A stretch of DNA of 64,000 nt. Origin: an uncultured Gemmatimonadota bacterium (GTDB taxonomy: Bacteria > JAAXHH01). A model generated the notes under the pieces. The model did not search any database. It had not been told where the DNA came from and saw only the letters and a list, made by a program, of their open reading frames with translations. Positions 1 through 64,000 of this stretch are shown in pieces (position 1 is the first letter of the stretch; each line of letters begins with the position of its first letter). Made by a program: the position numbers and the translations under genes. The DNA lies in assembly GCA_951812955.1 (NCBI GenBank), contig OX638340.1, forward strand, positions 2,304,001 to 2,368,000, in the 5' to 3' direction.

Positions 1-126
1 GCTTCCAGGGGAGTCCGCTGGCCGGTTTCAGCGACTGTATCCGTTGCGGAGGATTGGGCCTGTAGGCGACCCTGCATGAGTAAAACGAGCAGCACCGCTA
101 CCAGAAGAACAGGGTATCTGGTCATG
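1..126 (-). CDS. Partial CDS: N-terminal ~42 aa (signal-peptide-like MTRYPVLLVAVLL...) of a small secreted protein that continues beyond the window start
   Basis: Reverse-strand ATG at 124-126. It is a near-identical copy of the N-terminus of the chimeric ORF at 4935..5057. The N-terminus is hydrophobic. Confidence 0.35.
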
Positions 127-237
127 CCAAACCAACTTGTAGGGGGAAATGACGAAAAGAGATGGAACCTGCTTTAACAGATCCAGGTAATGCCTGCAAC
201 CTACCCTTATTCGCGGCCACAGTCAAACAAAAGCGGC

Positions 238-2610
238 CTAATCTCGCCGCAGGGTGTCCGCCGGGTTGAGCATGGCGCTTCGGAAGGTATGCACGCTCAC
301 GGTGAGCAGGGCGGTGGCCAGGACAACCAGTCCCGCCGCGACGAAAGGCGCAGCACCGATCTCCGTCCGGTAGGCGAAGTCCGCCAGCCACTCGTTCATG
401 AGCCACCAGGCGGCCGGCCAGGCGAGGACGTTGCCGATCACCACGAGGACGACGAACTGCCTCGACAGCAGGCCGACTATATCTGAGACCGCGGCGCCCA
501 TCACCTTGCGGATGCCGACTTCCCGCGTGCGGCGCGCGATGTCCAGCGACACGAGTCCATATACACCCAGGCAGGCGATCAGCAGGGCGAATACCGCGGA
601 ATAGGTGAAAATGCGCGCAAGGTTGGCTTCACCCTCGTAGAATCGGGCGATGTCGTCATCAAGGAAGGAATACTCGAAAAGCGATTCCGGGGCGATCTCC
701 ATCCATGCCGCTCTCAACAGATCCAACGTGGCAGGCAGGTCCCGCCCGCTGACGCGTACCAGGAGGAAATTAACACCACCCTGGGTTTCCTCCCCGAAGG
801 AAGCGGGATTCATCGTCAGGATTACCGGCTCTATTTCTTGATGCATCGACTGGTAGTGGTAGTCCTCCAACACGCCGATGACCGTATATCCGTGGGGCAG
901 GGTCCGTCCGAGGGGGTCGTCCCATTCCATCACCCTGGCCGCGGCTTGGTTGATTATACATGACCCGGATTCGTCGTTGCCGAACTCCCGGGAAAAATCT
1001 CGTCCTGAGACCAGGTTCAGCTCTAGCGCCTTCACGTAATCGTAATCCACCGTGAACATATATGCTTCAAGCTTGTTCCCGTCCTTATCTGTATAGGCGG
1101 ACTGACCCAGGCCCCGACCGAAGGTGTTGGAAGCTCCCGTCACCAGGATTACGTTCTCATACGAGTTTATCCTGGATTTATAGACGTCCGCGGAGTTGGA
1201 ATTGGGCCCCATGTGGATGACGATGACGTTTTCCTTGTTGTATCCCAGATCTGTGTTCATGACGAAGTCCAACTGTCGGGTCATGACGAGTATGGAAACA
1301 ACGAGTAAGGCAGACAGGCCGAACTGGACGACCATCAGGCCGCGGATAACCAGGTTTGGGCTCCCGATCCGAACCTGATGTCTGAATACGGCAACGGGAT
1401 TGAAACGGGAGAGGATCAGGGCGGGATAGCTCCCGGACGCCAGGGCAACCAGGCCAGTCAACACTAGTAGCGCGGCGATCGTAGAGCCGTTGGAGAGATA
1501 ATCTAGGACGTATGAGCTTCCCGCCAGCGTGTTGAATACAGGAAGAAACAGGTGGGCCAGGATAACGCCTAAGATGAGGGCGAAGCAACTCAACACCGCG
1601 GTCTCACCCAGGAACTGTTTCATGATCTGGGTTTTCTGCGCACCGAACACCTTCCGCAGTCCAACCTCCCTGGCGCGCGAAGACGATCGGCAGAAGGCCA
1701 GGTTCATGAAATTCACGCAGGCGATGAAAAGAACGAAAAGCGCCGTGCAAATCAGTATGTAAGACCTGTTGGGATCGCTCGTGGTACCCTGGCCAAACCT
1801 CACACCCTGAGCAAGATACATGTCCGTTAAAGGCTGCAATTCCAGGTATGGCGATCCCATCTGTGAAAAATGAGTCTCGACAAAACCCGGCAACTGGTTT
1901 TCAAGCATGTCTGCCATTTCCGGATCCGACAGCTCGACGTAGGTTGAGGAGACACTGTAGTTCCAATTGCCGATCGCCTGATTCGTCCAGTTGTCGATAG
2001 CAAACATTTTGTCGAAGGGGATCAGGAAATCGAACCGTATGCTGGAATTAACCGGAGTGTTCTCTGCTACCCCGGCCACCAAAAACGGTTCACCTCGTAT
2101 CGTGAGTTGCCTGCCCAGGGGGCTTCCCGTCCCAAAATACTTCTCGGCGGCGGACTGGCTGATCACCACCGAGTTCAGTTCGTTCAGGACCGTCCCGGGA
2201 TCACCTTCGATCAATGGGAAGGAGAACACGCTGAATATCGATGGATCGCTATACAGAACGTGTTCTTCCCGGAACACATCATTACCAACACGGACTTCCG
2301 CCCCTCCGGTGGTTCGTATTCGCACGGTCTGTTCGACGCCGGGATACTGTTCCTTAAAGGCAGCGGCAAGTGGAAGAGGGGTAATCCCACTGGTATATAA
2401 GTTATCCTCGAAACCTGATCCACCGACGTTGACCCGGTAGATCCGGTCCGCCTTCTCGTGAAAGGCGTCGTAGGTCCACTCCTGGCGCACGAAGAGAAAT
2501 ACGAGGAGGCTGCAGGCGATGCCGGTGGACAGGCCCAGCGTGTTGATGAAGAAGTAGCCCTTGTTGCCGAACAGGTGCCGAAACGCGATGACAAGGTGGT
2601 TTTTCAGCAT
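238..2610 (-). CDS. ABC transporter permease, FtsX/MacB-like with duplicated FtsX domains (790 aa)
   Basis: N-terminus MLKNHLVIAFRHLFGNKGYFFINTLGLSTGIAC... is typical of MacB/FtsX permeases. A large periplasmic domain lies between TM helices. Two FtsX-type C-terminal TM bundles are present (...IARRTREVGIRKVMGA...). Confidence 0.85.
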   Translation of the reverse strand: MLKNHLVIAFRHLFGNKGYFFINTLGLSTGIACSLLVFLFVRQEWTYDAFHEKADRIYRVNVGGSGFEDNLYTSGITPLPLAAAFKEQYPGVEQTVRIRTTGGAEVRVGNDVFREEHVLYSDPSIFSVFSFPLIEGDPGTVLNELNSVVISQSAAEKYFGTGSPLGRQLTIRGEPFLVAGVAENTPVNSSIRFDFLIPFDKMFAIDNWTNQAIGNWNYSVSSTYVELSDPEMADMLENQLPGFVETHFSQMGSPYLELQPLTDMYLAQGVRFGQGTTSDPNRSYILICTALFVLFIACVNFMNLAFCRSSSRAREVGLRKVFGAQKTQIMKQFLGETAVLSCFALILGVILAHLFLPVFNTLAGSSYVLDYLSNGSTIAALLVLTGLVALASGSYPALILSRFNPVAVFRHQVRIGSPNLVIRGLMVVQFGLSALLVVSILVMTRQLDFVMNTDLGYNKENVIVIHMGPNSNSADVYKSRINSYENVILVTGASNTFGRGLGQSAYTDKDGNKLEAYMFTVDYDYVKALELNLVSGRDFSREFGNDESGSCIINQAAARVMEWDDPLGRTLPHGYTVIGVLEDYHYQSMHQEIEPVILTMNPASFGEETQGGVNFLLVRVSGRDLPATLDLLRAAWMEIAPESLFEYSFLDDDIARFYEGEANLARIFTYSAVFALLIACLGVYGLVSLDIARRTREVGIRKVMGAAVSDIVGLLSRQFVVLVVIGNVLAWPAAWWLMNEWLADFAYRTEIGAAPFVAAGLVVLATALLTVSVHTFRSAMLNPADTLRRD

Positions 2611-2779
2611 GATCGTTTTGCCTCCTGTCGCTTACGAGCTGTAAGCCGGAAAACGTTCCTGAGGAAACACGATCTTGGAATGGCAAAGGGGATCTACGGT
2701 TTCGACCCGTCGATCCCCTGAAAAGTTGCATGTTGGTAACTATTGCGATGCCGGAACTTACGTAGTGCATTCCCGACTG

Positions 2780-4381
2780 TCAGTCAACGACAAACGTGTT
2801 TTCACTACGGCGAAAACTCCTATCATCGCCAAACGAAACATCATAAACCAGTCTATACTCACCGGCGACTTCCGGATCGTATGGGCAAGCGTCGAATTCC
2901 ACCCGTGTGGCCTCGATGTCTTCCCATGTACTGCCCATATCGTCGCTTCGCTGCCATACGGAGTAATGGACCGTCATGGGGATACCTAACGGCTGAGTTG
3001 GGTAGTTGTTTAGTTCAGCACGAAAGAGTGAACTTGCACAGTATTCTATAGTTATAGGAGTATATCCTGGTCCCGTGAATATCAACTTACCGGGCTCGAC
3101 CTTCCAACCTTCCCACGGGACATAGACTATCTCGTCGACTGGCTCGTCGACGCCTTCGCCGCCATCCCCGCCATCCCCGCCTTCACCACCTTCCCCTTCA
3201 GTCGGAACCATGACCGTGATACTCACCATGGCCGACACGTCGCCGGACGCGGCCGTGACTACGGCCATGCCGTTGCCCACCGCTTCTACCAATCCATCCT
3301 CGTCCACGGTGATCACGTTTTCGTCACCGCTCGTCCACGTGACGGCCGGTTCGGCAATGGCATTGTCGTTCCCGTCGCTGACGGAAACCATGAGTTGCAG
3401 GGTCTGTTCGATCTCGGTCAGCGTGGTGGCATCGGGTGCGACCTCGATGCTGATGCCGGCCGGAACCTGGGCGACGGTGATCGACGCAGTCCCCATAGCG
3501 TCTCCGGCCTGTGCCGTGATCTCCGCCATGCCGTTGTCCACCGCGGTCACAAGCCCGTTCTCGTCCACGGTGGCCACGGCGTCATCGGCGCTTGACCAGG
3601 TCACCATCACGTCCTCCATCGCGTTTTCGTGCTGGTCCAGCACGACGGCCGCGAGTTCCACGGTGTCGCCGATCGCTTCCAGCGTGTGCGCAGCGGGCTC
3701 GATCGTCAGGCTCGTCGGCACGGATACGGATACCGTGATGGACGCACTGGCGGACAGGCTGCCGGATGTGGCCGTGATCTCAGCCATCCCGTTACTCACC
3801 GCCGTTACAAGGCCCGCCCCGCTCACGGTCGCCACGGCGTCGTCGCCGCTCGACCAGGTGATGGACTGGCCGGACATGATGTTGTTCCGCTGATCCCGCA
3901 CCGTAGCCGACAACTGTACCGTTTCCCCGATCGCCTTCAGCGTATGGGACGTCGGTGCGACCGTGATCCGGGTCGGCACCGGCTCGGCCACCGTGATGTT
4001 CGCAGTGCCCGTCGCGTTGCCGGACTGCGCCCTTATTTGCGCGGCGCCGTTGGCCACGGCCGTCACCAGGCCATTTCCGCTGACAGTCGCCACCGCGGTA
4101 TTGCTGCTCGACCAAGTCACCGCCTGGCCGGTCATCGGATTGTTGTTCTGGTCCCTCACCATGGCCATCAGTTGCACGGTCGCGCCAATCGTCGCCAGCG
4201 TGTGCGAAGACGGCGTGACAGAAATGCTCGTCGCAACGGGCGCAGGCGGTGGAGCAGGCGGGGTCGGTGTGGACGGCTCGGGACTCGTCGGGCTGCTGTC
4301 CCCGCCACCGCATCCCGCCAGAAAAACCAGGTACAAGGATGCCGTGATCTTGGCGAACACGCGACTGTATGGACCAAACAC
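2780..4381 (-). CDS. Surface lipoprotein with 4 bacterial Ig-like (Big-2) repeats and a distinct C-terminal domain (533 aa)
   Basis: Lipobox LVFLAGC is followed by a Pro/Thr-rich linker. There are four ~85-aa repeats of the type VTPSSHTLATIGATVQL...VTWSS...ATVSGNGLVTAV.NG.A.I.A. A Gly/Glu-rich linker follows, then a ~120-aa C-terminal domain. Confidence 0.8.
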   Translation of the reverse strand: MFGPYSRVFAKITASLYLVFLAGCGGGDSSPTSPEPSTPTPPAPPPAPVATSISVTPSSHTLATIGATVQLMAMVRDQNNNPMTGQAVTWSSSNTAVATVSGNGLVTAVANGAAQIRAQSGNATGTANITVAEPVPTRITVAPTSHTLKAIGETVQLSATVRDQRNNIMSGQSITWSSGDDAVATVSGAGLVTAVSNGMAEITATSGSLSASASITVSVSVPTSLTIEPAAHTLEAIGDTVELAAVVLDQHENAMEDVMVTWSSADDAVATVDENGLVTAVDNGMAEITAQAGDAMGTASITVAQVPAGISIEVAPDATTLTEIEQTLQLMVSVSDGNDNAIAEPAVTWTSGDENVITVDEDGLVEAVGNGMAVVTAASGDVSAMVSITVMVPTEGEGGEGGDGGDGGEGVDEPVDEIVYVPWEGWKVEPGKLIFTGPGYTPITIEYCASSLFRAELNNYPTQPLGIPMTVHYSVWQRSDDMGSTWEDIEATRVEFDACPYDPEVAGEYRLVYDVSFGDDRSFRRSENTFVVD

Positions 4382-4463
4382 TGCTGTCTCCTTTCGGCTA
4401 ATTACTGAAAAGCGGTTCGTTGTAATCTACCGTTCTTGATCTCGATGAACAGATTATCTGACT

Positions 4464-5057
4464 TCATGCACGCAGGCCCTTCATACTCTCCCGGGCCGCT
4501 TCGAGGGTCCGGTCGATGTCTTCTTCGGTATGGGCCAGGGACACAAACCCCGTTTCAAGGCGCGAAGGCGCCAGGTAGACGCCCCGGTCCAGCATATTCC
4601 AGAAGTATCGCCCGTACGTATCCGCGTCTGACGTGGAAGCTGCATCGAAATTGTTGACGGTCTGATCTGTGAAGAAGGTACACATCATGGAGCCCACACG
4701 GGTCAGGCAGGCCGGGACGCCGGCCGCTTCCGCCGCGGCGCGAAGGCCGTCGCCGAGGCGGGCGGCCAGGGATTCCAGCCGGTCGTAGACCCCGGGTTCC
4801 TGAAGCTGCCGCACCGTTTCATATCCAGCGGTCATGGCAAGCGGATTGCCGGACAGCGTGCCGGCCTGGTAAACCTCACCGGCGGGCGCCACGGTTTCCA
4901 TGAACTTTTCCTGGTCGAATAGCGCACGTCCCGCTTCCAGGGGAGTCCGCTGGCCGGTTTCAGCGACTGTATCATCTGCGGTGGATTGGGCCTGGAGGCG
5001 ACCCTGCATGAGAAAAACGAGCAGGACCGCTACCAGAAGTACAGGGTATCTGGTCAT
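4464..5057 (-). pseudogene. Chimeric duplication-junction ORF: signal peptide of the small secreted protein fused in frame to the C-terminal 145 aa of glutamate-1-semialdehyde aminomutase (hemL fragment)
   Basis: Residues METVAPAGEVYQAGTLSGNPL...ESMKGLRA are identical to the C-terminus of hemL at 9855..11144. The N-terminal 50 aa matches the ORF at 1..126. Similarity to unit 2 stops abruptly at ~4903. Confidence 0.6.
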
Positions 5058-5169
5058 GGCAAACCAACTCGTAGGGGGAAATGACGGAAAGAAATGGAAC
5101 CTGCTTTAACATATGCAGGTAATGCCTGCAACCTACCCTTATTCGCGGCCTCAGTCAAACAAATGCGGC

Positions 5170-7541
5170 CTACTCGCTCCGCAGGGTGTCCGCCGGGTTG
5201 AGCATAGCGCTTCGGAAAGTATGCACGCTCACGGTGAGCAGGGCGGTGGCCAGGACAACTAGTCCCGCCGCGACGAAAGGCGCAGCACCGATCTCCGTCC
5301 GGTAGGCGAAGTCCGCCAGCCACTCGTTCATGAGCCACCAGGCGGCCGGCCAGGCCAGGACGTTGCCGATCACCACGAGGACGACGAACTGCCTCGACAG
5401 CAGGCCGACTATATCTGAGACCGCGGCGCCCATCACCTTGCGGATGCCGACTTCCCGCGTGCGGCGCGCGATGTCCAGCGACACGAGTCCATATACGCCG
5501 AGGCAGGCGATCAGCAGGGCGAATACCGCGGAATAGGTGAAAATCAGCGCCAGGTTGTTCTCATCCTGGTAGAACCGTTCTATATCGTCTTCCATGAAGA
5601 AATACTCGTAGGGCGTCTCAGGCGCTGTCCCCTTCCACGCGTCCTCGAGCAGGGAAAGCGTGGTTGGCAGATCCCTGCCGCTGACCCGGACCAGGAGGAA
5701 GCCGTAACTGACCGAAGTGTTACCCATGGATGTGGGATTGAGGGAGAGTATAATCGGATCGATCTCCTGGTGCAGCGACTGGAAATGGAAGTCCTTGACT
5801 ACGCCGATTACCGTATACCCATGGGGCAGTTTGCGCCCGATCGGATCTTCCCATTCCAGCTTCTTTGCCGCGGCCTCGTTGATGATGCACGATTGGAACT
5901 CGTCGTTTACGAATTCGCTGGAAAAATCACGGCCACGGACGAGGTTCAGTTCAAGCGTCTCCAGGTAATCGCGGTCCACGGTCGCCATGAACGCTTCCAG
6001 CTTGTTTCCGTCCGGTCGGTGTAGGCAACCTGGGGCAAGAAATGCCCCTGACCAAAGGTGCTGGAAGTGCCGGAAACCAGGAGTATGTCTTCGTACGGTA
6101 TCACTTTGCTGCGAAAGATCTCCAGGTCGTTTGAATTGAAGGGGGCCTGGATGACTACCACGTTGTGCGGGTTGAACCCCAAATCCCCCGTCCGCACAAA
6201 GTCCAGCTGCCGGGTCATGATGAGAATTGAAATGACGAGCAACGCGGACAACCCGAACTGCACGACCATCAAGCCGCGCACGAAGAGATTCGGCCCTCCG
6301 ATCTGAACCTGTTGCCGGAAGATGGTGACGGGGTTGTAGTGTGAGAGCACCAGGGAAGGATAACTGCCGGAAACCAGGGCGACCAGCACGGTCAAACCCG
6401 TCAGCGCGGCCAGCGTGGATCCGTTCGTCAGGTAGTCCAGCACGAGGGACTTTCCCGCCAGCATATTGAAAACCGGAAGGAACAGGTGGGCCAGGGCCAC
6501 GCTCAGCACCAGGGCGAAGCAGCACAGCGCCGCGGTTTCGCCCAAGTGCTGTCCCATGATCTGGGTTCGGCGCGCGCCGTAAACTTTCCTGACACCGACC
6601 TCTTTCACACGCGAAGACGAACGGCAGACGGCCAGGTTCATGAAGTTGACGCAGGCGATGAATAGTACGAGCAGCGCCGTGCAAATCAGGATGTAGGACC
6701 GGTTGGGATCGCTGGTGGGACCCAGCCCGAATTTGACTTCCTGATCCAGGTAGATATCGGTGATGGGTTGCAGGATCAGATAGGGCGACGAGTAGGCCGG
6801 GAAATGGGTTTCGACGAATTCCGGCAGTTGACTGAGGAGCGATTCTACTCGATCCGGATCCCCGAGTTCGATGAAAGTGGCCGTGGACGAATAGTTCCAC
6901 TTTCCGATGGCATTCGATATCCAGGGGTTTATTTCCGGCGCCTTGTCAAAGGGTATGAGCAGGTCGAACCGAATACTGGAGTTATCCGGTCCGTTCTCCG
7001 CGACGCCGGTTACGGTCAGCGGAATGCCCTGTACCAGGAGCGTCCTGCCCGTCGGAGACTCCTGGCCGAAGTACTTCGCCGCGGCGGATTTGCTGACGAC
7101 CACTGAATTCGCCTCGCCGAGGGCCGTACCGGGATCGCCTTCGATCATCGTGAAGGAGAACATCTCGAAGAAGGACGGATCGCAGAAAAGGGCGTTCTCC
7201 TTGCGGAACGTATCTTCTCCGATGCGAATATCGGATGGATATTCCGTTATGCGCACGGTCCGGACCACGTCGGGATATTGCTGCTCCAGGGTAGCCGCGA
7301 GCGGGAGGGGAGTTCTCGCGCTTATGAACGGGTTGTCGTCGAAATCCACTCCACCGGCTGCGACCTGGTAGATCCGGTCCGATTTCTCGTGGAAGGCGTC
7401 GTAGGTCCACTCGTGGCGGACGAAGAGAAAGATCAGGAGGCAGCACGCGATACCGGTCGACAGGCCAAAAGTATTGATGAAGAAATAACCCTTGTTGGCG
7501 AACAGGTACCGCAACGCGATGACGAGGTTGTTTTTCACCAT
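5170..7541 (-). pseudogene. Second copy of the FtsX/MacB-like ABC permease, apparently frameshifted (two overlapping ORFs 5946..7541 and 5170..6900)
   Basis: The N-terminal 531-aa ORF and the C-terminal 576-aa ORF together align to the 790-aa permease at 238..2610. The reading frame is lost around 6010-6030, where ...AYTDR(T)ETSW in this copy replaces AYTDKDGNKLE in copy 1, consistent with a 1-bp indel. This could be a genuine pseudogene or a sequencing error. Confidence 0.55.
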
Positions 7542-7708
7542 GATCGTATTGCCTCCTGTCGCTTACGCATGCAAGCAGGAAAACGCACCTGGGGAAAGAC
7601 GATCCTGCAATGGCAAAGGGGATCTACGGTTTCGACCCGTCGATCCCCTTAAAGGTTGCATGTTGGTAACTATTGCGATTGGGAACTTACGTTGTGCATT
7701 CCTGACTG

Positions 7709-9772
7709 TCAGGGGATGACAAACGTATTCTCACTACGGCGAAAACTCCTATCATCGTCAAGCGAAATATCACCAACCAGTCTATACTCACCGGCGACTT
7801 CCGGATTGTATGGGCAAGCGTCGAATTCCACCCGTGTGTCCTCGATGTCTTCCCATGTACTGCCCATATCGTCGCTTCGCTGCCATACGGAGTAATGGAC
7901 CGTAATGGTGACACCTAACGGAGTTGGGCGGTTGTTTAGTTCTCCACCTAAGAGTGAACTTGCGCAGTTTACTATAGGTATTGTAGCAAGTCCTGGGACC
8001 GTAAAAACCAACCGACCGGGCTCGACCCGCACACCTTCCCACGGGACGTAGGTGACTTCATCCACCGTAATGGTCACCGTGATGCTCACCATGGCCGACA
8101 CGTCGCCGGACGCGGCCGTAACTTCGGTCATGCCGTTGCCCACAGCTTCTACCAACCCATCCTCGTCCACGGTGACCACGTTCTCGTCACCGCTCGTCCA
8201 CGTGACGGCCGGTTCGGCAATGGCATTGTCGTTCCCGTCGCTGACGGAAACCATGAGTTGCAGGGTCTGTTCGATCTCGGTCAGCGTGGTGGCATCGGGT
8301 GCGACCTCGATGCTGATGCCGGCCGGAACCTGGGCGACGGTGATCGACGCAGTCCCCATAGCGCCTCCGGCCTGGGCCGTGATCTCCGCCATGCCGTTGT
8401 CCACCGCGGTGACCACGCCGTTCTCGTCCACGGTGGCCACGGCGTCGTCGCCGCTCGACCAGGTCACCATCACGTCCTCCATCGCGTTTTCGTGCTGGTC
8501 CAGTACGACGGCCGCGAGTTCCACGGTGTCGCCGATCGCTCCCAGCGTGTGCGCGGCTGGCTCGATCGTGATGCTCGTTGCCACGGGCTCGGATATCACC
8601 ATGACCGTGATACTCACCATGGCCGATACGTCGCCGGATGCGGCCGTAACTGCGGCCATGCCGTTCCCCACCGCTTCTACCAAACCATCCTCGTCCACGG
8701 TGGCCACGTTTTCGTCACCGCTCGTCCACGTGACGGCCGGTTCGGCAATGGCATTGTCGTTCCCGTCGCTGACGGAAACCATGAGTTGCAGGGTCTGTTC
8801 GATCTCGGTCAGCGTGGTGGCATCGGGTGCGACCTCGATGCTGATGCCGGCCGGAACCTGGGCGACGGTGATCGACGCAGTCCCCATAGCGTCTCCGGCC
8901 TGTGCCGTGATCTCCGCCATGCCGTTGTCCACCGCGGTCACAAGCCCGTTCTCGTCCACGGTGGCCACGGCGTCATCGGCGCTTGACCAGGTCACCATCA
9001 CGTCCTCCATCGCGTTTTCGTGCTGGTCCAGCACGACGGCCGCGAGTTCCACGGTGTCGCCGATCGCTTCCAGCGTGTGCGCAGCGGGCTCGATCGTCAG
9101 GCTCGTCGGCACGGATACGGATACCGTGATGGACGCACTGGCGGACAGGCTGCCGGATGTGGCCGTGATCTCAGCCATCCCGTTACTCACCGCCGTTACA
9201 AGGCCCGCCCCGCTCACGGTCGCCACGGCGTCGTCGCCGCTCGACCAGGTGATGGACTGGCCGGACATGATGTTGTTCCGCTGATCCCGCACCGTAGCCG
9301 ACAACTGTACCGTTTCCCCGATCGCCTTCAGCGTATGGGACGTCGGTGCGACCGTGATCCGGGTCGGCACCGGCTCGGCCACCGTGATGTTCGCAGTGCC
9401 CGTCGCGTTGCCGGACTGCGCCCTTATTTGCGCGGCGCCGTTGGCCACGGCCGTCACCAGGCCATTTCCGCTGACAGTCGCCACCGCGGTATTGCTGCTC
9501 GACCAAGTCACCGCCTGGCCGGTCATCGGATTGTTGTTCTGGTCCCTCACCATGGCCATCAGTTGCACGGTCGCGCCAATCGTCGCCAGCGTGTGCGAAG
9601 ACGGCGTGACAGAAATGCTCGTCGCAACGGGCGCAGGCGGTGGAGCAGGCGGGGTCGGTGTGGACGGCTCGGGACTCGTCGGGCTGCTGTCCCCGCCACC
9701 GCATCCCGCCAGAAAAACCAGGTACAAGGATGCCGTGATCTTGGCGAACACGCGACTGTATGGACCAAACAC
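7709..9772 (-). CDS. Surface lipoprotein with 6 Big-2 repeats (paralogue of 2780..4381; 687 aa)
   Basis: The N-terminal ~380 aa are identical to copy 1. There are two extra Big-2 repeats (an internal tandem duplication of repeats 3-4). The C-terminal domain is diverged from copy 1 and the Gly/Glu linker is absent. Confidence 0.8.
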   Translation of the reverse strand: MFGPYSRVFAKITASLYLVFLAGCGGGDSSPTSPEPSTPTPPAPPPAPVATSISVTPSSHTLATIGATVQLMAMVRDQNNNPMTGQAVTWSSSNTAVATVSGNGLVTAVANGAAQIRAQSGNATGTANITVAEPVPTRITVAPTSHTLKAIGETVQLSATVRDQRNNIMSGQSITWSSGDDAVATVSGAGLVTAVSNGMAEITATSGSLSASASITVSVSVPTSLTIEPAAHTLEAIGDTVELAAVVLDQHENAMEDVMVTWSSADDAVATVDENGLVTAVDNGMAEITAQAGDAMGTASITVAQVPAGISIEVAPDATTLTEIEQTLQLMVSVSDGNDNAIAEPAVTWTSGDENVATVDEDGLVEAVGNGMAAVTAASGDVSAMVSITVMVISEPVATSITIEPAAHTLGAIGDTVELAAVVLDQHENAMEDVMVTWSSGDDAVATVDENGVVTAVDNGMAEITAQAGGAMGTASITVAQVPAGISIEVAPDATTLTEIEQTLQLMVSVSDGNDNAIAEPAVTWTSGDENVVTVDEDGLVEAVGNGMTEVTAASGDVSAMVSITVTITVDEVTYVPWEGVRVEPGRLVFTVPGLATIPIVNCASSLLGGELNNRPTPLGVTITVHYSVWQRSDDMGSTWEDIEDTRVEFDACPYNPEVAGEYRLVGDISLDDDRSFRRSENTFVIP

Positions 9773-9854
9773 TGCTGTCTCCTTTCGGCTAATTACTGAA
9801 AAGCGGTTCGTTGTAATCTACCGTTCTTGATCTCGATGAACAGATTATCTGACT

Positions 9855-11144
9855 TCATGCACGCAGGCCCTTCATACTCTCCCGGGCCGCTTCGAGGGTC
9901 CGGTCGATGTCTTCTTCGGTATGGGCCAGGGACACAAACCCCGTTTCAAGGCGCGAAGGCGCCAGGTAGACGCCCCGGTCCAGCATATTCCAGAAGTATC
10001 GCCCGTACGTATCCGCGTCTGACGTGGAAGCTGCATCGAAATTGTTGACGGTCTGATCTGTGAAGAAGGTACACATCATGGAGCCCACACGGGTCAGGCA
10101 GGCCGGGACGCCGGCCGCTTCCGCCGCGGCGCGAAGGCCGTCGCCGAGGCGGGCGGCCAGGGATTCCAGCCGGTCGTAGACCCCGGGTTCCTGAAGCTGC
10201 CGCACCGTTTCATATCCAGCGGTCATGGCAAGCGGATTGCCGGACAGCGTGCCGGCCTGGTAAACCTCACCGGCGGGCGCCACGGTTTCCATGATTTCCC
10301 TGCGACCGCCATAGGCCCCCACGGGAAGTCCTCCCCCGATGATCTTGCCCAGGCAGGTCATGTCGGCCGAGATGCCGAATCGTTCCTGCGCTCCGCCGAA
10401 TGCGATCCTGAATCCCGTGATGACCTCGTCAAAAATCAGAATGATCCCCCGCTTCTCCGTCTCTTCCCGAATGGTTTCGAGAAAGCCTTCGGCCGGAGGG
10501 ATCATGCCCATGTTGCCGGCGACCGGCTCTACGATCACGCAGGCGACGTCGCCGCCCCGCTCCGCCAGGGTGCGCCGGACGGCCTCGACGTCGTTGTAGG
10601 GTAGATTGATGGTCATCTTCGCCAGGTCCGCAGGCACGCCGGGACTGTCGGGGATGCCGAATGTCGCGGCGCCGGAACCGGCCTGGATGAGAAAGCTGTC
10701 TCCGTGGCCGTGGTATCCCGCCTCGAATTTGACCGCCAGGTCGCGCCCCGTGTATCCGCGGGCGACGCGCAGGGCGCTCATGGTCGCTTCCGTGCCGGAG
10801 TTGACCATGCGTATCAGGTCGATGGACGGGAAGGCGGTCCTGACCAGTTCCGCCAGCCTGATCTCGGCTTCGGTGGGCGTGCCGAAACTCGTACCCCGTT
10901 CACAGGCCTTCTTCAGGGCCTCGACCACGGCGGGATGGCCGTGGCCCAGGATCAGCGGTCCCCAGGATCCCAGGTAATCGATGTACTCGTTGCCGTCCAC
11001 GTCGTAGACCCTGGAACCCGCGCCCCGGTCCATGAAGACGGGGCTTCCTCCAACCCGCCCGAAATTCCGCACGGGGCTGTTCACCCCGCCGGGCATGGAT
11101 CGCTGGGCCTGGTCGAAGAGGGTACTGGATCGGGAACGGTTCAT
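9855..11144 (-). CDS. hemL: Glutamate-1-semialdehyde 2,1-aminomutase
   Basis: Full-length class III PLP aminotransferase of 429 aa. Motifs are typical of HemL (e.g. YNDVEAV, GGLPVGAYGGRREIM). Confidence 0.95.
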   Translation of the reverse strand: MNRSRSSTLFDQAQRSMPGGVNSPVRNFGRVGGSPVFMDRGAGSRVYDVDGNEYIDYLGSWGPLILGHGHPAVVEALKKACERGTSFGTPTEAEIRLAELVRTAFPSIDLIRMVNSGTEATMSALRVARGYTGRDLAVKFEAGYHGHGDSFLIQAGSGAATFGIPDSPGVPADLAKMTINLPYNDVEAVRRTLAERGGDVACVIVEPVAGNMGMIPPAEGFLETIREETEKRGIILIFDEVITGFRIAFGGAQERFGISADMTCLGKIIGGGLPVGAYGGRREIMETVAPAGEVYQAGTLSGNPLAMTAGYETVRQLQEPGVYDRLESLAARLGDGLRAAAEAAGVPACLTRVGSMMCTFFTDQTVNNFDAASTSDADTYGRYFWNMLDRGVYLAPSRLETGFVSLAHTEEDIDRTLEAARESMKGLRA

Positions 11145-11159
11145 ACGATTTATTCCATT

Positions 11160-12128
11160 TCAGAGTCTTCGGGCGACATCCATCGCGAAATAAGTGAGGA
11201 TCATGTCGGCGCCGGCGCGTTTTATGGCGGTCAGCGACTCCAGGACGATCCGTTCTTCGTCGATCCAGCCTTTCTGTCCTGCCGCCTTGATCATGGCGTA
11301 TTCCCCGCTCACGTTGTAGGCGGCCACCGGCACTTCAAAGGCCGATTTGACTCGTTGTATCACGTCGAGATAGGCCAGGGCCGGCTTGACCATGACGATA
11401 TCGGCGCCTTCCTCAAGGTCGAGTTCTACTTCCCGCAGCGCTTCGGTGGCGTTCGCCGGGTCCATCTGGTAGGAACGGCGGTCGCCGAATTGCGGGACCG
11501 AGTCCGCGGCGTCGCGAAAGGGCCCGTAATACGCCGAAGCGTACTTGGCGGAATAGGCCAGGATCGGGACATGCCCGAGGTGTTCGCCGTCCAGACCCTC
11601 CCGGATCGCACGCACGCGGCCGTCCATCATGTCCGACGGCGCAACCAGGTCCGCGCCGGCGCGGGCCTGCGAGAGCGCGGTCCTGACGAGCAGGCGAAGC
11701 GTGGCATCGTTCTCCACGTCGCCGTCCCGGATCACGCCGCAGTGCCCGTGATCGGTGTACTCGCAGAGGCATACGTCGCCGATGACGGTCAGTTCCGGTA
11801 CCGCTTGCTTGATCGCGCCAATGGCCCGTTGCACGATGCCGTCGTCCGCATAGGCTCCGGAACCGTAGGCGTCCTTGCTCTCCGGGATGCCGAAGAGCAT
11901 GACGGCCGGGATACCCAGGTCCACGACTTCACGGCAGGCCTCCACGGCCTGGTCAACCGACTGCCGGTCCACGCCGGGCATCGAATCTACCGGGGAACGT
12001 ACGCCTTCGCCCGGGCAGATGAACATGGGATAGACCAGGTCGTCCACGGAGAGCCGGGTCTCGCCGATCATGGCGCGCAGGCTTCCGGTCCGCCGCAGGC
12101 GCCGTAGCCGATGTACGGGAAATGCCAT
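11160..12128 (-). CDS. hemB: Porphobilinogen synthase (delta-aminolevulinate dehydratase), Zn-type
   Basis: Collinear match to E. coli HemB along the full length. It includes the Cys-rich zinc site [14 protein letters not shown] and the active-site region [10 protein letters not shown]. Confidence 0.95.
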
Positions 12129-12154
12129 GAGTTATCCTGCCCGCCGCCGGGACA

Positions 12155-12772
12155 TCAGTACCCCCCGCAGTTGGCGCAACCGCCGCTGTCAAATCCGTTC
12201 AAAGCACTGCAGCGTTCACACTGGAACAGGAGATGCCCGGCGTCTATGGACCGTGACGCCATCAAATTCAGCGCCGTCGCCCGGAGTTTCGAGGGCACGA
12301 TGATCCTCGCCGACTCGTCCGAACATGGACCGGTAAGCAGGCCGGAGTCCTGCTTGGTCGAGAACACCCGGCTGTCCACACCCTGCTGTGCGAGGAAACG
12401 CTGGTAGCTCAGCGCTTCACGGTCTTCGGCCCGATAGAGGATTTCCTCCTTCGGAAACTCTTCTACCAATCCATGTCTTTCACAGAAATACCGGCCATGA
12501 CGGCGTATCCCGCAGTCCTCGCACACGTGCCGTCCGCAGACGACGCACAGGCCGTGCGCAGGTCCGGCCGGATGGTTCAGGCATCGAAGATCGTCGATGA
12601 ATACTGTGCCGCAGACCGGGCAGGACCCCAGGTCGCCCGGGATCTCCTCCTTGCACTCGTCGCAAACCCACGTCGACACCTCATTCAGGGCGTTAACCAG
12701 GGTGGACGCGCAGATAGGGCATTTTTCCTCGCCGCGGGCGTATTCACATTCGCATTCCGGGCAGAAAGGCAT
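12155..12772 (-). CDS. Cysteine-rich zinc-ribbon protein (about 8 CxxC pairs), unknown function, embedded in the haem operon
   Basis: 205 aa with repeated CxxC pairs (CPEC, CPIC, CDEC, CPVC, CVVC, CEDC, CERC, CANC). No similarity to known Hem enzymes was recognised. Confidence 0.55.
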   Translation of the reverse strand: MPFCPECECEYARGEEKCPICASTLVNALNEVSTWVCDECKEEIPGDLGSCPVCGTVFIDDLRCLNHPAGPAHGLCVVCGRHVCEDCGIRRHGRYFCERHGLVEEFPKEEILYRAEDREALSYQRFLAQQGVDSRVFSTKQDSGLLTGPCSDESARIIVPSKLRATALNLMASRSIDAGHLLFQCERCSALNGFDSGGCANCGGY

Positions 12773-12967
12773 AGAAGTCCGCTCATATCAACAGGATGGT
12801 GCCATGACGGGCGCGGTGAAGCCACTGGCCCGATGCCGGAAAGTATACGAACCCGATGCCGGATAGTTTACTGGTCCAAAGTCGGCCGCGCGTCGTATTT
12901 CACACGGATATGTCCCTTATTCACGGACCCGACAAATATACACCGGGCCGCAAAGTCATGGCAATCG

Positions 12968-14539
12968 TTATTCCGTGTGCTGCTTTCCCGCGGCCAGCCG
13001 GTCGCGCACGATCGCGGCCACGAGCGCTGAGACGGTGGCCTGAGCGGGCACAATGTCCACGGACAGGCCTGCTTCCGCGGCGGTTTTGGCCGTGGCCGGA
13101 CCTATGCAGGCGATGCGGACGCCCCCGGCCAGCCGCTTAAGGCGATCCGGCCCCGCGGCCTTCGTAAACGCCGACACGGCCGACGAACTCGCGAATACGG
13201 CGAGATGGATCTTCCGGTCTTCCAGCATGGACGCGATGCCGTCCGGCAACCTCTCTTCCATGACCGTTCGATAGACCGTTATCCTCGTCACGGACGCACC
13301 GGCGCGGGCAAGTCCCTCCACGACGGCTGGCCCCGCGATATCCGCCGCGGGAAAGAGGATCCGTGCATCCAGCAGGTCGCGGTTTCCGGCCAGGGTTTCC
13401 ACCAGGTTTTCGGCCCGGAAGACATCGGGTTGGCAGTCCGCTTCAATCCCGCAGTTTCGCAGCGCGCCGGCCGTGGCCCGGCCTACCGCGGCGACGCGAA
13501 CTCCGCCCAGGGCCCTGGCGTCCAGGCCCTGTTCGACTAAACGCGAGAAAAACGCCTTCACGGCGTTACCGCTGGTGAAAACCACGTAATCGAATCCGGA
13601 AAGGTCGGACAGCGCGGCATCGGTTTCCGACCAGTCATCGGGCGCTTCGATCCGTATCAGCGGAGCTTCGACCGGCTCCGCGCCCTGCCGGACGAGAGAT
13701 TCCGACAGTTCGCCGGCCTGGTCGCGGGCGCGTGTTACCAGTGCTCGGACCCCGAAAAGCGGTTTCGATTCGAACCAATCGAGCTGCGAACGCAGCGAAA
13801 CGACTTCGCCCACGACGATCAGTACGGGCGGGGTGAAGGAAGCCGGACGGGACCTGGATACGATATCGTCCAAAGTGCCGACGAGGGTCCTTTGCTTCGG
13901 CGTCGTGCCCCACTGGATCAGCGCGATGGGCGTATCCTTCGGCCGCCCGTGTTCGATCAACCGTTCCACGATGAAGGGCAGGTTCCGCGCGCCCATGTAG
14001 AAGATCAGCGTGCCGATCCGTTTGGCGAAAGCCTCCCAGTCTAGATCCGTCCGGGACTTGTCCGGCGATTCGTGGCCGGTGACCACGGTCATCGTCGAGG
14101 TGATCTCACGATGGGTCACCGGTATGCCGGCGTAGGCCGGGACCGCGACGGCCGCCGTGACGCCGGGAACGACCTCGAATGGGATTCCGTGGCGTTGCAG
14201 GTGCAGTCCTTCTTCGCCTCCCCGGCCGAACACGAATGGGTCGCCGCCCTTCAACCGGACCACGGTCTTCCCGGCCTCGCTGTGACGCACCAGCAGGTTG
14301 TTGATCTCCTCCTGCCGTCCGGGACGCCAGGGAACGCGGATGCGCACGGCCTGTGAAGGCGCCTCCGCCACCAGCCGGTCATCGGCGAGGAAATCGGCAA
14401 CGACGACGTCGGCCCGGCGCACGCATTCCAGGCCCTTCACGGTAATCAGTCCGGGGTCGCCGGGACCCGCGCCCACCAGGTAAACGATTCCTGCGGACCG
14501 CGGGGTGGATACGCGCTTGGTCGGGGATTCGCCGTTCAT
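12968..14539 (-). CDS. cobA/hemD: Bifunctional uroporphyrinogen-III C-methyltransferase / uroporphyrinogen-III synthase
   Basis: The N-terminal half carries the SUMT signature VYLVGAGPGDPGLITVKG...VVRLKGGDPFVFGRGGEE. The C-terminal half is HemD-like (...LFGVRALVTRARDQ...). The 3' end overlaps hemC by 4 bp. Confidence 0.9.
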   Translation of the reverse strand: MNGESPTKRVSTPRSAGIVYLVGAGPGDPGLITVKGLECVRRADVVVADFLADDRLVAEAPSQAVRIRVPWRPGRQEEINNLLVRHSEAGKTVVRLKGGDPFVFGRGGEEGLHLQRHGIPFEVVPGVTAAVAVPAYAGIPVTHREITSTMTVVTGHESPDKSRTDLDWEAFAKRIGTLIFYMGARNLPFIVERLIEHGRPKDTPIALIQWGTTPKQRTLVGTLDDIVSRSRPASFTPPVLIVVGEVVSLRSQLDWFESKPLFGVRALVTRARDQAGELSESLVRQGAEPVEAPLIRIEAPDDWSETDAALSDLSGFDYVVFTSGNAVKAFFSRLVEQGLDARALGGVRVAAVGRATAGALRNCGIEADCQPDVFRAENLVETLAGNRDLLDARILFPAADIAGPAVVEGLARAGASVTRITVYRTVMEERLPDGIASMLEDRKIHLAVFASSSAVSAFTKAAGPDRLKRLAGGVRIACIGPATAKTAAEAGLSVDIVPAQATVSALVAAIVRDRLAAGKQHTE

Positions 14540-15516
14540 TGGGATTCCGTGGTCCGCCTGGTCGGCCCGGACGACTTGGACTGCGTGTTACCTTCGGCCT
14601 GCTCGGCCTGCTCGGCTTGTTCGGCCCGTGCCATCACCGCTTCCGCCAGCCGGCGGCCCAGTTCCGGTCCTTCTTCCGGCAGTCCCCGCAGGCCGTGGCG
14701 CGCGATCCAGCTGCCGTCATCGGCGGCCAGCACGGCGTCCAGCTCCAGGCAATCGTCCCGGATTCTCCCCCAGGCGCCAACCGGGGTATGGCAACCGCCG
14801 CCTATACGATAGAGAAAAGACCGCTCCGCCATCACCGCCTGCCTGGCCGGGAGGTCCTCGATTCGCCTTGCCGCTTCCAAGGTGGGATGATCGTCCTTAC
14901 GGGTTTCAATCGCGAGCGCCGCCTGGCCGACGGCCGGCATGCAGACCTCCGGCGGCAATATCTCGGATATGCGGTCATTCCAGCCCAGTCGCTGCAATCC
15001 CGCCACGGCCAGCACGATGGCGTCCGGACCGTCCGGTTCTTCCAGTTTCTTCAACCTGGTGTCTATATTCCCTCGAATGCCCGAAAAGCGCAGATCCGGC
15101 CGGTAATGTTGAAGCTGCGAGCGCCGCCTCGGACTCCCCGTGGCGACCAGGGCGCCCGATGGGAGCTCGTCGAGTCTGGCGCTGTCGCGGCTGATCAGGG
15201 CGTCCCGCACGTCCACGCGCTCCGGCACCGCGGCGATCGCCAATCCATCGGGAAGGGACGTGGGCAGGTCCTTGAGACTGTGTACGGCCATGTCGATCTC
15301 TCCCGAGACCAGGGCCCGTTCCAGTTCCTTGACGAAGACGCCCTCGCCGCCGAAGGTGTCCAGGGAAGCGCTTCTGTCAGAATCGCCCTTCGTCTTGATG
15401 ACGCGCACCTGTACGGACAGGCCGCCCTGGCCCGCTTCCAGGTCCTTGGCCACCGAATGGGCCTGGACGAGGGCCAGCCTGCTGCCGCGGGTGCCTATGA
15501 TCAATGAAGAAGCCAT
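14536..15516 (-). CDS. hemC: Hydroxymethylbilane synthase (porphobilinogen deaminase)
   Basis: N-terminal LIIGTRGSRLALVQA motif. The length and domain order are typical of HemC. Confidence 0.93.
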   Translation of the reverse strand: MASSLIIGTRGSRLALVQAHSVAKDLEAGQGGLSVQVRVIKTKGDSDRSASLDTFGGEGVFVKELERALVSGEIDMAVHSLKDLPTSLPDGLAIAAVPERVDVRDALISRDSARLDELPSGALVATGSPRRRSQLQHYRPDLRFSGIRGNIDTRLKKLEEPDGPDAIVLAVAGLQRLGWNDRISEILPPEVCMPAVGQAALAIETRKDDHPTLEAARRIEDLPARQAVMAERSFLYRIGGGCHTPVGAWGRIRDDCLELDAVLAADDGSWIARHGLRGLPEEGPELGRRLAEAVMARAEQAEQAEQAEGNTQSKSSGPTRRTTESQ

Positions 15517-15555
15517 GGGAAGGGATCGACGTCCCGGACGCCTGGACTCGCCGCG

Positions 15556-16854
15556 CTATTCGTTTCCGGCGCCGTTCTTTTCGTTCCCGTGTTCGTCGAG
15601 TCCGAAGAGGTGTCGCAGGCTGTAGAGGTGGTAGTCCTTGTGCTCCGGATCGGTAGTGTTTCTGAGCTGGACCGTCGGTTGATGCAGCAGCTTGTTTACG
15701 ATGGCGCGGGTCATCTTGTCCACGGTCTCGCGGTCCTCTTCGGAAAGATGACCGAGTTGCGCGAAGGCGCGGCCGACTTCCTGGTGCCGGACGTCGTCCG
15801 CGAAGTGGCGGAGTTGGGCAATGGTGGGCGTGATGGAGAGATTCTGGTACCATGCGAGTAGCCGTTCTACCTCTGTCTCGACAATCGCCTCCACCTTCTG
15901 CGCTTCCACCTTACGCGCCTCTGCGTTGTCGTCCACCACCGATTGCAGGTCGTCCATGTCGTAAAGGATCACATTATAGAGATCACGCACGCGGGGGTCG
16001 ATATCCCGTGGCGCGGCGATGTCGATCAGGAAAATGGGCCGGTTATGACGATCGTGCATGATGTCGATCATCCGGTCCCTTCCCAGCACCGGTTCGGTGG
16101 CGCCGGTGGAACTGATGACGATATCGACATCGGAGATCATCTGCAGTCCGTCGTGCAGGGAAACGGCGATCCCGTCGAAGCGGTGGGCCAGGTCGGCAGC
16201 CCGGTCGTAGGTCCTGTTGGCGACGATGAGCCGCTTCACGCCCTGGTCGACGAGGTACTCCGCGGTGCGTTCGCCGGTCTCTCCCGCCCCGATCAACATG
16301 GCCGTATGCTGCCGCAGATCCTTGAAGATCTTCCGGGCGAGTTCGACCGCCACGGAACTGACGGAAACCGAACCCGACCCGATCTCCGTTGTCTCCCGCA
16401 CCTGCTTGCCCACGGCCAGCGCCTTTTCAAACAACCGGTTGAGGACCAGTCCCGTGGTCTTCGTATTCAGCGACTGCATGTAGGCCTCTCTGACCTGGCC
16501 GAGGATCTGCTGTTCCCCGACGACCATCGAGTCCAGGCTGGAGACGACCCGGAACAGGTGCCGGATGACCGCCTCGTCCCTCCGGTGATAGAGGTAAGGA
16601 GACAGTACGCCTTTGTCCACGCCGTGGATCTCGTGAAACCACGCTTCGATCGGACCGGGATCGGTATGTTCCTCATCGGTGGTCGCGTACATTTCACTGC
16701 GGTTGCACGTGGAAAGCAGTACCGCTTCCAAAATGCCGGTCGAAGTCTTCACGAAGGAAAGGGCCTTATCCTGGAGCGACTTCGTCAGTACCGCCTGGTC
16801 GCGTACATCCACAGGCGCGGTATGGTGACTCAGTCCGACGAGTGTAAGATGCAT
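15556..16854 (-). CDS. hemA: Glutamyl-tRNA reductase
   Basis: The conserved HemA N-terminus MHLTLVGLSHHTAPVDVRDQ starts at the reverse-strand ATG at 16852-16854. The tracked ORF start at 17148 is a GC-rich, out-of-context extension that overlaps sirC. Residues ...TCNRSEMY... and the NADPH-binding GAGETG motif are present. Confidence 0.9.
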   Translation of the reverse strand: MHLTLVGLSHHTAPVDVRDQAVLTKSLQDKALSFVKTSTGILEAVLLSTCNRSEMYATTDEEHTDPGPIEAWFHEIHGVDKGVLSPYLYHRRDEAVIRHLFRVVSSLDSMVVGEQQILGQVREAYMQSLNTKTTGLVLNRLFEKALAVGKQVRETTEIGSGSVSVSSVAVELARKIFKDLRQHTAMLIGAGETGERTAEYLVDQGVKRLIVANRTYDRAADLAHRFDGIAVSLHDGLQMISDVDIVISSTGATEPVLGRDRMIDIMHDRHNRPIFLIDIAAPRDIDPRVRDLYNVILYDMDDLQSVVDDNAEARKVEAQKVEAIVETEVERLLAWYQNLSITPTIAQLRHFADDVRHQEVGRAFAQLGHLSEEDRETVDKMTRAIVNKLLHQPTVQLRNTTDPEHKDYHLYSLRHLFGLDEHGNEKNGAGNE

Positions 16855-17507
16855 GACTCCACCCTGTCGCGTGCTTCTTCCGCGCGTCCGGCGCGTATGA
16901 GATCGAGGAGGTCGGAATCTACCAGGGACGTCCACAACCTCGCGCGTGTTTCGATTTCGTCGGGGTGCCTGTCCTTCATCCGGGGACGGAACTCCCCCAG
17001 CAGGTCGAGCAGGACGGCGTACTCGGCCCCGAATGCCTCTTCCAGCTGCCCACGGATCTTCTTCGCCAGCGCGGGGCTCTTGCCCCCTGTGGATATGGCG
17101 ATGCACAGGTCGCCCTGTCGAACGATGGATGGCACGATGTACCTGCACAGTTCGGGCACGTCCACCACGTTGACCATGATGCCTTCCGTCTCGGCATCCA
17201 CGTAGACCCGCTCGTTGACTTCCGCGGAGTCGGTCGCGGAGATGACCAGCCTGAAATCCCGGACGTCGCCGGGTTCGTACCGCCTTGCGAGCCAGCGCAA
17301 TTCGCTATTGTCCGCCCGGTCACGCAGTTCCTCCGTCAGATCGGGGCTGATCACGGTTACAACCCCTCCGCATTCGAGCAACGATCCAGCCTTCTCAGCC
17401 GCGATCGCGCCGCCGCCTACCACCAGGCACGGCTGTCCTTCGATGTCAACGAAAGCGGGGTAGTATTTCTTCATGGCCTTTCTTCCATCTTTCACCGGAT
17501 CGGTCAC
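16830..17507 (-). CDS. sirC: Precorrin-2 dehydrogenase / sirohydrochlorin ferrochelatase (siroheme synthase N-terminal domain, CysG-N/SirC/Met8-like)
   Basis: The Rossmann motif VVGGGAIAAEKA is typical of CysG-N/Met8. The 225-aa length fits. It sits directly upstream of hemA and overlaps it by ~25 bp. Confidence 0.8.
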   Translation of the reverse strand: MTDPVKDGRKAMKKYYPAFVDIEGQPCLVVGGGAIAAEKAGSLLECGGVVTVISPDLTEELRDRADNSELRWLARRYEPGDVRDFRLVISATDSAEVNERVYVDAETEGIMVNVVDVPELCRYIVPSIVRQGDLCIAISTGGKSPALAKKIRGQLEEAFGAEYAVLLDLLGEFRPRMKDRHPDEIETRARLWTSLVDSDLLDLIRAGRAEEARDRVESCILHSSD

Positions 17508-17537
17508 CGAAATCTCTCGCCGGCATCAGGCTTCGGA

Positions 17538-18359
17538 TCAGTCGAATATATGCAGGTTGGTCCATAGTCCGGCGCCGAGATAGGCCAGCAGCACGGACGC
17601 GAACCCGGCCATGGAAATGATGGCCGCCCTTTCGCCCTGCCAACCCGCGGTATAGCGCGTAATCAGCTGGGAAGTGTAGATAACCCAGGTCAGCATCACG
17701 CACAGTACTTTCGGATCCAGCAGCCAGGGCATTATCGAATCCCACGCGGCCGTCGCCCACCAGATCCCCGTTGCGATACCCGCGGACAGGAATACCCATC
17801 CGATGAGCGTTGCCTTCAGGTTCATCTCGTCCAGCATGCCCAGCGCGGGCAGCCGCGAAAACACCAGGCCCACGCGCCGGTGGTGGATGTAGTACATCTG
17901 CATGACGTACAACAGCCCGGTGATGAATGTGAAGGAAAACGCCGCGTATGCCAGGAAACTCGCCGTTACGTGGAAATTGAACCATGGGCTCTGGAGGAGT
18001 GGCGGCAACGGATCGACTGGACTCATGAACGCCGTGGAGGCTGTCTGCGCCGCCAGGATCAGGGGCAGGACGAACACCCCCAGCGACCGGTCGTGGAAAC
18101 GGCGCTCCAGGAACAGGTAGACCACGGCGATGAGCCATGCGAAGAAGCTCATCGACTCGTGAAGGCCGACGAAAGGCGCGTGGCTGGATTCGACGGCGCG
18201 GGCGATCAGAAAGGCGCTGTGGCAGGCCAGCGCCAGCACCAGGCACAGGCTGGCGTAGAACCCTGACCTGGGTTGCTTCGTCCAGAAATGGCGGAAGTAG
18301 ATCACCGTGGCGACCGCGTAACCCGCCAGAATCAATCCATGCAGAATATAGATGCCCAA
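17538..18359 (-). CDS. Cytochrome c assembly (CcsA/ResC)-family membrane protein; HemX-like first gene of the hem operon
   Basis: Polytopic membrane protein with a Trp-rich WWD-like motif (GIWWATAAWDSIMPW). Its position upstream of hemA mirrors Bacillus hemAXCDBL. Confidence 0.7.
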   Translation of the reverse strand: MGIYILHGLILAGYAVATVIYFRHFWTKQPRSGFYASLCLVLALACHSAFLIARAVESSHAPFVGLHESMSFFAWLIAVVYLFLERRFHDRSLGVFVLPLILAAQTASTAFMSPVDPLPPLLQSPWFNFHVTASFLAYAAFSFTFITGLLYVMQMYYIHHRRVGLVFSRLPALGMLDEMNLKATLIGWVFLSAGIATGIWWATAAWDSIMPWLLDPKVLCVMLTWVIYTSQLITRYTAGWQGERAAIISMAGFASVLLAYLGAGLWTNLHIFD

Positions 18360-18507
18360 GGATGTAACCTCGAAGTGATACCGCCTCGATAATTCAGACC
18401 CGATAAGATACCGTAAAATACCGTCCTATCATGTATTTATCAAGTCGAAAGGGGTGCGGGCCGGGTCGCCTGGGTCGCACGCGCCTGGATCGCCTCGCTA
18501 GGGTCGC

Positions 18508-19425
18508 CTAGTCCACGTTTCTCATTTGTGCCAGTATATCCATGCCTACGCTTCGGCCCCACGCCTCCATGACCCGCGCGAACAGTGGGCCGGGCTTGCC
18601 GTCGCCGATGGGCGTGTTGTTGATGCGCGTACAAGGCGCGAGACAATACGGCGTACTCGTCAGCCACGCCTCGTCGGCATTGACGGCGTCGTATGGCTGA
18701 AGATCCTTCTCGACCCAGTCCAGCCCCAGGTCGGGCGCTAGTTCCCGCAGCGTGACCAGACTTACGCCTTCGAGGATGTTCCGGCTGGTGGGCGTATAGA
18801 TAGTATCATTTTCCACCACGACGAAGTTGGCCCCCGAGCACTCGGTGAGGTTGCCGTCCAGGTCGAGCAGCAGCGAGGTGGCGGAGGGGTCGACGGACTG
18901 CGTCTGCCGATCGGCCAGCCAGTAGTGCAGGCGCGAGCGGTTTTTCGTCTTGGGATCGACGCACTGGGGCGGTACGTGCCGGATGGAGGGTGTGACCACG
19001 TGGACGCCCTGCTCGAAGAAGGGGCGCCACACGGTGAAGGGCAGCGGAAAGGAGTGGATGCACAAGGTAGGCGAAAGGCGCACCGGCTTACCGGCGCTGC
19101 CCGCGTAGATCTGGTTTTCCCCGGGGGTTACGAAGTGGACGACGCCCAGGTCCTGCTCCGGGCCGATCAGCCTGCAGTTGGTCTCGATGAGGCTTCGTGT
19201 GCGTTCGACCAGGCCATCGTGGTCCGTATCCAGCTCGAAACCGGCGTATTTGCACGACCGCAGGAGCCGCCGCACATGCTCTTCCAGGCGAAACGGCGCA
19301 TGCCCGAAAGTGCGGGTCATTTCGGTCACGGTGGCCCCCAGGACAATCCCCAGGTCATAGATATTCAAATGGGCCTCGGAAGCTGGGACGAATCCATCGT
19401 TGAGATAGACGACCGGTTCATTCAT
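18508..19425 (-). CDS. Class IV aminotransferase (branched-chain amino acid / D-amino acid aminotransferase or ADC lyase family)
   Basis: 305 aa with fold-type IV PLP enzyme features. The N-terminus VYLNDGFVPASEAHLNIYDLG is typical of BCAT/DAAT/PabC. Confidence 0.8.
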   Translation of the reverse strand: MNEPVVYLNDGFVPASEAHLNIYDLGIVLGATVTEMTRTFGHAPFRLEEHVRRLLRSCKYAGFELDTDHDGLVERTRSLIETNCRLIGPEQDLGVVHFVTPGENQIYAGSAGKPVRLSPTLCIHSFPLPFTVWRPFFEQGVHVVTPSIRHVPPQCVDPKTKNRSRLHYWLADRQTQSVDPSATSLLLDLDGNLTECSGANFVVVENDTIYTPTSRNILEGVSLVTLRELAPDLGLDWVEKDLQPYDAVNADEAWLTSTPYCLAPCTRINNTPIGDGKPGPLFARVMEAWGRSVGMDILAQMRNVD

Positions 19426-19491
19426 AACGCGTTTTTCTCCTGTCTATAAAACCGTAACTCATGGGTCTTCAGTGCAACGGGTCCACGCCGG

Positions 19492-19545
19492 ATGGCGCCT
19501 TTCGTTCGCCGCGCCAGATGGCGCCTTTCGTTCGCCGCGCCCCGT
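19492..19545. repeat. Perfect 27-bp direct tandem repeat (x2) in the divergent intergenic region between the class IV aminotransferase and era
   Basis: Sequence ggatggcgcctttcgttcgccgcgcc agatggcgcctttcgttcgccgcgcc. Confidence 0.8.
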
Positions 19546-19862
19546 ATTCACGTCGCATTCGAAATACAAACTACACCCTCGGCCGTGACAATTAAACAGC
19601 GAATGATAAAAACATCCGGTTCACGGTCGCGCGGGCAGCCGTAACAGGCCGTTCGCGGGCAGGCCTTCAGTGGCCTGTACACGGGAAGGCCGTAACTGCC
19701 CGTGACAGGCCGATACTGGCAATTATCGGGCATGTCCCACCTGTTCCCGTCGTGCGGCCAACAGTCTTTTCTCTTTTGTTAAATCATAGTATTACGTATA
19801 AAGAACGTTCCAGTCCTATCTTGACTCATCGTACGCCCCTGGCTGTCAAACGGCAGTTTCTC

Positions 19863-20792
19863 ATGGCACCCACTGAACATATGGAAAGCACGGACAGCGC
19901 CGGATCGCATCGCGCAGGCTTCGTCGCCCTGGTCGGGAAACCGAATGTGGGCAAGTCCACCCTGATGAACGCGTTCCTTCAGCACCGGCTTTCCATCGTC
20001 ACCCCCAGGCCCCAGACCACCCGTCAACGGGTGCTTGGCATTCTGACGAAGGATACCTGCCAGGTCCTGATCCTGGATACGCCCGGGTTGCTCGAACCCG
20101 GCTACCGGCTCCAGGAATACATGCTGCAGTCCGCGGTCCATACGCTGCACGACTCCGATGCGGCCGTGGCCATCGTCGACGCCACCCGTTTCGAACGCGA
20201 TCTCGACGACCGCGTCGTCGGGTTCCTCGAGCATAGCCGCGGACCGGTGATCCTGGCCATAAACAAAATCGACAGGGCATCCAGAACTTCCCTGCTTCCC
20301 ATGATCGACCGGGCCGCAGGCCGTTTCCCCTTTGCCGAGATCGTACCCGTGTCCGCCCTCAAGGGAGACGGTCTCGACCCTTTGCTCTCCGCCGTCATCC
20401 GCCTGCTCCCATCCGGGCCGGCACTGTATCCCGCCGACATGCTCACCGATCAACCGGAACGGTTCTTCGTGGGTGAAATCATCCGGGAGCACCTGTTTCT
20501 GGCCCTGCACGAGGAACTGCCCTACGCATCGGCCGTGATCGTGGAGGACTTCACGGACCGGCCCAACGGCACAGCCTTCATACAGGCGGGTATCATTATC
20601 GAGCGGACATCCCAGAAGGGCATCATCATCGGCAGGAACGGCCGCATGCTGAAGCGCATCGGCACGTCCGCGAGGAAGGCAATCGTCGAATTCCTCGACC
20701 GTCCCGTCTATCTCGACCTGCGGGTCAAGGTCAGGCCGTCCTGGCGTAAGAAAGAACAGGATCTGAAGCGTCTGGGCTACACCACGAGGTGA
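19863..20792 (+). CDS. era: GTPase Era
   Basis: G1 motif GKPNVGKS, then TTR and DTPG motifs. The C-terminal KH domain is present (...GIIIGRNGRMLKRIG...). The start was chosen at the internal ATG (MAPTEH...) rather than the track start at 19752. Confidence 0.9.
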   Translation: MAPTEHMESTDSAGSHRAGFVALVGKPNVGKSTLMNAFLQHRLSIVTPRPQTTRQRVLGILTKDTCQVLILDTPGLLEPGYRLQEYMLQSAVHTLHDSDAAVAIVDATRFERDLDDRVVGFLEHSRGPVILAINKIDRASRTSLLPMIDRAAGRFPFAEIVPVSALKGDGLDPLLSAVIRLLPSGPALYPADMLTDQPERFFVGEIIREHLFLALHEELPYASAVIVEDFTDRPNGTAFIQAGIIIERTSQKGIIIGRNGRMLKRIGTSARKAIVEFLDRPVYLDLRVKVRPSWRKKEQDLKRLGYTTR

Positions 20793-20856
20793 GCGTCGCC
20801 GAGGCGAGCATCTGGGCTACACCGCGAGGTGAGTGTCGCCGAGGTGAGCGTCGCCG
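20771..20856. repeat. Tandem degenerate duplication of the era 3' end (~40-bp unit x2 plus a partial unit) including the stop codon
   Basis: tctgggctacaccacgaggtgagcgtcgccgaggcgagca is followed by tctgggctacaccgcgaggtgagtgtcgccgaggtgagcg tcgccg. The first unit encodes ...LGYTTR* and the second ...LGYTAR*. Confidence 0.75.
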
Positions 20857-20858
20857 CA

Positions 20859-20877
20859 GGGACCTTAAACCGGTCCC
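20859..20877. terminator. Short hairpin (gggacc-ttaaacc-ggtccc) between convergent era and the phosphotransferase gene
   Basis: Visible 6-bp inverted repeat. No clear U-tract. It overlaps the stop codon of the minus-strand gene. Confidence 0.3.
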
Positions 20878-21953
20878 CGCAGCGCTGTGCCTAGTCTCTT
20901 GCCGGCGAGCCCGGCGTACCGTTCCAGATCCTCCCACAACGCCTCCAGCGGCCGGAGTTCGTTCCAGGGCCGGACTGCCTGACGGTCGTATCCTTCGATC
21001 AGGGACAGGATCCGCACGCACCACTGCACGGGCAGGATGGCTTGGTATACGTCCATCTTCTCGAAGGCGTGGGGATCGGCGCTTTTTTCGCAGTAAACCG
21101 CGATCATCTCTTCCCGCAAACCAGACGCCAGCGCCGCGCTCTCCGGATGCCAGAAAAAACCGGCGATCTCGTAAAAAGGGTCCATGATCCCCGCGTGTTC
21201 CCAGTCTACCAGCCCGACGACGTCCCGTTCCGCCTTGATCACATTGGCCGGCCGTAAATCTCCATGACACAGGCGTGGCGGGGCATCTGCCCATAACGCG
21301 GGCTGCAGGTCCGCCATGGCCAGGCACCGCCTCAGGTCGAGCAACCTGTCCACGGTCCGGCAGAAAGACGGATCGTTCATGGCGGGCGATGCGGACATGG
21401 CGCGCATTGTCTCGTCCATATACGCGAGGCAGTCAGCGGGACGGGACGGCCCCGCCGGTGGGGCCAGTAAGGGATCTCCGGGATCCCTATGGCCATGCAC
21501 CGCGACCGCGATTCCGAGGAGCAGGGCCAGGTCCTCCCTGGTCATGCTTGCGGGTACCACCGCCGACCCCGGTAGTTTATCGTAGATCAGCACGGGGGCG
21601 TTCAGAACCGCTGCCAAGGAATCCGCAAAAACGGCATTCGGCACTTCTTCCAGGCTGGCAAGCCGGGTCAACGCCGCAAACTCCCGTTCGAGGCGCCGTG
21701 CGCGATCACCCGGATATACCTTAAGGAGAAAGATGCCTGCGGATGTATCTACTTCGTATATAAGGTTGTTGAATCCGCCGGCCAGAGACCGGACACGGCG
21801 TGGGCCCATGGCGAACCCGTGCCCTTCCTCGGCCAGCCGCCGGAGGTAGCGCGATACGGCCGCCAGGTCCGCGGACTCACCTTCACGGAGCGGCGGCGTT
21901 CCCCGATCGTCCCTGGATTCAGTCATCATCGAGCGATACATAGGACGATACAT
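20865..21953 (-). CDS. Phosphotransferase enzyme family protein (aminoglycoside/choline-kinase-like, APH fold)
   Basis: Kinase-like catalytic loop HGDLRPANVI. Brenner-type motif context LVDWEHAG. Confidence 0.7.
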   Translation of the reverse strand: MYRPMYRSMMTESRDDRGTPPLREGESADLAAVSRYLRRLAEEGHGFAMGPRRVRSLAGGFNNLIYEVDTSAGIFLLKVYPGDRARRLEREFAALTRLASLEEVPNAVFADSLAAVLNAPVLIYDKLPGSAVVPASMTREDLALLLGIAVAVHGHRDPGDPLLAPPAGPSRPADCLAYMDETMRAMSASPAMNDPSFCRTVDRLLDLRRCLAMADLQPALWADAPPRLCHGDLRPANVIKAERDVVGLVDWEHAGIMDPFYEIAGFFWHPESAALASGLREEMIAVYCEKSADPHAFEKMDVYQAILPVQWCVRILSLIEGYDRQAVRPWNELRPLEALWEDLERYAGLAGKRLGTALRGPV

Positions 21954-22109
21954 GACCGGCTGTTCCCTCCTGGCCTTTTCCGATTGCCCGCGGGTCTGCC
22001 CGTTCGTATCTTCATTACTCGGAACCCATCATCCGGCGCACCCCGGAACACAGGTTTCCGAGTGTCCCGTTCCACGTCCGGCTCATCCCTTATACCGGTG
22101 TGATGCAAG

Positions 22110-23012
22110 ATGAAACCCCTTTGCCGGCTCCGGTTTGCCGCAAAGAACCTGTCCCGGTACCTGTCGCTCCTGTCGCTCAGACAGGCCACCGCGTCGATCT
22201 CCGTCCTGCTGCTGACGACCCTGGGTTGCGGAAGCGCCTTCCAGAATATCAACGTCCTCAGCGAGTCGGATGAAATAGCGCTCGGCCGCGAGTTTTCGAG
22301 AGAAATCGAAAGAGAGATCAAACTGTTCACGGACCCGGAGGTGGTCCGCTACGTCGACGAACTGGGGCAGACCCTCGTCCGGCATTCCAAACGGTCCAAT
22401 TTACAATACTACATAAAAGTCGTGGATACGGATGAAGTCAACGCCTTTGCCCTTCCCGGCGGCTTTCTCTATGTCAATCGGGGCCTCATCTCCTTAGCGA
22501 ACACCGAATCGGAACTGGCGGGGGTGATCTCCCACGAAATCGGGCACGTGGTGGGGCGTCACGGCGCCAAGGCCCTGACCCGGCAACTCGGGCTGGAGAT
22601 CGTGCTGGGCATGATATCGGGAAGGAACTCCACCGGCGTCCAGCGCGTCGCTTCGCAACTGGCGGGAATCGGCGGCATCCTCTCCATGTTGCACTACTCC
22701 CGGGAAGCGGAACGGGAAGCGGACGCCCTAGCGGTCGAGAACCTCCGGGAGGCCGGCTACGATCCCGATGGCGTCTCGGCGTTCTTCGAGAAGCTCCTGG
22801 AAATCAACGACCGTGAACCCGGCGCGCTGGCCCTGCTGTTCTCGACTCATCCACCGAGCAGGGAACGCATCGATCAAACCAGGAAACAGATCGCCGGACT
22901 ACCGGTCCTGGACGGACTGATTACCGATTCGGAACGGTTTCATCAGATCAAGAGCCGGCTGCCGCCGCTTAAGAAGAACCCGCTGGACAATGAAGTACCA
23001 ACTGGACAATAA
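22110..23012 (+). CDS. M48-family zinc metallopeptidase (HtpX/BepA-like), lipoprotein
   Basis: HEIGHVVGRHG (HExxH) zinc motif. The signal/lipobox LLLTTLGCGSA is present. Confidence 0.85.
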   Translation: MKPLCRLRFAAKNLSRYLSLLSLRQATASISVLLLTTLGCGSAFQNINVLSESDEIALGREFSREIEREIKLFTDPEVVRYVDELGQTLVRHSKRSNLQYYIKVVDTDEVNAFALPGGFLYVNRGLISLANTESELAGVISHEIGHVVGRHGAKALTRQLGLEIVLGMISGRNSTGVQRVASQLAGIGGILSMLHYSREAEREADALAVENLREAGYDPDGVSAFFEKLLEINDREPGALALLFSTHPPSRERIDQTRKQIAGLPVLDGLITDSERFHQIKSRLPPLKKNPLDNEVPTGQ

Positions 23013-23050
23013 GGAATAAGCGCAACCGCTCCGCACGCACCGATCAGCCC

Positions 23051-24244
23051 ATGCCGCCATCAAACCTCGAAAACAGCCCTGGCCTCCTCCTGCGTGGGGG
23101 GACCGTCGTGGACCCGTCGCAGGATCTGAACCGGGTATGCGATGTCTCCATTTGCGGCGGTTCGATTTCGGCCGTAGGCGACGGCCTGCCAGTGGAGGGC
23201 CGACGCGTCCTCGACGTATCCGGCCGCTACGTCTTTCCCGGACTGGTCGACCTGCACGCCCACATCTGCTGGGGATTCACCGACATCGGCCTGGTTCCCG
23301 ACGACGTCTGTCCCTCCACCGGCGTAACCGCTATCGTGGACGCCGGAAGCTCTAGCTGGCCCAGCCAGGAGGCCTTCCGCCGCAACGTTGCGGAACCTTC
23401 CAGGACCCGGGTTTTCGGCTTCTCCAACATCTCGAGCGTGGGCATCCCGACGGCGGGCACTCCCGAACTGGCCAGCCTGCGGTTCGTGGACGTGGACCGT
23501 TCCGTGACCGCCGTAGCCGGCAATCGGGACCTGATGACCGGTATCAAGGTAAGACAGGGCCGGCACCTGGTGGGCGACAATGGCGTCGAGCCGACGCGCC
23601 TGGCGGTAGAGGCCGCCGAACAGCTCGGCGTCCCGGTCATGGTCCACGTGGGCAATACGCCGTGTCCCCTCGGCGGCATTATGGACCTGCTTCGGCCAGG
23701 CGACATCATCACGCACGCCTATCACGGCCATCCCCACGGCATTCTGGACGACCACCGGGCCATTTGGGAGGACGTCATCGAGGGACGTTCCCGGGGCATC
23801 CTGATGGACGTGGGACACGGCGCAGGCAGTTTCAGCTTCGACGTGGCCAAAGCGGCCTTCGAGCGGGGGTTCTTCCCGGACGCCATCAGCACGGACCTGT
23901 ACACCGTAAACGTCAATGGCCCGGTTTTCGACTTGCCGACCACCATGTCCAAGATGCTTAACCTGGGCATGCCCCTCACGGACATCGTGGAGAGTACGAC
24001 CACCATACCGGCCGCGGCGATCGGGCGCACGGAACTCGGCACGCTCCGGCCGGGCGCGTCGGCCGACGTGGCGGTCTTCGTAAAGGAGGAGGGCGAGTTC
24101 GAATTCACCGATTCGCACGGGGAACGCCGGATATGGCCGCGGCGCCTGGCCTGTGAAATGACCCTGCTGGACGGGGAGATCGTATTTGACCGGGAACGAT
24201 CCGCACGTCCGTCATTGGACGTCAACAACGGGGAAAACGCGTAA
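23051..24244 (+). CDS. Amidohydrolase-family metal-dependent hydrolase (dihydroorotase/deacylase-like)
   Basis: Metal-binding signature VDLHAHICWG early in the sequence. A later His/Asp pattern is typical of the amidohydrolase superfamily. Confidence 0.7.
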   Translation: MPPSNLENSPGLLLRGGTVVDPSQDLNRVCDVSICGGSISAVGDGLPVEGRRVLDVSGRYVFPGLVDLHAHICWGFTDIGLVPDDVCPSTGVTAIVDAGSSSWPSQEAFRRNVAEPSRTRVFGFSNISSVGIPTAGTPELASLRFVDVDRSVTAVAGNRDLMTGIKVRQGRHLVGDNGVEPTRLAVEAAEQLGVPVMVHVGNTPCPLGGIMDLLRPGDIITHAYHGHPHGILDDHRAIWEDVIEGRSRGILMDVGHGAGSFSFDVAKAAFERGFFPDAISTDLYTVNVNGPVFDLPTTMSKMLNLGMPLTDIVESTTTIPAAAIGRTELGTLRPGASADVAVFVKEEGEFEFTDSHGERRIWPRRLACEMTLLDGEIVFDRERSARPSLDVNNGENA

Positions 24245-24879
24245 TGAAAACCAGATACTGGGTGGGCGGTTGTCTATCCGCGATCATTCTGCTCGCCGTA
24301 ATCGCAGGCGCAACCTACTATTTTCTCCTCCAGGCGAGCGATGAACTGGTCGAGACTTACACGAGTCCGGAGCCCCGCGATTTCTCCCGCACTGAGTCCC
24401 GTGTAGAGAAGGGTCGGGAAGAAGCGCTGTCGGCAATCGAACGGTTCAGGGATTTCATCTTTGCGCTTGAGACGGGCGAAGATACCGAAAGCTTTTCGCT
24501 GTCTGCGGACGATATCAATGCCCTCCTCGAGCAAGAGGATCTGTTCAAAGAAATCCACGGGATGGCGCGCGTGGACATCCAGGATGACAAGCTTCAGGCC
24601 GAGATCAGCGTGCCCCTCGGCTTGTTCAACGATCGATTCGAAGGCCAATACCTGAACGGTACAGGCGAACTCTCCATCGAGATGAAGGACGACCGGCTGG
24701 AGGTCACCATCGACCGGCTGGAGGTCGGCGGCAGAGACATTCCTGCAGAATTCATGAATGAAATCCGTAAAAACAACCTGGTGGAAACCCTGTACCGGGA
24801 GCCGGCTCTGGATCGATTTCTACAAATGGTGAAGGACGTGAAGATCGAAGACGGCCGGCTCGTTATCCAACCCAGGTAG
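24244..24879 (+). CDS. Hypothetical N-terminally membrane-anchored protein
   Basis: Single N-terminal TM helix (WVGGCLSAIILLAVIAGATYYFLL). The start overlaps the preceding stop codon (taATGa). Confidence 0.5.
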   Translation: MKTRYWVGGCLSAIILLAVIAGATYYFLLQASDELVETYTSPEPRDFSRTESRVEKGREEALSAIERFRDFIFALETGEDTESFSLSADDINALLEQEDLFKEIHGMARVDIQDDKLQAEISVPLGLFNDRFEGQYLNGTGELSIEMKDDRLEVTIDRLEVGGRDIPAEFMNEIRKNNLVETLYREPALDRFLQMVKDVKIEDGRLVIQPR

Positions 24880-24911
24880 GATCCGGACCCTCGCGCCGTG
24901 GAAACAACGCC

Positions 24912-25757
24912 ATGCCCATCCTCCTCGCCATCGCCCTGCACGCGGAAGCGCGGCCTGTGATCGAGCGATTCCGATTGAAGCAGGACGCATCCTTCGACCT
25001 GCCCGTTTTCCGGCGGGACGAGGTCTGGCTTACCGTGACCGGTACGGGACGCATGAAGTCCGCCATCGCGACCACCTGCCTGGTCACCCGGATTGAAAGA
25101 GATGAGCGAACGGTCATCTTCAACCTCGGCGTCGCCGGCCATACGCAGAAGGCGGAGGAGGGACCCGTCAAGGTCGGGGACCGGTTCCTCGCGAACAAGA
25201 TCACGGAGCAAAGCACCGGCCGATCCTTCTATCCCGACCTGCTGGCGAGGACGCCCCTGGCGGAATCCGCGGTCACGACCGTGGAACGTCCCCTGGACCG
25301 GGCGGACGCCGGCGCCGTCGAGCCGGGCCTGGCCGACATGGAAGCGGCCGGATTCTTCCAGGCGGCGGCGACCTTCCTCCCGCCCCACCGGATCGGCTGC
25401 GTCAAGGTCGTTTCCGACCACCTGGAAACGAGACGCTTCGACAAGGACTGGATAAGTGAACTGATCGCGGGATCCCTGGACGATTTCGAGGCAGCGATCG
25501 CGGCTTACAGGACGATCTCCGACGGGGAACCGGACGCGTTGACCGACGCGGACGTGCGCGTCGTGGAAGACATCCGCGACCGGCTGCGACTGACGGCCAG
25601 CCGGCACCGGATGCTGTCCGACCTGGTGCGGTCTTACAAGCTACACACCGGCTCGGACCTGCCTGACCTCACACGGATCTCCCAGGTCTCCGTCAAGACG
25701 AAACAGGAAGGCGATGCAGAATTTGAAAGACTACGCGGCATCCTCTCGGTGGAATAA
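24912..25757 (+). CDS. PNP/UDP-1 family nucleosidase (MTA/SAH nucleosidase or futalosine hydrolase-like)
   Basis: Collinear with E. coli MTAN motif blocks: IGAMEEE to ILLAIALHAEARP, GIGKVAAA to GTGRMKSAIA, INTGSAGG to FNLGVAGH, VEMEATA to ADMEAAG, VRAISD to VKVVSD. Confidence 0.6.
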   Translation: MPILLAIALHAEARPVIERFRLKQDASFDLPVFRRDEVWLTVTGTGRMKSAIATTCLVTRIERDERTVIFNLGVAGHTQKAEEGPVKVGDRFLANKITEQSTGRSFYPDLLARTPLAESAVTTVERPLDRADAGAVEPGLADMEAAGFFQAAATFLPPHRIGCVKVVSDHLETRRFDKDWISELIAGSLDDFEAAIAAYRTISDGEPDALTDADVRVVEDIRDRLRLTASRHRMLSDLVRSYKLHTGSDLPDLTRISQVSVKTKQEGDAEFERLRGILSVE

Positions 25758-26754
25758 CTTCTCCCACCTCTATGTCGAGCGCGGCGCAGACGAATACTCG
25801 CTCACCCGGCGCATACGGGATCGTTTTTCGAAAGCCCGCGTGGTGGAGATCGACGACTACAAGGCGGTCTTCGCCCGGCCGCGTCAGCGGTTCCAGGCAC
25901 AAAAGGAGACCATGAAACTGATCCTGGCCGTGAAGAAGGACCGGTTCCTGTACGAAGGGTCGGGGAACAGCCAGAACTTCAACCTCGAGGATTTCTACTA
26001 CAACACGCTTATGTTCAATTGCGTGTACAACTGCGACTACTGCTACCTGCAGGGCATGTATCCATCGGCGAATATCGTGGTTTTCGTGAACCTGGAGGAC
26101 TACTTTAAGGCGACGCGCAGGGCCATACGCGAGAGGTCGAACCCCTCGCAGCCGTTTTACCTGTGTATCTCTTACGACACCGACCTGCTCGCTTTCGAGT
26201 CGGTCGTGCCCTATTGCCGCGCCTGGATAGAATTCGCCCGCGAGGAGCCGGACCTGCTCGTTGAAATCCGTACCAAGAGCGCCGCGTACCGCGCCATCGG
26301 GGACCTGTCGCCTTCAGAACGCGTCATCCTGGCGTGGACCCTGTCCCCCGAACCGGTCGCCGCACGCTTCGAACACGGGACGGCGCCGCTCAATCAGAGG
26401 CTGGACGCCGCCCGGTCGGCCATTGACGACGGCTGGCCGGTCCGTCTCTGCTTCGACCCGGTCCTCGCCGTTCCGTCCTGGGAGTCCGTTTACGGAGACC
26501 TGGTCGAGGAGGTCGTCCGGCGGATCGAGCCGGCCGCCGTTCGAGACGTGACCGTGGGCGTCTTCCGATTGTCGAAGATCCATTATCAGCGCATGAGACG
26601 TTTGCGGCGGGATACGCCGCTTCTGTACGACGAATACGTACAGGAGGGCACGACCGTGACCTACACGGCCGAACGGCGGGAGGAGATGACCGCCTTCATG
26701 CGGCAGCGCCTGGGAGACCACTTCGAAGAGGAGCGAATCGTCACATGGACGTAG
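25714..26754 (+). CDS. Radical SAM protein, SPL (spore photoproduct lyase)/COG1533-like family
   Basis: C-x3-C-x2-C motif in the family-typical context FNCVYNCDYCYLQG. Length is ~346 aa. It overlaps the upstream gene by ~44 bp and the downstream SDR by ~10 bp, which suggests an operon. Confidence 0.7.
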   Translation: MQNLKDYAASSRWNNFSHLYVERGADEYSLTRRIRDRFSKARVVEIDDYKAVFARPRQRFQAQKETMKLILAVKKDRFLYEGSGNSQNFNLEDFYYNTLMFNCVYNCDYCYLQGMYPSANIVVFVNLEDYFKATRRAIRERSNPSQPFYLCISYDTDLLAFESVVPYCRAWIEFAREEPDLLVEIRTKSAAYRAIGDLSPSERVILAWTLSPEPVAARFEHGTAPLNQRLDAARSAIDDGWPVRLCFDPVLAVPSWESVYGDLVEEVVRRIEPAAVRDVTVGVFRLSKIHYQRMRRLRRDTPLLYDEYVQEGTTVTYTAERREEMTAFMRQRLGDHFEEERIVTWT

Positions 26755-27464
26755 CACTGGTCACCGGCGCTTCATCCGGAATCGGCCTGGCCATCGCCGC
26801 GCGCCTGGTCGAGTCGGGCTACAACGTATACGGGTATGCCCGCGACCACGGGAAGACCTCCTACCGCCACGCCCGGTACAAACCCGTCGAATGTGACGTG
26901 ACCGATACCCGGGTGCTGCTGGATCGCACCGAGGATTTGCTCAAGGAAACCGGGGGACTGAAGGTCCTGGTCAACAACGCCGGTGTGGGGTTCTTCGGTC
27001 CCCATGCCACCATGGCGCCCGGGCGGATAGAAACCATGGTGCGGACCAACCTGATCGCGCCCATGGTCCTGACCCGGGCGACCCTGCGGCACCTGGAGGC
27101 CTCGCGGGGGTATGTCGTCAACATCGCTTCCACCGCCGCGTTGAATCCCGGTCCCTTCGGCGCGGCCTACGGCGCCACGAAGGCCGGCCTCCACCAGTTC
27201 GGCCAGGCGCTCTTCAGCGAGGTGCGGAAGAGCGGCGTCCGGGTGGTGACCCTGTACCCGGACATGACACGGACGCCGTTTTACGACGGGGCCGACTTCG
27301 AACCCGGCGAGGAACCCGGCACCCACATCACGCCCGAGTGCGTGGCCGACGCCGTTGCACAGGCCGTGGACCAGCGGGAGGGGACGGTGATCACGCAGAT
27401 CGTCATCAGGCCTCAGCGGACGCAAGTCGTCCGCAAGGGAAAGCCGCGGCGGGAGAAGGATTAA
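26745..27464 (+). CDS. SDR-family short-chain dehydrogenase/reductase
   Basis: Cofactor motif TGASSGIGLAIA. Catalytic YxxxK is present (YGATKAG). Confidence 0.9.
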   Translation: MDVALVTGASSGIGLAIAARLVESGYNVYGYARDHGKTSYRHARYKPVECDVTDTRVLLDRTEDLLKETGGLKVLVNNAGVGFFGPHATMAPGRIETMVRTNLIAPMVLTRATLRHLEASRGYVVNIASTAALNPGPFGAAYGATKAGLHQFGQALFSEVRKSGVRVVTLYPDMTRTPFYDGADFEPGEEPGTHITPECVADAVAQAVDQREGTVITQIVIRPQRTQVVRKGKPRREKD

Positions 27465-27508
27465 GCGTCCGTCGGCTCAAGCAGCGGAATGGACTGCCCC
27501 GTGAAACC

Positions 27509-27575
27509 GCGCGAAACCATGCCAACGAATCCGCGCAAACGAGATTCCGCAAACGAACGAAATCCCCTGGCCCGG
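27509..27575. repeat. Degenerate ~20-bp tandem repeats (x3) downstream of the SDR gene, resembling its 3' end
   Basis: gtgaaaccgcgcgaaaccatgc / caacgaatccgcgcaaacgaga / ttccgcaaacgaacgaaatccc. Compare the SDR 3' end ...ccgcaagggaaagccgcggcgggagaagg. Confidence 0.5.
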
Positions 27576-27632
27576 TGTTTTGGCACATGAATGAATTGCC
27601 CATCCGGTAGCTCATTTGCGAAAGGAACATTC

Positions 27633-28445
27633 ATGCCCTACATATCCTCCCTCCACGTCTATCCCATCAAGTCCTGCGCCGGACACGAGGTAAATCGGGC
27701 GGAGCTTGACGCCCGGGGGATCCTCTACGACCGGTCGTGGATCGTCGTCGGCAGTGGCGGCGGAATGCTCACCCAGCGCGACACGCCCGCCCTGGCGCTC
27801 GTTCGGCCTGCCGTGGAAAACGGCGGGCTGGTCCTTTCGGCACCGGGGATGGAGGACCTCGCGGTGCCGCGAACCGAGGAGGGCAATATACGGAACGTGG
27901 AAGTATGGGGAGATGCCTGCGACGGGATCGACCAGGGCGACGACGCGGCGGACTGGTTCAGCTCGTACCTAGACACTGCCAGCCGCCTGCTGTATTTCAA
28001 ACCGGGCTTCGTGCGTCCCGTAGACCCGGATTACGCGACCCGGCCAGGCGACCAGGTGGGCTTCGCGGACGGCTTTCCGCTGTTGATGATCTCCGAAGCC
28101 TCCCTGGCGGACCTGAATGCGCGGCTCGCATCGCCTGTCCGCATGAACCGCTTCAGACCCAATGTCGTCGTGGCAGACTGTCCGCCCTACGCGGAGGACA
28201 CGTGGAAGCACGTTCGCGCAGGGAACCTGGAACTCGACCTGGTAAAACCCTGCGGCCGGTGCGCCACGATCCTAGTGGAGCAGGAGAGCGGGACACCGGG
28301 CAAGGAACCGCTGCGCACGCTGGCGACCTACCGCAAACTCGGTCGGCCAACCCCGTCTTTCGGCCATAACGCCGTGCACCGGTCGCCCGGCGTGTTGGAA
28401 GCGGGCATGGCCATTCAGATTCTCGACATGCGGCAGAGCGCATAA
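27633..28445 (+). CDS. MOSC domain-containing protein (YcbX-like)
   Basis: MOSC N-terminal beta-barrel start MPYISSLHVYPIKSC. The conserved C-terminal cysteine context KPCGRCA is present. Confidence 0.8.
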   Translation: MPYISSLHVYPIKSCAGHEVNRAELDARGILYDRSWIVVGSGGGMLTQRDTPALALVRPAVENGGLVLSAPGMEDLAVPRTEEGNIRNVEVWGDACDGIDQGDDAADWFSSYLDTASRLLYFKPGFVRPVDPDYATRPGDQVGFADGFPLLMISEASLADLNARLASPVRMNRFRPNVVVADCPPYAEDTWKHVRAGNLELDLVKPCGRCATILVEQESGTPGKEPLRTLATYRKLGRPTPSFGHNAVHRSPGVLEAGMAIQILDMRQSA

Positions 28446-28465
28446 TAGTCAAGGAGGAGGACCCT

Positions 28466-29911
28466 TTGAGTCAGCGTGTAATCGCCATGCCGGCCGGCCG
28501 TTGCGATCTGGGCTTCGCACGGATCGATATCACCCCGCCCGAGGGGATATACCACCGCAGCTGGGGCGCGGCGAAGCATGACGCGTCCACGGGCGCACAC
28601 CGGGAACTGACCGCTTCCGCGCTGGTCTTCGTGGATCCCGGTTCGGGGGTGGAACACGCCCTCGTCGTCCTCGAACTGGGCTGGCTGCAGGCCGTCGACC
28701 TGCAGCGTCTTTCGGATACCGTCTCTTCCGGTTCGGGCCTGCCCGCCGAACGCGTCGTCATCACCTTCTCCCATACCCACGCCGCGGGCAACTACGATCC
28801 GGATCGACTGGAGCACGAGGGCGGCGCGCTGATCCCGGGATACCTGGACGAACTCGGCAAGGGACTGGCCGGCCTCGTGGAAGATGCCAGGGCCGCCGTG
28901 CTGCCGGTCGACCTGGCCTTCGGGCTCGGCCGCTGCGACCTGGCGTTTAACCGTGACTACTGGGACGCGGAAAACCGGCTGTATGCCTGCGGGACCAACC
29001 CGGAACGAGCCGCCGACGACACGGTCGTGGTCACGCGCGCCAGCGACCGGGAAGGCGGGTTGGTCGTCACCCTCGTCAACTATGGCTGCCATCCCACGAC
29101 CCTGGCCTGGGACAATACGCTGATCAGCCCCGACTACCCCGGCGCCATGCGGGAGGTCGTGGAACGGGAAACCGGCGCGCCCTGCGTGTTCATGCTGGGC
29201 GCAAGCGGCGATCTCGGTCCGCGGTACGGGTTCGTGGGCGAAACGGCGGCGGCGGACCGGAACGGCCGTCAGCTGGGCTATGCCGCGCTGTCGGCCATGG
29301 AGTCCCTGCTGCCTGACGGCTCAGAAATGCATTACGACGGCCCCGTGATATCGGGCGCCACCATAGGGGTCTGGCTACACAGCCCCATGGATGCCGGACG
29401 CGCCCGGCGGCTCGAAACCTTCGACTCCTCCGTGATGACGCTGGACCTGCCCCTGCTGGACCTGCCCACGCAGGCGGAACTGGACCGGCAGCTTGCCGAA
29501 TGGATGTCCCGCGAAGAAACCGCCAGGCGGGACGGGCGAAACCGGGAAGCCGCCGATTGTCGCGCCCGCATTGAACGGGTTCGGCGGACCATGCGGCGCG
29601 TCGAAAGCATTCCGCCGGACAGAAAGTCCGCCCCCTACGGTGTCACGCTCTGGCGCATCGGCGAAAGCGTCCTCGTGCTGGTCAGCGGCGAACCCTACAG
29701 CGTGTTCCAGCGCGAACTCAGGGCGCGCTTTCCGGCTACCGCCATCGTCGTGGTCGTCCTGTGCAACAGGGGAACGGGCGGTTACCTGCTGCCCGCGGAC
29801 GACTACGGCAAGGGCCTCTACCAGGAAGAGGCCGCGTCGATCGGTCCGGGCGGGCTCGAAGCGGCGACCGACGCGATTGCGCGGCAGCTTGCAGCCTGGG
29901 GCCTGAAGTAG
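28466..29911 (+). CDS. Hypothetical hydrolase, possibly neutral/alkaline ceramidase-like
   Basis: The N-terminal pattern GFARIDITPPEG resembles the neutral ceramidase N-domain. The assignment is weak. Confidence 0.35.
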   Translation: MSQRVIAMPAGRCDLGFARIDITPPEGIYHRSWGAAKHDASTGAHRELTASALVFVDPGSGVEHALVVLELGWLQAVDLQRLSDTVSSGSGLPAERVVITFSHTHAAGNYDPDRLEHEGGALIPGYLDELGKGLAGLVEDARAAVLPVDLAFGLGRCDLAFNRDYWDAENRLYACGTNPERAADDTVVVTRASDREGGLVVTLVNYGCHPTTLAWDNTLISPDYPGAMREVVERETGAPCVFMLGASGDLGPRYGFVGETAAADRNGRQLGYAALSAMESLLPDGSEMHYDGPVISGATIGVWLHSPMDAGRARRLETFDSSVMTLDLPLLDLPTQAELDRQLAEWMSREETARRDGRNREAADCRARIERVRRTMRRVESIPPDRKSAPYGVTLWRIGESVLVLVSGEPYSVFQRELRARFPATAIVVVVLCNRGTGGYLLPADDYGKGLYQEEAASIGPGGLEAATDAIARQLAAWGLK

Positions 29912-30003
29912 CAGGATGCCCGTCCCCGAGGGCGTCTACGGCCGGGACGGGGCGCAACCAATCGGAACCTGGAACAGGATGCAGATCAGACAGGAGCGGT
30001 GAC

Positions 30004-31146
30004 ATGGCAGCAGGCAACACGGTAGAAGGCAACACGGCAGAAGGCAACATGACAACAGGCAACTTACGTATCGGGCTCATCGGGCTCGGAACGGTGTGCG
30101 AATACGTGCATTACCCTGGGTTCTCCCGTATTCCGGGCGTGGAAATCGCCGGGCTGTGCGAGGTGGACGGGGATCTGCTGGCCCGCAGACAGGCACAGTG
30201 GGGCGTCGCGGATGGTTTCACGGACGTGGACCGGTTCCTGGCCACCGTCAAACCGGACGCCGTGGCCGTCGCCGTGCCGAACGTGTATCACCGCGATATC
30301 GTGATTAAATCCGTCGAGGCGGGTTGTCACGTGCTCTGTGAAAAACCCATCGGCATGACCGTAGCGGAGACCGTGGATATGTACGTATCCGCCAGAAACG
30401 CAGGCGTTCGCCACATGACCGCCTTTACCTACCGGTTCGTACCGGGCATGCGCTACCTGAAGCACCTGGTCGACGAAGGGCAACTCGGCGAGATACGCCA
30501 CGCGCGCTTCCAGCGCCTCCAGGACTGGGGCGAACATTCCGTGGGATGGCGCCAGTACCGGCGCATGGCCGCCACGGGGGAACTCGGGGACATGGGCATA
30601 CACCGCATCGACTTCGCCGAGGACCTGCTCGGTCCGATCAAGTCGGTGTGCGCGTCACTGAAGCAGGTCATTCCCCGGGACCGGACGGAGGACGGAAGGC
30701 CCTGCGAACCGCAGGACGTGGAGGACTGGGTCGCCTGGATCGCCGAATTCGAATCGGGGACCACGGGCGTATTCGAGATGGGAAAACTGACCAAGGGCCA
30801 CGGGCCCGGGGGTGATCACGACATCTGCGAGTTGAACGGGACCATCGGATCCGCCGCCTACCGGCTTCACACGCCCTGTGCCATCCTGGCCGGTCCGCGC
30901 CGCGCCAGATACCGGAGACGCCGTGTGCCTGCGGGCTTCCTCACCGTGCCCGGTTCTCCCCGCGACCCGAAAGAAGGCGATCCTGCACAGACTTTTCGTT
31001 TCGACCAGGCCTGGGAGTTCGTCTGTGCCATCCGCGAGGAACGGGACTGCGTGCCTTCCTTCTACCACGGCATGCGCGCACAGGTCGTCGCGGAGGCTAT
31101 CCTCGAGGCGGCCGAGTCCCGGAGGTGGGTGGACGTGCCGGCTTGA
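30004..31146 (+). CDS. Gfo/Idh/MocA-family NAD(P)-dependent oxidoreductase
   Basis: Rossmann N-terminus LRIGLIGLGTV...YVHYPGF. The conserved EKP motif is present (VLCEKPIGMT). The start was chosen at the ATG with an aggagc SD 7 nt upstream. The N-terminal residues (GNTVEGNTAEGNMTTGN) are encoded by 15-bp tandem repeats. Confidence 0.8.
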   Translation: MAAGNTVEGNTAEGNMTTGNLRIGLIGLGTVCEYVHYPGFSRIPGVEIAGLCEVDGDLLARRQAQWGVADGFTDVDRFLATVKPDAVAVAVPNVYHRDIVIKSVEAGCHVLCEKPIGMTVAETVDMYVSARNAGVRHMTAFTYRFVPGMRYLKHLVDEGQLGEIRHARFQRLQDWGEHSVGWRQYRRMAATGELGDMGIHRIDFAEDLLGPIKSVCASLKQVIPRDRTEDGRPCEPQDVEDWVAWIAEFESGTTGVFEMGKLTKGHGPGGDHDICELNGTIGSAAYRLHTPCAILAGPRRARYRRRRVPAGFLTVPGSPRDPKEGDPAQTFRFDQAWEFVCAIREERDCVPSFYHGMRAQVVAEAILEAAESRRWVDVPA

Positions 31147-31372
31147 ACCGGTATCGGGCCGGTCCGCCTGCCGGACAGGCTGAAATCCCACACCACCGAA
31201 TTTTCATTTCATCGTCATGGTTTCGTCATACTTGGCCCTTATCTTACGACCGTTCTGACGATGGGACACATAGTCCCGGCACAAGCCGGGCATAGTGACC
31301 ACAGATATCGCAGGGTGCCCGTGACCGTTGGGTACCCGATTGTCCTGACGGGTCAATTTTGGAGGAGAAGCC

Positions 31373-32311
31373 GTGAAAGCTCTGAGCTACCTGTTCATCG
31401 CAACGCTACTGGTTTTACCGGTCCAGCGGTCCCAGGCCGGCGTCGGTCAGGCCGGCGGACTGTTCCTGCAGATCGCGCCCGACGCGAGGTCCACGGCCAT
31501 GGGCGAGACCGGCGTTGCCCACGCCCGCGGCGCACAGGTCCCTGCGTGGAATCCCGGCGGACTGGGATACCTCGAGTACAACGGGCTTTCGGGAACCTAT
31601 TTCAAATGGCTGCCTTACCTGGCAGACGATCTCTACTACCTGCATTTCTCCTACGTGCGCCCGGTCGAAGGCATAGGCACATTCGGCGTCAGCGTTCCCT
31701 ATCTTTCATTGGGAGAACAGGAAAGAGTCAATGCGGCAGGGGACAGCCAGGGCACGTTCAGCAGTTCGGACATGGCGGTGTCCCTTTCTTACGGAACCCT
31801 TCTCAACGATCGCCTGGGAATCGGTTCCAATCTGAAGCTCATACGCAGCGCCCTGTCCGATGAGGACAATGGGGTGGGGACGAGTTTCGCCCTGGATATC
31901 GGAGTGACCGCCCGCGTCCTGCCTCGACTCACCTTGGCCGGCGTCGTGCAGAACCTGGGCAAGGATATCAAATATGTTGATCCGGACCAGGGAGATCCGC
32001 TGTACAGGAACCTCAAGATTGGGGCCGCGCTCATGGCGCTGGAAGACGAGTCGAACAGCCTGTTGATTGCCGTCGACCTGAACCGTATGCTCCTGGAGGA
32101 CAGCGGAAACGTCCTGAACCTCGGGCTGGAATACTGGTACCAGGGTATGATCGCGCTGCGTACGGGGTACGTGCACGACCCGGAGGGCGATGTGAAAACA
32201 CCCACCTTCGGCGGCGGCCTGCAGTGGAAGATGTACCGCCTCGACTTCAGCTACACCACGAGTTCGACGCTTCAGGACATTACCAAGTTCACCATTTCAG
32301 CCAGGTTCTGA
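31373..32311 (+). CDS. Outer-membrane beta-barrel protein of the PorV/PorQ-like (T9SS-associated) family
   Basis: Signal peptide is present. The N-terminal signature GGLFLQIAPDARSTAMGETGVAHARGAQVPAWNPGGL matches the PorV/PorQ-type motif (G..FL.i...AR..amG...vA...a....NPAgL). GTG start with a ggaggag SD. Confidence 0.55.
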   Translation: MKALSYLFIATLLVLPVQRSQAGVGQAGGLFLQIAPDARSTAMGETGVAHARGAQVPAWNPGGLGYLEYNGLSGTYFKWLPYLADDLYYLHFSYVRPVEGIGTFGVSVPYLSLGEQERVNAAGDSQGTFSSSDMAVSLSYGTLLNDRLGIGSNLKLIRSALSDEDNGVGTSFALDIGVTARVLPRLTLAGVVQNLGKDIKYVDPDQGDPLYRNLKIGAALMALEDESNSLLIAVDLNRMLLEDSGNVLNLGLEYWYQGMIALRTGYVHDPEGDVKTPTFGGGLQWKMYRLDFSYTTSSTLQDITKFTISARF

Positions 32312-32408
32312 GCAGGCCCGACGAAGCGCGCCGGCAAAGGGCTTTTGGTGAGGACCCGCCGGGCCTTACAGGCAGCAGGCAGAGCGCCGCGCCTGCCAGG
32401 CACGCGTG

Positions 32409-33261
32409 TTACCGGGAAGGGGCCTGCGTTTCGATGAGCCTGATCTGGAAGAGCAGGGGCCACCACTTTCCGGTGACGAAGAGCCGGTCGCCCGCGGCAT
32501 CGAAGGCGATGCCGTTGAGCACGTCTACCGTGCCGCCCCGCAGATCCTGCCCGCCGGCTTCGAGCAATCCCTCCAGGTCGATCCACCCGGTCACCCCGCC
32601 GGTTTCGGGATCGATGCGGGCGATGCGGTCCTCCTGCCAGATGTTGGCGTAGATTTCGCCCTTCACGTACTCCAGTTCGTTCAGAAAACGCACCGGGCCG
32701 TTCTCGTCCCGCACGACCACCCTTCCGGTCTCCTCGAAGGTCACCTTGTCACGGAAATACAGGATGGACGACCCGTCGCTCACGATGAACCGCGCGCCGT
32801 CGTACGTTATGCCCCATCCCTCACCGGGATAGGAAACGCTCCGTAACAATTCGAAGGTCTCCATGTCGTAGATAAAACCGACGCCCGATTTCCAGGTGAG
32901 TTGTATGATCTTGTCGTCGTAAAGGGCGAGTCCCTCTCCGAAGATCGTCGCGGAAAGCCGGCGGATCCGTTCCACTTCGCCGGTCTGCAACGCCACCCGG
33001 CGCAGGGTGGATTGGCCGTAGTTCCCCGTGCTCTCGTACAGCGTATCGCCCATAATCGCCAGCCCCTGTGTGAAGGCGCCGGTATCGTGGGGGTACGAAC
33101 GGACCACCTCGTAGGCATAGGTCTTTGCCGCGGCCGCCGTGGTCCCGTTTCCGTCCGGCGTATCGGTGGCGGAACCGGTGCTCGAATTCGTCGGTTCGGT
33201 ACAGGCGGCGATGCCGAACAGGCCCGCCAGGCAGATCCAAACGGCGCAGGTATTCCGGATC
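32409..33261 (-). CDS. Glutamine cyclotransferase (bacterial/plant-type glutaminyl cyclase), lipoprotein
   Basis: ...YPHDTGAFTQGL...STGNYGQSTLRRV...EGWGITYDG... beta-propeller signature. N-terminus MIRNTCAVWICLAGLFGIAAC is a lipobox. The upstream part of the tracked ORF is GC noise. Confidence 0.85.
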
Positions 33262-33760
33262 ATGGGACCCTTTCCTGCAACTTTCGATACATGATGTGGG
33301 CATCGACCAGGCCGTGATCGGGATGACTGAACGCGGCCGGTATGGTGCCGGCTATCGTAAACCCCAGGTCCTGCCAGAGCGCCACGGCCCGGAGGTTCGT
33401 GCTTACGACCATGTTGAACTGCATGGCCAGGAATCCCTCCCGGCGCGCTTCGTCGAGGGCGTGCGCTCCCATCGCCCGTCCCACGCCGCGGCCCTGGAAG
33501 CCCGGATCGACCATGAACCCCGCGTTCGCCACGTGGGCGCCCTGCCCGGGCTGGTTCGGCCGGAGAAAGTAGGTGCCCACCACCTCGCTCCCTTCCAGCG
33601 CGATGTAAGTCAGGTTCGGCGGCGCCATCCACAGCACGCGCGCTTCCTCTCTGCCCGTGTCGGGCGGATAGGGATAGGTGTCCGCCCGCCGGACGACCCG
33701 GTGGAAGATCTGCCAGATGGATTCGAAGTCGTCCTCGCCCGCTTGTCTGATCCGGATCAT
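33260..33760 (-). CDS. GNAT-family N-acetyltransferase
   Basis: Acetyl-CoA binding motif QGRGVGRAMG. Length 166 aa. Confidence 0.85.
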   Translation of the reverse strand: MIRIRQAGEDDFESIWQIFHRVVRRADTYPYPPDTGREEARVLWMAPPNLTYIALEGSEVVGTYFLRPNQPGQGAHVANAGFMVDPGFQGRGVGRAMGAHALDEARREGFLAMQFNMVVSTNLRAVALWQDLGFTIAGTIPAAFSHPDHGLVDAHIMYRKLQERVP

Positions 33761-34824
33761 CCCGCCCCTCTATCCAGTAGCATGGATTCGATCGTCTTCC
33801 TTTTCCGCGCCCGGGCGATGTCCAACGCCGTGGCGCCTTCCAGGTCCCTGATCGACGGATCCGCCCCCTGGTCGAACAGATACTGGACGAAGTCTCTACC
33901 TGCACCGCGGACGGCGGCCCAATGGAGCGCGGTGCGCCCGCGGTGATCGTCGGCGCCGTTCACACTGGCGCCGCGGTCGATCAGGAACCGGGCCATTTTG
34001 TACGAACCGTACTGCACCAGTTCGCTCAAGGTGTCGTCCACCGCGGGATGCCGGATGTCCGCTCCGGCCGCCAGCAGCATTTCCACGGAATCGTAATCCA
34101 CGCTCCACAGTGCGTTGATCAGGCCGGGATCGGGTTTCGCCCCGGCGTCCAGCAACGCCTGCATCATGGCCGGGTTTCCGATGGCGGAAGTCAACGCGGG
34201 AGGAGGCCGGTTTACTTCGGCACCCCGTACAAGGAGCAGCTTGACAATCGCCTCTAGGCGTGCCGCGGTTTCCTCATCATCCCGGCCCGCCTTGGAAGCC
34301 GTACCGTAGTTCAGGGGACGCCACCTGTTCTCGTCCACCGCGTTGACAAGGCCCGCGTCCCCGTCGAGCAGCGTCCTGACACGATCCGCCTCGCCAAGTG
34401 CCACGCTGGTGAAAATATCCCAATCCTCGATGTGCTTCCGGATCACCGGCAGAAACTGGATCTCCCCGCCCACGGCGGCGAGACAGGGCGCCGTCATGCG
34501 GCCGTGACCACCTCGCAGGTCGATACGGGCACCGTGTTCGAGGAGGACGCGGACGGTCTCGACGTGGTGCGGACCCTTGGGAATTGTCTTCTTGTGTTCC
34601 AGCACCCGGTGCAGGGGACGGTGCCGGTGGTTGTTCTTGCTCAGCACGTTGGGATCGGCGCCATGATCCAGCAGGATCCGCACGATCGCCTTGCTCCCCA
34701 CGAAGGCGGCGGTCATGATGGGCTGCCAGTGCGCGGCGGCATCGGGGTCTTCCTTCAACAGGGCTTTCACCGCGTCGAAGTCGCTGGACCAGGCGGCCTG
34801 GGTAAGTTGTTTCTCAACGGCCAT
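33757..34824 (-). CDS. Ankyrin-repeat protein
   Basis: Multiple 33-aa ankyrin repeats (...G.TALH.AA..G....V..LL..GAD...). Confidence 0.85.
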   Translation of the reverse strand: MAVEKQLTQAAWSSDFDAVKALLKEDPDAAAHWQPIMTAAFVGSKAIVRILLDHGADPNVLSKNNHRHRPLHRVLEHKKTIPKGPHHVETVRVLLEHGARIDLRGGHGRMTAPCLAAVGGEIQFLPVIRKHIEDWDIFTSVALGEADRVRTLLDGDAGLVNAVDENRWRPLNYGTASKAGRDDEETAARLEAIVKLLLVRGAEVNRPPPALTSAIGNPAMMQALLDAGAKPDPGLINALWSVDYDSVEMLLAAGADIRHPAVDDTLSELVQYGSYKMARFLIDRGASVNGADDHRGRTALHWAAVRGAGRDFVQYLFDQGADPSIRDLEGATALDIARARKRKTIESMLLDRGAG

Positions 34825-34848
34825 GCGTATTTTACTCCATACTCCTAA

Positions 34849-34966
34849 AGTACCTGGCAGCCACCTTGATCAATACCGTACGGCCACTTCTTCTCAGTAC
34901 CGTACGGCCATCTCGATCAGTACCTGACAGCCACTCGTCCTCAGTACCGTACGGCCACCTTGATCA
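34849..34966. repeat. Five tandem ~24-bp units that are degenerate copies of the last 8 codons plus stop of the Zn-ADH gene
   Basis: Units: agtacctggcagccaccttgatca / ataccgtacggccacttcttctc / agtaccgtacggccatctcgatc / agtacctgacagccactcgtcctc / agtaccgtacggccaccttgatca. The last unit is the true 3' end (I K V A V R Y *). Confidence 0.8.
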
Positions 34967-36002
34967 CCTCGTCGGGCGCGTGGCGCATCTTGCCGTACGC
35001 TTCGGGCAATTCGTCCGGCGTCACGACGGGATCGGGCAGTCCGTGAGGATGGAGCGTGCCGTCCCGGAAGAGGCGTACCAGGGTTTCGAGTATACGGCCT
35101 TCTTCCCAGAACAGGCCGCGCTGCGGATGGCTGCAGGCCCGCGCCGAGACGATATCGATCTGATTGAAATGGAACTCCTCGCCCAGGTACAGGCCCTTCG
35201 CGTCTCCCAGGTAGAAAGCCAGGGGAACGACCTTGCCCGCGTACCGGGTCGCGCGGATGGCTTGATTGAGGGCGTGGTAGCTTCCGCTGGCCTCGATGGT
35301 GACGTCCGCGCCGTGTTCGAGCCACCTGCGCGACGCCATGCCGAAATCGCCGACCTCACCCGGATCGACCGCCAGGGTAGCCCCGTGCTCCCGGGCCAGT
35401 GCCCGCCGCCGCGCGATCGGGTCGACCGCCACCACGTCGACCGCACCGGACAGCCGCGCCAGCTGGACCGTGAAGAGCCCGATGGCGCCCATACCGAATA
35501 CGATGACCCGCTCGCCGATCCGCACCTGTCCGTCCCGCACGGCCGCCAGGGCGAAATTGGCGGGATCCATGCAGCAAGCCGCCGCCTCGGTCAACCCCGG
35601 GAGCAGCGGCTTGAAATGACGGCCCTGGTGGACCGTCCTGAATCCCCCGTAGCCATATACCCGGTCTCCTTCCTTCAGACCTTCGACTTCCTTGCCAGCG
35701 GCCATGACCGTCCCCACCGTCGTATTGCCCACCGGCTTCCAGGTCGTCGGGTCGTAAGGGTTCAGGCGTGACCGGTCGAAGACCCTGCCTTCCTGGTCCA
35801 TGGGTACGTTCGAGTATATGGACTCACCCGTGATCTCGCCCTTTTCCGTCCCGTGTTTCGCCGCGGAGAACTCGCTGCGGACACGGACTTCATCGGGGCC
35901 GAGTTCGCCCAGCGTATAGTGTTCCCAGCGGGGTTTAAAGGCGTTGTTGCAAACCAGTTGCAGCAGTTCGATGCCATCCACGGCGGCCATTCCGTCCTCC
36001 AT
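34941..36002 (-). CDS. Zinc-dependent alcohol dehydrogenase / MDR superfamily (threonine dehydrogenase-like)
   Basis: MDR fold with an NAD-binding GxGxxG region (VIVFGMGAIG). Length ~353 aa. Confidence 0.8.
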   Translation of the reverse strand: MEDGMAAVDGIELLQLVCNNAFKPRWEHYTLGELGPDEVRVRSEFSAAKHGTEKGEITGESIYSNVPMDQEGRVFDRSRLNPYDPTTWKPVGNTTVGTVMAAGKEVEGLKEGDRVYGYGGFRTVHQGRHFKPLLPGLTEAAACCMDPANFALAAVRDGQVRIGERVIVFGMGAIGLFTVQLARLSGAVDVVAVDPIARRRALAREHGATLAVDPGEVGDFGMASRRWLEHGADVTIEASGSYHALNQAIRATRYAGKVVPLAFYLGDAKGLYLGEEFHFNQIDIVSARACSHPQRGLFWEEGRILETLVRLFRDGTLHPHGLPDPVVTPDELPEAYGKMRHAPDEVIKVAVRY

Positions 36003-36094
36003 TATCGCTTCTTACGTCTATGCCCAACTGCCCTTCGATGTTGCGGTGATGCCAGGCTGCCCCTCGATGTTGCGGTGATGCCAGGACGGTTTCA

Positions 36095-37636
36095 TCAGGT
36101 CCAAATCGACTTCATACGGTATGCGTCGAGCGACAGGACCCGGCTGCCGATGCCCTGGGAGCGGAAGGACACGCCTGTGCTGTCCGGCCGGTCGGGATAG
36201 ACCCGCAGCGCGACGCACTGGCGGCCATTGGCGAATACCTCCACGACGCTTCGATCGACGAACACCCGCAGTTTCAGCGTCTCGTCCTCCTCCAGGGCCA
36301 GCTGCGCCGTCTCCGGCGCACGGGACAGAACGTCGGGTGCCGTAGACGCGTAGGAGGTGTCTACGGATAGCAGGCTCTTGCCCCGGAACCCGCGCTCCCG
36401 GAAGAAGGCGATGCGTGTGAATTCCTCCCGGTCCGGCGACCTCAGCACGTTCATCTCCACCATGGGCGACGAACCCGGGTCGATCTCCACCTCGAACTCC
36501 ATGGTGTTGCCGCCCTCCAGCGCCGGGAGCACGACCTCCTGGTTGGCCGGAAGGGCTATGGCGCCGAAATGCCTCGGCGTCTCGCGCAGCGACTTCAGAG
36601 CCTCGACCGGTTCCTGGTAAAGGTCGTCGCCGTCCGCAGTCATGCGCCGGGGCAGAGACATGATCTGGTTCCATCCCTTTGTAGGCTTGCCGTGGTTCAT
36701 GTTGAAGATAACGGCAAGACCTCCCTTCCCGTCCGGCGTGGCCGTAGGGGCGTGAAGTCCGGAAGGTTTGAACGCACCGAAATTGAACTTGGCGCCGTAG
36801 GTCACCACGAACTTGTCCCGTTCCGTGTCGTAGTCCCCGAGCAGGTACTGGGGGCCGCTCATGTGGCTGAAAAAAAGAAGGATGTGCCGGTCGCCGATGG
36901 GCCAGAAGTAGGGACAGGCGCCGTCGTCTCCCACCAGGGTGTAGTCGTCGTCCTCGACGAAGGGATGCAGGTAGGTCCAGCGGGCCAGGTCCTCGGAACG
37001 GAACAGGTAGTTCGCGCGCCTCGGCTTGCCGGCCGGGCCTTCGGGCTTCGTGCCCCCCGAGAGCGAATAGTAGACACCGTCCTTCTTCCAGATGCAAGGA
37101 TCGAAAACGTTGTACGGCGCGGGCGGACCGTCCTTTGGCGGCATGGGGATGACGGGGCCGCCGGTTACCTTCACCCAGTTGAGGAGCAGGGGATCGCTGG
37201 ATAAGGCGACCATGTTCCCCGCGACCGTGCCGTGGTACATGGCAATCACGCGGTCTTCCTCCACCAGTGCGGCGCCCGAGTAACAGCAACGCTCCGGGTT
37301 GGGATAAATGCAGTATGGCAGATCGCGCCAGCGGACGAGATCGTCCGAAATGGCATGTCCCCAGTGCTGTCGCGTGTCCTCGGGCGGATAGGCCTGGTAG
37401 AACAGGTGCCATCGTCCCTGCCAGAAGCACAGTCCGTTGGGGTCGTTGAGCATCGCCTCGGGATTCACGTAATGGTACTGCGGCCGGTGGGGATCTCCTT
37501 CGTAGCTTTTACGGGACGTGTGGAGCCGCAGCAGGAGGGGGTTGGACTCAAGCGCGGCCTCCTGCGCCTCGACGGAATCCTCTGGGAATGTGTAGTAAGG
37601 GACGAGGGATGTATAGTCTTCCATGGTGTGCTCCAT
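36095..37636 (-). CDS. Glycoside hydrolase family 32-like (clan GH-J, beta-fructofuranosidase-like) protein with divergent catalytic motifs
   Basis: NDPNG nucleophile motif and WHLFYQ block are present. YSGAAL corresponds to WSGSA. The RDP and EC motifs are altered (SDP and DGACP). Confidence 0.6.
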   Translation of the reverse strand: MEHTMEDYTSLVPYYTFPEDSVEAQEAALESNPLLLRLHTSRKSYEGDPHRPQYHYVNPEAMLNDPNGLCFWQGRWHLFYQAYPPEDTRQHWGHAISDDLVRWRDLPYCIYPNPERCCYSGAALVEEDRVIAMYHGTVAGNMVALSSDPLLLNWVKVTGGPVIPMPPKDGPPAPYNVFDPCIWKKDGVYYSLSGGTKPEGPAGKPRRANYLFRSEDLARWTYLHPFVEDDDYTLVGDDGACPYFWPIGDRHILLFFSHMSGPQYLLGDYDTERDKFVVTYGAKFNFGAFKPSGLHAPTATPDGKGGLAVIFNMNHGKPTKGWNQIMSLPRRMTADGDDLYQEPVEALKSLRETPRHFGAIALPANQEVVLPALEGGNTMEFEVEIDPGSSPMVEMNVLRSPDREEFTRIAFFRERGFRGKSLLSVDTSYASTAPDVLSRAPETAQLALEEDETLKLRVFVDRSVVEVFANGRQCVALRVYPDRPDSTGVSFRSQGIGSRVLSLDAYRMKSIWT

Positions 37637-37644
37637 GATTGGAA

Positions 37645-37810
37645 TCAGTGGCGCCTGGCGGTTTTATATGCCTCTACCGGTTTGGGTTGTCTCGGCCTGG
37701 CACGGGGCTGCCTCCGCCCGTCCGGGGTTGTCTCGGCCGGTTCCAGCTGTTTCGGCCCGGCTCCGGTTGTCTCGGCCTGGCACGGGGCTGCCTCCGCCCG
37801 TCCGGGTCCT
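37645..37810. repeat. Intergenic GC-rich tandem repeat (~41-bp unit gttgtctcggcctggcacggggctgcctccgcccgtccggg x2 with a related unit in between)
   Basis: The direct repeat is visible between the GH32-like start and the NudC stop. Confidence 0.6.
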
Positions 37811-37816
37811 GTTTCG

Positions 37817-38782
37817 TCATTGTGCGGATACCTCGGAAACCCAGGAATCGACCAGAAACCGGGCGATGGAATCCCGTCGGGGCAAGGCGTACGCCACCGA
37901 TTCGTCGCCCCATTCGCCGAAGGCCCGTACTTCCTCCGCGGTGAACCAGCGGGCATCCACGAGTTCATCGGGGTTCACCGTGATCCCGGTGGTTTCGGCC
38001 CGCGCGCGGAAACCCAGCATCAGCGAAGACGGAAAAGGCCAGGGCTGCGACGCCTGGTAGTATGCTGAGCGCACGCGAACGCCGACCTCTTCGAACACTT
38101 CCCGGGCTACCGTTTCCTCCAGACTTTCACCCGGCTCCGAGTAGCCGGAAAGGGTGGAATACACGTTTGGCGGCGGACGGTGGTGGTTTCCCAAAAGGCA
38201 TCTGGGCGGGCCTCCGCCGTCCGGGCGGAACTCCACCAGCGTTATCACCGCGGGGTCAATACGGGGAAACAGGGTCCGCCCACAGCCCTTCCGCGTACAC
38301 CGGCGACGGTGACCTCCGTCCCGGCTTTCGGTGTGGTGTCCGCAGCGGCCGCAGTGCCGGTTCTGGCGGTGCCAGTATAGCATGCCCCGCGCGTACGCCA
38401 TCAGCGCCGCGCCGCGCGTCTCGATAGACGGACCGGCACGCCACAGGTCCTGGAACGTCCCCCGGCTTCCGGCCGCTGCCGTAGCGTCCCCTTCGTCGGC
38501 ATCGGACAGGTCCGCTGCGAAAACAGCCCGGCCGTCCTCCATGCCCAGGAACACGGTTTCGCAACTCGCTACCAGCACGTCCGCGGCGGCAGGTTGCGTG
38601 CAGATGACGGCGCATGGGCGGGCCGGCGCTTCCCCGTCGCCGATCAGGTTAAGATCGCGCCAGACGGGTATGACGCGGGTATCCTCCCGGCTCAGCTGAG
38701 CGGTCAGCCAGTTCGCATCGCTCCGCCGGTCCGCCGGCCGCGCCAGCGGGACGTCCGCGAATTTCAGTACGGGATTCGTCAT
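37817..38782 (-). CDS. nudC: NAD+ diphosphatase (NudC-type NUDIX hydrolase with zinc ribbon)
   Basis: Zn-ribbon C-x2-C...C-x2-C (CGRCGHHT...CTRKGC) lies before the NUDIX box GYSEPGESLEETVAREVFEEVGV. Confidence 0.8.
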   Translation of the reverse strand: MTNPVLKFADVPLARPADRRSDANWLTAQLSREDTRVIPVWRDLNLIGDGEAPARPCAVICTQPAAADVLVASCETVFLGMEDGRAVFAADLSDADEGDATAAAGSRGTFQDLWRAGPSIETRGAALMAYARGMLYWHRQNRHCGRCGHHTESRDGGHRRRCTRKGCGRTLFPRIDPAVITLVEFRPDGGGPPRCLLGNHHRPPPNVYSTLSGYSEPGESLEETVAREVFEEVGVRVRSAYYQASQPWPFPSSLMLGFRARAETTGITVNPDELVDARWFTAEEVRAFGEWGDESVAYALPRRDSIARFLVDSWVSEVSAQ

Positions 38783-38873
38783 AAGGCACTCGCACCGAGC
38801 CGGTTGCATTTATGGTATTTACTTCGTGCGGGCGGCCCCGGCTTCTGCCGCGGCGCAACCGCCCGGTATTATC

Positions 38874-40127
38874 CTACAACAGGGTTTCCAGCGTGTTGAC
38901 GAAGGCCTCGTTCTCATCCGGCGTGCCGACGGTCACGCGCAAATACCCCTTCAGCCCCCACCACATGGCGTCGCCGATCCAGACCTTCCGCTCCTGGAGC
39001 GCATTGAACACGCGCTCGGATTCATCCCCGAGCTGAAACAGGACGAAACAGGAATCGCTGGGCGTATACGGGATGCCCAGCCGATCGAAGGCCTTGCCCA
39101 GGTACGCCTTGCCTTCCTCCACCGTCCTGCGGCTCCGCTCGTAATGGGCGTCGTCGTCCAGCGCGGCGATGGCGGCATGCAGACCCAGGTTGCTCGGGGG
39201 ACCGCCCAGGTTGTAGAGCGACAGTTTTCTTCTCAACCGGGGCGAAAGCACCGCGTATCCCACGCGCAGTCCAGCGAGGCCGTACACCTTGGAGAACGTC
39301 CGGGATACGATGACGTTTTCTTGCTCGAGGGCCAGGTATATGGCGTCGCGGTAGTCCGGGTCGGTCGTGTAATCGATATACGCTTCGTCGATGAACACCG
39401 TAACGCGTTCGGGCACGGACCGCACGAAATCCGCCAGTACGTCATGGTCCACCACCGTGCTGGTCGGGTTGTTGGGATTCGTCACGACCACGACCGTCGT
39501 GTTGTCGTTGATCCGCTCGTACATGGCGTCCAGGTTGTGCCGAAGGTCCCGGGTCAGACGTACGTTATTGACCTTGATGTCGGCCCCTTCTTCTTCCTTG
39601 AACCGCCTCCAGACGTCCGCGGTGTCGAAGTAGGCGGGCTGGGCCTGGACCAGCTCCGCCTTGTCCCGGACCGTCGCCAGGCCCACTGCGTGAAGAATCA
39701 TGCTGGAACCCGCGCTGAGCGCCACCCGACGGTTTTTCGTGACCTCTTCCCAGTTGTCCCACGTCGTCTCGGTTACCGGCAAGCCGTGTTTTCGCTCGAG
39801 GGCGTTGATCAGGACTTCCGACGGGTCCGGCATGGAACTCCAGTGGTAACGGTTCACGCCGAACATGCGGGCTGCGACGGCTGCGACGGCCCTGGGGGAC
39901 GGTCCCAGGGGGTTTTCGTTGGACGACAGGTTCACGTAGCCCGGCTCGATGCCGAATCCCTGTATGTCTTCCGGTTTCTTGCCCGAAAGCAGCGCTTGCG
40001 CCATGACCATGGGATCGGCGGCTAAGGCCCCCAAGCCCCCCAGCAGCGATCCCGCAATGAATCCGCGCCGCGTCAGGTTGGATTCTGGTTTCATTATATC
40101 CCACTCCCTTAGTTCTGGCCTCTTCAA
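38874..40127 (-). CDS. Class I/II-fold PLP aminotransferase (histidinol-phosphate aminotransferase family) with twin-arginine (Tat) signal peptide
   Basis: Tat motif LTRRGFIAGS with an h-region and AQA cleavage site. The domain is HisC/CobD-like (..YVNLSSNENPLGPSP.. and a ..SRTFSKVYGLAGLRVGY.. lysine motif). Confidence 0.75.
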   Translation of the reverse strand: MKRPELREWDIMKPESNLTRRGFIAGSLLGGLGALAADPMVMAQALLSGKKPEDIQGFGIEPGYVNLSSNENPLGPSPRAVAAVAARMFGVNRYHWSSMPDPSEVLINALERKHGLPVTETTWDNWEEVTKNRRVALSAGSSMILHAVGLATVRDKAELVQAQPAYFDTADVWRRFKEEEGADIKVNNVRLTRDLRHNLDAMYERINDNTTVVVVTNPNNPTSTVVDHDVLADFVRSVPERVTVFIDEAYIDYTTDPDYRDAIYLALEQENVIVSRTFSKVYGLAGLRVGYAVLSPRLRRKLSLYNLGGPPSNLGLHAAIAALDDDAHYERSRRTVEEGKAYLGKAFDRLGIPYTPSDSCFVLFQLGDESERVFNALQERKVWIGDAMWWGLKGYLRVTVGTPDENEAFVNTLETLL

Positions 40128-40148
40128 CCAGGTGGTTTCTGTTGGGAT

Positions 40149-41549
40149 TTAAGCCCGTATCTTCTTAACCACTTCCCGGATGCTGTCCCGGAGCAGATCC
40201 AACATGAGGTCGGTCTCTTCCCGGCTGATAACGAGGGGCGGCGCCAGGGCGATCCAGCCAGGGTCGAAACGGGTCAGCAACCCCTTCTCCAGCGCGGTCT
40301 GCCCTACCTGCACGCCGAACTTCAGCGAAGGATCGAAAGGCACGCCAGTCTCGGAATCCTCGACGAATTCAATCCCGGCCAGCAGGCCGCAACCCCGGAT
40401 ATCGCCCACGATCCCCAGTTCCCGGAGGTCCTCCAGGCGCTCGCGGAGGTATGCCCCCTCCTCTCTCGCACGTGTACAGAGATCCCGTTCCTGGATCTCC
40501 GCCAGGTTCGCCAGGCCGGCCGCCGCGGCCAGCGGGTTTCCGCCGAAGGTATGGCCGTGAGAGAACTCGACCTCGTCTTCTTCCCGGCCGAGAAAGGCGG
40601 CGGCGATGGAATCCCGGAAGGCAATCCCGGCCAGGGGCACGTATCCGCTGGACATGCCCTTGCCCATGCACAGGATGTCGGGCGTCGCATCGAAGGTCTG
40701 GGCCGCGAACATGTTGCCCGTGCGGCCGAAACCGGTGATGATCTCATCGTAGATCAGGAGAATCTCGTGCCGGGTGCATATGTCCCTGAGCGTTGAGAGG
40801 TAGCCCGGCGGCGGCATGATGATGCCCCCGGTGTTCCCCACGGGTTCCAGGATGAGCGCCGCGATGGTCTCGGCTCCTTCCAGCTCGACCAGGTCCTCCA
40901 CCGTACGCGCGCAGAAGATCTCGCAATCCGGGAAAGTCTTTTCGTAGGGACATCGGAAACAGGTAGGGGGGTGGACGTGCAGGAAACCGTGCAGCGTGGG
41001 TTCGAACATGGTCTTGCGCCGGCGCGTGCCCGTGGCCGACAGGGCGCCCATCGTCGCGCCGTGGTACCCGTGAAAACGGGAGATCACCTTGAACTTGCCC
41101 GGGTTGCCGGTCTGCCGATGGTACTGCCGCGCCAGCTTCATGGCTGACTCGGTGGCCTCCGAACCGCCGGATAGCAACTTGATCGTGTTCAGGTCCTCCG
41201 GCGTGACTTCCGAGAGCCGCCGGACAAGCTCGATGGCCGGGGGGCTGGTGGCGTGGAGCGGAGGAGCGAAGGCCATGGTGTCCAGCTGCGCCTTGATCGC
41301 CTCGATGATCCGCCGGTTGCCGTGGCCGGCGTTTACGGTGAAGATGCCCGATATGCCGTCCAGGATCCGCCGCCCGTTTACATCCTCGTACCAGACCCCG
41401 TCCGCCTTCCGAATGACGAGGGGATCTTCGATGAAGGTCTCCATCTGGCGCAGGTCGAGGACCAGCCGCCGGAGGGATTCGGGCGCTGTGAGCAGTTGGG
41501 AATCCATGGCGCTTCTCTTGAAATCGGGCAGACCAGGGAACGCTTGCAA
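40149..41549 (-). CDS. Class III PLP aminotransferase (omega-aminotransferase family)
   Basis: 466 aa with ...GSEATESAMKLAR... and the ...DEIITGFGRTG... class III signature. Confidence 0.9.
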   Translation of the reverse strand: MQAFPGLPDFKRSAMDSQLLTAPESLRRLVLDLRQMETFIEDPLVIRKADGVWYEDVNGRRILDGISGIFTVNAGHGNRRIIEAIKAQLDTMAFAPPLHATSPPAIELVRRLSEVTPEDLNTIKLLSGGSEATESAMKLARQYHRQTGNPGKFKVISRFHGYHGATMGALSATGTRRRKTMFEPTLHGFLHVHPPTCFRCPYEKTFPDCEIFCARTVEDLVELEGAETIAALILEPVGNTGGIIMPPPGYLSTLRDICTRHEILLIYDEIITGFGRTGNMFAAQTFDATPDILCMGKGMSSGYVPLAGIAFRDSIAAAFLGREEDEVEFSHGHTFGGNPLAAAAGLANLAEIQERDLCTRAREEGAYLRERLEDLRELGIVGDIRGCGLLAGIEFVEDSETGVPFDPSLKFGVQVGQTALEKGLLTRFDPGWIALAPPLVISREETDLMLDLLRDSIREVVKKIRA

Positions 41550-41576
41550 AGGACGATCGGGGGAGACCGCCCGGCA

Positions 41577-41725
41577 TATGGCCGACGACTAGTACAGCCG
41601 GTCGATCACGACGTCCGCTCCGGAGTATGGCCGACGACTAGTACAGCCGGTCGATCACGACGTCCGCTCCGGAGTATGGCCGACGACTAGTACAGCCGGT
41701 CGATGACGACGTCCGCTCCGGATTC
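41577..41725. repeat. Three tandem 50-bp units, each encoding the last 11 codons plus stop (SGADVVIDRLY*) of the hypothetical secreted protein gene
   Basis: tatggccgacgactagtacagccggtcgatcacgacgtccgctccggag x2 nearly perfect. The third unit has c>g and is the true gene end. Confidence 0.85.
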
Positions 41726-42307
41726 TCCGATGACCACCCTAGGGATGACCCCTTCCATATCGCCGGCCTGCGGTACGCCGGCGTTTCCGTCCAAGTCGAT
41801 GCGCGCGACAATGGTGACTTCACCGGTGAAAGAAGGGCCCTGGACCGCCTGGTCCGCACCCGTCAGCGTGTACGGCATGGGAAACCGCAGGCTTCTGAAT
41901 CGCTTGACGGCAAGGGGCGGGCCGTTCTCGCCCCGTCTCGCCATGACGTACATGGTCTCCGAGCCTCTGAGCCGTGAGAAAAGTCCCGGCGTGATGTCGA
42001 TGGTTCCCGATACGCTTTCTCCGCTTACCGGGACTGCGGTGGGTTGTCCTTCCTCGAAGCTTCGGCCGGCTATCCGGCTGCCATCCATCGGCTGTTGCCG
42101 TTCCACGAAGGATCTGCCGGACGCCATTCCGCCGTCTTCGGGCAAGGGACGCAGGTTCTGATCGCATCCGCACCAGATCAGCAGGCCCAGCAATATCGAT
42201 TCAAGATGGAATTTGCGCATATTCAAATGGGATTCGACCGCCGGGAATACTCCGTTTTGCGGGTGTTTTTCGTCGTCCGAATACTCCGGATAGTCTAGGC
42301 GAACCAC
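41687..42307 (-). CDS. Hypothetical secreted protein
   Basis: N-terminal signal-like hydrophobic segment (LESILLGLLIWCGC). No recognisable domain. Confidence 0.45.
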   Translation of the reverse strand: MVRLDYPEYSDDEKHPQNGVFPAVESHLNMRKFHLESILLGLLIWCGCDQNLRPLPEDGGMASGRSFVERQQPMDGSRIAGRSFEEGQPTAVPVSGESVSGTIDITPGLFSRLRGSETMYVMARRGENGPPLAVKRFRSLRFPMPYTLTGADQAVQGPSFTGEVTIVARIDLDGNAGVPQAGDMEGVIPRVVIGESGADVVIDRLY

Positions 42308-42570
42308 CGGTTGTTGTCAACCTCTATGTACCTGTGCGCGGTAGAATAAAGTGCTTGACTAGACCCGTTGCGTAAATCTAACATGGAACTTCGTCGGCGG
42401 CTCCGTTCTCGGGGATCGGCCGGCACGATAGTTCAGGCAAGCGAAGCACGAGCGCACCACTCCTTTGCCGTGCCTGCCGCGGGTGGTATGGTCTCGCCAG
42501 ATTCCACCTTCTCTTTGCGATAAACCGGGTATTATACGCAACGGTTCCCCGGAACCAGGACGGAACAGTC

Positions 42571-43203
42571 ATGCCGCAGGGTACGATAACCAGGCTGAAC
42601 CACACCAGGGGATACGGATTCATCAACACGCCGGAGAACGAGGACCTGTTTTTTCATCGATCCAATATAATGGATGCGCAGTTTTCTCTATTGCAGGTCG
42701 GCGACCAGGTGACCTATACGGTTCAGTTCACTTCCCGCGGTCCACGGGCCGACCAGGTCCAGGTCGAGAGTCCGTCCGTGAAGCTCCAGGTCAACCTGGC
42801 CGTGAAGGACCTGCGTGTGTCCGCAGCATTCTACACCGAGACCTTCGATTTCAAGGAACTTTCTAACAATCCCGGCTATATCCTCCTTAAACGGAACGAT
42901 CTGATAATCGGATTGAAGACGGACGAACTGCTCTGGCATCCGGACCCTGGGGAACAGCCCGATGCGGCGCTCGTTCGGGGCGTGGGGGTCGAACTGGTCC
43001 TGGAAATCTCGGATATCGGCCAGTTTCACGCAAGGATGCAACAGGCCGGCGTGACCATACACGAACCGTTGAAAGAACAGCCGTGGGGCGCCACGGACTT
43101 CCGCATGCTGGATCCGGACGGGTACTACTGGCGGATCACGTCTCCCCGCGACCGCGATGTCGTCCACGCCGAAGAAGAACCGACGGAAGGTGAACCCGCG
43201 TGA
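42571..43203 (+). CDS. Cold-shock domain (CSD) fused to a glyoxalase/VOC-fold domain
   Basis: N-terminus [28 protein letters not shown] is a CspA-like RNP motif. The C-terminal ~130 aa have the VOC pattern (..[21 protein letters not shown].. then ..[10 protein letters not shown]). Confidence 0.7.
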
Positions 43204-43937
43204 GACTACTGGGAATCGATATCGGCGGATCGGGTATTAAGGGCGCGCCGGTCTGTCTGGAATCCGGGAAACTCGAGACGGAACGGTTCAGGATCGCGAC
43301 CCCCCAACCGGCCACCCCCGGTAAAGTCATCAAGACCGCGGCGGAAATCGTCCGGCACTTCGACCTCGAGGGTCCCGTGGGTTTCGGCTTTCCCGCGGTG
43401 ATCAAGAACGGCACGGTAAGGACCGCGGCGAACATCGACTCGTCCTGGATCGGCGTGAACGCGGCCGAACGCCTGGCGGAGGCAACGGGCCGTCCGGTCG
43501 TTCTCGTGAACGACGCCGATGCGGCGGGTATAGCGGAAATGCATTACGGCTCGGGCAGGGGCAGGGACGGCGTGGTGGTCATCGCGACCCTCGGAACCGG
43601 TATCGGAACCTCCCTGTTTGTCGACGGCAAGCTCGTGCCCAGCACGGAATTCGGCCACATCGAGATGAAAGGGCGCGTGGCGGAGAAATACGCCGCCGAC
43701 AGCGTGCGGAATGAGAAGCGGCTGGGCTGGCGGGAATGGGGCGGGCGCGTAAACGAGTACCTTTGCAAGCTGAACGAGCTGATCCGGCCGGACCTGATCA
43801 TCGTGGGCGGCGGCGCCAGCAACAAGTACGAAAAGTTTTCCCCGTGCTTCACCGTGGATACCGAGGTCGTACCCGCCCGGCTGAGAAACCAGGCCGGGAT
43901 CATCGGGGCGGCCCTGGCCGCGCAGACCGCCGCGTGA
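43200..43937 (+). CDS. ppgK: Polyphosphate glucokinase / ROK-family sugar kinase
   Basis: [17 protein letters not shown]-terminus. ...EFGHIEM... and the overall ~245-aa PPGK architecture. The start overlaps the upstream stop. Confidence 0.8.
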
Positions 43938-43964
43938 CCCGCGAGAACGACGAAAGCGCCGTAC

Positions 43965-44840
43965 ATGTCCATTCTCACCAAGTCGAAACTGTTTCCCCTG
44001 CTGCCCGACGGCGTCCGCGGACGCGTGACTGAGAAACACCGGCTTTCCCCGTCCGGCCGCCTTAAGAGCAGGAAACAGGCCGGAGAGTTCATCCTGGAAC
44101 GGTGTTTCGTTTCGGTATACTCCGGTACCGAACTTCCCAGTATCCAGGAGGCCATTGACGGCAGGACCGACCTTTCCGATCGCGGTGACCGGATAAGCAC
44201 GGGACAAGGCATCGCCAGCATCTGGATGGGCGACCTGACGGAAGCCGTACCCTGCCTTGTCGGCACGTTCGTGAAGCGAAAGCCCACGCTGGTCGCCCGA
44301 AAGCACTGGGCAGCGCTGCTGGCCATGGAACGGGAGGGTTTCAAGGGCGCCCGGGAACGCAACCGGATATCCCCGGCGGCATACCACCTGGCCGACTGCA
44401 TCGAACGAGACGGTCCGGCCACGGGTCAAACCCTCCGCGATCGACTCGCCGAATCCGTCCGCATGGACAGGCGGACATTCCGCAAGGCATTGCTGGAGCT
44501 CGAGAAACTGTGGTTGATCGTTCCCGGACGTATCGAAAGGAGCATGCACGACGCGGCTTCGTGCGTATGGGAGTTGACGAAGCGATGGGTGCCTGCCGAC
44601 ACGGCGAGGGAAGCCGTCTCCATGACCCGCCGTCACGCCATGCGCAGCCTGCTCCTGGGCGCCGTGGATTCCGCGGGGGCCGTCGACGAGAAGGCGGTCT
44701 ACAGCTGGTTCGGCTGGCCCCGGTCCATGACGGGCGTCCTCATGCAGGAAGCCCTGTCGGCGGAAGCGTGCTTCCGGGTAGCCGGCCCCAATCCCGTGAT
44801 CATTTCGAGTGACCTGGCCGAAATCTGGCCGGAAGCCTAG
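43965..44840 (+). CDS. Hypothetical protein (possibly winged-helix, AlkZ/YcaQ-like)
   Basis: No confident motif. Helical and basic. The assignment is speculative. Confidence 0.3.
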   Translation: MSILTKSKLFPLLPDGVRGRVTEKHRLSPSGRLKSRKQAGEFILERCFVSVYSGTELPSIQEAIDGRTDLSDRGDRISTGQGIASIWMGDLTEAVPCLVGTFVKRKPTLVARKHWAALLAMEREGFKGARERNRISPAAYHLADCIERDGPATGQTLRDRLAESVRMDRRTFRKALLELEKLWLIVPGRIERSMHDAASCVWELTKRWVPADTAREAVSMTRRHAMRSLLLGAVDSAGAVDEKAVYSWFGWPRSMTGVLMQEALSAEACFRVAGPNPVIISSDLAEIWPEA

Positions 44841-44964
44841 CACGGCTGGTCCGATCGGCGGCGGAACTTCCGCCCAGCCTACGGGGGAACGCCCGTCCGA
44901 CCGGCGGCGCATCCCCACGGCCAACCTGTGAGCCGAATCCCATCCCTAAGGAACCCGTCCCGAT

Positions 44965-45735
44965 ATGCGCCTATACCACGATGACGACCAGGCCCGGCTC
45001 TGGCTGGGCGACGCGCGCAGGATGGACCCGATCCCCGACGGGTGCGCCAGCCTGGTGCTGACGTGTCCGCCCTGGTGGGACGGCGGCGACTACGGCCACC
45101 CGGACCAGATCGGCTTCGGCCAGACCTATGCTGGGTTTCTAACCTCCCTCTCCGAGGTCTGGGCGCATTGCCGACGGTGCCTGATGCCCGGCAGGGCGAT
45201 GATCGTCTGGATCGCAGATCTGCTCTGGCGGGAAGAACCGGTCGCGCTTGTGGCGGACGCGCACCGCGGTCTCCAGGAGGCCGGGTTTCTGTACGAGGCG
45301 ACCTGGTACTGGTTCGATCCGCGGAAGGAAACGAGGAAGGAAGAGGCGGATGCCCGCGTGCCGCTCGGATGCCGGCCCAAGGCGCACGCCGAGACCATCC
45401 TGGTCTACCGTAAGCCTGGCGCCGCCGAAACGCCCGCACCCGGCGTCATACAAAAAAGCCGCGTACCCGCGGAAGAATGGCGGGCGGGCCGCCAGGCCGT
45501 ATGGATGCCCGACGAGAACCTGGAACCCCCATACCAACGCCTGATTCGCCTCTGGTCATACGCGGGAGAAACGGTCCTGGATCCCTTTGCCGGGCAGGGC
45601 ATGATCGCGCTGGCGGCGCGTGCGCTCGAGCGCCGCAGCATCTCCGTGGAACTGAATTCCGATTCCTGCCGGCAGATCGTCTCGCTCCTCGCGGAGCCTC
45701 ACATGCCGTGTTCGTCCAGCAGCCGCCGCAGGTAG
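44965..45735 (+). CDS. DNA methyltransferase, N4/N6 family (beta-class order: motif IV then motif I); atypical CPPW catalytic motif
   Basis: SLVLTCPPWW lies where (D/S)PPY sits in the N6_N4_Mtase family. The C-terminal SAM motif is VLDPFAGQGMIALAA. No restriction endonuclease was recognised nearby. Confidence 0.7.
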   Translation: MRLYHDDDQARLWLGDARRMDPIPDGCASLVLTCPPWWDGGDYGHPDQIGFGQTYAGFLTSLSEVWAHCRRCLMPGRAMIVWIADLLWREEPVALVADAHRGLQEAGFLYEATWYWFDPRKETRKEEADARVPLGCRPKAHAETILVYRKPGAAETPAPGVIQKSRVPAEEWRAGRQAVWMPDENLEPPYQRLIRLWSYAGETVLDPFAGQGMIALAARALERRSISVELNSDSCRQIVSLLAEPHMPCSSSSRRR

Positions 45736-46535
45736 GCGACGGCCTTGGGTACCGCCGTCTCCTCGGCTTCAACGTCCTGCCCTTCGTAAACGACCGACAT
45801 CCAGCCATTGAAACCGACCTGCTTCAGGATCCCGAGAATGCGTGGATAGTCCAGCCACGCTTCCTCGCCGGACTGGACGCGGTAGAACTTCGCCCGGACG
45901 TGCGCGGCGTGCGGCGCGCTTTTCTCCATACTTCCGTAGAAATCGTATGCGGGATCGGGATTGCCTCTCGCTCCCGATGCGCCCGGTGACCCGGCGTACT
46001 GGCCCGTGTCCAGTATATGGGTGAAGGAAGGGTGGTTCACTTCGGTGAGAATCCGCACAACGTCATCGCCCGTGCGGGTCACGCACCCGTGGTTGTGGTT
46101 GTGCAGTCCCACGGCGACGCCCCGGGCGGCCCCGTGGGCGACGACCTCCGAAATCGCGTGGATCATGCGGGTCCACGTAACGTCGGCGGGCGTATCGTCC
46201 CGGTCCCACGCGGCGAAGATGCGCACCATCGGCACGTGCATACGCGCGGCCACGTCGATCCAGTGGTTGACCATCCCGATCTCTTCGGCGATCTCACCGG
46301 CCGGCTTTCCGAAGTTGTTGCTGATGCCGAGGTAGGAGATGGCCAGCCCCCGCTGCAGGCATCGCATGCGCACGTCCCCCAGGTACGCGTCGTCTTCCGA
46401 CGCCAGCGCCCGGGTATGGATGTCGATCCCGTCGAGTTCCATTTCCCGGGCGCGGTCGATGAAGTCGAAAAGGTCCATGCGGCCTTCCGAAATGGCGTGA
46501 CCATAGCTTAAGGACATGCAACCGAGTTTAATCAC
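45699..46535 (-). CDS. Sugar phosphate isomerase/epimerase (xylose isomerase-like TIM barrel)
   Basis: AP_endonuc_2/xylose-isomerase-like TIM pattern with conserved His/Glu/Asp positions (..LHNHNHG.., ..HILDTGQ..). Confidence 0.75.
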   Translation of the reverse strand: MIKLGCMSLSYGHAISEGRMDLFDFIDRAREMELDGIDIHTRALASEDDAYLGDVRMRCLQRGLAISYLGISNNFGKPAGEIAEEIGMVNHWIDVAARMHVPMVRIFAAWDRDDTPADVTWTRMIHAISEVVAHGAARGVAVGLHNHNHGCVTRTGDDVVRILTEVNHPSFTHILDTGQYAGSPGASGARGNPDPAYDFYGSMEKSAPHAAHVRAKFYRVQSGEEAWLDYPRILGILKQVGFNGWMSVVYEGQDVEAEETAVPKAVAYLRRLLDEHGM

Positions 46536-47652
46536 TGCGCGTCTTCCTCTCTCCCGGTGGATGTGCTGTCGCCGGGCTGACTGTCGCCGGGCTGGCTGTC
46601 GCCGGACGGGCGGTCGCCGGGCTGGCTGTCGTCCATCGTGCAGGACTGCTCCAGGAAATAGACCATCACGTACTCTTCCGCCGTACGCTTGGGGCCGGGC
46701 AGGTTTCGGATCCGCCGAGCGTGGGCTTCGAGGTGGCGCTTGACGAAGAACAGATATAGCTGGGTGACGAAATCGGTCGCCGTATGATTGTAGAGGTACG
46801 TGGGCGACAGGGAAAGGGTGGTATCAACGCCCGGATAGGCCGCTGTTTGATGGCCTTCCAGCATTTCCTTGTTTATCGATTCGAGCTCCTCGGTGGACAC
46901 GCTGAACAGGAATTCGCGAAAGGCCTGCAACTCCTCCGGCGGACAGGTTTTCCTGGAGAAGTAATCGAGGAACTGGATGTCGCCGCCGGCGCGCATCAGG
47001 GCGAAGATCTCGGACACTCCCATGAGCGTGCCCAGTTGCACGGTGGTCTGCCGCCGAGCTTCCCAGGTGGTCTCCAGCACGGGCAGGAAGGCTTCGATGC
47101 GCCGGGAAAACCGGTCTTCCCAGAGTAAGGTCAGGGCGGTGGCCGCCTTGGTTCGGACGGCGCGGCCGAGACTGTCGTCGCAGACAATGGCGGTCAGTAG
47201 CGATTCGATCACCTTATTGTGTATGCTCTGGCTGATCCGGTTGCCGATTGCGTCTTCCACGGTCGTGAAATCCTTCCTGCCGCCCAGCGCCTCCTGGGCG
47301 ACCTGGTGCAGCAGCCGGAACAGATTGAGTCGCGCCATGACGTACACCTGCCCGACCGCGGCACGCATGGGCAGCAGCATGTCGACCGTGAACAGCGTGG
47401 CGTTGGAAAGCGCTTCGATCAGGGACGAGGCGTCTCTCCGCTGCTGGCCCAGGGACTGGCTTTGCAGCAGGGAGGGATAGGCGTTCATGACCTTTGCTAG
47501 ATCATTCAGCCGGGCGATGGATTCACAGATCGCCTGGTCGAGGTGCGCGGCGTGGGGATTTCTGCTTTCCTTCAGCGAATCGGTGATATCACAGATCAGC
47601 CGTTTGTCGTCGTGAGTCAGGACGGGCGTATCGAGGGTGGTTGTGTCCAACG
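46532..47652 (-). CDS. Hypothetical alpha-helical protein with C-terminal SQPGD pentapeptide repeats
   Basis: C-terminus DDSQPGDRPSGDSQPGDSQPGDS is encoded by a ctgtcgccgggctgg tandem DNA repeat at 46545-46640. The start is uncertain (TTG near 47650 or ATG near 47490) because the tracked 5' extension overlaps rhaM. Confidence 0.4.
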
Positions 47653-47693
47653 TAATTTTGTTTACCCCGCGCGCGGGGGGCGCGCTTTGCCTG

Positions 47694-48029
47694 CTATTCC
47701 AAGTAGAATACCTGCTCCAGCGGCACCATGTTCTCGTCGGCGTGCTTGCCGCCGAGGTTCTCGAAGTAGGGCGCCATGAACTCCTGCCATCGCGTGTTGA
47801 CGTCTTTTTCGGCCATGGTGGCCAGCGCTTTCTCGAAATCCGGTGTCTCGCAATATCCGAAGAGCAGCCCGTCCTCGCGCATGAAAAGCGAGTAGTTGTG
47901 CCATCCCGCTTCACGCAGGGCGTCCAGCAACTCCGGCCACACCTCCCGGTGGTGCTTCTTGTAGTCTTCGATCATGCCTTCCTTGACCTTCAGGATGAAT
48001 CCCACCCTTTGCATGGCGATCTCCTTCAT
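47694..48029 (-). CDS. rhaM: L-rhamnose mutarotase
   Basis: 111-aa YiiL/RhaM family: ...VGFILKVKEG...YKKHH..VWPEL...GW.NYSLF... signature. Confidence 0.85.
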   Translation of the reverse strand: MKEIAMQRVGFILKVKEGMIEDYKKHHREVWPELLDALREAGWHNYSLFMREDGLLFGYCETPDFEKALATMAEKDVNTRWQEFMAPYFENLGGKHADENMVPLEQVFYLE

Positions 48030-48065
48030 GCTTCGCGCATTATGCCTTGTAACTGACTATTTCTG

Positions 48066-48926
48066 TCACGCCTCGTGCTTGTAACTGACTATCTCGATGT
48101 TCTCGTGGTCCGACCTGCGGGCCCGCTCGAGGGCGTAGGACGTGACCGGGAAATAATAGTGGGTTTCGGCGTTGAGCGAAATGAACCCCTCGGCGTAGGC
48201 GACGTTTCCCGCGCTGCCGAAAGCGCCATCGGAGGTCTCGATGCGTTTCCGCGCGTACGCGCCGCCGTAGCCCTGGCTCACGAGGGCGTCCAGCGAAGCC
48301 AGTTTTTTGTCGACCACGTCGGTGATATCGATGAAAACGTCGTTGTAATACCCGCCGCGGGCGTCCCACACGTTGCGCGGAAGACTCGCCGCGCCGCATC
48401 CCCAATAAAACACCTGTGCGACCTGGTGGGGCGGACGCCGGTCGCCCGGGTCGACGGAGCCGGCCAGTCCCATGGCGAGCATCACAATGCGGCCGGCCAC
48501 GGCGTGGGGGTTCCACGTGCCCCCGCCCTCGTCGGGGAAATGGGTGAGGATGATGTCCGGCTTCAATTCTCGCAGCAGGCGGGCAAGCTGGCGTACGATC
48601 GGCTTCTCGGGCAGCAGTACCGCGTCGTCGGCGCCCAGGAAATAGACGTCTTCCACACCGAGGGCGCGGCAGGCCGAGCGCACTTCTTCCGCCTTCACGT
48701 CGGACCGTTCCGCCATCATCTGTTTCAGCGTTTCCCCCTCCGGCACCTCCTCCGCGTGGAACATCTCGTCGCTGATCACCTTGTCGTGCACGCGGGCCCC
48801 ATGGGTCAATACCACGCAACCTACCCAGTCTCCCCTGGCCGCATGATGGGCCATGGCGCCGCCTGATTGATCGAAAATGTCGGCCGGATGAGCGCCGATG
48901 GACAATATCCGAAGCCGATCACTCAT
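48066..48926 (-). CDS. PIG-L/LmbE-family N-acetylglucosaminyl deacetylase
   Basis: N-terminal ILSIGAHPADIFDQSGGAMA (HPDDE-type motif region). HxxH is downstream. Confidence 0.8.
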   Translation of the reverse strand: MSDRLRILSIGAHPADIFDQSGGAMAHHAARGDWVGCVVLTHGARVHDKVISDEMFHAEEVPEGETLKQMMAERSDVKAEEVRSACRALGVEDVYFLGADDAVLLPEKPIVRQLARLLRELKPDIILTHFPDEGGGTWNPHAVAGRIVMLAMGLAGSVDPGDRRPPHQVAQVFYWGCGAASLPRNVWDARGGYYNDVFIDITDVVDKKLASLDALVSQGYGGAYARKRIETSDGAFGSAGNVAYAEGFISLNAETHYYFPVTSYALERARRSDHENIEIVSYKHEA

Positions 48927-49147
48927 GTAGATACACTCATTCTTCGAAAGGGCGCAATCAACAGGTGTTACGGGTATGTTGTACGCTTGACTGTGGCCGA
49001 TTGAAAGGCTTTCTTGTCCCAGGCTACCGACGGGCCGGATGGTCGGAGACGACGAGGGATTCCGGTTTCGGCGGTGCCTGTAGTTTCGATATCCCGGAAT
49101 ATAGATCGTCGCACCTGCCCGTCAACAGGATTTTCCACAGGGCGCCC

Positions 49148-50377
49148 ATGCTCGCGCGGCTTGGCTCACGCTGGAAAGCGGCCGGTCTGCTTTCCATTAC
49201 CGATTTCCGTTACCTCTGGATATCCAGCAGCATCTGGTGGCAGACGCGCTGGATGGATGAGCTGATCGTCGGCTGGGTCGTGCTGGAGCTGACCGACTCG
49301 GCCGGGATGGTGGCGCTGGTCAGTTTCTGCCGCATGGCGCCGTTCATGCTCTTCGGCCCTTTCTTCAGCACCGTGGTGCGGTACGTGAGCTACCGGTGGC
49401 TGATCGTCAACGCCCAGTTTATCAACTGTACCGTCAGCGGCCTCTTCTGGGCCCTCGCCTTCTTCGGCGATCTCGCCTTCTGGCACATCGTCGTCGGTTC
49501 CATCCTCATCGGCATGGGCAGCGCCTACGACTGGTCCTCCCGCCGGGCGCTCATCCCGGACCTGGTAGGCAAGGACCGGACGACGGACGCCATGGTCATG
49601 GAGACGGTACCGCAGAACATCTCACGGCTGATCGGGCCGCTCATGAGCGGCATCCTGCTCGAGTTTACAGGTACGAAGGGGGGATTCCTTGCCCTCTTCC
49701 TCCTTCAGATCGTCCAGATCGCCGTCATCGTCCGGCTTTCCTCCGACACGGACCGAACCGACCGGAAGAAGAGCCGGCTGGCCCCGTGGAAGGACCTGCT
49801 GCTCGCCTACCGGTATTCCCGCCGGAACCCCCGGATCTCGGGCGTGCTGATCATCACCTTCCTCATGAACGCCTTCGCCTTCTCCTACCAGGTGCTGCTG
49901 CCCGTTTTCGTGCGGGACGTCCTCTTCCTGGGCCCCATGGAACTGGGCCTCCTCGGCGCGGGCACCGGGATCGGATCGATCTTGGGCATCGCCCTGATAG
50001 ACCGACTGGGCAGGTACTACCGGGAAGGCATCATCTTCACCATCAGTTCCCTGCTCAACGCCGTGGCCACGCTGATATTCGCCCTCTCCATGTCATTTTC
50101 CCTCTCCCTGGCCATGCTGATCCTGGTAGGCATCGGCCAGACCGGGTTCAGCATCATGCAGTCTTCGATCATTCTCCGCTCCTCCATAGACGCCATGCGG
50201 GCCCGGGTCATGGGCCTGCTCGTGCTCGCCATCGGCGGAGGTCCGCCGGGACGGCTGCTGGTCGGTTCGCTGGCCGGCGTCGTCGGCGCGCCCCTTGCCC
50301 TGGCTACATGCGCCGGGGTTGCCAGCATGGGCGTCGTGAGTGTGCTGTGGCGGTTGGGGGGAATGCGGCGAAATTGA
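49148..50377 (+). CDS. MFS transporter
   Basis: 12-TM hydropathy. A DR/K motif follows TM2 (..GPFFSTVVRYVSYRW..). The start was chosen at an internal Met preceding TM1. The tracked 5' extension is likely non-coding. Confidence 0.75.
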   Translation: MLARLGSRWKAAGLLSITDFRYLWISSSIWWQTRWMDELIVGWVVLELTDSAGMVALVSFCRMAPFMLFGPFFSTVVRYVSYRWLIVNAQFINCTVSGLFWALAFFGDLAFWHIVVGSILIGMGSAYDWSSRRALIPDLVGKDRTTDAMVMETVPQNISRLIGPLMSGILLEFTGTKGGFLALFLLQIVQIAVIVRLSSDTDRTDRKKSRLAPWKDLLLAYRYSRRNPRISGVLIITFLMNAFAFSYQVLLPVFVRDVLFLGPMELGLLGAGTGIGSILGIALIDRLGRYYREGIIFTISSLLNAVATLIFALSMSFSLSLAMLILVGIGQTGFSIMQSSIILRSSIDAMRARVMGLLVLAIGGGPPGRLLVGSLAGVVGAPLALATCAGVASMGVVSVLWRLGGMRRN

Positions 50378-50500
50378 TGGTTGGGCCGCCGCGGAGAAAT
50401 TGATGGACGCGGCATAATTGACGGGCGCGGGAATTGTGGGACGCGGAGAGACCGGCGCGGAATGATGGGCGCGGGAATTTGACGGGCGCGGCGGCCGCGG
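50378..50500. repeat. Five to six degenerate tandem copies of the MFS gene 3' end (...gcggcgaaattga) filling the convergent intergenic region
   Basis: ggccgccgcggagaaattga / ggacgcggcataattga / cgggcgcgggaattgtg / ...ggcgcggaatgatg / ggcgcgggaatttga / cgggcgcggcggccgcgg. Confidence 0.7.
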
Positions 50501-51883
50501 CTACCTGAGCCAGCCCATACGGTCCTTGCGCCAGCCCAGCCTGTCGAGATGATTTGCGCGGATGGCCTCGATATGCCGGGTGTGCAGTGCCTGCTTCTCC
50601 TCGGTCCACCTGTATTCCTCCAGGCGATCGGCATCGAGCTCGACCCCCAGCCCGGGTCCCTCGGGAACGCGCAGGCACCCGTCCTCGTAGCGCATCTTGC
50701 CGCCCTCGATGACGTCGCCGACCCACTGGTTGTAATGGGCGTCGATTCCGTGCAGCGACATGGGCATGGTCCCGTTGCCGTGTACGATGTGGTAGGGGAT
50801 GTTGTAAGGGAAGGAGAAGGCGGCCACGTGGAGGCGAATGGCCGTGCCCGGGCCCAGTTCGTAGGCGCTGTGCATGCCCAGTTCCATGCCCATGTACCGG
50901 GCGGTGTCGTAATAACGCTTCAGGGAAAGCGGCCCGGCGTAGGCGTCCGGCGCGGAAACGTCGGCGGGCACGTGGCGGCGCATGACATCGAGATCCAGCG
51001 GCTGGTCCAGGGTCTCGTCGCCGTAACGGCCGGAAACCGGGGCGCCGTAGGGACGAGGCGCCGCGTCCCGCTTCAGCGGCGGTAGCCAGGCGTGGGAGGA
51101 TATGGGTATGCTGCTCATGTGGCGCAGGCGGTGGCCGGCGCGGAAGATGTTCTCGAACCGGCCGCCCACCGGTTCCTCGATCCATTCTATCCGGCAATCA
51201 TCGACGCCCTGCATGAACCTGAGCGCCTCGTTCTCGCTCCAGGACGCGTGGGGATCGACGCGGATATCCACGTCGTAACCCACCAGGTCGCGGATATTGT
51301 GCACGAGTTCGATGTATCGCACGGGCTCGAAGTCGCACATGGACAGCTTGATAATGCGGAATGTCTCGTCCTCCATGAGCGACTTCACGTGCCGGGGATA
51401 GGTGTCGAAGGTCACTTCGTTCTCGCCGTTGACGTCAGGGAAACGGTACCAGGTATAGGCCGCGATGGGGATCTTCGTAACAAGGGGTGTATCGAGGTCG
51501 AAGACGTCGCGCAGGTACCGGTAGAGGGGCTTGCCCGCGATCTTGCCGGCGAAGTCCCAGTAGGCGAGACCCAGCAGGCCCCGAATTTCCGGATCGAAGG
51601 GGTTTTTACCCAGGACCTGGGAACGCAGCTCGTCGGCCTCGCTGGAAGAGCCTTCGGCCACGCCCACCAGGCCCTGGTTTGTTTCGAATTCGGCGAAAGA
51701 GAACCCCTCGGCAGACCCGTCCCATCGCTTCGTGCCCCGCCACGGCATCAAAACCCGCCAGGTCCGCACGTCCGTGATTTTCAGCCCGGCCGCCCGTCCG
51801 TTTTCGTTAATCAGATCCTGCCGGGCCTTGATGTCCGCCACGTTCTCCCGGTCGAAGGCGGCGATGGCGTCCACGTTATACAT
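50501..51883 (-). CDS. Enolase-superfamily (mandelate racemase/muconate lactonizing enzyme-like) protein, possibly a sugar-acid dehydratase
   Basis: Length ~460 aa. The assignment rests on overall MR/MLE-like pattern similarity. The specific function is inferred only from context. Confidence 0.5.
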   Translation of the reverse strand: MYNVDAIAAFDRENVADIKARQDLINENGRAAGLKITDVRTWRVLMPWRGTKRWDGSAEGFSFAEFETNQGLVGVAEGSSSEADELRSQVLGKNPFDPEIRGLLGLAYWDFAGKIAGKPLYRYLRDVFDLDTPLVTKIPIAAYTWYRFPDVNGENEVTFDTYPRHVKSLMEDETFRIIKLSMCDFEPVRYIELVHNIRDLVGYDVDIRVDPHASWSENEALRFMQGVDDCRIEWIEEPVGGRFENIFRAGHRLRHMSSIPISSHAWLPPLKRDAAPRPYGAPVSGRYGDETLDQPLDLDVMRRHVPADVSAPDAYAGPLSLKRYYDTARYMGMELGMHSAYELGPGTAIRLHVAAFSFPYNIPYHIVHGNGTMPMSLHGIDAHYNQWVGDVIEGGKMRYEDGCLRVPEGPGLGVELDADRLEEYRWTEEKQALHTRHIEAIRANHLDRLGWRKDRMGWLR

Positions 51884-52295
51884 GGTCGTTTCCCTCTTCG
51901 TATGGATTCAACGTCTCCACGCCGAGCCGGTCATAGACTTGCGGATTCCCGGTGACCACAATCAGCCGGTGCAACACGGCCGTCGCCGCGATCATGGCGT
52001 CTGTCATCCGGGTATTCCATCGCCGGTACAGGAGCCTTCCCCACACGCGGAAGGCGGCCGGATCCATGGGAAGAATACGGTGGGTATCGACCATCTTTCC
52101 CAGCCAGGACTCCAGTTCCGCCGCTTCGGAGGCATCCTTTACGCGGGAAAACTCGATACCCGTCTGGATCTCGCCCACGGTCACGGCGGAAAGATACACA
52201 TGATCGGGGGCGACTCCCGAAAGCCACCCCAACACACGCTGGTGCGGCTGTTTTCGGCGTAGTTCCGATACGACTTCCGTATCGAGGAGATACAT
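51876..52295 (-). CDS. vapC: Type II toxin VapC (PIN-domain ribonuclease)
   Basis: Start MYLLDTEVVSEL (PIN Asp at position 5). ...TDAMIAATA... and TGN motifs are present. Paired with an upstream antitoxin gene. Confidence 0.8.
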   Translation of the reverse strand: MYLLDTEVVSELRRKQPHQRVLGWLSGVAPDHVYLSAVTVGEIQTGIEFSRVKDASEAAELESWLGKMVDTHRILPMDPAAFRVWGRLLYRRWNTRMTDAMIAATAVLHRLIVVTGNPQVYDRLGVETLNPYEEGNDHV

Positions 52296-52299
52296 GGGC

Positions 52300-52560
52300 T
52301 TATTCCATGCTCGTCTCGTCCCGTGTCCTGCTTTTCTCACGCAGTGGCGTCAGGGAGTCCGTACGCGCGTCGGGCGAGAGCAGCAGGTCTTTGAGGCCGG
52401 TTCTGGCCAATCGCTTCATCTGTTCCCACTTGTCGATGGAAACCAGGACCGCCTCCGCGACGCCCCGCCTGGTCACGATCTGAGGGCCCTCTTCCCGGCT
52501 CGTTTCCAGGAATTCGCTGAACTTTGCTTTCGCTTCCTGGACCTGCCAAGCCTTGCCCAT
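52300..52560 (-). CDS. Type II antitoxin, Phd/YefM-like
   Basis: 86 aa. The N-terminus WQVQEAKAKFSEFLETSREEGPQIVTRRGVAEAVLVSIDKWEQM matches the Phd/YefM consensus. The stop abuts the vapC start. Confidence 0.7.
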   Translation of the reverse strand: MGKAWQVQEAKAKFSEFLETSREEGPQIVTRRGVAEAVLVSIDKWEQMKRLARTGLKDLLLSPDARTDSLTPLREKSRTRDETSME

Positions 52561-52777
52561 AGAGTCTCCCGGATCGAAAGTTATATATACTAACTAGTCA
52601 GATAACTAGTTATTTACTGTATGTCAAGTGAAATTCGATCCGCTGCCGTTGCATACGCCACAAAGGGGGCACGGACTTATCCCTTGCCTTGTCGTTCCCG
52701 CCGGGTTTTATTCGAAGCTACGTACTCCCGAACACACTCGCTTGGTACGTGAACTTACACCTCAATACGGAAACGGC

Positions 52778-53581
52778 ATGACCACCGATACAATCCCCCT
52801 GGGTGGCAGGGTCGTTGAACCGGCGCAGATCGGTGAATGGGTCGATGCGTTCAACCGCCAGGGCTTCCTATTTCTGGAAAGCGTGTTGCCGCCCGACTGG
52901 TGCGAATCCCTGCGCAACGACCTGGAATACGGTCTTCGCGAGAACCCGAACGGTTTGAATTCAGTCAGCGAGAACATGGCGCTGTGCCACCGTATGTTCG
53001 AATTCAGCGAGACGAACCGCCGCCTTTTCGACCTCGAACCCATCGTCAGCTTCGCCGAGGCGCTTGTGGCCGAGAACTGCCACGTGATCCACAATAACTC
53101 CTTCGTCACCCGTCCCGGCGGTTTCTTCCGGTGGCACCAGGACGACGCGCCGCATTTCCTGCTGACGGACGGAGAGCCTCCGGAGAACATTCGTCTCCCG
53201 GTTCTCTTCTTCACGTGCAACTACTACCTGACCGACGTCACCGAACCCGAACACGGCGGTACGGAGGTCATACCCGGTTCCCACCTGTTCGGACGCCCCT
53301 GTCCCGATTCGCTGGAAGGGACGGAGTGGGAGGATCGGATTCACTACAACCTCGGTCCGGCCGGCAGCGTCACCATGTTCAACAACCAGGTCTGGCATCG
53401 CGGGGGGCCGAACCGGAGCGACCGGACGCGGTACATTACCCAGATCACCTACGCCCGACGGGTGATCGGCCATAAGTACTACCCCTTTATCAATTACACC
53501 ATGCCCGAACACGTGTACCGGGATGCCGATCCGCGCCGAAAACGCCTGCTCGGATTCCTGGATCACGGCGCGTACGGGTGA
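52778..53581 (+). CDS. Phytanoyl-CoA dioxygenase (PhyH)-family Fe(II)/2-oxoglutarate oxygenase
   Basis: HxD...H facial triad context (WHQDDAP...HRGGPN). PhyH-like length. Confidence 0.7.
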   Translation: MTTDTIPLGGRVVEPAQIGEWVDAFNRQGFLFLESVLPPDWCESLRNDLEYGLRENPNGLNSVSENMALCHRMFEFSETNRRLFDLEPIVSFAEALVAENCHVIHNNSFVTRPGGFFRWHQDDAPHFLLTDGEPPENIRLPVLFFTCNYYLTDVTEPEHGGTEVIPGSHLFGRPCPDSLEGTEWEDRIHYNLGPAGSVTMFNNQVWHRGGPNRSDRTRYITQITYARRVIGHKYYPFINYTMPEHVYRDADPRRKRLLGFLDHGAYG

Positions 53582-53735
53582 GCCGCGCGTCGGGGGATGC
53601 CGCGTTCGGGGGATGCCGCGGAGGAAAAAAGCGCGTCGAAAAATATGGCGTGACGGACAGTCCGCGCGGCCAGAGCTTGTTTGACAACGGGAAAAACCAC
53701 GCACAGAACGGAATTCGTAACTCGAGGAGATATGA

Positions 53736-54497
53736 ATGGGAACGATCCGCCAATCCATCTGCTTCGGATGCTTCAATCGAAACGGAGCCACCCCCGAATC
53801 TGTGATCCGGGAAGCCGCGCGAATCGGCTACGCTTCCGTGGAGATGCTGCCCCGGGAGCACTGGAACCAGGTCCGCGACGCGGGCATGGACATCGCCATC
53901 GTGGTGGGGCACGCCTCCCTGCCCGACGGCCTGAACAAGCCCGAGAACCATGACCGCATCGAGGACGAATTGCTGGCCAACATGGACCTGGCCGTCGAGT
54001 ACGGCATTCCCGGCCTGATCTGTTTCTCCGGCAACCGGGAGGGCAGGTCTGACGATGAAGGCCGTGACAACTGCATCCAGGGCCTGCTGCGCGTCGCGAA
54101 GGCCGCCGAGGAGAAGGGCGTCACGCTGAATATGGAACTGCTGAACAGCAAGGTGAACCATCCGGACTACCAGTGCGACTACACGGACTGGGGCGTGTCC
54201 GTCTGCGAGGGCGTCGGATCGCCTCGGGTCAAGTTGCTCTACGACATCTACCACATGCAGATCATGGAGGGCGATCTGATCCGGACGATCCGGGACAACA
54301 TCGAACACATCGGGCACTTCCACACCGCGGGCAATCCCGGCCGGAACGACATCGACGAAACGCAGGAGATCTATTATCCGCCCGTCATGCAGGCCATCGC
54401 CGAGACCGGTTATACCGGGTTCGTCGGCCACGAGTTCGTCCCGGTTGGCGACCCCCTGGCGGCGATGCAGGCGGCCTACGACACCTGCAACGTCTGA
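53736..54497 (+). CDS. Sugar phosphate isomerase/epimerase, hydroxypyruvate isomerase (Hyi)-like TIM barrel
   Basis: The N-terminus QSICFGCFN and the HFHTAGNPGRNDID (..H.H....P.R.E..) block are typical of Hyi/OtnI-like enzymes. Confidence 0.75.
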   Translation: MGTIRQSICFGCFNRNGATPESVIREAARIGYASVEMLPREHWNQVRDAGMDIAIVVGHASLPDGLNKPENHDRIEDELLANMDLAVEYGIPGLICFSGNREGRSDDEGRDNCIQGLLRVAKAAEEKGVTLNMELLNSKVNHPDYQCDYTDWGVSVCEGVGSPRVKLLYDIYHMQIMEGDLIRTIRDNIEHIGHFHTAGNPGRNDIDETQEIYYPPVMQAIAETGYTGFVGHEFVPVGDPLAAMQAAYDTCNV

Positions 54498-55409
54498 GTG
54501 GATTTCCCGTGCAATGAGCACTTTGATTTACACCGGTTGCGCCATTCGCGAAAGGATCCCATCCTGATCGTAGATACGCACGTACACGTCTGGGAGATCG
54601 ACCCGCCCCGGTACCCGGTGGGTCCCACCGCGCCGTCGTGGACTTCGGAGCCGGACGAACCCGGTACGGCGGATGAACTGGTCGCCGACATGGACGCCAA
54701 TGGCGTGGACATGAGCGTGCTGGTGCAGACTTCGTGGTCGACGTGGGACAATGGGTACATGTCCGATTCCGTGGCCCGTTTTCCCGACCGGTTCGTGGGG
54801 CATGGCCTGATCGACCCGCAGGATACGGCCGGCAACGCGGAACAGGTCCGCTACTGGATGGAGGAACGGGGCCTGGTTGGCTTCCGATTCCATCCCTTCT
54901 ACTATCCGGACGAGCAGATCCTCGTGAAAGCGTCCAACCGGCCCATGTGGGAAGAGCTCGCTTCGCGGGAAGCCGTGGTCCAGTTCCACATGAAGCCCTG
55001 GGACGCCGGTCAGATCGACGAGATCGCACGGCGCCATCCCAATTTGCCACTGATCATCGATCACATGGGATATCCCGACCCGGACGGCAGCATGGACGAC
55101 TTCCAGCCCATTCTGGAGCTGGCCCGTCATGAGCGGATGTTCGTGAAGATCTCCGATGTGAAGGGCCGGTCCCGGGCAGACTTCCCGTTCCGCGACGTTC
55201 ATCCCTACATCCGGGCGCTGCTTGACGCCTTCGGCGTGGAACGCGCCATGTGGGGTACCGGGTTTCCGGGCCATCACCGGGAGAAGCACAACTGGCTTTC
55301 GCTCGAAGATGAACTGCGCCTGGTCCGCGAGGGATACGACTTTCTGAACGACACGCAGAAGGACCGGTTGCTTGGGGGAACGGCGGTGGAGGTATGGGGG
55401 CTGGGGTGA
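54498..55409 (+). CDS. Amidohydrolase_2 (COG3618-type) TIM-barrel metal hydrolase, lactonase-like
   Basis: N-terminal DTHVHVWE metal site. C-terminal D...W after HPNLPLIIDHMGYPD. Confidence 0.75.
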   Translation: MDFPCNEHFDLHRLRHSRKDPILIVDTHVHVWEIDPPRYPVGPTAPSWTSEPDEPGTADELVADMDANGVDMSVLVQTSWSTWDNGYMSDSVARFPDRFVGHGLIDPQDTAGNAEQVRYWMEERGLVGFRFHPFYYPDEQILVKASNRPMWEELASREAVVQFHMKPWDAGQIDEIARRHPNLPLIIDHMGYPDPDGSMDDFQPILELARHERMFVKISDVKGRSRADFPFRDVHPYIRALLDAFGVERAMWGTGFPGHHREKHNWLSLEDELRLVREGYDFLNDTQKDRLLGGTAVEVWGLG

Positions 55410-55620
55410 CTGTGCACAGGCAATCCGGAAATAGGGAACCTCAGATCAACGAGCATTTACATGCAAATCTCGATACAGTCGTACCGGATTTCGACTATAT
55501 GGAATAAGGAAGTCAATACTGGGGGATGGCTGACCTGATTGGGATAGTCCCTTCAGGACCAGTCGTTCCCATGAACCGGGTGCGTGGAATGCGTCCGATT
55601 CATCAGAAGGAGGTAAGAAA

Positions 55621-55992
55621 ATGGGTGCGACCCATGTCAAGGTCAGGGTCACCAACCCCGCGGATGCGCAGAAGTACTGGGAGGGGATGTTCTTGGTAGA
55701 CACAGGCGCCACCGACACCCTGGTCCCCGGTCCGCATCTCGAAGGTATCGGTCTGAAGCCGGAGGCGACACGACTTTATGAGTTGGCGGACGGCAGCGAA
55801 ATCTCGGTGGATGTCACCGTGGCAATGCTTGAACTGATGCACGAGAAGGTCGGGGGTACGGTTATTTTTGGCGAACCTGGTGCCGAACCATTGCTCGGAG
55901 TCACCGCACTGGAATCCGCAGGCATTGAAGTGGACCCGGTCAATCAACGTTTGAAGAAACTCCCGTCCGTCCGGTTGAAAGCGATAGCGTAA
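55621..55992 (+). CDS. Retropepsin-like (clan AA) aspartic protease, bacterial single-domain form
   Basis: FLVDTGATDTLV carries the DTGA catalytic motif. Length ~123 aa is typical of Asp_protease_2 family proteins. Confidence 0.65.
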   Translation: MGATHVKVRVTNPADAQKYWEGMFLVDTGATDTLVPGPHLEGIGLKPEATRLYELADGSEISVDVTVAMLELMHEKVGGTVIFGEPGAEPLLGVTALESAGIEVDPVNQRLKKLPSVRLKAIA

Positions 55993-56049
55993 GAATCCCG
56001 CACGCACATGTACATAATAGTCTGGCGAGCCGGATGTGGAGCCTCTTCT

Positions 56050-56163
56050 AAGTGTTACCGCTCTGGATTCCGTCGGTATCGAGGTAGACCCGCTGATCCA
56101 GCAGACCCGCTGATCCAGCAATTGAAAAGGCTTCCCGCAGTTCTATTGAAAACAGTAGCATAA
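56050..56163 (+). pseudogene. Degenerate duplicate of the 3' ~100 bp of the retropepsin-like gene (with internal 17-bp duplication), ending in taa
   Basis: About 70% nucleotide identity to 55897..55992. gacccgctgatccagca occurs twice in tandem. Conceptual translation ..VTALDSVGIEVDPLIQQ.. mirrors ..VTALESAGIEVDPVNQR.. Confidence 0.6.
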
Positions 56164-56245
56164 TGCAGAATCCTCCCGTCTAGGCCGGGTCTGGCTTACC
56201 TGAGAGCTAGCCCGATAGGTGCTAAACGGTGCGACAGGGTACACC

Positions 56246-57136
56246 ATGGTCATCGACATCCACGCCCACGTCTTGCGCTGGCCGGTACTGAAGAAGTTTA
56301 ACAACGGCCTCCCCCTCATGTCGGCCGAGGAGCAAATCAGGCGCATGGACGAGAAGGGGATCGACAAGGCGGTCATCCTGCCCCTGACATCGGCCGAAGT
56401 GATCGGAGAGCCCCAGAGCATGGGCGAAGTCTTCGATATCTGCCGCCTGTATCCGGGAAGGTTCATCCCCTTCTGCGATTTCGACGTGCGGCGATACGAC
56501 CTGAACAGCCCGGACCGGTTCCGCGACGTGCTGGAGCAGTACGTGGCCCGCGGCGCCAGGGGCGTGGGGGAACTGACCTGCCGGGTGTACTGGGACGATC
56601 CCCGACTTTGGGATCTCTTCACGGCAAGCGAGGAACTGGGCCTGCCGGTGACCTTCCACACCTCGCCGCCCGAAGTGGTCACCTACGGGCTGATCGACGA
56701 GTTGGGGTTTCCCCGGTTTGAAAAAGCGCTGCAGCGGTTTCCGAGCCTTCGATTCTTCGGCCACAGCGCCTCCTTCTGGAGCGAGATCAGCGGCGACCTG
56801 ACGGCCGACCAGAAGGAAGGTTACCCCAAGACGCCCGTCGCGCCAGGGGGAACGATTCTCCGGCTGTTCAGGACCTATCCGAACCTGTGCGGCGATCTGT
56901 CCGCAGGCTCAGGGTTCAATGCGCTGACCCGCGACCCGGATTTCACCTACGAATTCCTGGATGAGTTCCAGGACCGCCTGATGCTGGGGCTCGATCACAC
57001 CGACGCCGAACTCGACTTCCAGCATATCGAATGGCTGCGGGCCCGGCGGGACGAGGGACACATCACCCCCGAAGTCTGTGAGAAGATCCTCTGGCGAAAC
57101 GCCGACCGGATCATCGGGTTGGGCATCGCCGAGTGA
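56246..57136 (+). CDS. Amidohydrolase_2 family metal-dependent hydrolase
   Basis: MVIDIHAHV N-terminal metal site. The pattern is TIM-barrel amidohydrolase. The 3' end ...IIGLGIAE* is partially repeated downstream (atggggttgggcatcgtgcaaggggtctga at ~57170-57205). Confidence 0.75.
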   Translation: MVIDIHAHVLRWPVLKKFNNGLPLMSAEEQIRRMDEKGIDKAVILPLTSAEVIGEPQSMGEVFDICRLYPGRFIPFCDFDVRRYDLNSPDRFRDVLEQYVARGARGVGELTCRVYWDDPRLWDLFTASEELGLPVTFHTSPPEVVTYGLIDELGFPRFEKALQRFPSLRFFGHSASFWSEISGDLTADQKEGYPKTPVAPGGTILRLFRTYPNLCGDLSAGSGFNALTRDPDFTYEFLDEFQDRLMLGLDHTDAELDFQHIEWLRARRDEGHITPEVCEKILWRNADRIIGLGIAE

Positions 57137-57245
57137 CTTTGTCGGATACCAGGCCGGGACCCGGTACGTCGCGATGATGGGGTTGGGCATCGTGCAAGGG
57201 GTCTGAGCGCCATCCCGGAGCAGATTCTCAGGCCGGCGCACATGA

Positions 57246-57257
57246 TTAACGCGTTAA
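57246..57257. promoter_or_regulatory. Perfect 12-bp palindrome ttaacgcgttaa upstream of the APC permease gene (candidate operator)
   Basis: Seen directly in the sequence, ~95 bp upstream of the ATG at 57351. Confidence 0.3.
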
Positions 57258-57350
57258 ACGCCTTTTATCGTTTACACGCGCCGAAATAAAGACCACATTA
57301 AACACATCACCACTTAACACTCTACCCGGAAAACCTAATTCGAGGCAGCC

Positions 57351-58748
57351 ATGAGCGATGCTCAGAAGGATGCCCGCCCGGATTCTTTCGGAGAGGAAAC
57401 CGAACTCAAGCGTGACCTGGGTCCGGTTTCGGCGACGGCCGTGATTGTCGGTTCCATCATCGGTTCCGGCATCTTTGCGGGTCCCGCCATCGTGGCCGGA
57501 TACGCGGGAACTTCAGGCTGGAATCTCATGGTCTGGGTCATCTGCGCCGTGATGGCCTTCTGCGGCGCGGTGACTTTCGCCGAACTGGGCGGCATCATGC
57601 CGCGCTCGGGCGGGGTTTTCGTTTTCCTGAGTCAAGCCTACGGGCGGCTGTGGGGTTTTCTCTTCGGGTGGACTTCGCTCCTGGTCATACGTCCCTGCGA
57701 CCTGGCGGCCATCTCCATCGTCTTCGCCACCTACCTGGGTTATTTCGTCACCCAGTTCAGCCCATACCCGGACTGGGCCATGCGGGGCATGGCGATCATC
57801 ATCCTGATCATTCTCGCCTTCATCAACTACGTGGGCGTCCGGTTCGGCGGACTCGTACAGAACCTGTCTTCCTTCCTCAAGGTGGGCGGGTTGCTTCTTA
57901 TGGTCGCACTGGCCTTCGGGATCACGCCCGACACGAGCCAGTTCGAACCGGTCTGGCCTTCCGATTCCACCCTGACCATCAGTTTCTTGAGTATGATCAG
58001 CCTCGGCATGATGGCGTCCTTCGGCGCCTACGACGGGTGGGACGCGTCGACTTACGTGGCCGAGGAAATCAAAAATCCGAGACGCTGGGTGCCCCTGTCC
58101 ATCATCCTGGGCCTCGCCATCACCACCGTCGTCTATCTGCTGGTGAACAGCGCCTACTTGCTGGTGCTCTCCAACACGGGCGTCGCCGACAGTGAACGCG
58201 TCGCTTCCGAGACCATGCAAATACTCATCGGACCGATCGGAGCGATTTTTATCGCGGGAACCGCCATGATCTCCACCTTAGGCACCGTGAACGCAGGCTT
58301 GTTGACCGGGCCGCGCGTCTTTTTCGCCATGGCCCGCGAAAAGCTGTTCATCTCGTGGGTGGGCCGGGTCCATCCGCGTTACCGTACACCTGCCAACGCC
58401 GTCATTTTCATGGCCGCGCTGGGCATCCTCAATATCATCTTCCTGGGCGACTGGGGCGCTATCATTGCGGCGCGCACCGGCTCCCTGTGGCTCTTCTACA
58501 TAACGACCACCTTCAGCGTATTCATCTTCCGGCGCACCCGTCCCGACGTGCCGCGACCCTACCGTACCTTCGGATATCCCATCACGCCCGCGATCTTCGT
58601 GCTCATCGGCGTGATCTTCTTCACGTCCATCGTCATCAGCGATCCAGGGCACACCCTGATCGGATTGACCATCACCGCGTTGGGCATCCCGGCCTACTGG
58701 ATCTGGACGCGGAGCGGACGGTCGGAGGAATCAGGCAAGGAAAGCTGA
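57351..58748 (+). CDS. APC-superfamily amino acid permease
   Basis: 12-TM hydropathy. The N-terminal consensus GSIIGSGIFAGPA is typical of APC transporters. Confidence 0.85.
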   Translation: MSDAQKDARPDSFGEETELKRDLGPVSATAVIVGSIIGSGIFAGPAIVAGYAGTSGWNLMVWVICAVMAFCGAVTFAELGGIMPRSGGVFVFLSQAYGRLWGFLFGWTSLLVIRPCDLAAISIVFATYLGYFVTQFSPYPDWAMRGMAIIILIILAFINYVGVRFGGLVQNLSSFLKVGGLLLMVALAFGITPDTSQFEPVWPSDSTLTISFLSMISLGMMASFGAYDGWDASTYVAEEIKNPRRWVPLSIILGLAITTVVYLLVNSAYLLVLSNTGVADSERVASETMQILIGPIGAIFIAGTAMISTLGTVNAGLLTGPRVFFAMAREKLFISWVGRVHPRYRTPANAVIFMAALGILNIIFLGDWGAIIAARTGSLWLFYITTTFSVFIFRRTRPDVPRPYRTFGYPITPAIFVLIGVIFFTSIVISDPGHTLIGLTITALGIPAYWIWTRSGRSEESGKES

Positions 58749-59164
58749 TTCGCACCTGGCAGCCTTCCGGCTCATCACTCACTGCCATACTTTAACCACA
58801 ATCGAAACGACACCAGCCAACAGGACTGCAAGTAACGAAAAGCCCACCCTTTCTATCGTCCCCAATCTCTTGTCAATTTGCTCGATAATCCCCTCTAGTC
58901 GGCTTTTCCTGCCTTCATGGCTCAAAGATTCGGACATTGATGTATCTGCCTTTCTTCAGCGGTGTGCATAGTCAATATACTTCATCTATATACTTCAATC
59001 TGAGACTGAAAACCAACTCGAACCGTAAACCAGAGCCTATGCTTACACCTCGGGGCAAGGGGTTCGTTCCTGGTCCAGCAAAGCGCAGGTCGTGCCATAC
59101 TACAGGTATAACCGAGTCCGTCTATCAATACAGTGTGAAAAACGGCCCGGATCTCGTACACTTA

Positions 59165-59312
59165 GTGCTCGTTATTTTTAATTTTACTATATTGATCAAC
59201 ATTGTTATTTTTCTGTTGACAGCCCATTTCAAGGCCGATATCATGAGAGTCGTTTTACGATTCTTTTGTTCTGAAATCTTCTGTCCTAAAGTTACATATT
59301 CGGAGCGTAAAA
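59165..59312 (+). promoter_or_regulatory. AT-rich promoter region of the sulfite reductase operon with a ttgaca -35-like hexamer and a gatcaacattg motif shared with the AT-rich region at 63819
   Basis: The local AT content is much higher than the flanks. ttgaca at 59215-59220. gatcaacattg at 59194-59204. Confidence 0.35.
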
Positions 59313-60968
59313 ATGGCGAAAGCGGTCCGCAGACCCCGTCGCGAGCAGCCGGAACCCACCTGGGGCCTGGTCCGGAAGCGCAACTACGTGGAGCGGCTCA
59401 AGCACGAGAAGGCGCCGATGGAGGTCATAAACGACATCCCGGACCTGATCGACCAGGGCTACGAGGAGATTTCGGAAGAGGACGTGGTGCGCCTGCAGTG
59501 GTACGGACTGTACCACGACAAGCCCAAGGTGGGCCACTTCATGATGCGGGTCAAGTTGCCGGGCGGCCACCTGACGCCACACAAGCTGCGCACCATCGGC
59601 CGTGTTTCCCAGGATTACGGCGGCGACTACGGCGAGTTGACCACGCGACAGAACATCCAGCTCCACGGGATGAAGCTGAACGACCTGCCCGAGATCTTCG
59701 AGACGCTCAACCAGGCCGGACTGTCCACGAGCGGGGGATGCGGGGACACCGTGCGGAACATCACGGGCTGCCCGGTCGCGGGACTGGCCGCCGATGAACT
59801 TTTCAACGCCCGTCCGGTCATCGAGGCGGCGGCCGATTTCTTCTACGGCAATCCCGATTACTGCGACCTGCCACGCAAGCACAAGATCACCATCTCCTGC
59901 TGCCCCAACCAGTGCAACGCGCCTGAAATCAACTGCATCAGCCTGATGGGGCTCGTCCGGGAGGGAAGCCCCGGGTTCGCGATCCGCATCGGCGGCGGCC
60001 TGTCCACCTGGCCCCGGCTTTCCAGCGACCTCGGCGTCTTCGTCCCCGTGGACGACGTGATCCCGGTGCTGCGCGCCATCATCGATACATGGAAAGAAGA
60101 CCTCAAGTACCGCATGTCCCGGGTCAAAGCCAGGCTGAAGTTCATGGTCGCAGACCTGGGACCGGAAGCCTATCGGGAACGGGTGGAAGCCCGCCTGGGG
60201 TACCGGCTGGCAGATGGCGCTGCGCCGGCCCCTCCGGAGACAGAGCACGACCACACCGGGATCCATGAACAGGTACAGGAAGGACGGTATTTCGCCGGCT
60301 TCCCCGTGTTCCTTGGGCTGTGCACCGGCACCCAGATGATCCGGCTGGCCGACCTGGCCGACGAATACGGCTGTGAATTCAGACTCACCCGGCGCCAGAA
60401 CGTCATCCTGACGGACATTCCCGAGGACAGACTGGAGTCCGTCACCGGAGCGGTGGCCGACATCGGCTTCCCCATGGAGGTAAACGACCTGCGGGGGACC
60501 AGCATCGCCTGCACGGGCGAGCCCTTCTGCAACTACTCCGTCGGGGAGACCAAGACCCGGATGGCGGAGATTGTCGAGCACATGGAACGGGTCTTCGGCG
60601 ACAAGGCGAAGGGCCTGCGGCTGAACCTGGACGGCTGTCCCCACGCCTGCGCCCATCACTGGATCGGCGACATCGGGTTCCAGGCCACGACGCTCCGCGA
60701 ACGGGGCGAGGGCGGCGAGCGGTTGCGGGGGTACGACCTGTTCCTCCGCGGCGGCCTGAGCGGCCAGGCCGGCATCGGACAACCGGTGCTGCGCCGCGTG
60801 CCGGCGGAGTCCGTGCACCTCTACACCGAAAGGCTCTTTCAGACTTACCTGGATCAGAAAACGGACGACGAGACCATACAACACTTCTTTCACCGCCATA
60901 GCGATGACGAGTTGACCGCGATCGCCACGGGGCTCGAAGTCGCCGCAACAGTAACAGGAGAGGAATGA
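59313..60968 (+). CDS. sir: Assimilatory ferredoxin-dependent sulfite (or nitrite) reductase, siroheme/[4Fe-4S] hemoprotein
   Basis: Two NIR_SIR ferredoxin-like half-domains. Cys cluster ...IACTGEPFCNYSVGE...DGCPHACAHHW... Located directly upstream of APS reductase. Confidence 0.8.
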   Translation: MAKAVRRPRREQPEPTWGLVRKRNYVERLKHEKAPMEVINDIPDLIDQGYEEISEEDVVRLQWYGLYHDKPKVGHFMMRVKLPGGHLTPHKLRTIGRVSQDYGGDYGELTTRQNIQLHGMKLNDLPEIFETLNQAGLSTSGGCGDTVRNITGCPVAGLAADELFNARPVIEAAADFFYGNPDYCDLPRKHKITISCCPNQCNAPEINCISLMGLVREGSPGFAIRIGGGLSTWPRLSSDLGVFVPVDDVIPVLRAIIDTWKEDLKYRMSRVKARLKFMVADLGPEAYRERVEARLGYRLADGAAPAPPETEHDHTGIHEQVQEGRYFAGFPVFLGLCTGTQMIRLADLADEYGCEFRLTRRQNVILTDIPEDRLESVTGAVADIGFPMEVNDLRGTSIACTGEPFCNYSVGETKTRMAEIVEHMERVFGDKAKGLRLNLDGCPHACAHHWIGDIGFQATTLRERGEGGERLRGYDLFLRGGLSGQAGIGQPVLRRVPAESVHLYTERLFQTYLDQKTDDETIQHFFHRHSDDELTAIATGLEVAATVTGEE

Positions 60969-61792
60969 CCGCCATGGACCGCCCGGAACACCTGGACTGC
61001 CTGGACAGCTCGGACCGCGACTTCCTGGATGAGTTCGAAGCCGGACAGCTTGCCATCGAGTTCGACGGGGAATCCCCCGAAGCCGTGATCGAATGGGCCC
61101 TGGACCGCTGGGGCAGGCGCGCCGGAATCTGCACCAGTTTCCAGGCGGAGGGGATGGTCCTGCTGGACATGGCGTGGCAGATCGATCCCAATATCCACGT
61201 ATTCACGGTAGACACGGGCCGGCTGCACCAGGAGACCTACGACTTCATCGACCGGGTCCGGGACCACTACGACATCGATATCCAGGTCTATTTCCCCGAT
61301 CTGCTCCAGGTGGAGAACATGGTGGGCGCCCACGGGATGAACCTGTTCTACAAGTCCGTGGAATCTCGGTTCAAGTGCTGCAACGTACGCAAGGTGGAAC
61401 CGATCCGCCGTGCCCTCGAGGGGCTGGACGGGTGGTTCACCGGATTGCGGCGCGACCAGTGGGCCAGCCGGGCGAACATCCGCAAGATCGAGATCGACCA
61501 CGACCATGGCGGCCTCGCGAAGATCAGTCCCCTGGCGGATTGGACCGAGGAAGAGGTCTGGGACTACATCGAGCTCTACGACGTCCCGAAGCACCCGCTG
61601 TATGAGAAAGGCTATACCAGCATCGGCTGTATGCCGTGCACACGAGTCACAAAGCCCGGCGAGGACTCGCGCGCGGGTCGCTGGTGGTGGGAGAAGAACG
61701 CGCCCAAGGAATGCGGGATGCATTGCCCGGTGGAGACCGGCGGCTTCGAGCACGAAATGGAAGCGCTGGTGGCCGAGGAGGCAGAAAAATGA
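60965..61792 (+). CDS. cysH: Adenylyl-sulfate (APS) reductase, thioredoxin-dependent, Fe-S cluster type
   Basis: PAPS_reduct fold with a CC...CxxC iron-sulfur signature (FKCCNVRK ... GCMPCT) and the C-terminal KECGMH (ECGLH-type) catalytic Cys motif. Confidence 0.8.
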   Translation: MTAMDRPEHLDCLDSSDRDFLDEFEAGQLAIEFDGESPEAVIEWALDRWGRRAGICTSFQAEGMVLLDMAWQIDPNIHVFTVDTGRLHQETYDFIDRVRDHYDIDIQVYFPDLLQVENMVGAHGMNLFYKSVESRFKCCNVRKVEPIRRALEGLDGWFTGLRRDQWASRANIRKIEIDHDHGGLAKISPLADWTEEEVWDYIELYDVPKHPLYEKGYTSIGCMPCTRVTKPGEDSRAGRWWWEKNAPKECGMHCPVETGGFEHEMEALVAEEAEK

Positions 61793-61898
61793 GCAACTTG
61801 GCGACCGATATCAGGTGCGCAGTGATGATCGCATCCGGGGAGGCCGCGAATGAATAGTATGGCGATACGCTACCTGCGTTTATTGCGAAAGATCGTCC

Positions 61899-62495
61899 GT
61901 GAATCCGCATGCCGGCTCGGCGGGTCCGAAGAGCGCTTCCTGGTATCGGGATTCGAAAGCGCCGGCCAGACTTCCGTACGAAGAGTGTGGAACGATCTTC
62001 CCAAGGAAAGGACCGGACGTGCCCGAGACTGAATTCGAATTGACCAGGCTCGACGAACAGGAACGGGAACTGCTGCTGGAAGCACTGGACGCCTTTACCT
62101 CTTCTCTGGCCGATACCGAATCGAAATTGCCCTACCTCGCCCTCCGCCGGGATATCGAAGAAGGCGGAGTTTCCCCCGTAAACGTCCCCTGTCTCGAGAA
62201 TCTCCTCGAACTGACCCTTCAGTCAGGCCGCGCAAGGCGGCGCCAGAGTCCCCAGGCGGAGAAGCGGCTCCTTCGGCTGTTCCATGGCACGCCTCGGGGC
62301 GGCGCCGTCAAGCAGGCGGTACGGGAAACCAACGAGGCCCTCGCATCCCTGAAGGGACAGGTCCTGGACACAGTTTCCTTCACCCCGAATACGCCGGGCG
62401 CCTACCGGCTCCTCATCGACACGGATGCGTGCCGGATCGACCTCGAGATCACGCGCCAGGGCGTGTCGGTCAAGGGCGTCGAAATCGGCATCTGA
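61899..62495 (+). CDS. Hypothetical protein
   Basis: ORF of ~198 aa with no recognised motif. The start is uncertain. Confidence 0.3.
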   Translation: MNPHAGSAGPKSASWYRDSKAPARLPYEECGTIFPRKGPDVPETEFELTRLDEQERELLLEALDAFTSSLADTESKLPYLALRRDIEEGGVSPVNVPCLENLLELTLQSGRARRRQSPQAEKRLLRLFHGTPRGGAVKQAVRETNEALASLKGQVLDTVSFTPNTPGAYRLLIDTDACRIDLEITRQGVSVKGVEIGI

Positions 62496-62618
62496 TCTCC
62501 AGTTCGATATCCGTTCGTGCACCGCCCGAAAAAAGTTGGCGCGTCCCGCGCCGGGAGTATATTAGCCTTCAGGCAGGCGATCTTCTCCTCCAGTATAACT
62601 CCCCGAGAATGGACAACC

Positions 62619-63728
62619 ATGGGCTACCCGCACTTCGATAGCCGCAGGGTGAAGGTTAAACCCCTGGCGGAACGGGAAAGCAAGCACGGTATCGGCGAGA
62701 TCAGCGTCGATCCGGACGGTCCGCTGCTCCCGGCTTCATCCCGCCAGGCCGCACAGATCAGGACGATAGCGGACCGCATGCGCGCGGCCCGTTCCAGCGG
62801 CGCGTCCGTCATGCTGGCCTACGGCGCCCACCTCGTGAAGAACGGGCTCGCCCCTGTGGTCACGCGCATGATGGAAGGCGGCTGGATTACCCACCTGGCC
62901 ACCAACGGCGCTGGGGTCATCCACGACTGGGAGTACGCCTTCCATGGCCGTTCCGAGGAAGACGTACGCGGCCACGTCGCGAGAGGATGTTTCGGCACGT
63001 GGGACGAAACGGGCCGGCATACGGCCCTGGCGGTGCTCGCCGGCGCGGTGGACGGCCTGGGATATGGGGAATCGATAGGAAGGATGATCGTCGAGGACGG
63101 GTACGAAATCCCGGACATTGCCAAACTTCGCAAGGCGCTCGCGGACTGGTCCGGCGATCCGGAAGACGACGAGGCCATGCCCGCCCGCGCCGACCTGCTG
63201 CAGACCATCGTGCGCCACGGAATTGAGCCGGGCCGCCACGCCGTCGATCATCCACACAAGGCGTACTCGCTGACCGGGAACGCCTGCCGGCTCGGAGTGC
63301 CCCTCACCGTGCATCCTGGGATCGGGTACGATATAGTCTACACCCATCCCCTTGCCAGCGGCGGCGCCTATGGACGAGGCGGGATGATCGACTTCCAGGT
63401 CTTCGCCGAGGGCGTCTCGCGCATCGACGGCGGCGTGTTCCTGTCCGTCGGCTCCTCCATCATGGCACCTCAGGTATTCGAGAAATCCATGTCCATCGCC
63501 AACAACCTCAGGCGACAGGACGGGCTCGGACCCCTGCGGCCCTTCATCGCGGTGAACGACCTGACGGAGGAGGACTGGGACTGGAATGCCGGCGAACCGC
63601 CCATGGACAATCCGGCATACTACAACCGCATGGGCAAGAGTTTCAGCCGCATGGGGGGTGAGTTGATCTACACGGCGGCCGACAACCGGGTGTTCATTCC
63701 CCATCTCTGCCGGATGCTGAGCGAATGA
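62619..63728 (+). CDS. Deoxyhypusine synthase-like (DHS/homospermidine synthase-fold) protein
   Basis: The block MLAYGAHLVKNGLAPVVTRMMEGGWITHLATNGAGVIHD parallels the DHS signature FLGYTSNLVSSGLRE..VD.IVTTAGGIEED. The length is ~370 aa. The start was chosen at MGYPHF. Confidence 0.45.
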   Translation: MGYPHFDSRRVKVKPLAERESKHGIGEISVDPDGPLLPASSRQAAQIRTIADRMRAARSSGASVMLAYGAHLVKNGLAPVVTRMMEGGWITHLATNGAGVIHDWEYAFHGRSEEDVRGHVARGCFGTWDETGRHTALAVLAGAVDGLGYGESIGRMIVEDGYEIPDIAKLRKALADWSGDPEDDEAMPARADLLQTIVRHGIEPGRHAVDHPHKAYSLTGNACRLGVPLTVHPGIGYDIVYTHPLASGGAYGRGGMIDFQVFAEGVSRIDGGVFLSVGSSIMAPQVFEKSMSIANNLRRQDGLGPLRPFIAVNDLTEEDWDWNAGEPPMDNPAYYNRMGKSFSRMGGELIYTAADNRVFIPHLCRMLSE

Positions 63729-63801
63729 AACCAGATCCGATGACGCGTCCGGCATACGCGTCCGGGTCGCGTCCGGCATATATATATCAAATCAGGATAA
63801 T

Positions 63802-63829
63802 ATGTTGATTTTTATTTCGATCAACATTG
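63802..63829. promoter_or_regulatory. Inverted repeat atgttgat-N10-atcaacat in an AT-rich intergenic region; shares gatcaacattg with the sir promoter region
   Basis: Palindromic arms at 63802-63809 and 63820-63827. gatcaacattg at 63819-63829. Confidence 0.3.
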
Positions 63830-64000
63830 ACAATATAATTTTGCACTCAAATAACAACACACCGCCTACCTGTTTATTCGGGTTGCTCTATGGACCCCGA
63901 CTCGAAACGATCTGGGTGTGCCCGGCTATCAAATCGGCTGGTTCGAGCGAGCTGGCGGTGGGCGGATTTACGCTGTCCTTACCGACCGGTCGAGCGTCGT

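Follow-up and report, generated by a model that had tools for sequence, protein, structure and literature searches.

The window analysed here, a stretch of 64,000 nucleotides from an uncultured Gemmatimonadota bacterium, carries a permease gene and a lipoprotein gene twice in succession beside hemL, and the end of hemL also occurs twice. This arrangement raises the question of whether the locus was truly duplicated, and of how two copies came to be identical over some stretches and very different over others. A genuine tandem duplication of a unit consisting of the lipoprotein and an FtsX-type permease that is itself internally duplicated, with a single origin and with inheritance and recombination afterwards, is the explanation that we favor, with a probability of roughly 0.8.

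Structure of the two units and their junction

The features of the locus are as follows.

1..125, minus strand: first 41 codons of a gene for a protein with TPR and GWxTD domains, downstream of permease 1 and continuing past the left window edge
238..2610, minus strand: permease 1, 790 aa, intact, duplicated FtsX/MacB type (two MacB_PCD and two FtsX matches in Pfam), allele class type 1
287..612: gene-conversion tract at the 3' end of permease 1; partner 5219..5544, 4 mismatches in 326 nt
2780..4381, minus strand: lipoprotein 1, 533 aa (ORF translation, Pfam), lipobox LAGC, four Big_2 repeats and a C-terminal domain
3314..4903: unit-1 copy of a perfect 1,590-nt repeat, comprising the 5' part of the lipoprotein gene, an 82-nt spacer and the hemL 3' fragment
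4464..4903, minus strand: hemL 3' fragment, 440 nt, HemL residues about 284-429 and stop codon, 100% identical to 9855..10294
4464..5057, minus strand: chimeric ORF, 197 aa, an in-frame fusion of 51 TPR-GWxTD codons with the C-terminal 146 residues of HemL
4902..4905: duplication junction, minus strand ...GACCAGGAAAAGTTC joined to ATGGAAACC..., with TC common to both parents
5170..7541, minus strand: permease 2, a long-branched member of allele class type 2, with GGG shortened to GG by a 1-nt deletion at 6012-6013
7709..9772, minus strand: lipoprotein 2, 687 aa (ORF, Pfam), six Big_2 repeats
8070..9125: internal tandem duplication in lipoprotein 2, 2 x 528 nt with two Big_2 repeats each (8070-8597 and 8598-9125, 93.4% identical)
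8705..10294: unit-2 copy of the perfect repeat, ending within intact hemL
9855..11144, minus strand: intact hemL, glutamate-1-semialdehyde 2,1-aminomutase, 429 aa (Pfam Aminotran_3, E = 1.5e-71), the proximal boundary gene

BLASTN self-comparison, global alignment in 100-nt windows and ungapped comparison revealed a head-to-tail pair of units on the minus strand, 1..4903 and 4904..10294, which are collinear, lie on one strand in direct orientation and have no spacer between them. A tandem segmental duplication with one end in hemL had been proposed from the sequence alone and is upheld. The proposed unit length of 5.4 kb applies to unit 2 (5,391 nt) but not to unit 1, which would measure about 4,932 nt. 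The distal edge of unit 1 is out of view, because window position 1 is 29 nt short of the junction-equivalent position; the count of two units therefore refers to the window, and a third unit could in principle lie beyond its left edge.

The identity between the units is a mosaic. In the alignment of 1..4903 with 4933..10294, it is 93% at window positions 1-300, 98-99% at 301-600, 57-86% in the permease body (601-2400) and 79-93% at 2400-3000, followed by an indel at about 3100-3230, which arises because lipoprotein 2 has two additional Big_2 repeats. From 3314 to 4903 the units are identical, with 0 mismatches over 1,590 nt at an offset of 5,391 nt. A perfect repeat of 1.6 kb far exceeds anything that chance could produce.

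This perfect tract includes the hemL fragment, which matches the end of intact hemL at all 440 nt, the alignment on which the sequence-only reading depended, and covers positions 276-421 of the 423 positions in model TIGR00713. At 4903/4904 the identity between units ends sharply, marking a novel junction at which codon 51 of the TPR-GWxTD gene is joined to hemL at about nt 850. At this point the dinucleotide TC, a microhomology of 2 nt, is all that intact hemL has in common with intact TPR-GWxTD genes, with weak similarity nearby. As to the boundary genes, hemL is intact at 9855..11144 and 90-95% identical in amino acids to the hemL of relatives, in which the order cobA/hemD-orf-hemB-hemL is conserved. 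The TPR-GWxTD copy of the window runs past the window edge; the gene that follows the distal unit is intact in the related contig L040 and present but disrupted in L043.

The translation of 1..125, MTRYPVLLVAVLLVLL..., aligns with the N-terminus of TPR-GWxTD proteins from two relatives, L017 (806 aa) and L016 (842-aa ORF). The L017 orthologue scores 47.9 bits against TIGR04514, the GWxTD domain (cutoff 28), and also has TPR matches in Pfam; a second GWxTD paralogue in L040 scores 51.5 bits against the same cutoff. Wherever gene order was checked in relatives, the permease is followed by the TPR-GWxTD gene.

Both units carry a permease of the FtsX/MacB type, as had been read from the sequence, with MacB_PCD and FtsX each matched twice, but the unit-2 permease is frameshifted. 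Three-frame translation and alignment resolved it into two overlapping ORFs, 5946..7541 and 5170..6900; restoring one G gives an open frame of 790 aa, 75% identical in amino acids to the L012 and L017 permeases. The deletion thus makes permease 2 an apparent pseudogene. Permease 1 is 94% identical in amino acids to the upstream permease of L043, 91% to that of L040 and 82-83% to those of L001-L003. Against the ADOP model TIGR03434 it aligns over model positions 5-803 with 293.1 bits; this is well below the curated cutoff of 622.3, which places it in a related family and not in ADOP itself.

The lipoproteins agree with the earlier description of identical N-termini and different repeat numbers. 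They are the same over the first ~356 residues, which the perfect tract encodes, and Big_2 repeats number four and six. The N-terminus, read from the translation as ...LYLVFLAGC, places the lipobox cysteine after a hydrophobic signal sequence, so that lipidation is predicted. The last 156 aa of lipoprotein 1 matched no Pfam family.

Two conversion tracts between the units are present in the window, both sharply bounded: 1,590 nt with 0 mismatches and 326 nt with 4, between flanks of 57-93% identity. The shorter tract, 287..612, matches unit 2 at 99% but type-1 relatives at only 84-88%, although identity to these same relatives is 89-98% in the adjoining segments of the permease body. Because it matches unit 2 and departs from the type-1 relatives, it appears to have overwritten the recipient's own allele type, so that the direction of conversion would here have been into permease 1. 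Over-polishing of a repeat could in principle have produced the perfect 1,590-nt tract. Gene conversion had been one of two alternatives offered for the non-identity of the units; the other, that the duplication is old, also holds, as the junction is common to lineages whose copies differ by 6-11%.

Probable origin and spread of the array

Four other long-read metagenome contigs from four ENA assemblies, L040 (ERZ18545484), L041 (ERZ25067264), L042 (ERZ25072076) and L043 (ERZ25071132), carry the junction in nucleotide-identical form, bringing the carriers to five with the window. In relatives without it the locus is single-copy: each of the 14 GTDB species-representative loci covering the whole region from hemL to the permease has one unit, in the order cobA/hemD-orf-hemB-hemL-lipoprotein-permease, and L044 has one unit as well. 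Thus the description of an active expansion locus is not upheld, with two units in the window and the other carriers and one in each of the spanning reference loci.

Identical flanks around a very divergent interior resemble a strain bubble, and only 29 nt separate the start of the window from the junction-equivalent position. An assembly artefact, in which the permease alleles of two co-occurring strains were stitched one after the other, could be imagined on these grounds. A strain bubble, however, cannot create the new adjacency of hemL and the TPR-GWxTD gene, and the same chimeric ORF and junction, identical to the nucleotide in four further contigs whose names follow the styles of two different long-read assemblers and whose sequences are 6-11% diverged, favor one origin and speak against an artefact, which we consider extremely improbable. 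The earlier view that the locus is no artefact of a perfect repeat is upheld by the same contigs.

The divergence of the permeases might instead record the age of the duplication, the copies having drifted in place with only the identical stretches homogenised and without exchange of alleles among lineages. Carriers that have diverged from one another have the junction in common, which speaks for its age, and gene conversion is demonstrably active. The sequence-only reading had seen in the ~60% identity of the permease N-termini a duplication that is old or undergoing gene conversion. Yet permeases 1 and 2, 71% identical to each other in amino acids and roughly 60-70% in their bodies, fall in different clades of the phylogeny, each among the single-copy orthologues of other genomes, to which they are closer (83-94% and 75%). 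Since each permease is nearer to orthologues elsewhere than to its neighbor, their divergence probably reflects exchange of alleles and not the age of the duplication. The positions of the allele classes also disagree with drift in place: in the window the frameshifted type 2 lies upstream of the junction and type 1 downstream, while in L040-L043 type 1 lies upstream and a third class, type 3, downstream. Moreover, the hemL fragments of all carriers are nearest to hemL of the window/L017 type (89-94%), but in L040 and L041 the resident hemL resembles that of L001-3 and reaches only 79.5% and 82.5% identity with the carrier's own fragment, which indicates that the junction cassette has moved between lineages. 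The single-copy state of all the spanning reference loci is a further argument, and drift in place appears quite improbable. In L041, a patch of the spacer in the fragment-spacer region is unrelated to that of the window (53%), while both sides are 95-97% identical.

An intragenomic duplication followed by allele replacement and a junction formed between two haplotypes both fit the data. In the latter case, incoming DNA of a related strain would have had a homology anchor in or beyond the TPR-GWxTD gene and an illegitimate join in hemL, making the units heterologous from the start. Such an event would fit the topology and the 2-nt microhomology, and the locus clearly swaps DNA between lineages. 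Nevertheless, simple duplication in an L016-like ancestor, with a background of the window/L017 type, a type-1 permease and an L016-type TPR-GWxTD N-terminus, already explains every feature linked to the junction, and the two-haplotype origin is unlikely. The background of L016 is judged from its peptidase M29 and TPR-GWxTD genes, because the L016 contig is without hemL.

Under the intragenomic duplication that we prefer, the unit between hemL and the TPR-GWxTD gene, in a genome that is Latescibacterota-like, would have been duplicated by one illegitimate recombination at the 2-nt microhomology, connecting the TPR-GWxTD gene, at codon 51, to a point in hemL some 440 nt ahead of the stop codon. 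Each boundary gene would keep one intact copy, as in any tandem duplication, and the junction would form the chimeric ORF. The array may then have been inherited and passed among related lineages by homologous recombination; permease allele classes at this locus are deeply diverged, and different classes would have ended up in the two units. Conversion between the units probably continues in the window genome, as the 1,590-nt identical and 326-nt 99% tracts suggest. The two units appear to be kept by selection.

The chimeric reading frame

The junction creates an open reading frame, 4464..5057, with a signal-peptide-like N-terminus followed by HemL residues about 284-429. An in-frame fusion of a signal peptide with the HemL C-terminus, produced by the duplication, was thus correctly predicted from the sequence. 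Its N-terminal partner, however, was taken for a small secreted protein; this candidate was rejected, as the N-terminus matches the TPR-GWxTD proteins of L017 and L016 and belongs to a protein of ~806-822 aa with TPR and GWxTD domains. The ORF scores 172.5 bits against TIGR00713, below the cutoff of 527.3, and does not contain a full-length class-III aminotransferase fold. In the protein collection, P0001, encoded on a contig of 3,813,436 nt, is identical to the chimeric protein, and P0002, P0121 and P0122 are related at 90-97%.

The ORF is probably a by-product of the duplication and not a working gene. The alternative is a new gene for a HemL C-terminal domain, exported by means of a Sec signal peptide, that selection has kept, and with it the array. 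Several observations agree with this: the ORF is open in 5/5 sequences despite nucleotide divergence of 6-11%, and its start codon and upstream region are those native to the TPR-GWxTD gene. Compared in pairs, the fragments give a dN/dS of 0.14-0.26, and on terminal branches 22 synonymous and 19 non-synonymous changes give an omega of about 0.3; the pattern of change differs from neutral (P = 1e-4). Such changes are unexpected for an inert junction remnant unless the variation was imported from functional hemL. Synonymous divergence is 0.17-0.32 among the fragments, greater than the 0.03-0.15 of the adjoining 5' part of the lipoprotein gene and the 0.02-0.06 of the non-coding sequence upstream of the junction; diverged functional hemL, if imported, would give this excess, and selection would not. 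In addition, the fragment of the window has demonstrably been homogenised with the resident hemL to full identity, L043 has SANP in place of a conserved SGNP motif, and L041 and L042 have an altered C-terminal tail. One third of an aminotransferase fold is not known to have an activity of its own. A working chimeric gene is thus doubtful; if real, it would explain the open frame and the dN/dS of ~0.2-0.3 in five carriers, as well as the persistence and spread between lineages of an otherwise unstable tandem array.

Comparison with known systems

The locus is a natural, well-documented example of a known process and not a system of a new kind. Tandem duplications and amplifications that arise spontaneously, with join points of short homology, have been described in Salmonella, E. 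coli and Acinetobacter baylyi (review PMC11721125), including the cat amplifications of A. baylyi (PMC9997567) and the lac amplification of E. coli (PMC1428787). The array of the window resembles them in being a head-to-tail repeat of a few kb with a single novel join at a microhomology of a few bases, a presumably intact copy of each boundary gene, a chimeric ORF at the join and later homologous recombination between the copies. Tandem duplications in the laboratory are unstable and disappear unless selection maintains them. Unlike these, the array is fixed in a natural lineage, occurring in at least five assemblies at 6-11% divergence, and its units hold different allele classes.

Homology-facilitated illegitimate recombination in naturally transformable bacteria combines one homologous anchor with one microhomology join. 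It has the same topology and could explain the entry of the cassette into genomes with an 80%-identical hemL, although an ordinary double crossover in conserved flanks would suffice to move an existing junction.

Duplicated genes of bacteria can evolve in concert through gene conversion, tufA/tufB and the rRNA operons being familiar cases. The present locus is similar in that otherwise diverged copies share discrete tracts of 100% and 99% identity, but conversion here is partial, leaving the permease bodies at 57-75%, and keeps a probably non-functional hemL fragment identical to an essential gene. The permease is like ADOP ('Acidobacterial duplicated orphan permease') in being a polypeptide of ~800 aa with two MacB_PCD and FtsX modules and no adjacent ATPase gene; it differs in being paired with a Big_2 lipoprotein and in a central part that is hypervariable among close relatives.

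Neisseria pilE/pilS is a system of antigenic variation from silent cassettes, and shares with the present locus a surface-protein gene, a partly inactive second copy and conversion between copies. Here, however, there are only two units, and both lipoprotein genes are complete with their own upstream regions. No sign of programmed switching was seen at the window locus, and silent-cassette variation was rejected as an explanation: the two units are complete and not promoterless partial cassettes, and it is the conserved parts, not the variable ones, that have been converted.

Gene layout and mosaic structure of the tandem units

All genes of window positions 1..11144 lie on the minus strand. 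They are listed here in transcription order.

Genes of the duplicated locus
9855..11144, minus strand: intact hemL, first in transcription order
7709..9772, minus strand: lipoprotein 2, 687 aa
5170..7541, minus strand: permease 2, split into two overlapping ORFs
4464..5057, minus strand: chimeric ORF, 197 aa
2780..4381, minus strand: lipoprotein 1, 533 aa
238..2610, minus strand: permease 1, 790 aa
1..125, minus strand: 5' end (first 41 codons) of another gene, cut by the left edge of the window

Each permease contains two MacB_PCD + FtsX modules, and the lipoproteins, both with a lipobox (..LAGC) at the N-terminus, contain four (lipoprotein 1) and six (lipoprotein 2) Big_2 repeats (Pfam). The tandem arrangement proposed in the sequence-only reading was recovered by self-BLAST, windowed global alignment and ungapped comparison, all of which showed two collinear copies. 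The hemL fragment is also as described there: 4464..4903 is exactly identical to 9855..10294, and the identity breaks off at 4903/4904. The proposed unit size of 5.4 kb fits unit 2 (5,391 nt) but not unit 1, which would measure about 4,932 nt by correspondence; as window position 1 (equivalent to 4933) falls 29 nt before the junction-equivalent position is reached, the distal edge of unit 1 lies beyond the window. Should a contig also begin at this point, the assembly graph may have been cut open there, at the boundary of a repeat.

The identity profile between the two units is a mosaic, with 93% identity at positions 1-300, 98-99% at 301-600, 57-86% in the permease body (601-2400) and 79-93% at 2400-3000, while 3314..4903 equals 8705..10294 over 1,590 nt with zero mismatches. 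The indel between the units consists of two additional Big_2 repeats in lipoprotein 2. The gene for this protein contains an internal tandem duplication (8070..9125), whose two copies of 528 nt are 93% identical and encode two Big_2 repeats apiece. Among relatives, the number of Big_2 repeats varies widely, and the lipoproteins range from 529 to about 700 aa. Three ARAGORN calls of tRNA-Gly(ccc), 93 nt each (plus strand, 3335..3427, 8198..8290 and 8726..8818), were rejected: they lie antisense inside Big_2 coding repeats, have no Rfam match there, and are almost certainly spurious products of the repeat. The Rfam search as a whole returned no match, and pattern scans for promoters and terminators gave counts no higher than chance.

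The hemL gene belongs to a heme/sirohaem biosynthesis cluster on the same strand (window 11160..14539), the gene order of which is kept in all relatives.

Remaining genes of the heme/sirohaem cluster
11160..12128, same strand as hemL: hemB
12155..12772, same strand as hemL: cysteine-rich ORF of 205 aa, without family match
12968..14539, same strand as hemL: fused uroporphyrinogen methyltransferase/synthase

Single-copy relatives and the origin of the junction

A scan of one genome per species yielded 39 related loci, the close ones in MAGs labelled Candidatus Latescibacterota (some records read 'Gemmatimonadetes'). Each of the 14 loci that span the region is single-copy, with the gene order cobA/hemD - orf - hemB - hemL - lipoprotein - permease, and in every locus checked for it the permease is followed by a TPR-GWxTD gene and then by a peptidase M29 gene. 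The nearest backbone is that of locus L017 (OY762445.1), with hemB 98% and the neighbouring orf 99% identical at the amino acid level.

Gene content varies over the entire interval from hemL to the peptidase M29 gene. In some relatives, two tandem TPR-GWxTD paralogues, about 45% identical in amino acids, lie between the permease and the peptidase M29 gene (L010 12770..17624, L013 12698..17650, L040 12360..17462 and L044 15063..19947); other relatives have only one such gene. Short-read MAG contigs of two close relatives (L016 1..896 and L019 1..813) end within the permease gene, as would be expected if a repeat were present there too. Latescibacterota are known sponge associates (PMC8163846, PMC12993501), and the record names of several relatives resemble sponge-microbiome bins; together, these names and the known association suggest a sponge origin for the clade.

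The partner of HemL in the chimeric ORF had been taken for a small secreted protein. This was not borne out, as the same N-terminus is found in relatives on a much larger protein (~806-822 aa), which combines TPR repeats with a GWxTD domain (TIGR04514; score of 47.9 bits in a protein of a related genome, cutoff 28) and is encoded full-length directly after the permease. The chimeric ORF retains the native start codon and upstream region of this gene and begins with a putative Sec signal, MTRYPVLLVAVLLVFLMQGRLQA/QS, plausible by inspection. Its HemL part represents only the C-terminal third of the aminotransferase class-III fold (Pfam), or positions 276-421 of the 423-position hemL model (NCBIfam).

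A protein search with the chimeric ORF identified other carriers of the junction. P0001 is identical to the chimeric protein and lies on a 3,813,436-nt contig, presumably the source of the window; P0002 is 90% identical, and P0121 and P0122 fall in the same 90% cluster as P0001. The contigs L040-L043 listed below are those that encode P0002, P0121 and P0122.

Other assemblies carrying the junction
L040: ERZ18545484, 39 kb, contig name type 'ptg...l'
L041: ERZ25067264, contig name type 'ctg..._Nx_l'
L042: ERZ25072076, contig name type 'ctg..._Nx_l'
L043: ERZ25071132, contig name type 'ctg..._Nx_l'

The order permease, chimeric ORF, lipoprotein gene is present in all four. Where the contigs reach far enough, a second permease follows the lipoprotein (L040, L042, L043) and a TPR-GWxTD gene follows the second permease (L040, L043). 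The junction, ...GACCAGGAAAAGTTC/ATGGAAACCGTG..., is nucleotide-identical in all five sequences, including the window. At the join point, intact TPR-GWxTD genes read ...GAAAAGTTC/GCGGAAGC... and hemL reads ...GGGAAATC/ATGGAAACC..., so that the homology of the parent sequences is limited to TC. An identical junction in five sequences, with only TC in common at the join, points to a single illegitimate-recombination event as its origin. The same identity in L040-L043 makes an artefact specific to the window very unlikely, in agreement with the sequence-only reading. The 24-nt junction string gave no match in a scan of JGI metagenome contigs.

Two short HemL-like proteins, P0008 and P0012, were rejected as further junctions; they derive from frameshift-split hemL in loci without the duplication. 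In L044 (9130..10372) and L045 (8835..10369), both without the duplication, hemL is called as two ORFs of 295 or 389 aa and then about 122 aa, apparently through frameshifts or assembly errors in an essential gene.

Permease allele classes, recombination and gene conversion

In the permease protein tree, four deep clades were resolved, with between-class identities of 64-75% (aa).

Permease allele classes
Type 1: window permease 1, L040_A, L043_A, L001-3
Type 2: L017, L006, L009-13, L015; window permease 2 on a long branch
Type 3: L040_B, L043_B, L004, L005, L008, L014
Type 4: L007, L039

The two permeases of the window are 71% identical in amino acids, and permease 1 shares 94% of its residues with the upstream permease of L043 and 91% with that of L040. 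The classes are discordant with the backbone, as L017, the nearest genome by its flanks, has type 2. Such discordance with the relationships from the flanking heme genes is seen across the classified loci (L001-L017, L039, L040, L043). The two ends of the protein are conserved (~70 residues at the N-terminus, ~120 at the C-terminus), and a hypervariable region lies between them. The divergent permease parts of the two units are different alleles and not aged duplicates.

Relative to transcription, type 1 lies downstream of the junction in the window and upstream of it in L040-L043, and type 3 lies downstream in L040 and L043. In the simplest history, the ancestor in which the duplication occurred would have had a type-1 permease, a TPR-GWxTD gene with an L016-type N-terminus and, probably, a hemL of the window/L017 type; one or the other permease body would later have been replaced through homologous recombination with other alleles, an order of events that we infer. 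A junction formed between two different haplotypes would be another route to the locus, and is considered improbable. The position of type-1 permeases ahead of the junction in L040-L043 raised the possibility of a third unit beyond the left edge of the window. No second chimeric variant from the 3.8-Mb contig occurs in the 90% cluster of P0001, and the TPR-GWxTD gene comes directly after the distal unit in L040 and L043.

The resident hemB, hemL and first lipoprotein of L040 and L041 are of the L001-3 type, and the 3' end of their own hemL is only 79.5% (L040) and 82.5% (L041) identical to their junction fragment. Every fragment has its best match in the window hemL (89.3-93.9%), followed by the L017 hemL (89-90%). 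It follows that recombination brought the junction-bearing segment into the L040 and L041 genomes.

The perfect tract of 1,590 nt takes in the hemL fragment, a spacer of 82 nt and ~1.07 kb from the 5' end of the lipoprotein gene. Because the fragments of other carriers differ from the tract sequence by 6-11%, fragment and resident hemL have been homogenised in this genome, the fragment being made identical to the resident gene or vice versa, a direction that we infer. At the 3' end of permease 1, window 287..612 is 99% identical to permease 2 and 84-88% identical to type-1 relatives, to which the adjoining permease 1 body is 89-98% identical; this stretch is a converted patch within a type-1 gene. 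Conversion was seen only between partner sequences that were already similar, which fits homology-dependent recombination.

Permease 2 is broken by a one-G deletion from a GGG run at 6012-6013, and restoring the G gives an open frame of 790 codons. The upstream permease of the L041/L042 strain is frameshifted too, in a different GGG run, and the deletion is common to two independent assemblies. These parallel frameshifts suggest that one permease copy is dispensable. Over its full length, the permease is similar to the ADOP family ('duplicated orphan permease'), with a score of 293 bits, under the curated cutoff of 622, and no ATPase gene lies within the unit. As MacB/LolCE-type proteins transport lipoproteins or other envelope cargo, a functional pairing of the permease with the upstream lipoprotein is possible by analogy. 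Co-variation between the lipoprotein C-terminus and permease class was looked for and none was seen; the C-terminus of lipoprotein 1 is L017-like, yet permease 1 is of type 1. The last ~156 lipoprotein residues gave no Pfam family match.

Status of the chimeric ORF and significance of the locus

The chimeric ORF is open in all five sequences. Pairwise dN/dS is 0.14-0.26 for junction fragments versus 0.09-0.17 for intact hemL 3' ends, and changes private to a single fragment number 22 synonymous and 19 non-synonymous (omega about 0.3), a significant departure from the neutral expectation (P = 1e-4). On these counts, the idea that the hemL fragment decays neutrally was rejected. Synonymous divergence of the fragments (0.17-0.32) exceeds that of the adjacent 5' part of the lipoprotein gene (0.03-0.15) and that of the 265 nt upstream of the junction (0.02-0.06). 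In L041, an unrelated spacer patch stands right after the hemL fragment. Selection on the chimera accounts for the low dN/dS only. Both this and the surplus of synonymous divergence are explained if conversion or recombination brought in hemL sequence that had already been under selection. For this reason, the chimeric ORF is treated as a probable by-product; the chance that it has a function is put at about one in eight.

Bacterial tandem duplications are thought to be frequent yet short-lived; thus, naturally fixed duplications with a traceable junction are uncommon. The single-origin junction serves as a marker for tracking the cassette, which can be followed in five or more assemblies and in two or more genome backgrounds. 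At this locus, deeply diverged permease alleles have been exchanged by homologous recombination, and gene conversion is ongoing, in one case apparently of a gene fragment by the essential gene from which it derives. The stretch from lipoprotein through permease to TPR-GWxTD gene, with hemL and the peptidase M29 gene as its borders, is hypervariable and recombining in this apparently sponge-associated clade, and on this account diversifying selection on envelope proteins is a candidate process there.

The locus reveals no new type of system, only a known process that is well documented here. Its anatomy corresponds to that of classical tandem duplications joined at short homologies (PMC11721125, PMC9997567, PMC1428787), and concerted evolution following duplication is likewise matched. 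Compared with the classical duplications, what is unusual here is the persistence of the duplication, its spread across genome backgrounds and the presence of different allele classes in the two units.

What the first reader, a model, noticed from the sequence alone, without database searches (positions are those of the whole stretch)
2780..9772. Paralogous Big-2 lipoproteins differ by an internal repeat-pair expansion and a swapped C-terminal domain
Copy 1 (533 aa) has four Big-2 repeats plus a GEGGEGGDGG linker. Copy 2 (687 aa) has six repeats. Repeats 5 and 6 are near-copies of repeats 3 and 4 (TSITIEPAAHTLGAIGDTVEL... / ISIEVAPDATTLTEIEQTLQL...). The C-terminal ~120-aa domains are related but clearly diverged, whereas the N-terminal 380 aa are identical. 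The pattern of a conserved anchor and stalk with a variable tip suggests a variable adhesin or cell-surface ligand-binding family diversifying by recombination.
Basis: seen in the sequence. Interest (0 to 1): 0.6.

Follow-up and report, generated by a model that had tools for sequence, protein, structure and literature searches.

The report
Stacked alleles of variable Big_2 lipoprotein
Two versions of a highly variable, probably envelope- or surface-located lipoprotein gene sit side by side because a 5-kb block (gene plus neighbouring transporter) was duplicated in tandem; it resembles the Leptospira LigA/LigB pair and is a solid but not unprecedented example of a recombination-driven variable gene.

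Summary
Copy 1 (2780-4381, 533 aa) has 4 Big_2 domains and copy 2 (7709-9772, 687 aa) has 6. Repeats 5/6 are 92%/96% nt identical to repeats 3/4 of the same gene, against 60-68% for other repeat pairs. The C-terminal 118-aa domains are 76% identical.

The two genes are not simple paralogs. They lie in a tandem segmental duplication (unit A <1-4903, unit B 4904-10294). It also doubled a 790-aa ADOP-like FtsX/MacB permease, left a hemL 3' remnant, and made a chimeric 197-aa ORF. The same junction occurs in two other, 92-95% identical contigs, so it is real and inherited. At least 21 related genomes carry the locus once, with a 4-repeat, 6-repeat or LRR-bearing allele.

The identical N-terminus belongs to a 1,590-nt, 100% identical tract that includes the non-functional hemL remnant. 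That indicates gene conversion, not stalk conservation. The C-domain (dS 0.5-0.9) and the permease classes (dS about 1.1) are far older than the flanks (dS 0.13-0.26), so they are old allelic lineages exchanged by recombination.

The C-domain is a confident Ig-like beta-sandwich with no Pfam family and a hypervariable N-terminal half. Adhesin function and surface exposure remain inferred. The closest analogue is Leptospira LigA/LigB.

The parts
2780..4381 (-). Big_2 lipoprotein, copy 1 (533 aa): lipobox, Pro/Thr/Ser linker, 4 Big_2 domains, acidic Gly-rich linker (about 3146-3211), C-terminal Ig-like domain
   Evidence: ORF; Pfam; alignment
7709..9772 (-). Big_2 lipoprotein, copy 2 (687 aa): same leader, 6 Big_2 domains, no acidic linker, C-terminal Ig-like domain; identical to database protein P0001 on a 3.81-Mb contig
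8075..8602 (-). 528-nt in-frame repeat-pair expansion (R5+R6), copies of R3+R4
   Evidence: R5~R3 92% nt, R6~R4 96% nt against 60-68% for other pairs; R5 is 97-98% identical to R3/R5 of the orthologous 6-repeat allele in L016
7712..8074 (-). C-terminal domain of copy 2 (121 aa), Ig-like beta-sandwich; its hypervariable half is residues 1-57 (about 7904-8074)
   Evidence: AlphaFold2 pLDDT 91.4; no Pfam match; entropy 1.84 vs 0.95 bits
2783..3145 (-). C-terminal domain of copy 1 (121 aa), 76% identical to that of copy 2; 24 of 32 differences lie in the first 57 residues
238..2610 (-). Permease 1: intact 790-aa duplicated FtsX/MacB_PCD permease (ADOP-like), common allele class
   Evidence: Pfam; NCBIfam; 93-95% nt identity to L017-upstream, L018, L019 and L020
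5170..7541 (-). Permease 2: divergent allele (about 70-74% nt identity to all others), broken by a 1-nt deletion near 6014; its last ~380 nt are 97% identical to permease 1
   Evidence: two overlapping ORFs; alignment; deletion context GAC-CGG, not a homopolymer
4464..5057 (-). Chimeric junction ORF (197 aa): 4904-5057 is the 5' start (signal peptide) of the downstream TPR gene, and 4464-4903 is the hemL 3' remnant
   Evidence: breakpoint 4903|4904 with 2-nt TC microhomology
3314..4903 (.). 1,590-nt tract that is 100% identical to 8705-10294 (hemL remnant, intergenic region, codons 1-356 of the lipoprotein gene); all 8 mismatches of the wider 99.5% tract lie at 3236-3313
8705..10294 (.). Partner of the identical tract in unit B, including the 3' 440 nt of the functional hemL
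1..4903 (-). Duplication unit A (runs off the window start by about 29 nt): TPR gene start, permease 1, copy 1, hemL remnant
   Evidence: blastn; repeat families
4904..10294 (-). Duplication unit B: truncated TPR start, permease 2, copy 2, 3' part of the real hemL
9855..11144 (-). Intact hemL (glutamate-1-semialdehyde aminomutase), the conserved upstream anchor of the locus
   Evidence: 91-97% aa identity in all relatives

Best explanation
The two genes are two alleles of one hypervariable lipoprotein gene, stacked head-to-tail by a tandem segmental duplication. SHOWN: an illegitimate recombination event joined the 5' start of the downstream TPR gene to the middle of hemL, at a 2-nt microhomology. 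This duplicated a block made of the hemL 3' part, the Big_2 lipoprotein gene and the duplicated FtsX/MacB permease gene. The structure is inherited, because the same junction occurs in three distinct sequences. SHOWN: the locus then diversified in three ways. (1) Unequal recombination between the 258-267-nt Big_2-coding repeats adds or removes the R3+R4 pair, giving 4, 5, 6 or at least 7 repeats in different genomes. (2) The distal part (C-terminal Ig-like domain plus most of the permease) is replaced by old, divergent alleles circulating among sister lineages; their dS is 3-6 times the flank dS and their dN/dS is below 1. (3) Gene conversion between the stacked units made 1,590 nt identical across the hemL remnant, the upstream intergenic (presumed promoter) region and codons 1-356. 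INFERRED: the protein is anchored by its N-terminal lipid. It holds the variable half of a terminal Ig-like domain (or, in some alleles, an LRR module) at the end of a Big_2 stalk of adjustable length, where it binds an external partner. Long-lived alleles are maintained by balancing or frequency-dependent selection from the host or from phage. The relatives are sponge symbionts. Permease 2 appears to be decaying through a frameshift.
For: Tandem units and mosaic identity. Junction anatomy and microhomology. Same junction in L017 (ERZ25071132) and L024 (ERZ25072076), with 92-95% overall identity and different cassette content. Both copies on one 3,813,436-nt contig. Single-copy synteny hemB-hemL-Big2-permease(-TPR-M29) in all related genomes whose contig covers the site. 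Flanks 94-95.5% nt, L016 collinear with unit B and L018/19/20 with unit A. Repeat-number polymorphism with extras always R3/R4-like. 100% identical 1,590-nt tract including the non-coding remnant. dS: stalk 0.14-0.22 and hemL 0.17-0.26, against C-domain 0.54-0.95 and permease classes about 1.1, with dN/dS 0.15-0.5. Independent assortment of Big2 alleles and permease classes. C-domain is a confident beta-sandwich with a variable N-terminal half and occurs in other multidomain extracellular-type proteins. Two relatives belong to MAG name series (APA_bin, SB06xx_bin) that come from sponge microbiome studies. Lig precedent.
Against: Surface exposure, ligand and expression are untested. The lipobox says only that the protein is lipid-anchored, and it could face the periplasm. 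Conserved linkage to a MacB-type permease, which is also hypervariable in its periplasmic domains, hints at a periplasmic partnership instead. Balancing selection is inferred from deep dS alone; import from more distant lineages without selection would look similar. The direction and timing of the conversion tract could not be determined (one search was uninformative). The sequencing technology of the source assembly is inferred from contig names only. The one dN/dS value above 1 (2.8, copy 1 vs L017) rests on very few substitutions and was not tested for significance.
Confidence: 0.75

Rival explanations
1. Classical paralogs: a local gene duplication followed by divergence of the tip, with purifying selection keeping the anchor and stalk identical.
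For: Two complete ORFs with identical N-termini and diverged C-termini. The stalk does show purifying selection between genomes (dN/dS about 0.2-0.3).
Against: The identity is 100% at the nucleotide level over 1,590 nt, including synonymous sites, the intergenic region and a functionless hemL remnant; selection on protein cannot do that. C-domain dS between the copies (0.20) and between alleles (0.5-0.9) exceeds stalk dS (0.02 between the copies). Each copy has its own counterpart allele in single-copy sister genomes.
Confidence: 0.08
2. Assembly artefact: two co-occurring strain variants of a single-copy locus were concatenated by the metagenome assembler, and/or the repeat number was mis-assembled.
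For: The source is a MAG. Strain mixtures exist, since several 92-95% identical relatives were recovered. The 1.59-kb identical tract is a classic place for mis-joins.
Against: The junction joins unrelated sequences (TPR gene start and mid-hemL) with only 2 nt of perfect microhomology, too little for a k-mer graph join. The identical junction occurs in two further, clearly different contigs from other ENA assemblies. Six-repeat alleles recur in independent assemblies, including chromosome-scale ones.
Confidence: 0.03
3. A periplasmic module rather than a surface adhesin: the lipoprotein is a partner or substrate of the adjacent ADOP-like MacB-type permease (as MacA is for MacB, EnvC for FtsX, and lipoproteins for LolCDE). 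The variability would then reflect a toxin, bacteriocin or phage interaction at the envelope.
For: Lipoprotein-permease adjacency is conserved in every related genome examined, across 45-100% lipoprotein identity. The least conserved parts of the permease are those coding its two periplasmic domains. Both genes carry deep allelic classes.
Against: Lipoprotein alleles and permease classes assort independently. No ATPase gene is adjacent. Alleles of 987-1092 aa with LRR modules are long for a periplasmic protein. The 170-nt gap between the genes shows no significant signal either way.
Confidence: 0.15

Closest known systems
Leptospira LigA / LigB (leptospiral immunoglobulin-like proteins)
   Same: Lig proteins are built of tandem Big_2 (PF02368) domains; that they are lipoproteins is from my own knowledge. 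The two genes in one genome are nearly identical from upstream of the start codon (-266) through several Ig domains (+1890) and then diverge. ligA derives from ligB by duplication. The lig genes show horizontal flow and recombination. LigB has an extra C-terminal extension (PMC7821625). Here the identity runs from -522 to +1068 (100%) or +1175 (99.5%), then the sequences diverge, with a terminal non-Big_2 domain.
   Different: No close sequence relationship beyond the Big_2 fold. There are 4-6 domains here against 12-13 in Lig. Here the copies are adjacent in a tandem block that also duplicates a permease. The C-terminal domain is a different, unannotated Ig-like module. The extra repeats here are near-identical true repeats, whereas Lig domains are only moderately similar to each other. 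The host context is a sponge symbiont rather than a mammalian pathogen. Binding functions are demonstrated for Lig and unknown here.
Intimin / invasin (inverse autotransporter adhesins)
   Same: A Big_1/Big_2 stalk carries a terminal binding domain. From my own knowledge, intimin alleles share a conserved N-terminal part and differ by recombination in the distal receptor-binding part.
   Different: No beta-barrel or LysM anchor is detected (Pfam). The anchor here is a lipobox, and the tip is an Ig-like sandwich rather than a C-type lectin-like domain.
Replacement-type hypervariable loci for exposed structures (O-antigen or capsule loci, pilin or receptor genes under frequency-dependent selection)
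   Same: A conserved chromosomal site between conserved flanks, occupied by deeply divergent alternative alleles exchanged by homologous recombination in the flanks (from my own knowledge of the concept; the pattern is shown).
   Different: Here the replaced unit is only about 3 kb (protein tip plus permease). In this lineage two alleles are retained in tandem rather than one replacing the other.
ADOP family duplicated permease (TIGR03434) / MacB-type (type VII) ABC permeases
   Same: End-to-end match to the ADOP model (5-803 of 803), with two MacB_PCD and two FtsX modules.
   Different: The score of 293 bits is far below the curated 622-bit cutoff. No partner ATPase gene is adjacent. The function of ADOP proteins is itself unknown.

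Membership tests
Big_2 domain proteins (Pfam PF02368) | HMM match above the gathering score | tested here: met
   157.3 bits (4 stretches) and 213.3 bits (6 stretches) against a 22.8-bit cutoff
Bacterial lipoproteins (signal peptidase II substrates) | N-terminal basic region, hydrophobic region and lipobox [LVI][ASTVI][GAS]C | tested here: met
   MFGPYSRVFAKITASLYLVFLAG|C read directly from the sequence; conserved in the 20 ortholog ORFs examined; AGGAG lies 7-8 nt before the GTG start. Actual lipidation is not testable with these tools.
Lig-like proteins (Leptospira LigA/B/C) | Orthology or close sequence relationship to lig genes; 12-13 Big_2 domains; demonstrated host-matrix binding | not tested
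   No direct sequence comparison with Lig proteins was run. The top 120 homologs that carry a source name are from Gemmatimonadota, Zixibacteria or JGI 'YjdB' records, and none is from Leptospira. Treated as an analogue (works like), not as a member.
Lig-like proteins (Leptospira LigA/B/C) | Two genes sharing a near-identical 5' region that begins upstream of the start codon, then diverging | tested here: met
   Tract 3314-4903 = 8705-10294 is 100% identical; the Lig description is in PMC7821625
Intimin/invasin inverse autotransporters | N-terminal outer-membrane beta-barrel (and LysM) anchor | tested here: not met
   Pfam finds only Big_2, Big-like, Big_1, fn3_6 and MG2. The N-terminus is a 24-aa lipoprotein signal followed directly by a Pro-rich linker.
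Intimin/invasin inverse autotransporters | C-type lectin-like terminal domain | tested here: not met
ADOP family duplicated permease (TIGR03434) | Score above the curated cutoff for the full-length model | tested here: not met
   293.1 bits against a 622.3-bit cutoff, although the alignment covers 5-803 of 803. Best described as an ADOP-like MacB-type duplicated permease.
BNR/Asp-box repeat proteins | S-x-D-x-G-x-T-W hairpin motif in a recognised BNR domain | tested here: inconclusive
   The motif SDDMGSTW is present and conserved, but Pfam gave no BNR hit for the C-domain. The multi-repeat relatives look like ~97-aa Ig-like repeats with KWQTSTDGGTTW, not propeller blades.
Diversity-generating retroelement targets | A template repeat near the variable region, plus a reverse transcriptase and adenine-specific changes | tested here: not met
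   No further copy of the C-domain region occurs in the window (profile scan; repeat scan of 1-12000). Variation includes many indels. A reverse transcriptase was not searched for explicitly.

The most novel reading that the evidence does not exclude
The Big_2 lipoprotein and the ADOP-like permease could form one envelope module that acts as a strain-identity determinant (host-recognition tag or phage receptor) in sponge symbionts, kept polymorphic by negative frequency-dependent selection. The tandem 'allele stack', with its 1.59-kb identical 5' tract, would then work as a cassette reservoir. Recombination across the tract could swap, delete or re-expand tips, giving a population-fed analogue of antigenic-variation systems, and would give the orphan ADOP permease family its first functional context.
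Probability: 0.12. Interest if true: 0.65.

Novelty: new member of a known kind. Interest (0 to 1): 0.4.

Why it matters
The work turns a vague 'variable adhesin' guess into a defined, testable locus. One conserved site next to the haem-biosynthesis genes carries a lipoprotein whose stalk length, tip domain and neighbouring permease all vary between lineages that are about 95% identical elsewhere. The relatives retrieved are uncultured bacteria, two of them from sponge-microbiome MAG series. Such loci are the natural candidates for host-symbiont recognition or phage-receptor variation, which are poorly understood in sponge microbiomes. The locus also defines an unannotated Ig-like terminal domain family (541 cluster representatives in 1.84 billion). 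It provides a non-pathogen parallel to Leptospira LigA/LigB, showing that this architecture and its gene-conversion dynamics are not peculiar to pathogens. Nothing here overturns current understanding.

Tried and rejected
(1) Direction of gene conversion from hemL divergence. In the window, the duplicated 3' part of hemL is 88.6-90.2% identical to four single-copy relatives, against 94-97% for the 5' part. Control pairs of other genomes show the same drop, so this gives no inference.

(2) Testing lipoprotein-permease linkage at other loci. The LRR-bearing and 654-aa homologs I looked up (P0014, P0022, P0075) proved to be orthologs at the same site, not paralogs elsewhere, so there was no independent test.

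(3) Exact-protein look-ups of copy 1, copy 2, P0001 and the chimeric ORF found nothing; the source contig is not in that index.

(4) Junction searches in the JGI metagenome collection, exact and wobble-degenerate, found nothing.

(5) The word-indexed search with the C-domain alone returned only 4 hits and was replaced by the exhaustive profile search.

(6) The afdb50 fold library was unavailable.

(7) The sigma-70 promoter and terminator scan gave no more sites than shuffled sequence, so operon structure is unresolved.

(8) BNR/Asp-box membership: the motif is present but no Pfam BNR hit was found.

(9) The three ARAGORN tRNA-Gly calls inside the repeats are rejected as false positives.

(10) Literature searches for a prior description of Ig-like or Big_2 proteins in sponge Gemmatimonadota found nothing specific.

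Full report
OBSERVATION. The two minus-strand ORFs 2780-4381 (533 aa, 'copy 1') and 7709-9772 (687 aa, 'copy 2') exist as described. Pfam Big_2 (PF02368) matches four stretches in copy 1 and six in copy 2, far above the gathering score. Both begin with a lipoprotein-type signal (…LVFLAG|C) followed by a Pro/Thr/Ser-rich linker. An AGGAG lies 7-8 nt before the GTG start.

The proteins are identical for the first 356 residues, and about 390 of the first 392 aligned residues match. Copy 2 carries an in-frame 528-nt insertion (8075-8602) encoding two more Big_2 domains. R5 is 92% nt / 91% aa identical to R3, and R6 is 96% nt / 97% aa identical to R4. All other repeat pairs are 60-68% nt / 45-65% aa identical. 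Only copy 1 has a roughly 22-aa Gly/Glu/Asp linker before the last domain. The final 118 residues are 76% identical.

blastn and the repeat finder show that window 1-4903 (unit A) is homologous to 4933-10294 (unit B), apart from the 528-nt expansion. In gene orientation each unit contains:
- the 3' 440 nt of hemL;
- an 82-nt intergenic region;
- the Big_2 lipoprotein gene;
- a 790-aa permease with two MacB_PCD and two FtsX modules (Pfam; full-length but sub-threshold ADOP match);
- the first ~150 nt of the next gene, a TPR protein in relatives.

At 4903|4904 the truncated TPR start is fused in frame to the hemL remnant, giving a chimeric 197-aa ORF (4464-5057). Comparing the junction with the intact parental sequences shows a 2-nt perfect microhomology (TC) inside a short patch of imperfect similarity: TPR …CAGGAAAAGTTC|GCGGAA, hemL …CAGGGAAATC|ATGGAA, junction …CAGGAAAAGTTC|ATGGAA. 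This is the signature of illegitimate recombination, and it is too short for a k-mer assembly mis-join.

IS IT REAL? Both lipoproteins are recorded on one 3,813,436-nt contig present in NCBI and ENA. Two further contigs from other ENA assemblies carry exactly the same junction sequence and the same chimeric ORF: L017 (ERZ25071132) and L024 (ERZ25072076). They are only 92-95% identical to the window and to each other. The duplication is therefore a real, inherited structure shared by at least three distinct strains.

Their contig names ('ctg…_5x_l', '…_75x_c') look like long-read metagenome assembler output, but that is my inference, not a tool result. The junction was not found in the JGI metagenome collection.

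THE LOCUS IN RELATIVES. Fifteen related genomes found by a genome scan, plus six more contigs found through exact-protein look-ups, carry the locus once. Wherever the contig reaches far enough, the order is hemB-hemL-Big2 lipoprotein-permease-TPR-M29 peptidase. The named records are Gemmatimonadota or 'Latescibacterota' MAGs. The bin-name series of two of them (APA_bin, SB06xx_bin) belong to sponge microbiome studies of A. aerophoba and I. ramosa.

Flanking DNA of the closest relatives is 94-95.5% identical to the window. L016 is collinear with unit B at that background level right through a 687-aa, 6-repeat allele. L018, L019 and L020 are collinear with unit A and carry 4-repeat alleles. So each 'paralog' corresponds to an allele that exists singly at this site in sister lineages. 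The window's lineage has stacked two alleles.

At the same site, other genomes carry alleles of 420-1190 aa with 3 to at least 7 Big_2 domains, some with an LRR module before the terminal domain. In every expanded allele the extra units are R3/R4-like at 81-100% nt identity. In L016, R3 and R5 are 100% identical. Repeat-pair gain is therefore recurrent and/or continually homogenised. The window's R5 is 97-98% identical to L016's R3/R5 but only 92% to its own R3, because its own R3 lies inside the tract shared with copy 1.

WHY THE N-TERMINI ARE IDENTICAL. The near-identical stretch is not confined to the coding 'anchor and stalk'. Positions 3314-4903 and 8705-10294 are 100% identical over 1,590 nt. 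This covers the functionless hemL remnant, the intergenic region and codons 1-356. All eight mismatches of the wider 99.5% tract cluster at its distal edge (3236-3313).

The same region differs by 5-10% between the window and the other tandem-bearing strains. Identity within the genome is therefore best explained by recent gene conversion or recombination between the stacked units, not by purifying selection. A second, shorter tract (97% identity) covers the last ~380 nt of the two permease genes. I tried to infer the direction of conversion from hemL divergence, but controls showed that hemL's 3' third is more variable in all genome pairs.

OLD ALLELES IN A YOUNG BACKGROUND. Nei-Gojobori estimates give the following.
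- Stalk: dS 0.14-0.22 between genomes, the same as flanking hemL (0.17-0.26), with dN/dS 0.2-0.3.
- C-terminal domain: dS 0.54-0.95 and dN 0.22-0.34 (dN/dS 0.3-0.5).
- Permeases: at least three classes. Class 1 comprises permease 1, L017-upstream, L018, L019 and L020, at 93-95% nt. Class 2 comprises L016 and L017-downstream. Class 3 is permease 2 alone, about 70-74% identical to everything.
- Between the two intact permease classes (1 vs 2): dS about 1.1 with dN/dS 0.18. Class 3 carries the frameshift and was not included in the estimate.

The distal lipoprotein domain and the permease are therefore much older than the genomes they sit in, and they evolve under constraint. This is the pattern expected for long-lived alternative alleles exchanged by recombination, through balancing selection or repeated import. 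Lipoprotein alleles and permease classes assort independently: copy-2-like with class 2 in L016 but with class 3 here, and copy-1-like with class 1 here but with class 2 in L017.

Permease 2 has a single 1-nt deletion near 6014, in a non-homopolymer context. It is probably a genuine pseudogene, although a sequencing error cannot be excluded.

An exhaustive profile search finds 541 cluster representatives (E<=1e-3) among 1.84 billion. In 92 of the 124 homologs retrieved by the two word-indexed searches, the domain sits at the extreme C-terminus. In more distant proteins it is combined with Big_2, Big_9, He_PIG, cadherin, LRR, NHL-propeller, CARDB or FGE-sulfatase modules, so it is a promiscuous module of extracellular-type multidomain proteins.

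The conserved core (…VWQRSDDMGSTW…C…AGEYRLVGD…SEN…) is shared with ~97-aa repeats of giant proteins (KWQTSTDGGTTW). It contains an Asp-box-like S-x-D-x-G-x-T-W motif. Recognition of that motif is from my own knowledge, and no BNR Pfam hit supports it.

Variability is concentrated in the first 57 residues. Their mean entropy is 1.84 bits against 0.95 bits for residues 58-121. They hold almost all indel columns, the largest after residue 40. They carry 24 of the 32 differences between copy 1 and copy 2. Two cysteines (C37, C87) are invariant or nearly so.

MECHANISM, WITH STATUS.
- Shown: tandem duplication by microhomology-mediated illegitimate recombination.
- Shown: repeat-pair expansion in register.
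- Shown: homogenisation of the 5' 1.59 kb.
- Shown: replacement-type allelic diversity of the tip and permease, with independent assortment.
- Inferred: the protein is lipid-anchored and presents a variable Ig-like (or LRR) tip on a stalk of adjustable length to an external partner, and selection from the host or from phage maintains the alleles.
- Not resolved: whether the protein faces outward or into the periplasm, and whether the conserved, equally polymorphic ADOP-like permease is a functional partner or a hitch-hiker (notebook, 'unexplained').

COMPARISON WITH KNOWN SYSTEMS. The closest analogue is Leptospira LigA/LigB. These are Big_2 proteins that are nearly identical from 266 nt upstream of the start codon to +1890 and then diverge. 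ligA derives from ligB by duplication, and the lig genes show horizontal flow and recombination (PMC7821625). That they are lipoproteins is from my own knowledge. The present case works like that pair, but I did not test and do not claim family membership.

It is not an intimin/invasin-type inverse autotransporter, because it has no beta-barrel and no lectin-like tip. The permease resembles the ADOP family end to end but fails the curated cutoff. No diversity-generating retroelement signature was seen: there is no template copy and the variation is rich in indels.

VERDICT. The feature is real and well explained as a Lig-like, allele-stacked hypervariable lipoprotein locus. It is a new member of a known kind, with an unannotated terminal domain and an intriguing, unexplained linkage to a polymorphic orphan permease. 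Interest is moderate (0.4).

Noticed in passing
window 4464-5057 (-): Chimeric 197-aa ORF created by the duplication junction: a 52-aa signal-peptide start from the downstream TPR gene fused in frame to the last 145 aa of hemL. The same ORF (197 and 195 aa) is called in L017 and L024.
   Followed up: yes
window about 6014, within 5170-7541 (-): A single 1-nt deletion (context GAC-CGG, not a homopolymer) splits permease 2 into two overlapping ORFs. It is probably a pseudogene, but a sequencing error is not excluded.
   Followed up: partly
window 238-2610 and 5170-7541; L016-L020: The ADOP-like permease next to the lipoprotein falls into at least 3 allelic classes. Between the two intact classes dS is about 1.1 and dN/dS 0.18. 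The lowest identity is in the stretches coding its two periplasmic domains. The classes assort independently of the lipoprotein alleles. Unexplained.
   Followed up: partly
window 3335-3427, 8198-8290, 8726-8818 (+): ARAGORN calls three 93-nt 'tRNA-Gly(ccc)' genes antisense inside Big_2 repeats R4/R6. Rfam finds no tRNA there, so they are almost certainly false positives generated by the repeat.
   Followed up: yes
L017 1-948; L024 2-964: In the other tandem-bearing strains the upstream slot holds a different architecture: Big_2 repeats, an LRR segment and a divergent C-domain (49% identical). LRR-bearing alleles of 987-1092 aa occupy the same site in L021 and L023.
   Followed up: partly
window 9855-10294 vs 10295-11144 (hemL): The 3' third of hemL is markedly more divergent than the 5' two-thirds in all genome pairs, not only in the window. 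This may be recombination spill-over from the adjacent hypervariable locus.
   Followed up: partly
window 12155-12772 (-): A Cys-rich 205-aa ORF lies between hemB and the uroporphyrinogen methyltransferase/synthase gene. A 205-206-aa gene occupies the same position in the relatives whose gene calls were listed (weak zinc-ribbon/DZR hits). Its function is unknown.
   Followed up: no
window 41577-41722: A 49-bp unit repeated 3 times in tandem with 98% matches.
   Followed up: no
window 233-250 (-) vs 5165-5182 (-): A GC-rich hairpin plus T-run lies directly after the permease 1 stop codon (terminator-like). Its counterpart in unit B has lost the stem complementarity.
   Followed up: no

Follow-up and report, generated by a model that had tools for sequence, protein, structure and literature searches.

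The first 10,294 nucleotides (1-10294) of the window, by which we mean the whole 64,000-nucleotide stretch of an uncultured Gemmatimonadota genome analysed here, were found to be a tandem duplication with a unit of ~5.36 kb. Comparison with related genomes showed that each unit carries a different allele, both of them old and divergent, of a cassette that is hypervariable and single-copy in all relatives. With a probability that we put at about 0.6, the locus records a recent, lineage-specific tandem duplication that holds two old alleles following allele import and a short gene conversion, with permease copy 2 (perm2) likely being a pseudogene. The original prediction dealt with the two permease genes and did not see this wider setting, in which the permease is one part of the 5.36-kb duplication.

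On the minus strand, the unit comprises the 3' part of hemL, a Big_2 lipoprotein gene, the permease gene and geneX (TPR/GWxTD) up to codon 52. The units lie head to tail and are connected by a single novel junction that is absent from relatives, as in a tandem duplication. Self-comparison of unit 1 (1-4903) with unit 2 (4933-10294) revealed an identity varying from 55% to 100%; the unit-1 counterpart of 4904-4932 and the remainder of geneX fall beyond the window. The longest perfect tract between the units, 1,590 bp, is located outside the permease and ends exactly at the duplication junction, which was defined by comparison with hemL and the geneX orthologue of L021 (Table 1). This tract is the main signature of recency in the locus. 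The chimeric ORF at the junction is a by-product of the duplication and not a short aminotransferase. In the Big_2 lipoproteins, the first 395 aa of copy 2 are 99% identical to those of copy 1, while copy 2 has two additional Ig domains and differs in its C-terminal domain, which has diverged. The junction sequence had 0 exact matches in the JGI metagenome collection, no RNA family was found by Rfam anywhere in the window, and a promoter/terminator scan returned sites no more numerous than in shuffled sequence.

Table 1. Coordinates of the features of the duplicated locus within the window.
Feature	Position	Strand	Description
geneX 5' end, full-length copy	1..125	minus	TPR + GWxTD protein in relatives; continues past left window edge; 93% identical to geneX' fragment 4933-5057
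perm1, permease copy 1	238..2610	minus	Intact, 790 aa; 92% identical to single-copy L023 orthologue
Conversion patch in perm1	425..564	minus	100% identical to perm2 5357-5496; 40 consecutive informative sites (427-559) conflict with perm1's clade
Big_2 lipoprotein gene, copy 1	2780..4381	minus	533 aa, lipobox LAGC, 4 Big_2 domains
Perfect tract, unit-1 copy	3314..4903	minus	1,590 bp, equal to 8705-10294; hemL 3' fragment, intergenic region, first ~355 codons of Big_2 gene
Chimeric ORF	4464..5057	minus	197 aa: geneX signal-peptide region (52 aa) + hemL C-terminal 145 aa; Aminotran_3 match partial only
Novel duplication junction	4903..4904	.	geneX codon 52 joined in frame to hemL Met285; patchy microhomology (..GGAAAAGTTC joined to ATGGAAAC..)
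perm2, permease copy 2	5170..7541	minus	8-TM duplicated MacB_PCD+FtsX permease, -1 frameshift in second periplasmic domain (codon ~510); from Pfam, tblastn, hydropathy
Donor-type tract in perm2	5357..5496	minus	91-92% identical to L020/L024/L012
perm2 N-terminal ORF	5946..7541	minus	531 aa: 510 native residues + 21-aa out-of-frame tail; called protein P0032
perm2 frameshift site	6012..6013	minus	Plus strand CC where CCC expected; coding strand CGG-GAC to CGGAC
Big_2 lipoprotein gene, copy 2	7709..9772	minus	687 aa, 6 Big_2 domains
Perfect tract, unit-2 copy	8705..10294	minus	Within intact hemL and Big_2 gene 2
hemL, intact (glutamate-1-semialdehyde 2,1-aminomutase)	9855..11144	minus	Upstream boundary of duplicated unit; breakpoint 10294/10295

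In related genomes, the arrangement hemB-hemL-Big_2-permease(-geneX) is present once in 19 of 22 GTDB species loci and in L023 and L024, which are all the related loci long enough to show the neighbourhood. Between species, the permease shares 64-84% identity, whereas hemB and hemL share 85-98%. Within this lineage of invertebrate-associated MAGs, the Big_2 lipoprotein/permease cassette beside the hem genes forms a hypervariable replacement locus. Unit 1 shares 93-98% identity with L023, L026 and L028, and the perm2 core reaches at best 80-86%. Permease copy 1 (perm1) is 92% identical to the L023 gene; for perm2, neither a frameshifted nor an intact twin was found in the collections searched, where its closest overall match shares 79% identity, and closer relatives sought in the JGI metagenome collection reached 70% at best. 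In a neighbour-joining tree of aa 61-665, perm1 was placed with L023, L025, L026 and P0023 (100% bootstrap) and perm2 with L105 and P0002 (100%). Between the two cores, dS is about 1.5 and dN/dS is 0.18. Because the cores belong to different well-supported clades and are separated by such a dS, they represent old allelic lineages that were recently brought together.

The identity of perm1 and perm2 is strongly non-uniform along the gene, in agreement with the mosaic originally proposed, though its dimensions differ from those given. The last ~400 bp had been described as identical; they are nearly so, with 9 differences in 375 bp (97.6%; 238-612 versus 5170-5544), and the longest perfect stretch within the permease is 140 bp (425-564, equal to 5357-5496). 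At the protein level, 122 of the last 125 aligned residues are identical and the final ones differ (RRD versus RSE). The upstream identity of ~60% holds for the two periplasmic domains, while it is 78-80% in the membrane segments and 66% over aa 1-665 as a whole. At 40 consecutive informative sites (427-559), perm1 is equal to perm2 and both are unlike the perm1 clade, and on either side of this run the pattern is the opposite, at 63 and 5 sites. In addition, perm1 and perm2 are sisters (94%) in a tree of aa 666-790, incongruent with the tree of their cores. Such a sharply bounded discordant tract, together with the incongruence of core and C terminus, demonstrates gene conversion. The perm2 copy of the tract is native to the perm2-type lineage, since it is 91-92% identical to L020, L024 and L012. 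Recent conversion is therefore confirmed over 133-140 bp only, with the intact copy 1 as recipient and the frameshifted copy 2 as the donor type, and not over the whole ~400-bp 3' segment or in the reverse direction. The other 3' similarity of the two permeases is conserved backbone that is also common to the copy-1 clade.

Two stretches each of MacB_PCD (PF12704; 1.4e-38) and FtsX (PF02687; 2.5e-22) were matched in perm1, and MacB_PCD+FtsX was likewise matched in each half of perm2. Hydropathy analysis predicted 8 hydrophobic segments and periplasmic domains at ~41-280 and ~446-665, that is, two PCD+FtsX modules internally duplicated within one polypeptide. The permease resembles the ADOP (TIGR03434)/YbbP-type fused MacB/FtsX (type VII ABC) permeases, which have ~790-800 aa with two MacB_PCD and two FtsX domains. 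Its match to TIGR03434 (NCBIfam) is end to end (aa 6-790 on profile positions 5-803 of 803), but the score of 293.1 bits is below the curated cut-off of 622.3, and it does not belong to ADOP by that measure. It also differs from YbbP, which is described with two extra linking helices, in having 8 TM segments by hydropathy. Neither the window nor the L023 and L024 neighbourhoods contain an ABC ATPase gene next to the permease, which is again like the ADOP/YbbP type, as the NBD is encoded separately in fused family members (PMC5985334). MacB/FtsX-type permeases operate with a cognate ABC ATPase (mechanotransmission). By analogy, the product is expected to consist of two MacB-type 4-TM units fused into a pseudo-dimer, with the ABC ATPase that drives it encoded elsewhere (PMC5985334), and it probably acts together with the co-varying Big_2 lipoprotein.

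The claim that perm2 is split by a 1-bp frameshift, and that ORFs 5946..7541 and 5170..6900 form one permease gene of ~790 aa in two frames, was borne out. In the nucleotide alignment of copy 1 (238-2610) with copy 2 (5170-7541), indels of 3, 6, 1 and 3 nt were found, all of them multiples of three except the 1-nt gap at ~6015. The insertion of one G into perm2 produces a stop-free 790-aa protein 71% identical to copy 1. The coding strand of perm2 reads GAC CGG ACG GAA at the lesion and the orthologues L006, L015, L017 and L020 carry GAC CGG GAC GGx AAC, from which we conclude that one G of a GGG run is missing. Consistently, a tblastn alignment with the L023 orthologue changes from frame -3 to frame -2 at 6012. 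Relative to intact orthologues, perm2 thus carries one disabling lesion, a single -1 indel at 6012-6013; the homopolymer had been placed at 6015-6025, slightly away from the relevant run. A compensating second indel was ruled out, as the remaining indels are all multiples of three. A 2-aa difference just 5' of the frameshift was also dismissed as a sign of decay, because it is common to the clade of perm2 and hence reflects a deletion in the clade of perm1. The frameshift cuts the protein off after TM5.

Three readings of this lesion were considered, among which a true and recent pseudogene is the probable one; perm2 would most likely be a young pseudogene that could be dispensed with as long as copy 1 is intact. 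Possible, at clearly lower odds, is that the tandem structure is real and the frameshift arose in sequencing or consensus calling; a 3-nt homopolymer would have been called as 2, and copy 2 would be an intact second permease allele. The contig names of the relatives (but not of the source itself), of the form ctg17301_75x_c, follow what we take to be the naming style of metaMDBG, which would imply polished PacBio HiFi data. A change of homopolymer length is the commonest residual error of long-read consensus (PMC11392814), and the metaMDBG paper describes polishing and states that residual contig errors are mostly homopolymers (PMC11392814), which would fit an error here. The lesion of perm2 is indeed single and lies in a homopolymer, with no second disabling mutation found in the gene, but the run is just 3 nt. 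The locus is strain-variable, which can disturb polishing, yet no other split gene is evident within the 64 kb: among ~58 predicted genes, the coding scan, a suffix-score tiling that recovered the perm2 frameshift, flagged no overlap other than that of perm2 that separate genes do not explain, the suspicious neighbours checked were distinct genes with full-length domain matches, and the seven genes flanking the locus are collinear and gap-free relative to L023. The repaired frame is open over 790 codons and dN/dS is 0.15-0.18 on either side of the frameshift site, the pairwise value 3' of it still being low at 0.15. Against an error, however, non-synonymous changes specific to perm2 are in excess 3' of the frameshift, where N:S on the perm2 lineage is 21:11, as against 13:26 for L105, its sister (uncorrected Fisher p = 0.009; 32 perm2 substitutions, parsimony-polarised at saturated dS). 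Moreover, perm2 breaks 8 otherwise-invariant positions, R401H, R500H, Y524R, G545V and R666L among them, which is the highest number among 36 family members though by a slight margin (6 in the next sequences), and it has radical replacements at such positions. The third reading, in which the change of frame is functional, either by programmed ribosomal frameshifting or as a split permease whose 510-aa N-terminal module acts as a MacB-like half-transporter, has hardly any likelihood. Programmed frameshifting was rejected, since it would need a -1 shift and GAC CGG ACG offers no slippery X XXY YYZ heptamer. The N-terminal ORF of perm2 does keep a complete MacB_PCD+FtsX unit, and MacB-type units can work as homodimers (PMC5985334), but the break falls inside the second periplasmic domain after TM5 and not between the two modules, and 0 of about 40 family members are split.

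Returning to the preferred account of the whole array, the duplication arose by illegitimate recombination at short patchy microhomology, as is shown by the junction at 4903/4904. Most economically, an in-place duplication would have left the 1,590-bp perfect tract ending at this junction, after which the permease-containing part of one copy would have been replaced through homologous recombination with DNA of a related lineage. The informative sites show a third step, in which a conversion of 133-140 bp wrote perm2-type sequence into the intact perm1. Finally, the second periplasmic domain of perm2 carries the -1 frameshift (GGG to GG), and with the intact copy 1 as cover the gene has most likely become a pseudogene. 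A one-step event of homology-facilitated illegitimate recombination with a divergent donor was set aside as less economical, because the tract at the illegitimate joint differs at no position from the resident hemL/Big_2 sequence (100% identity). It is very improbable that, as originally modelled, the copies are tandem paralogues that diverged after an old duplication in place and whose 3' ends gene conversion later homogenised. The tandem arrangement, the diverged cores, the high-identity tracts and the demonstrable conversion patch would all fit that model, and the mosaic and the conversion do stand. However, the core dS of ~1.5 far exceeds the 4-6% flank divergence from L020 and L023, although these and about 20 others are single-copy; each core is closer to genes of other genomes with 100% bootstrap; and a non-functional hemL fragment matches hemL at 100% identity as far as the junction itself. 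An assembly artefact, in which cassette alleles of two coexisting strains were joined in one contig, is also improbable, if somewhat less so. The source is a metagenome-assembled genome, the cassette is single-copy in all relatives, the junction has no independent sighting, and identical flanks around a diverged cassette are the pattern that two strains would give at a variable locus. A strain bubble nevertheless provides no route by which an assembly could return from geneX codon 52 to mid-hemL; the junction sequence must occur in reads. The junction is also in frame and of the microhomology type, as in biological illegitimate recombination, and the 140-bp perm2-type patch in perm1 is simplest to explain if both copies reside on one chromosome.

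For annotation, perm2 should be flagged as a frameshifted gene or probable pseudogene, and perm1 and perm2 should not be handled as recent paralogues. In this genome two alleles lie next to each other and the scars of recombination can still be read. It is a natural case of duplication, import of an allele and conversion over a short tract, and opens no new question. The locus is a well-understood kind of genome rearrangement and represents ordinary biology, not a new system.

Tandem duplication via microhomology-mediated illegitimate recombination, with allelic replacement or gene conversion as a later step, is textbook bacterial genome dynamics. The array conforms to it in its head-to-tail unit, its single novel junction, where a few bases of microhomology occur, the perfect tract abutting that junction and the short conversion patch. 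Different from the textbook case, the alleles in the two units have a dS of ~1.5, and a second step, the import of a foreign allele, is therefore required. Displacement arrays formed by homology-facilitated illegitimate recombination have been described for the T6SS effector-immunity arrays of Vibrio cholerae and for Rhs orphan 3' ends (PMC5361080; definition in PMC3240628). As in those arrays, a divergent incoming allele of a variable module lies beside the resident one, the old copy remains as a non-functional remnant, and homology on one side is combined with an illegitimate joint on the other. Nevertheless, the 1,590-bp tract at the joint shares 100% identity with the resident sequence here, so that a divergent donor would need later homogenisation, and the module is a permease plus lipoprotein instead of a toxin-immunity pair.

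In Neisseria, gene conversion proceeds from the silent cassette pilS to the expression locus pilE. It is conceivable, at low odds much like those of an assembly artefact or a little below them, that the tandem array is functional in a similar way, with the silent, frameshifted cassette serving as a store of sequence that conversion passes on to the expressed permease/Big_2 lipoprotein pair. Such a silent reservoir would, if real, give an invertebrate-associated (sponge-type) symbiont a means of varying an envelope-exposed module whose hypervariability extends across the whole lineage. The direction of the single detectable conversion tract, from the silent copy to the intact one, is compatible with this reading. 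As with pilS and pilE, a short tract of the type found in the non-functional copy has been received by the intact copy. Unlike pilS/pilE, the array shows no guide sequence or repeated cassette structure, and its one tract lies in the conserved C-terminal membrane domain and not in the variable periplasmic domains.

Self-comparison resolved positions 1-4903 (unit 1) and 4933-10294 (unit 2) into two copies of one unit, unit 1 with an intact permease gene (perm1) and unit 2 with a frameshifted one (perm2). In Pfam searches, each permease showed two stretches of MacB_PCD and two of FtsX, the Big_2-repeat lipoproteins showed four (copy 1) and six (copy 2) Big_2 domains, and the 197-aa ORF gave only a partial aminotransferase match. 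Hydropathy analysis placed eight membrane segments in the permease, with periplasmic domains at residues ~41-280 and 446-665.

Features of the duplicated region, its junction and other genes of the window
Feature	Coordinates	Strand	Remark
hemB	12128-11160	minus	
hemL	11144-9855	minus	
Big_2-repeat lipoprotein gene, copy 2	9772-7709	minus	687 aa
perm2	7541-5170	minus	
197-aa ORF	5057-4464	minus	chimeric
Junction, geneX side	4903/4904		..GGAAAAGTTC / GCGGAAGC
Junction, hemL side			..GGGAAATC / ATGGAAAC
Big_2 gene, copy 1	4381-2780	minus	533 aa
perm1	2610-238	minus	790 aa
geneX	start at 125	minus	exits window at left edge
Tetrapyrrole gene cluster	9855-17516	minus	complete
Ankyrin-repeat protein	33757-34824	minus	355 aa; Ank_2, 1.4e-35
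PIN-domain ORF	51876-52214	minus	112 aa

The tetrapyrrole cluster (a siroheme synthase-like gene, hemA, hemC, a cobA/hemD fusion, a gene for a 205-aa zinc-ribbon-like protein, hemB and hemL) is collinear and gap-free relative to the related locus L023. The ankyrin-repeat gene has a GNAT acetyltransferase gene and a glutaminyl cyclase gene as neighbours; combined with relatives' isolate names (IRC1_bin, APA_bin, RHO2_bin, Plut_), we take it as a hint of a marine-invertebrate symbiont. The PIN-domain ORF has a 17-nt overlap with the end of an enolase-superfamily gene and may encode the toxin of a toxin-antitoxin pair.

Nucleotide alignment of perm1 and perm2 revealed four indels (3, 6, 1 and 3 nt), and the length of perm2, 2372 nt, is no multiple of three. 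At the 1-nt gap the perm2 coding strand reads GAC CGG ACG GAA, whereas the orthologues L006, L015, L017 and L020 read GAC CGG GAC GGx AAC, indicating that one G of the GGG run was lost in perm2 (CC at 6012-6013 on the plus strand). The frameshift, at codon 510, falls within the second periplasmic domain, and the N-terminal ORF, on record as protein P0032, stops 21 out-of-frame codons past it. With one G put back, perm2 encodes 790 aa without a stop, confirming the original prediction that a 1-bp frameshift splits this copy and that its two ORFs rebuild a permease of ~790 aa. Programmed frameshifting is not supported at this site, where a -1 shift would be needed and a slippery heptamer is absent.

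Past the 3' end of the permease gene the units are 93% identical; the value is 82-93% across the permease 5' end and intergenic region and reaches 98% at the Big_2 3' end. Along the permease, the profile is non-uniform (core 55-75%, 3' end 97-99%), in line with the original prediction. Beyond an indel of ~460 bp, comprising two extra Ig domains in Big_2 copy 2 and a shorter linker, 1,590 bp (3314-4903 = 8705-10294) lack any difference, and this tract ends exactly where unit 1 departs from hemL, the glutamate-1-semialdehyde 2,1-aminomutase gene. At the junction, the first 52 codons of geneX, whose product in relatives is an 806-aa TPR and GWxTD protein, are joined in frame to Met285 of hemL, and patchy microhomology is common to both parents. 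Such an anatomy is that of a tandem duplication by illegitimate recombination. The chimeric ORF, composed of the signal-peptide-like 52 residues of geneX and the last 145 of hemL, retains the geneX upstream region and could be misannotated as a short aminotransferase.

The two Big_2 lipoproteins are 99% identical over their first 395 aa and divergent beyond. The two additional domains of copy 2 represent an internal ~530-bp repeat (8076-8733 and 8604-9252, 89% identity), a Gly/Glu/Asp-rich linker (EGEGGEGGDGGDGGEG) is present in copy 1 and absent from copy 2, and the C-terminal non-Ig domains share ~75% identity. Between the Big_2 and permease genes, the intergenic region of unit 2 (7504-7703) matches L020 and L023 at 96% identity, compared to only 89% for that of unit 1 (2601-2800), which is 88-89% identical to unit 2, a hint that unit 2 may carry the resident backbone here. 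In both regions, no Rfam family was found and promoter matches were not above chance.

At the protein level, perm1 and perm2 share 80% identity in TM1, 60% in the first periplasmic domain, 78% in TM2-5, 61% in the second periplasmic domain and 98% in TM6-8; the ~60% predicted for the whole upstream part thus describes the periplasmic domains but not the membrane segments. Their 3' ends, predicted to be identical, are highly similar but differ at 9 positions in 375 bp, the longest perfect run being 140 bp (425-564 = 5357-5496), and dS over the last 124 codons is 0.07. Since C-terminal codons of orthologues from different species reach only 80-91% nucleotide identity, the 98-99% between perm1 and perm2 exceeds plain conservation. 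Informative sites were classed over the last 800 nt of perm1: at 63 sites, down to 568, perm1 agrees with its own clade and not perm2, at 40 consecutive sites (559-427) with perm2 and not its clade, and at 5 sites (328-241) again with its clade. Differences at 424 and 565 delimit the patch. In perm2 the tract is 91-92% identical to L020, L024 and L012, which carry perm2's own allele kind. The discordant sites in perm1 and the native tract in perm2 make the intact perm1 the recipient of a 140-bp patch from perm2-type sequence. Demonstrable conversion between the copies, which was predicted, is confined to this patch, the other 3' similarity (238-424 and downstream) being backbone common to perm2 and the perm1 clade (92-96%).

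The relatives are metagenome-assembled genomes, many of them complete chromosomes, that bear the label Gemmatimonadetes, Latescibacterota or "bacterium". Of their 22 GTDB species loci, 19 carry hemB-hemL-Big_2-permease(-geneX) once, as do L023 and L024; the other three loci are contig fragments, with the neighbourhood beyond their ends. Identity to the window proteins is 85-98% for HemB and HemL but only 64-84% at the amino acid level for the permease (~24 genomes), and the Big_2 protein varies to a similar degree (loci L001-L024; permease at 10001-12370, Big_2 gene upstream). Permease allele types do not track flank similarity: L020 and L023 have similar flanks (96% and 94.6% nucleotide identity to the window, respectively) but unlike allele types. 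The cassette is a hypervariable locus within conserved surroundings, and the pattern suggests that it is swapped by recombination. A distant second paralogue of the duplicated permease (~32% identity, 820 aa) lies ~6 kb downstream of the cassette in relatives (L023, 18140-20602; L004 and L020, ~18160-20600), a region that here falls past the window's left edge.

Unit 1 is collinear with L023 (90.5%), and perm1 is 93-98% identical to L023, L026, L028 and L021, while the best match of the perm2 core reaches only 80-86%. Neighbour-joining trees of the core (aa 61-665) grouped perm1 with L023, L025, L026 and protein P0023, and perm2 with L105 and protein P0002 (100% each), whereas a tree of the 125 C-terminal residues made them sisters (94%). 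The separate core clades identify the copies as two old alleles brought together, and with single-copy relatives they contradict divergence in place of the two, which the original prediction called tandem paralogues. An old in-place duplication was rejected: the core dS of ~1.5 (dN/dS 0.18) is far above the 4-6% by which the flanks differ from relatives with one copy, so that many independent losses would be required. Lying directly against the junction, the perfect tract spans the functionless hemL fragment and the intergenic region, and the arrangement, or its last homogenisation, is therefore very young. Judged from these sequence patterns, the most economical history would start with duplication of one unit; homologous recombination with a related lineage would then have replaced the part of one copy that bears the permease, and the 140-bp patch would have come last. 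Homology-facilitated illegitimate recombination in a single integration step (PMC3240628, PMC5361080) yields an identical gene order, but alone leaves the 100% identity beside an illegitimate joint unexplained.

We consider the perm2 frameshift a real lesion with a probability of about 0.65, the alternative being a sequencing or consensus error. Presumably, the assembler of this MAG series can be recognized from relatives' contig names (e.g. ctg17301_75x_c). Most residual errors of that assembler are homopolymers (PMC11392814), and the single lesion of perm2 is a homopolymer length change in a strain-variable region, which speaks for an error. The homopolymer, however, is merely 3 nt long, and seven upstream genes align end-to-end, gapless and in a single frame with L023 orthologues. 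Moreover, when the window was tiled for coding potential, giving ~58 genes, no flagged overlap other than perm2 was left unexplained by separate genes, the remaining close same-strand neighbours being separate genes with full-length domain matches. Downstream of the lesion, the perm2 lineage has 21 non-synonymous to 11 synonymous changes against 13:26 in its sister L105 (p = 0.009, uncorrected), whereas no difference between the two lineages is seen upstream of it. Perm2 also breaks 8 otherwise-invariant positions, several radically, the highest number among 36 family members. Taken together, the feature is an ordinary but instructive case that combines duplication with the import of an allele, conversion over a short tract and probable pseudogenisation, for which the original prediction was largely right in observation and half right in interpretation.

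The permease periplasmic domains and the C-terminal part of the Big_2 lipoprotein are the most variable regions, suggesting that they may cooperate at the cell envelope. No ATPase gene adjoins the permease. The intact permease matches TIGR03434 end to end, but at 293 bits against a curated cut-off of 622 bits, and shares its architecture with the ADOP/YbbP-type fused MacB permeases, whose ATPase is encoded separately and in which conformational change is passed to the periplasmic domains (PMC5985334).
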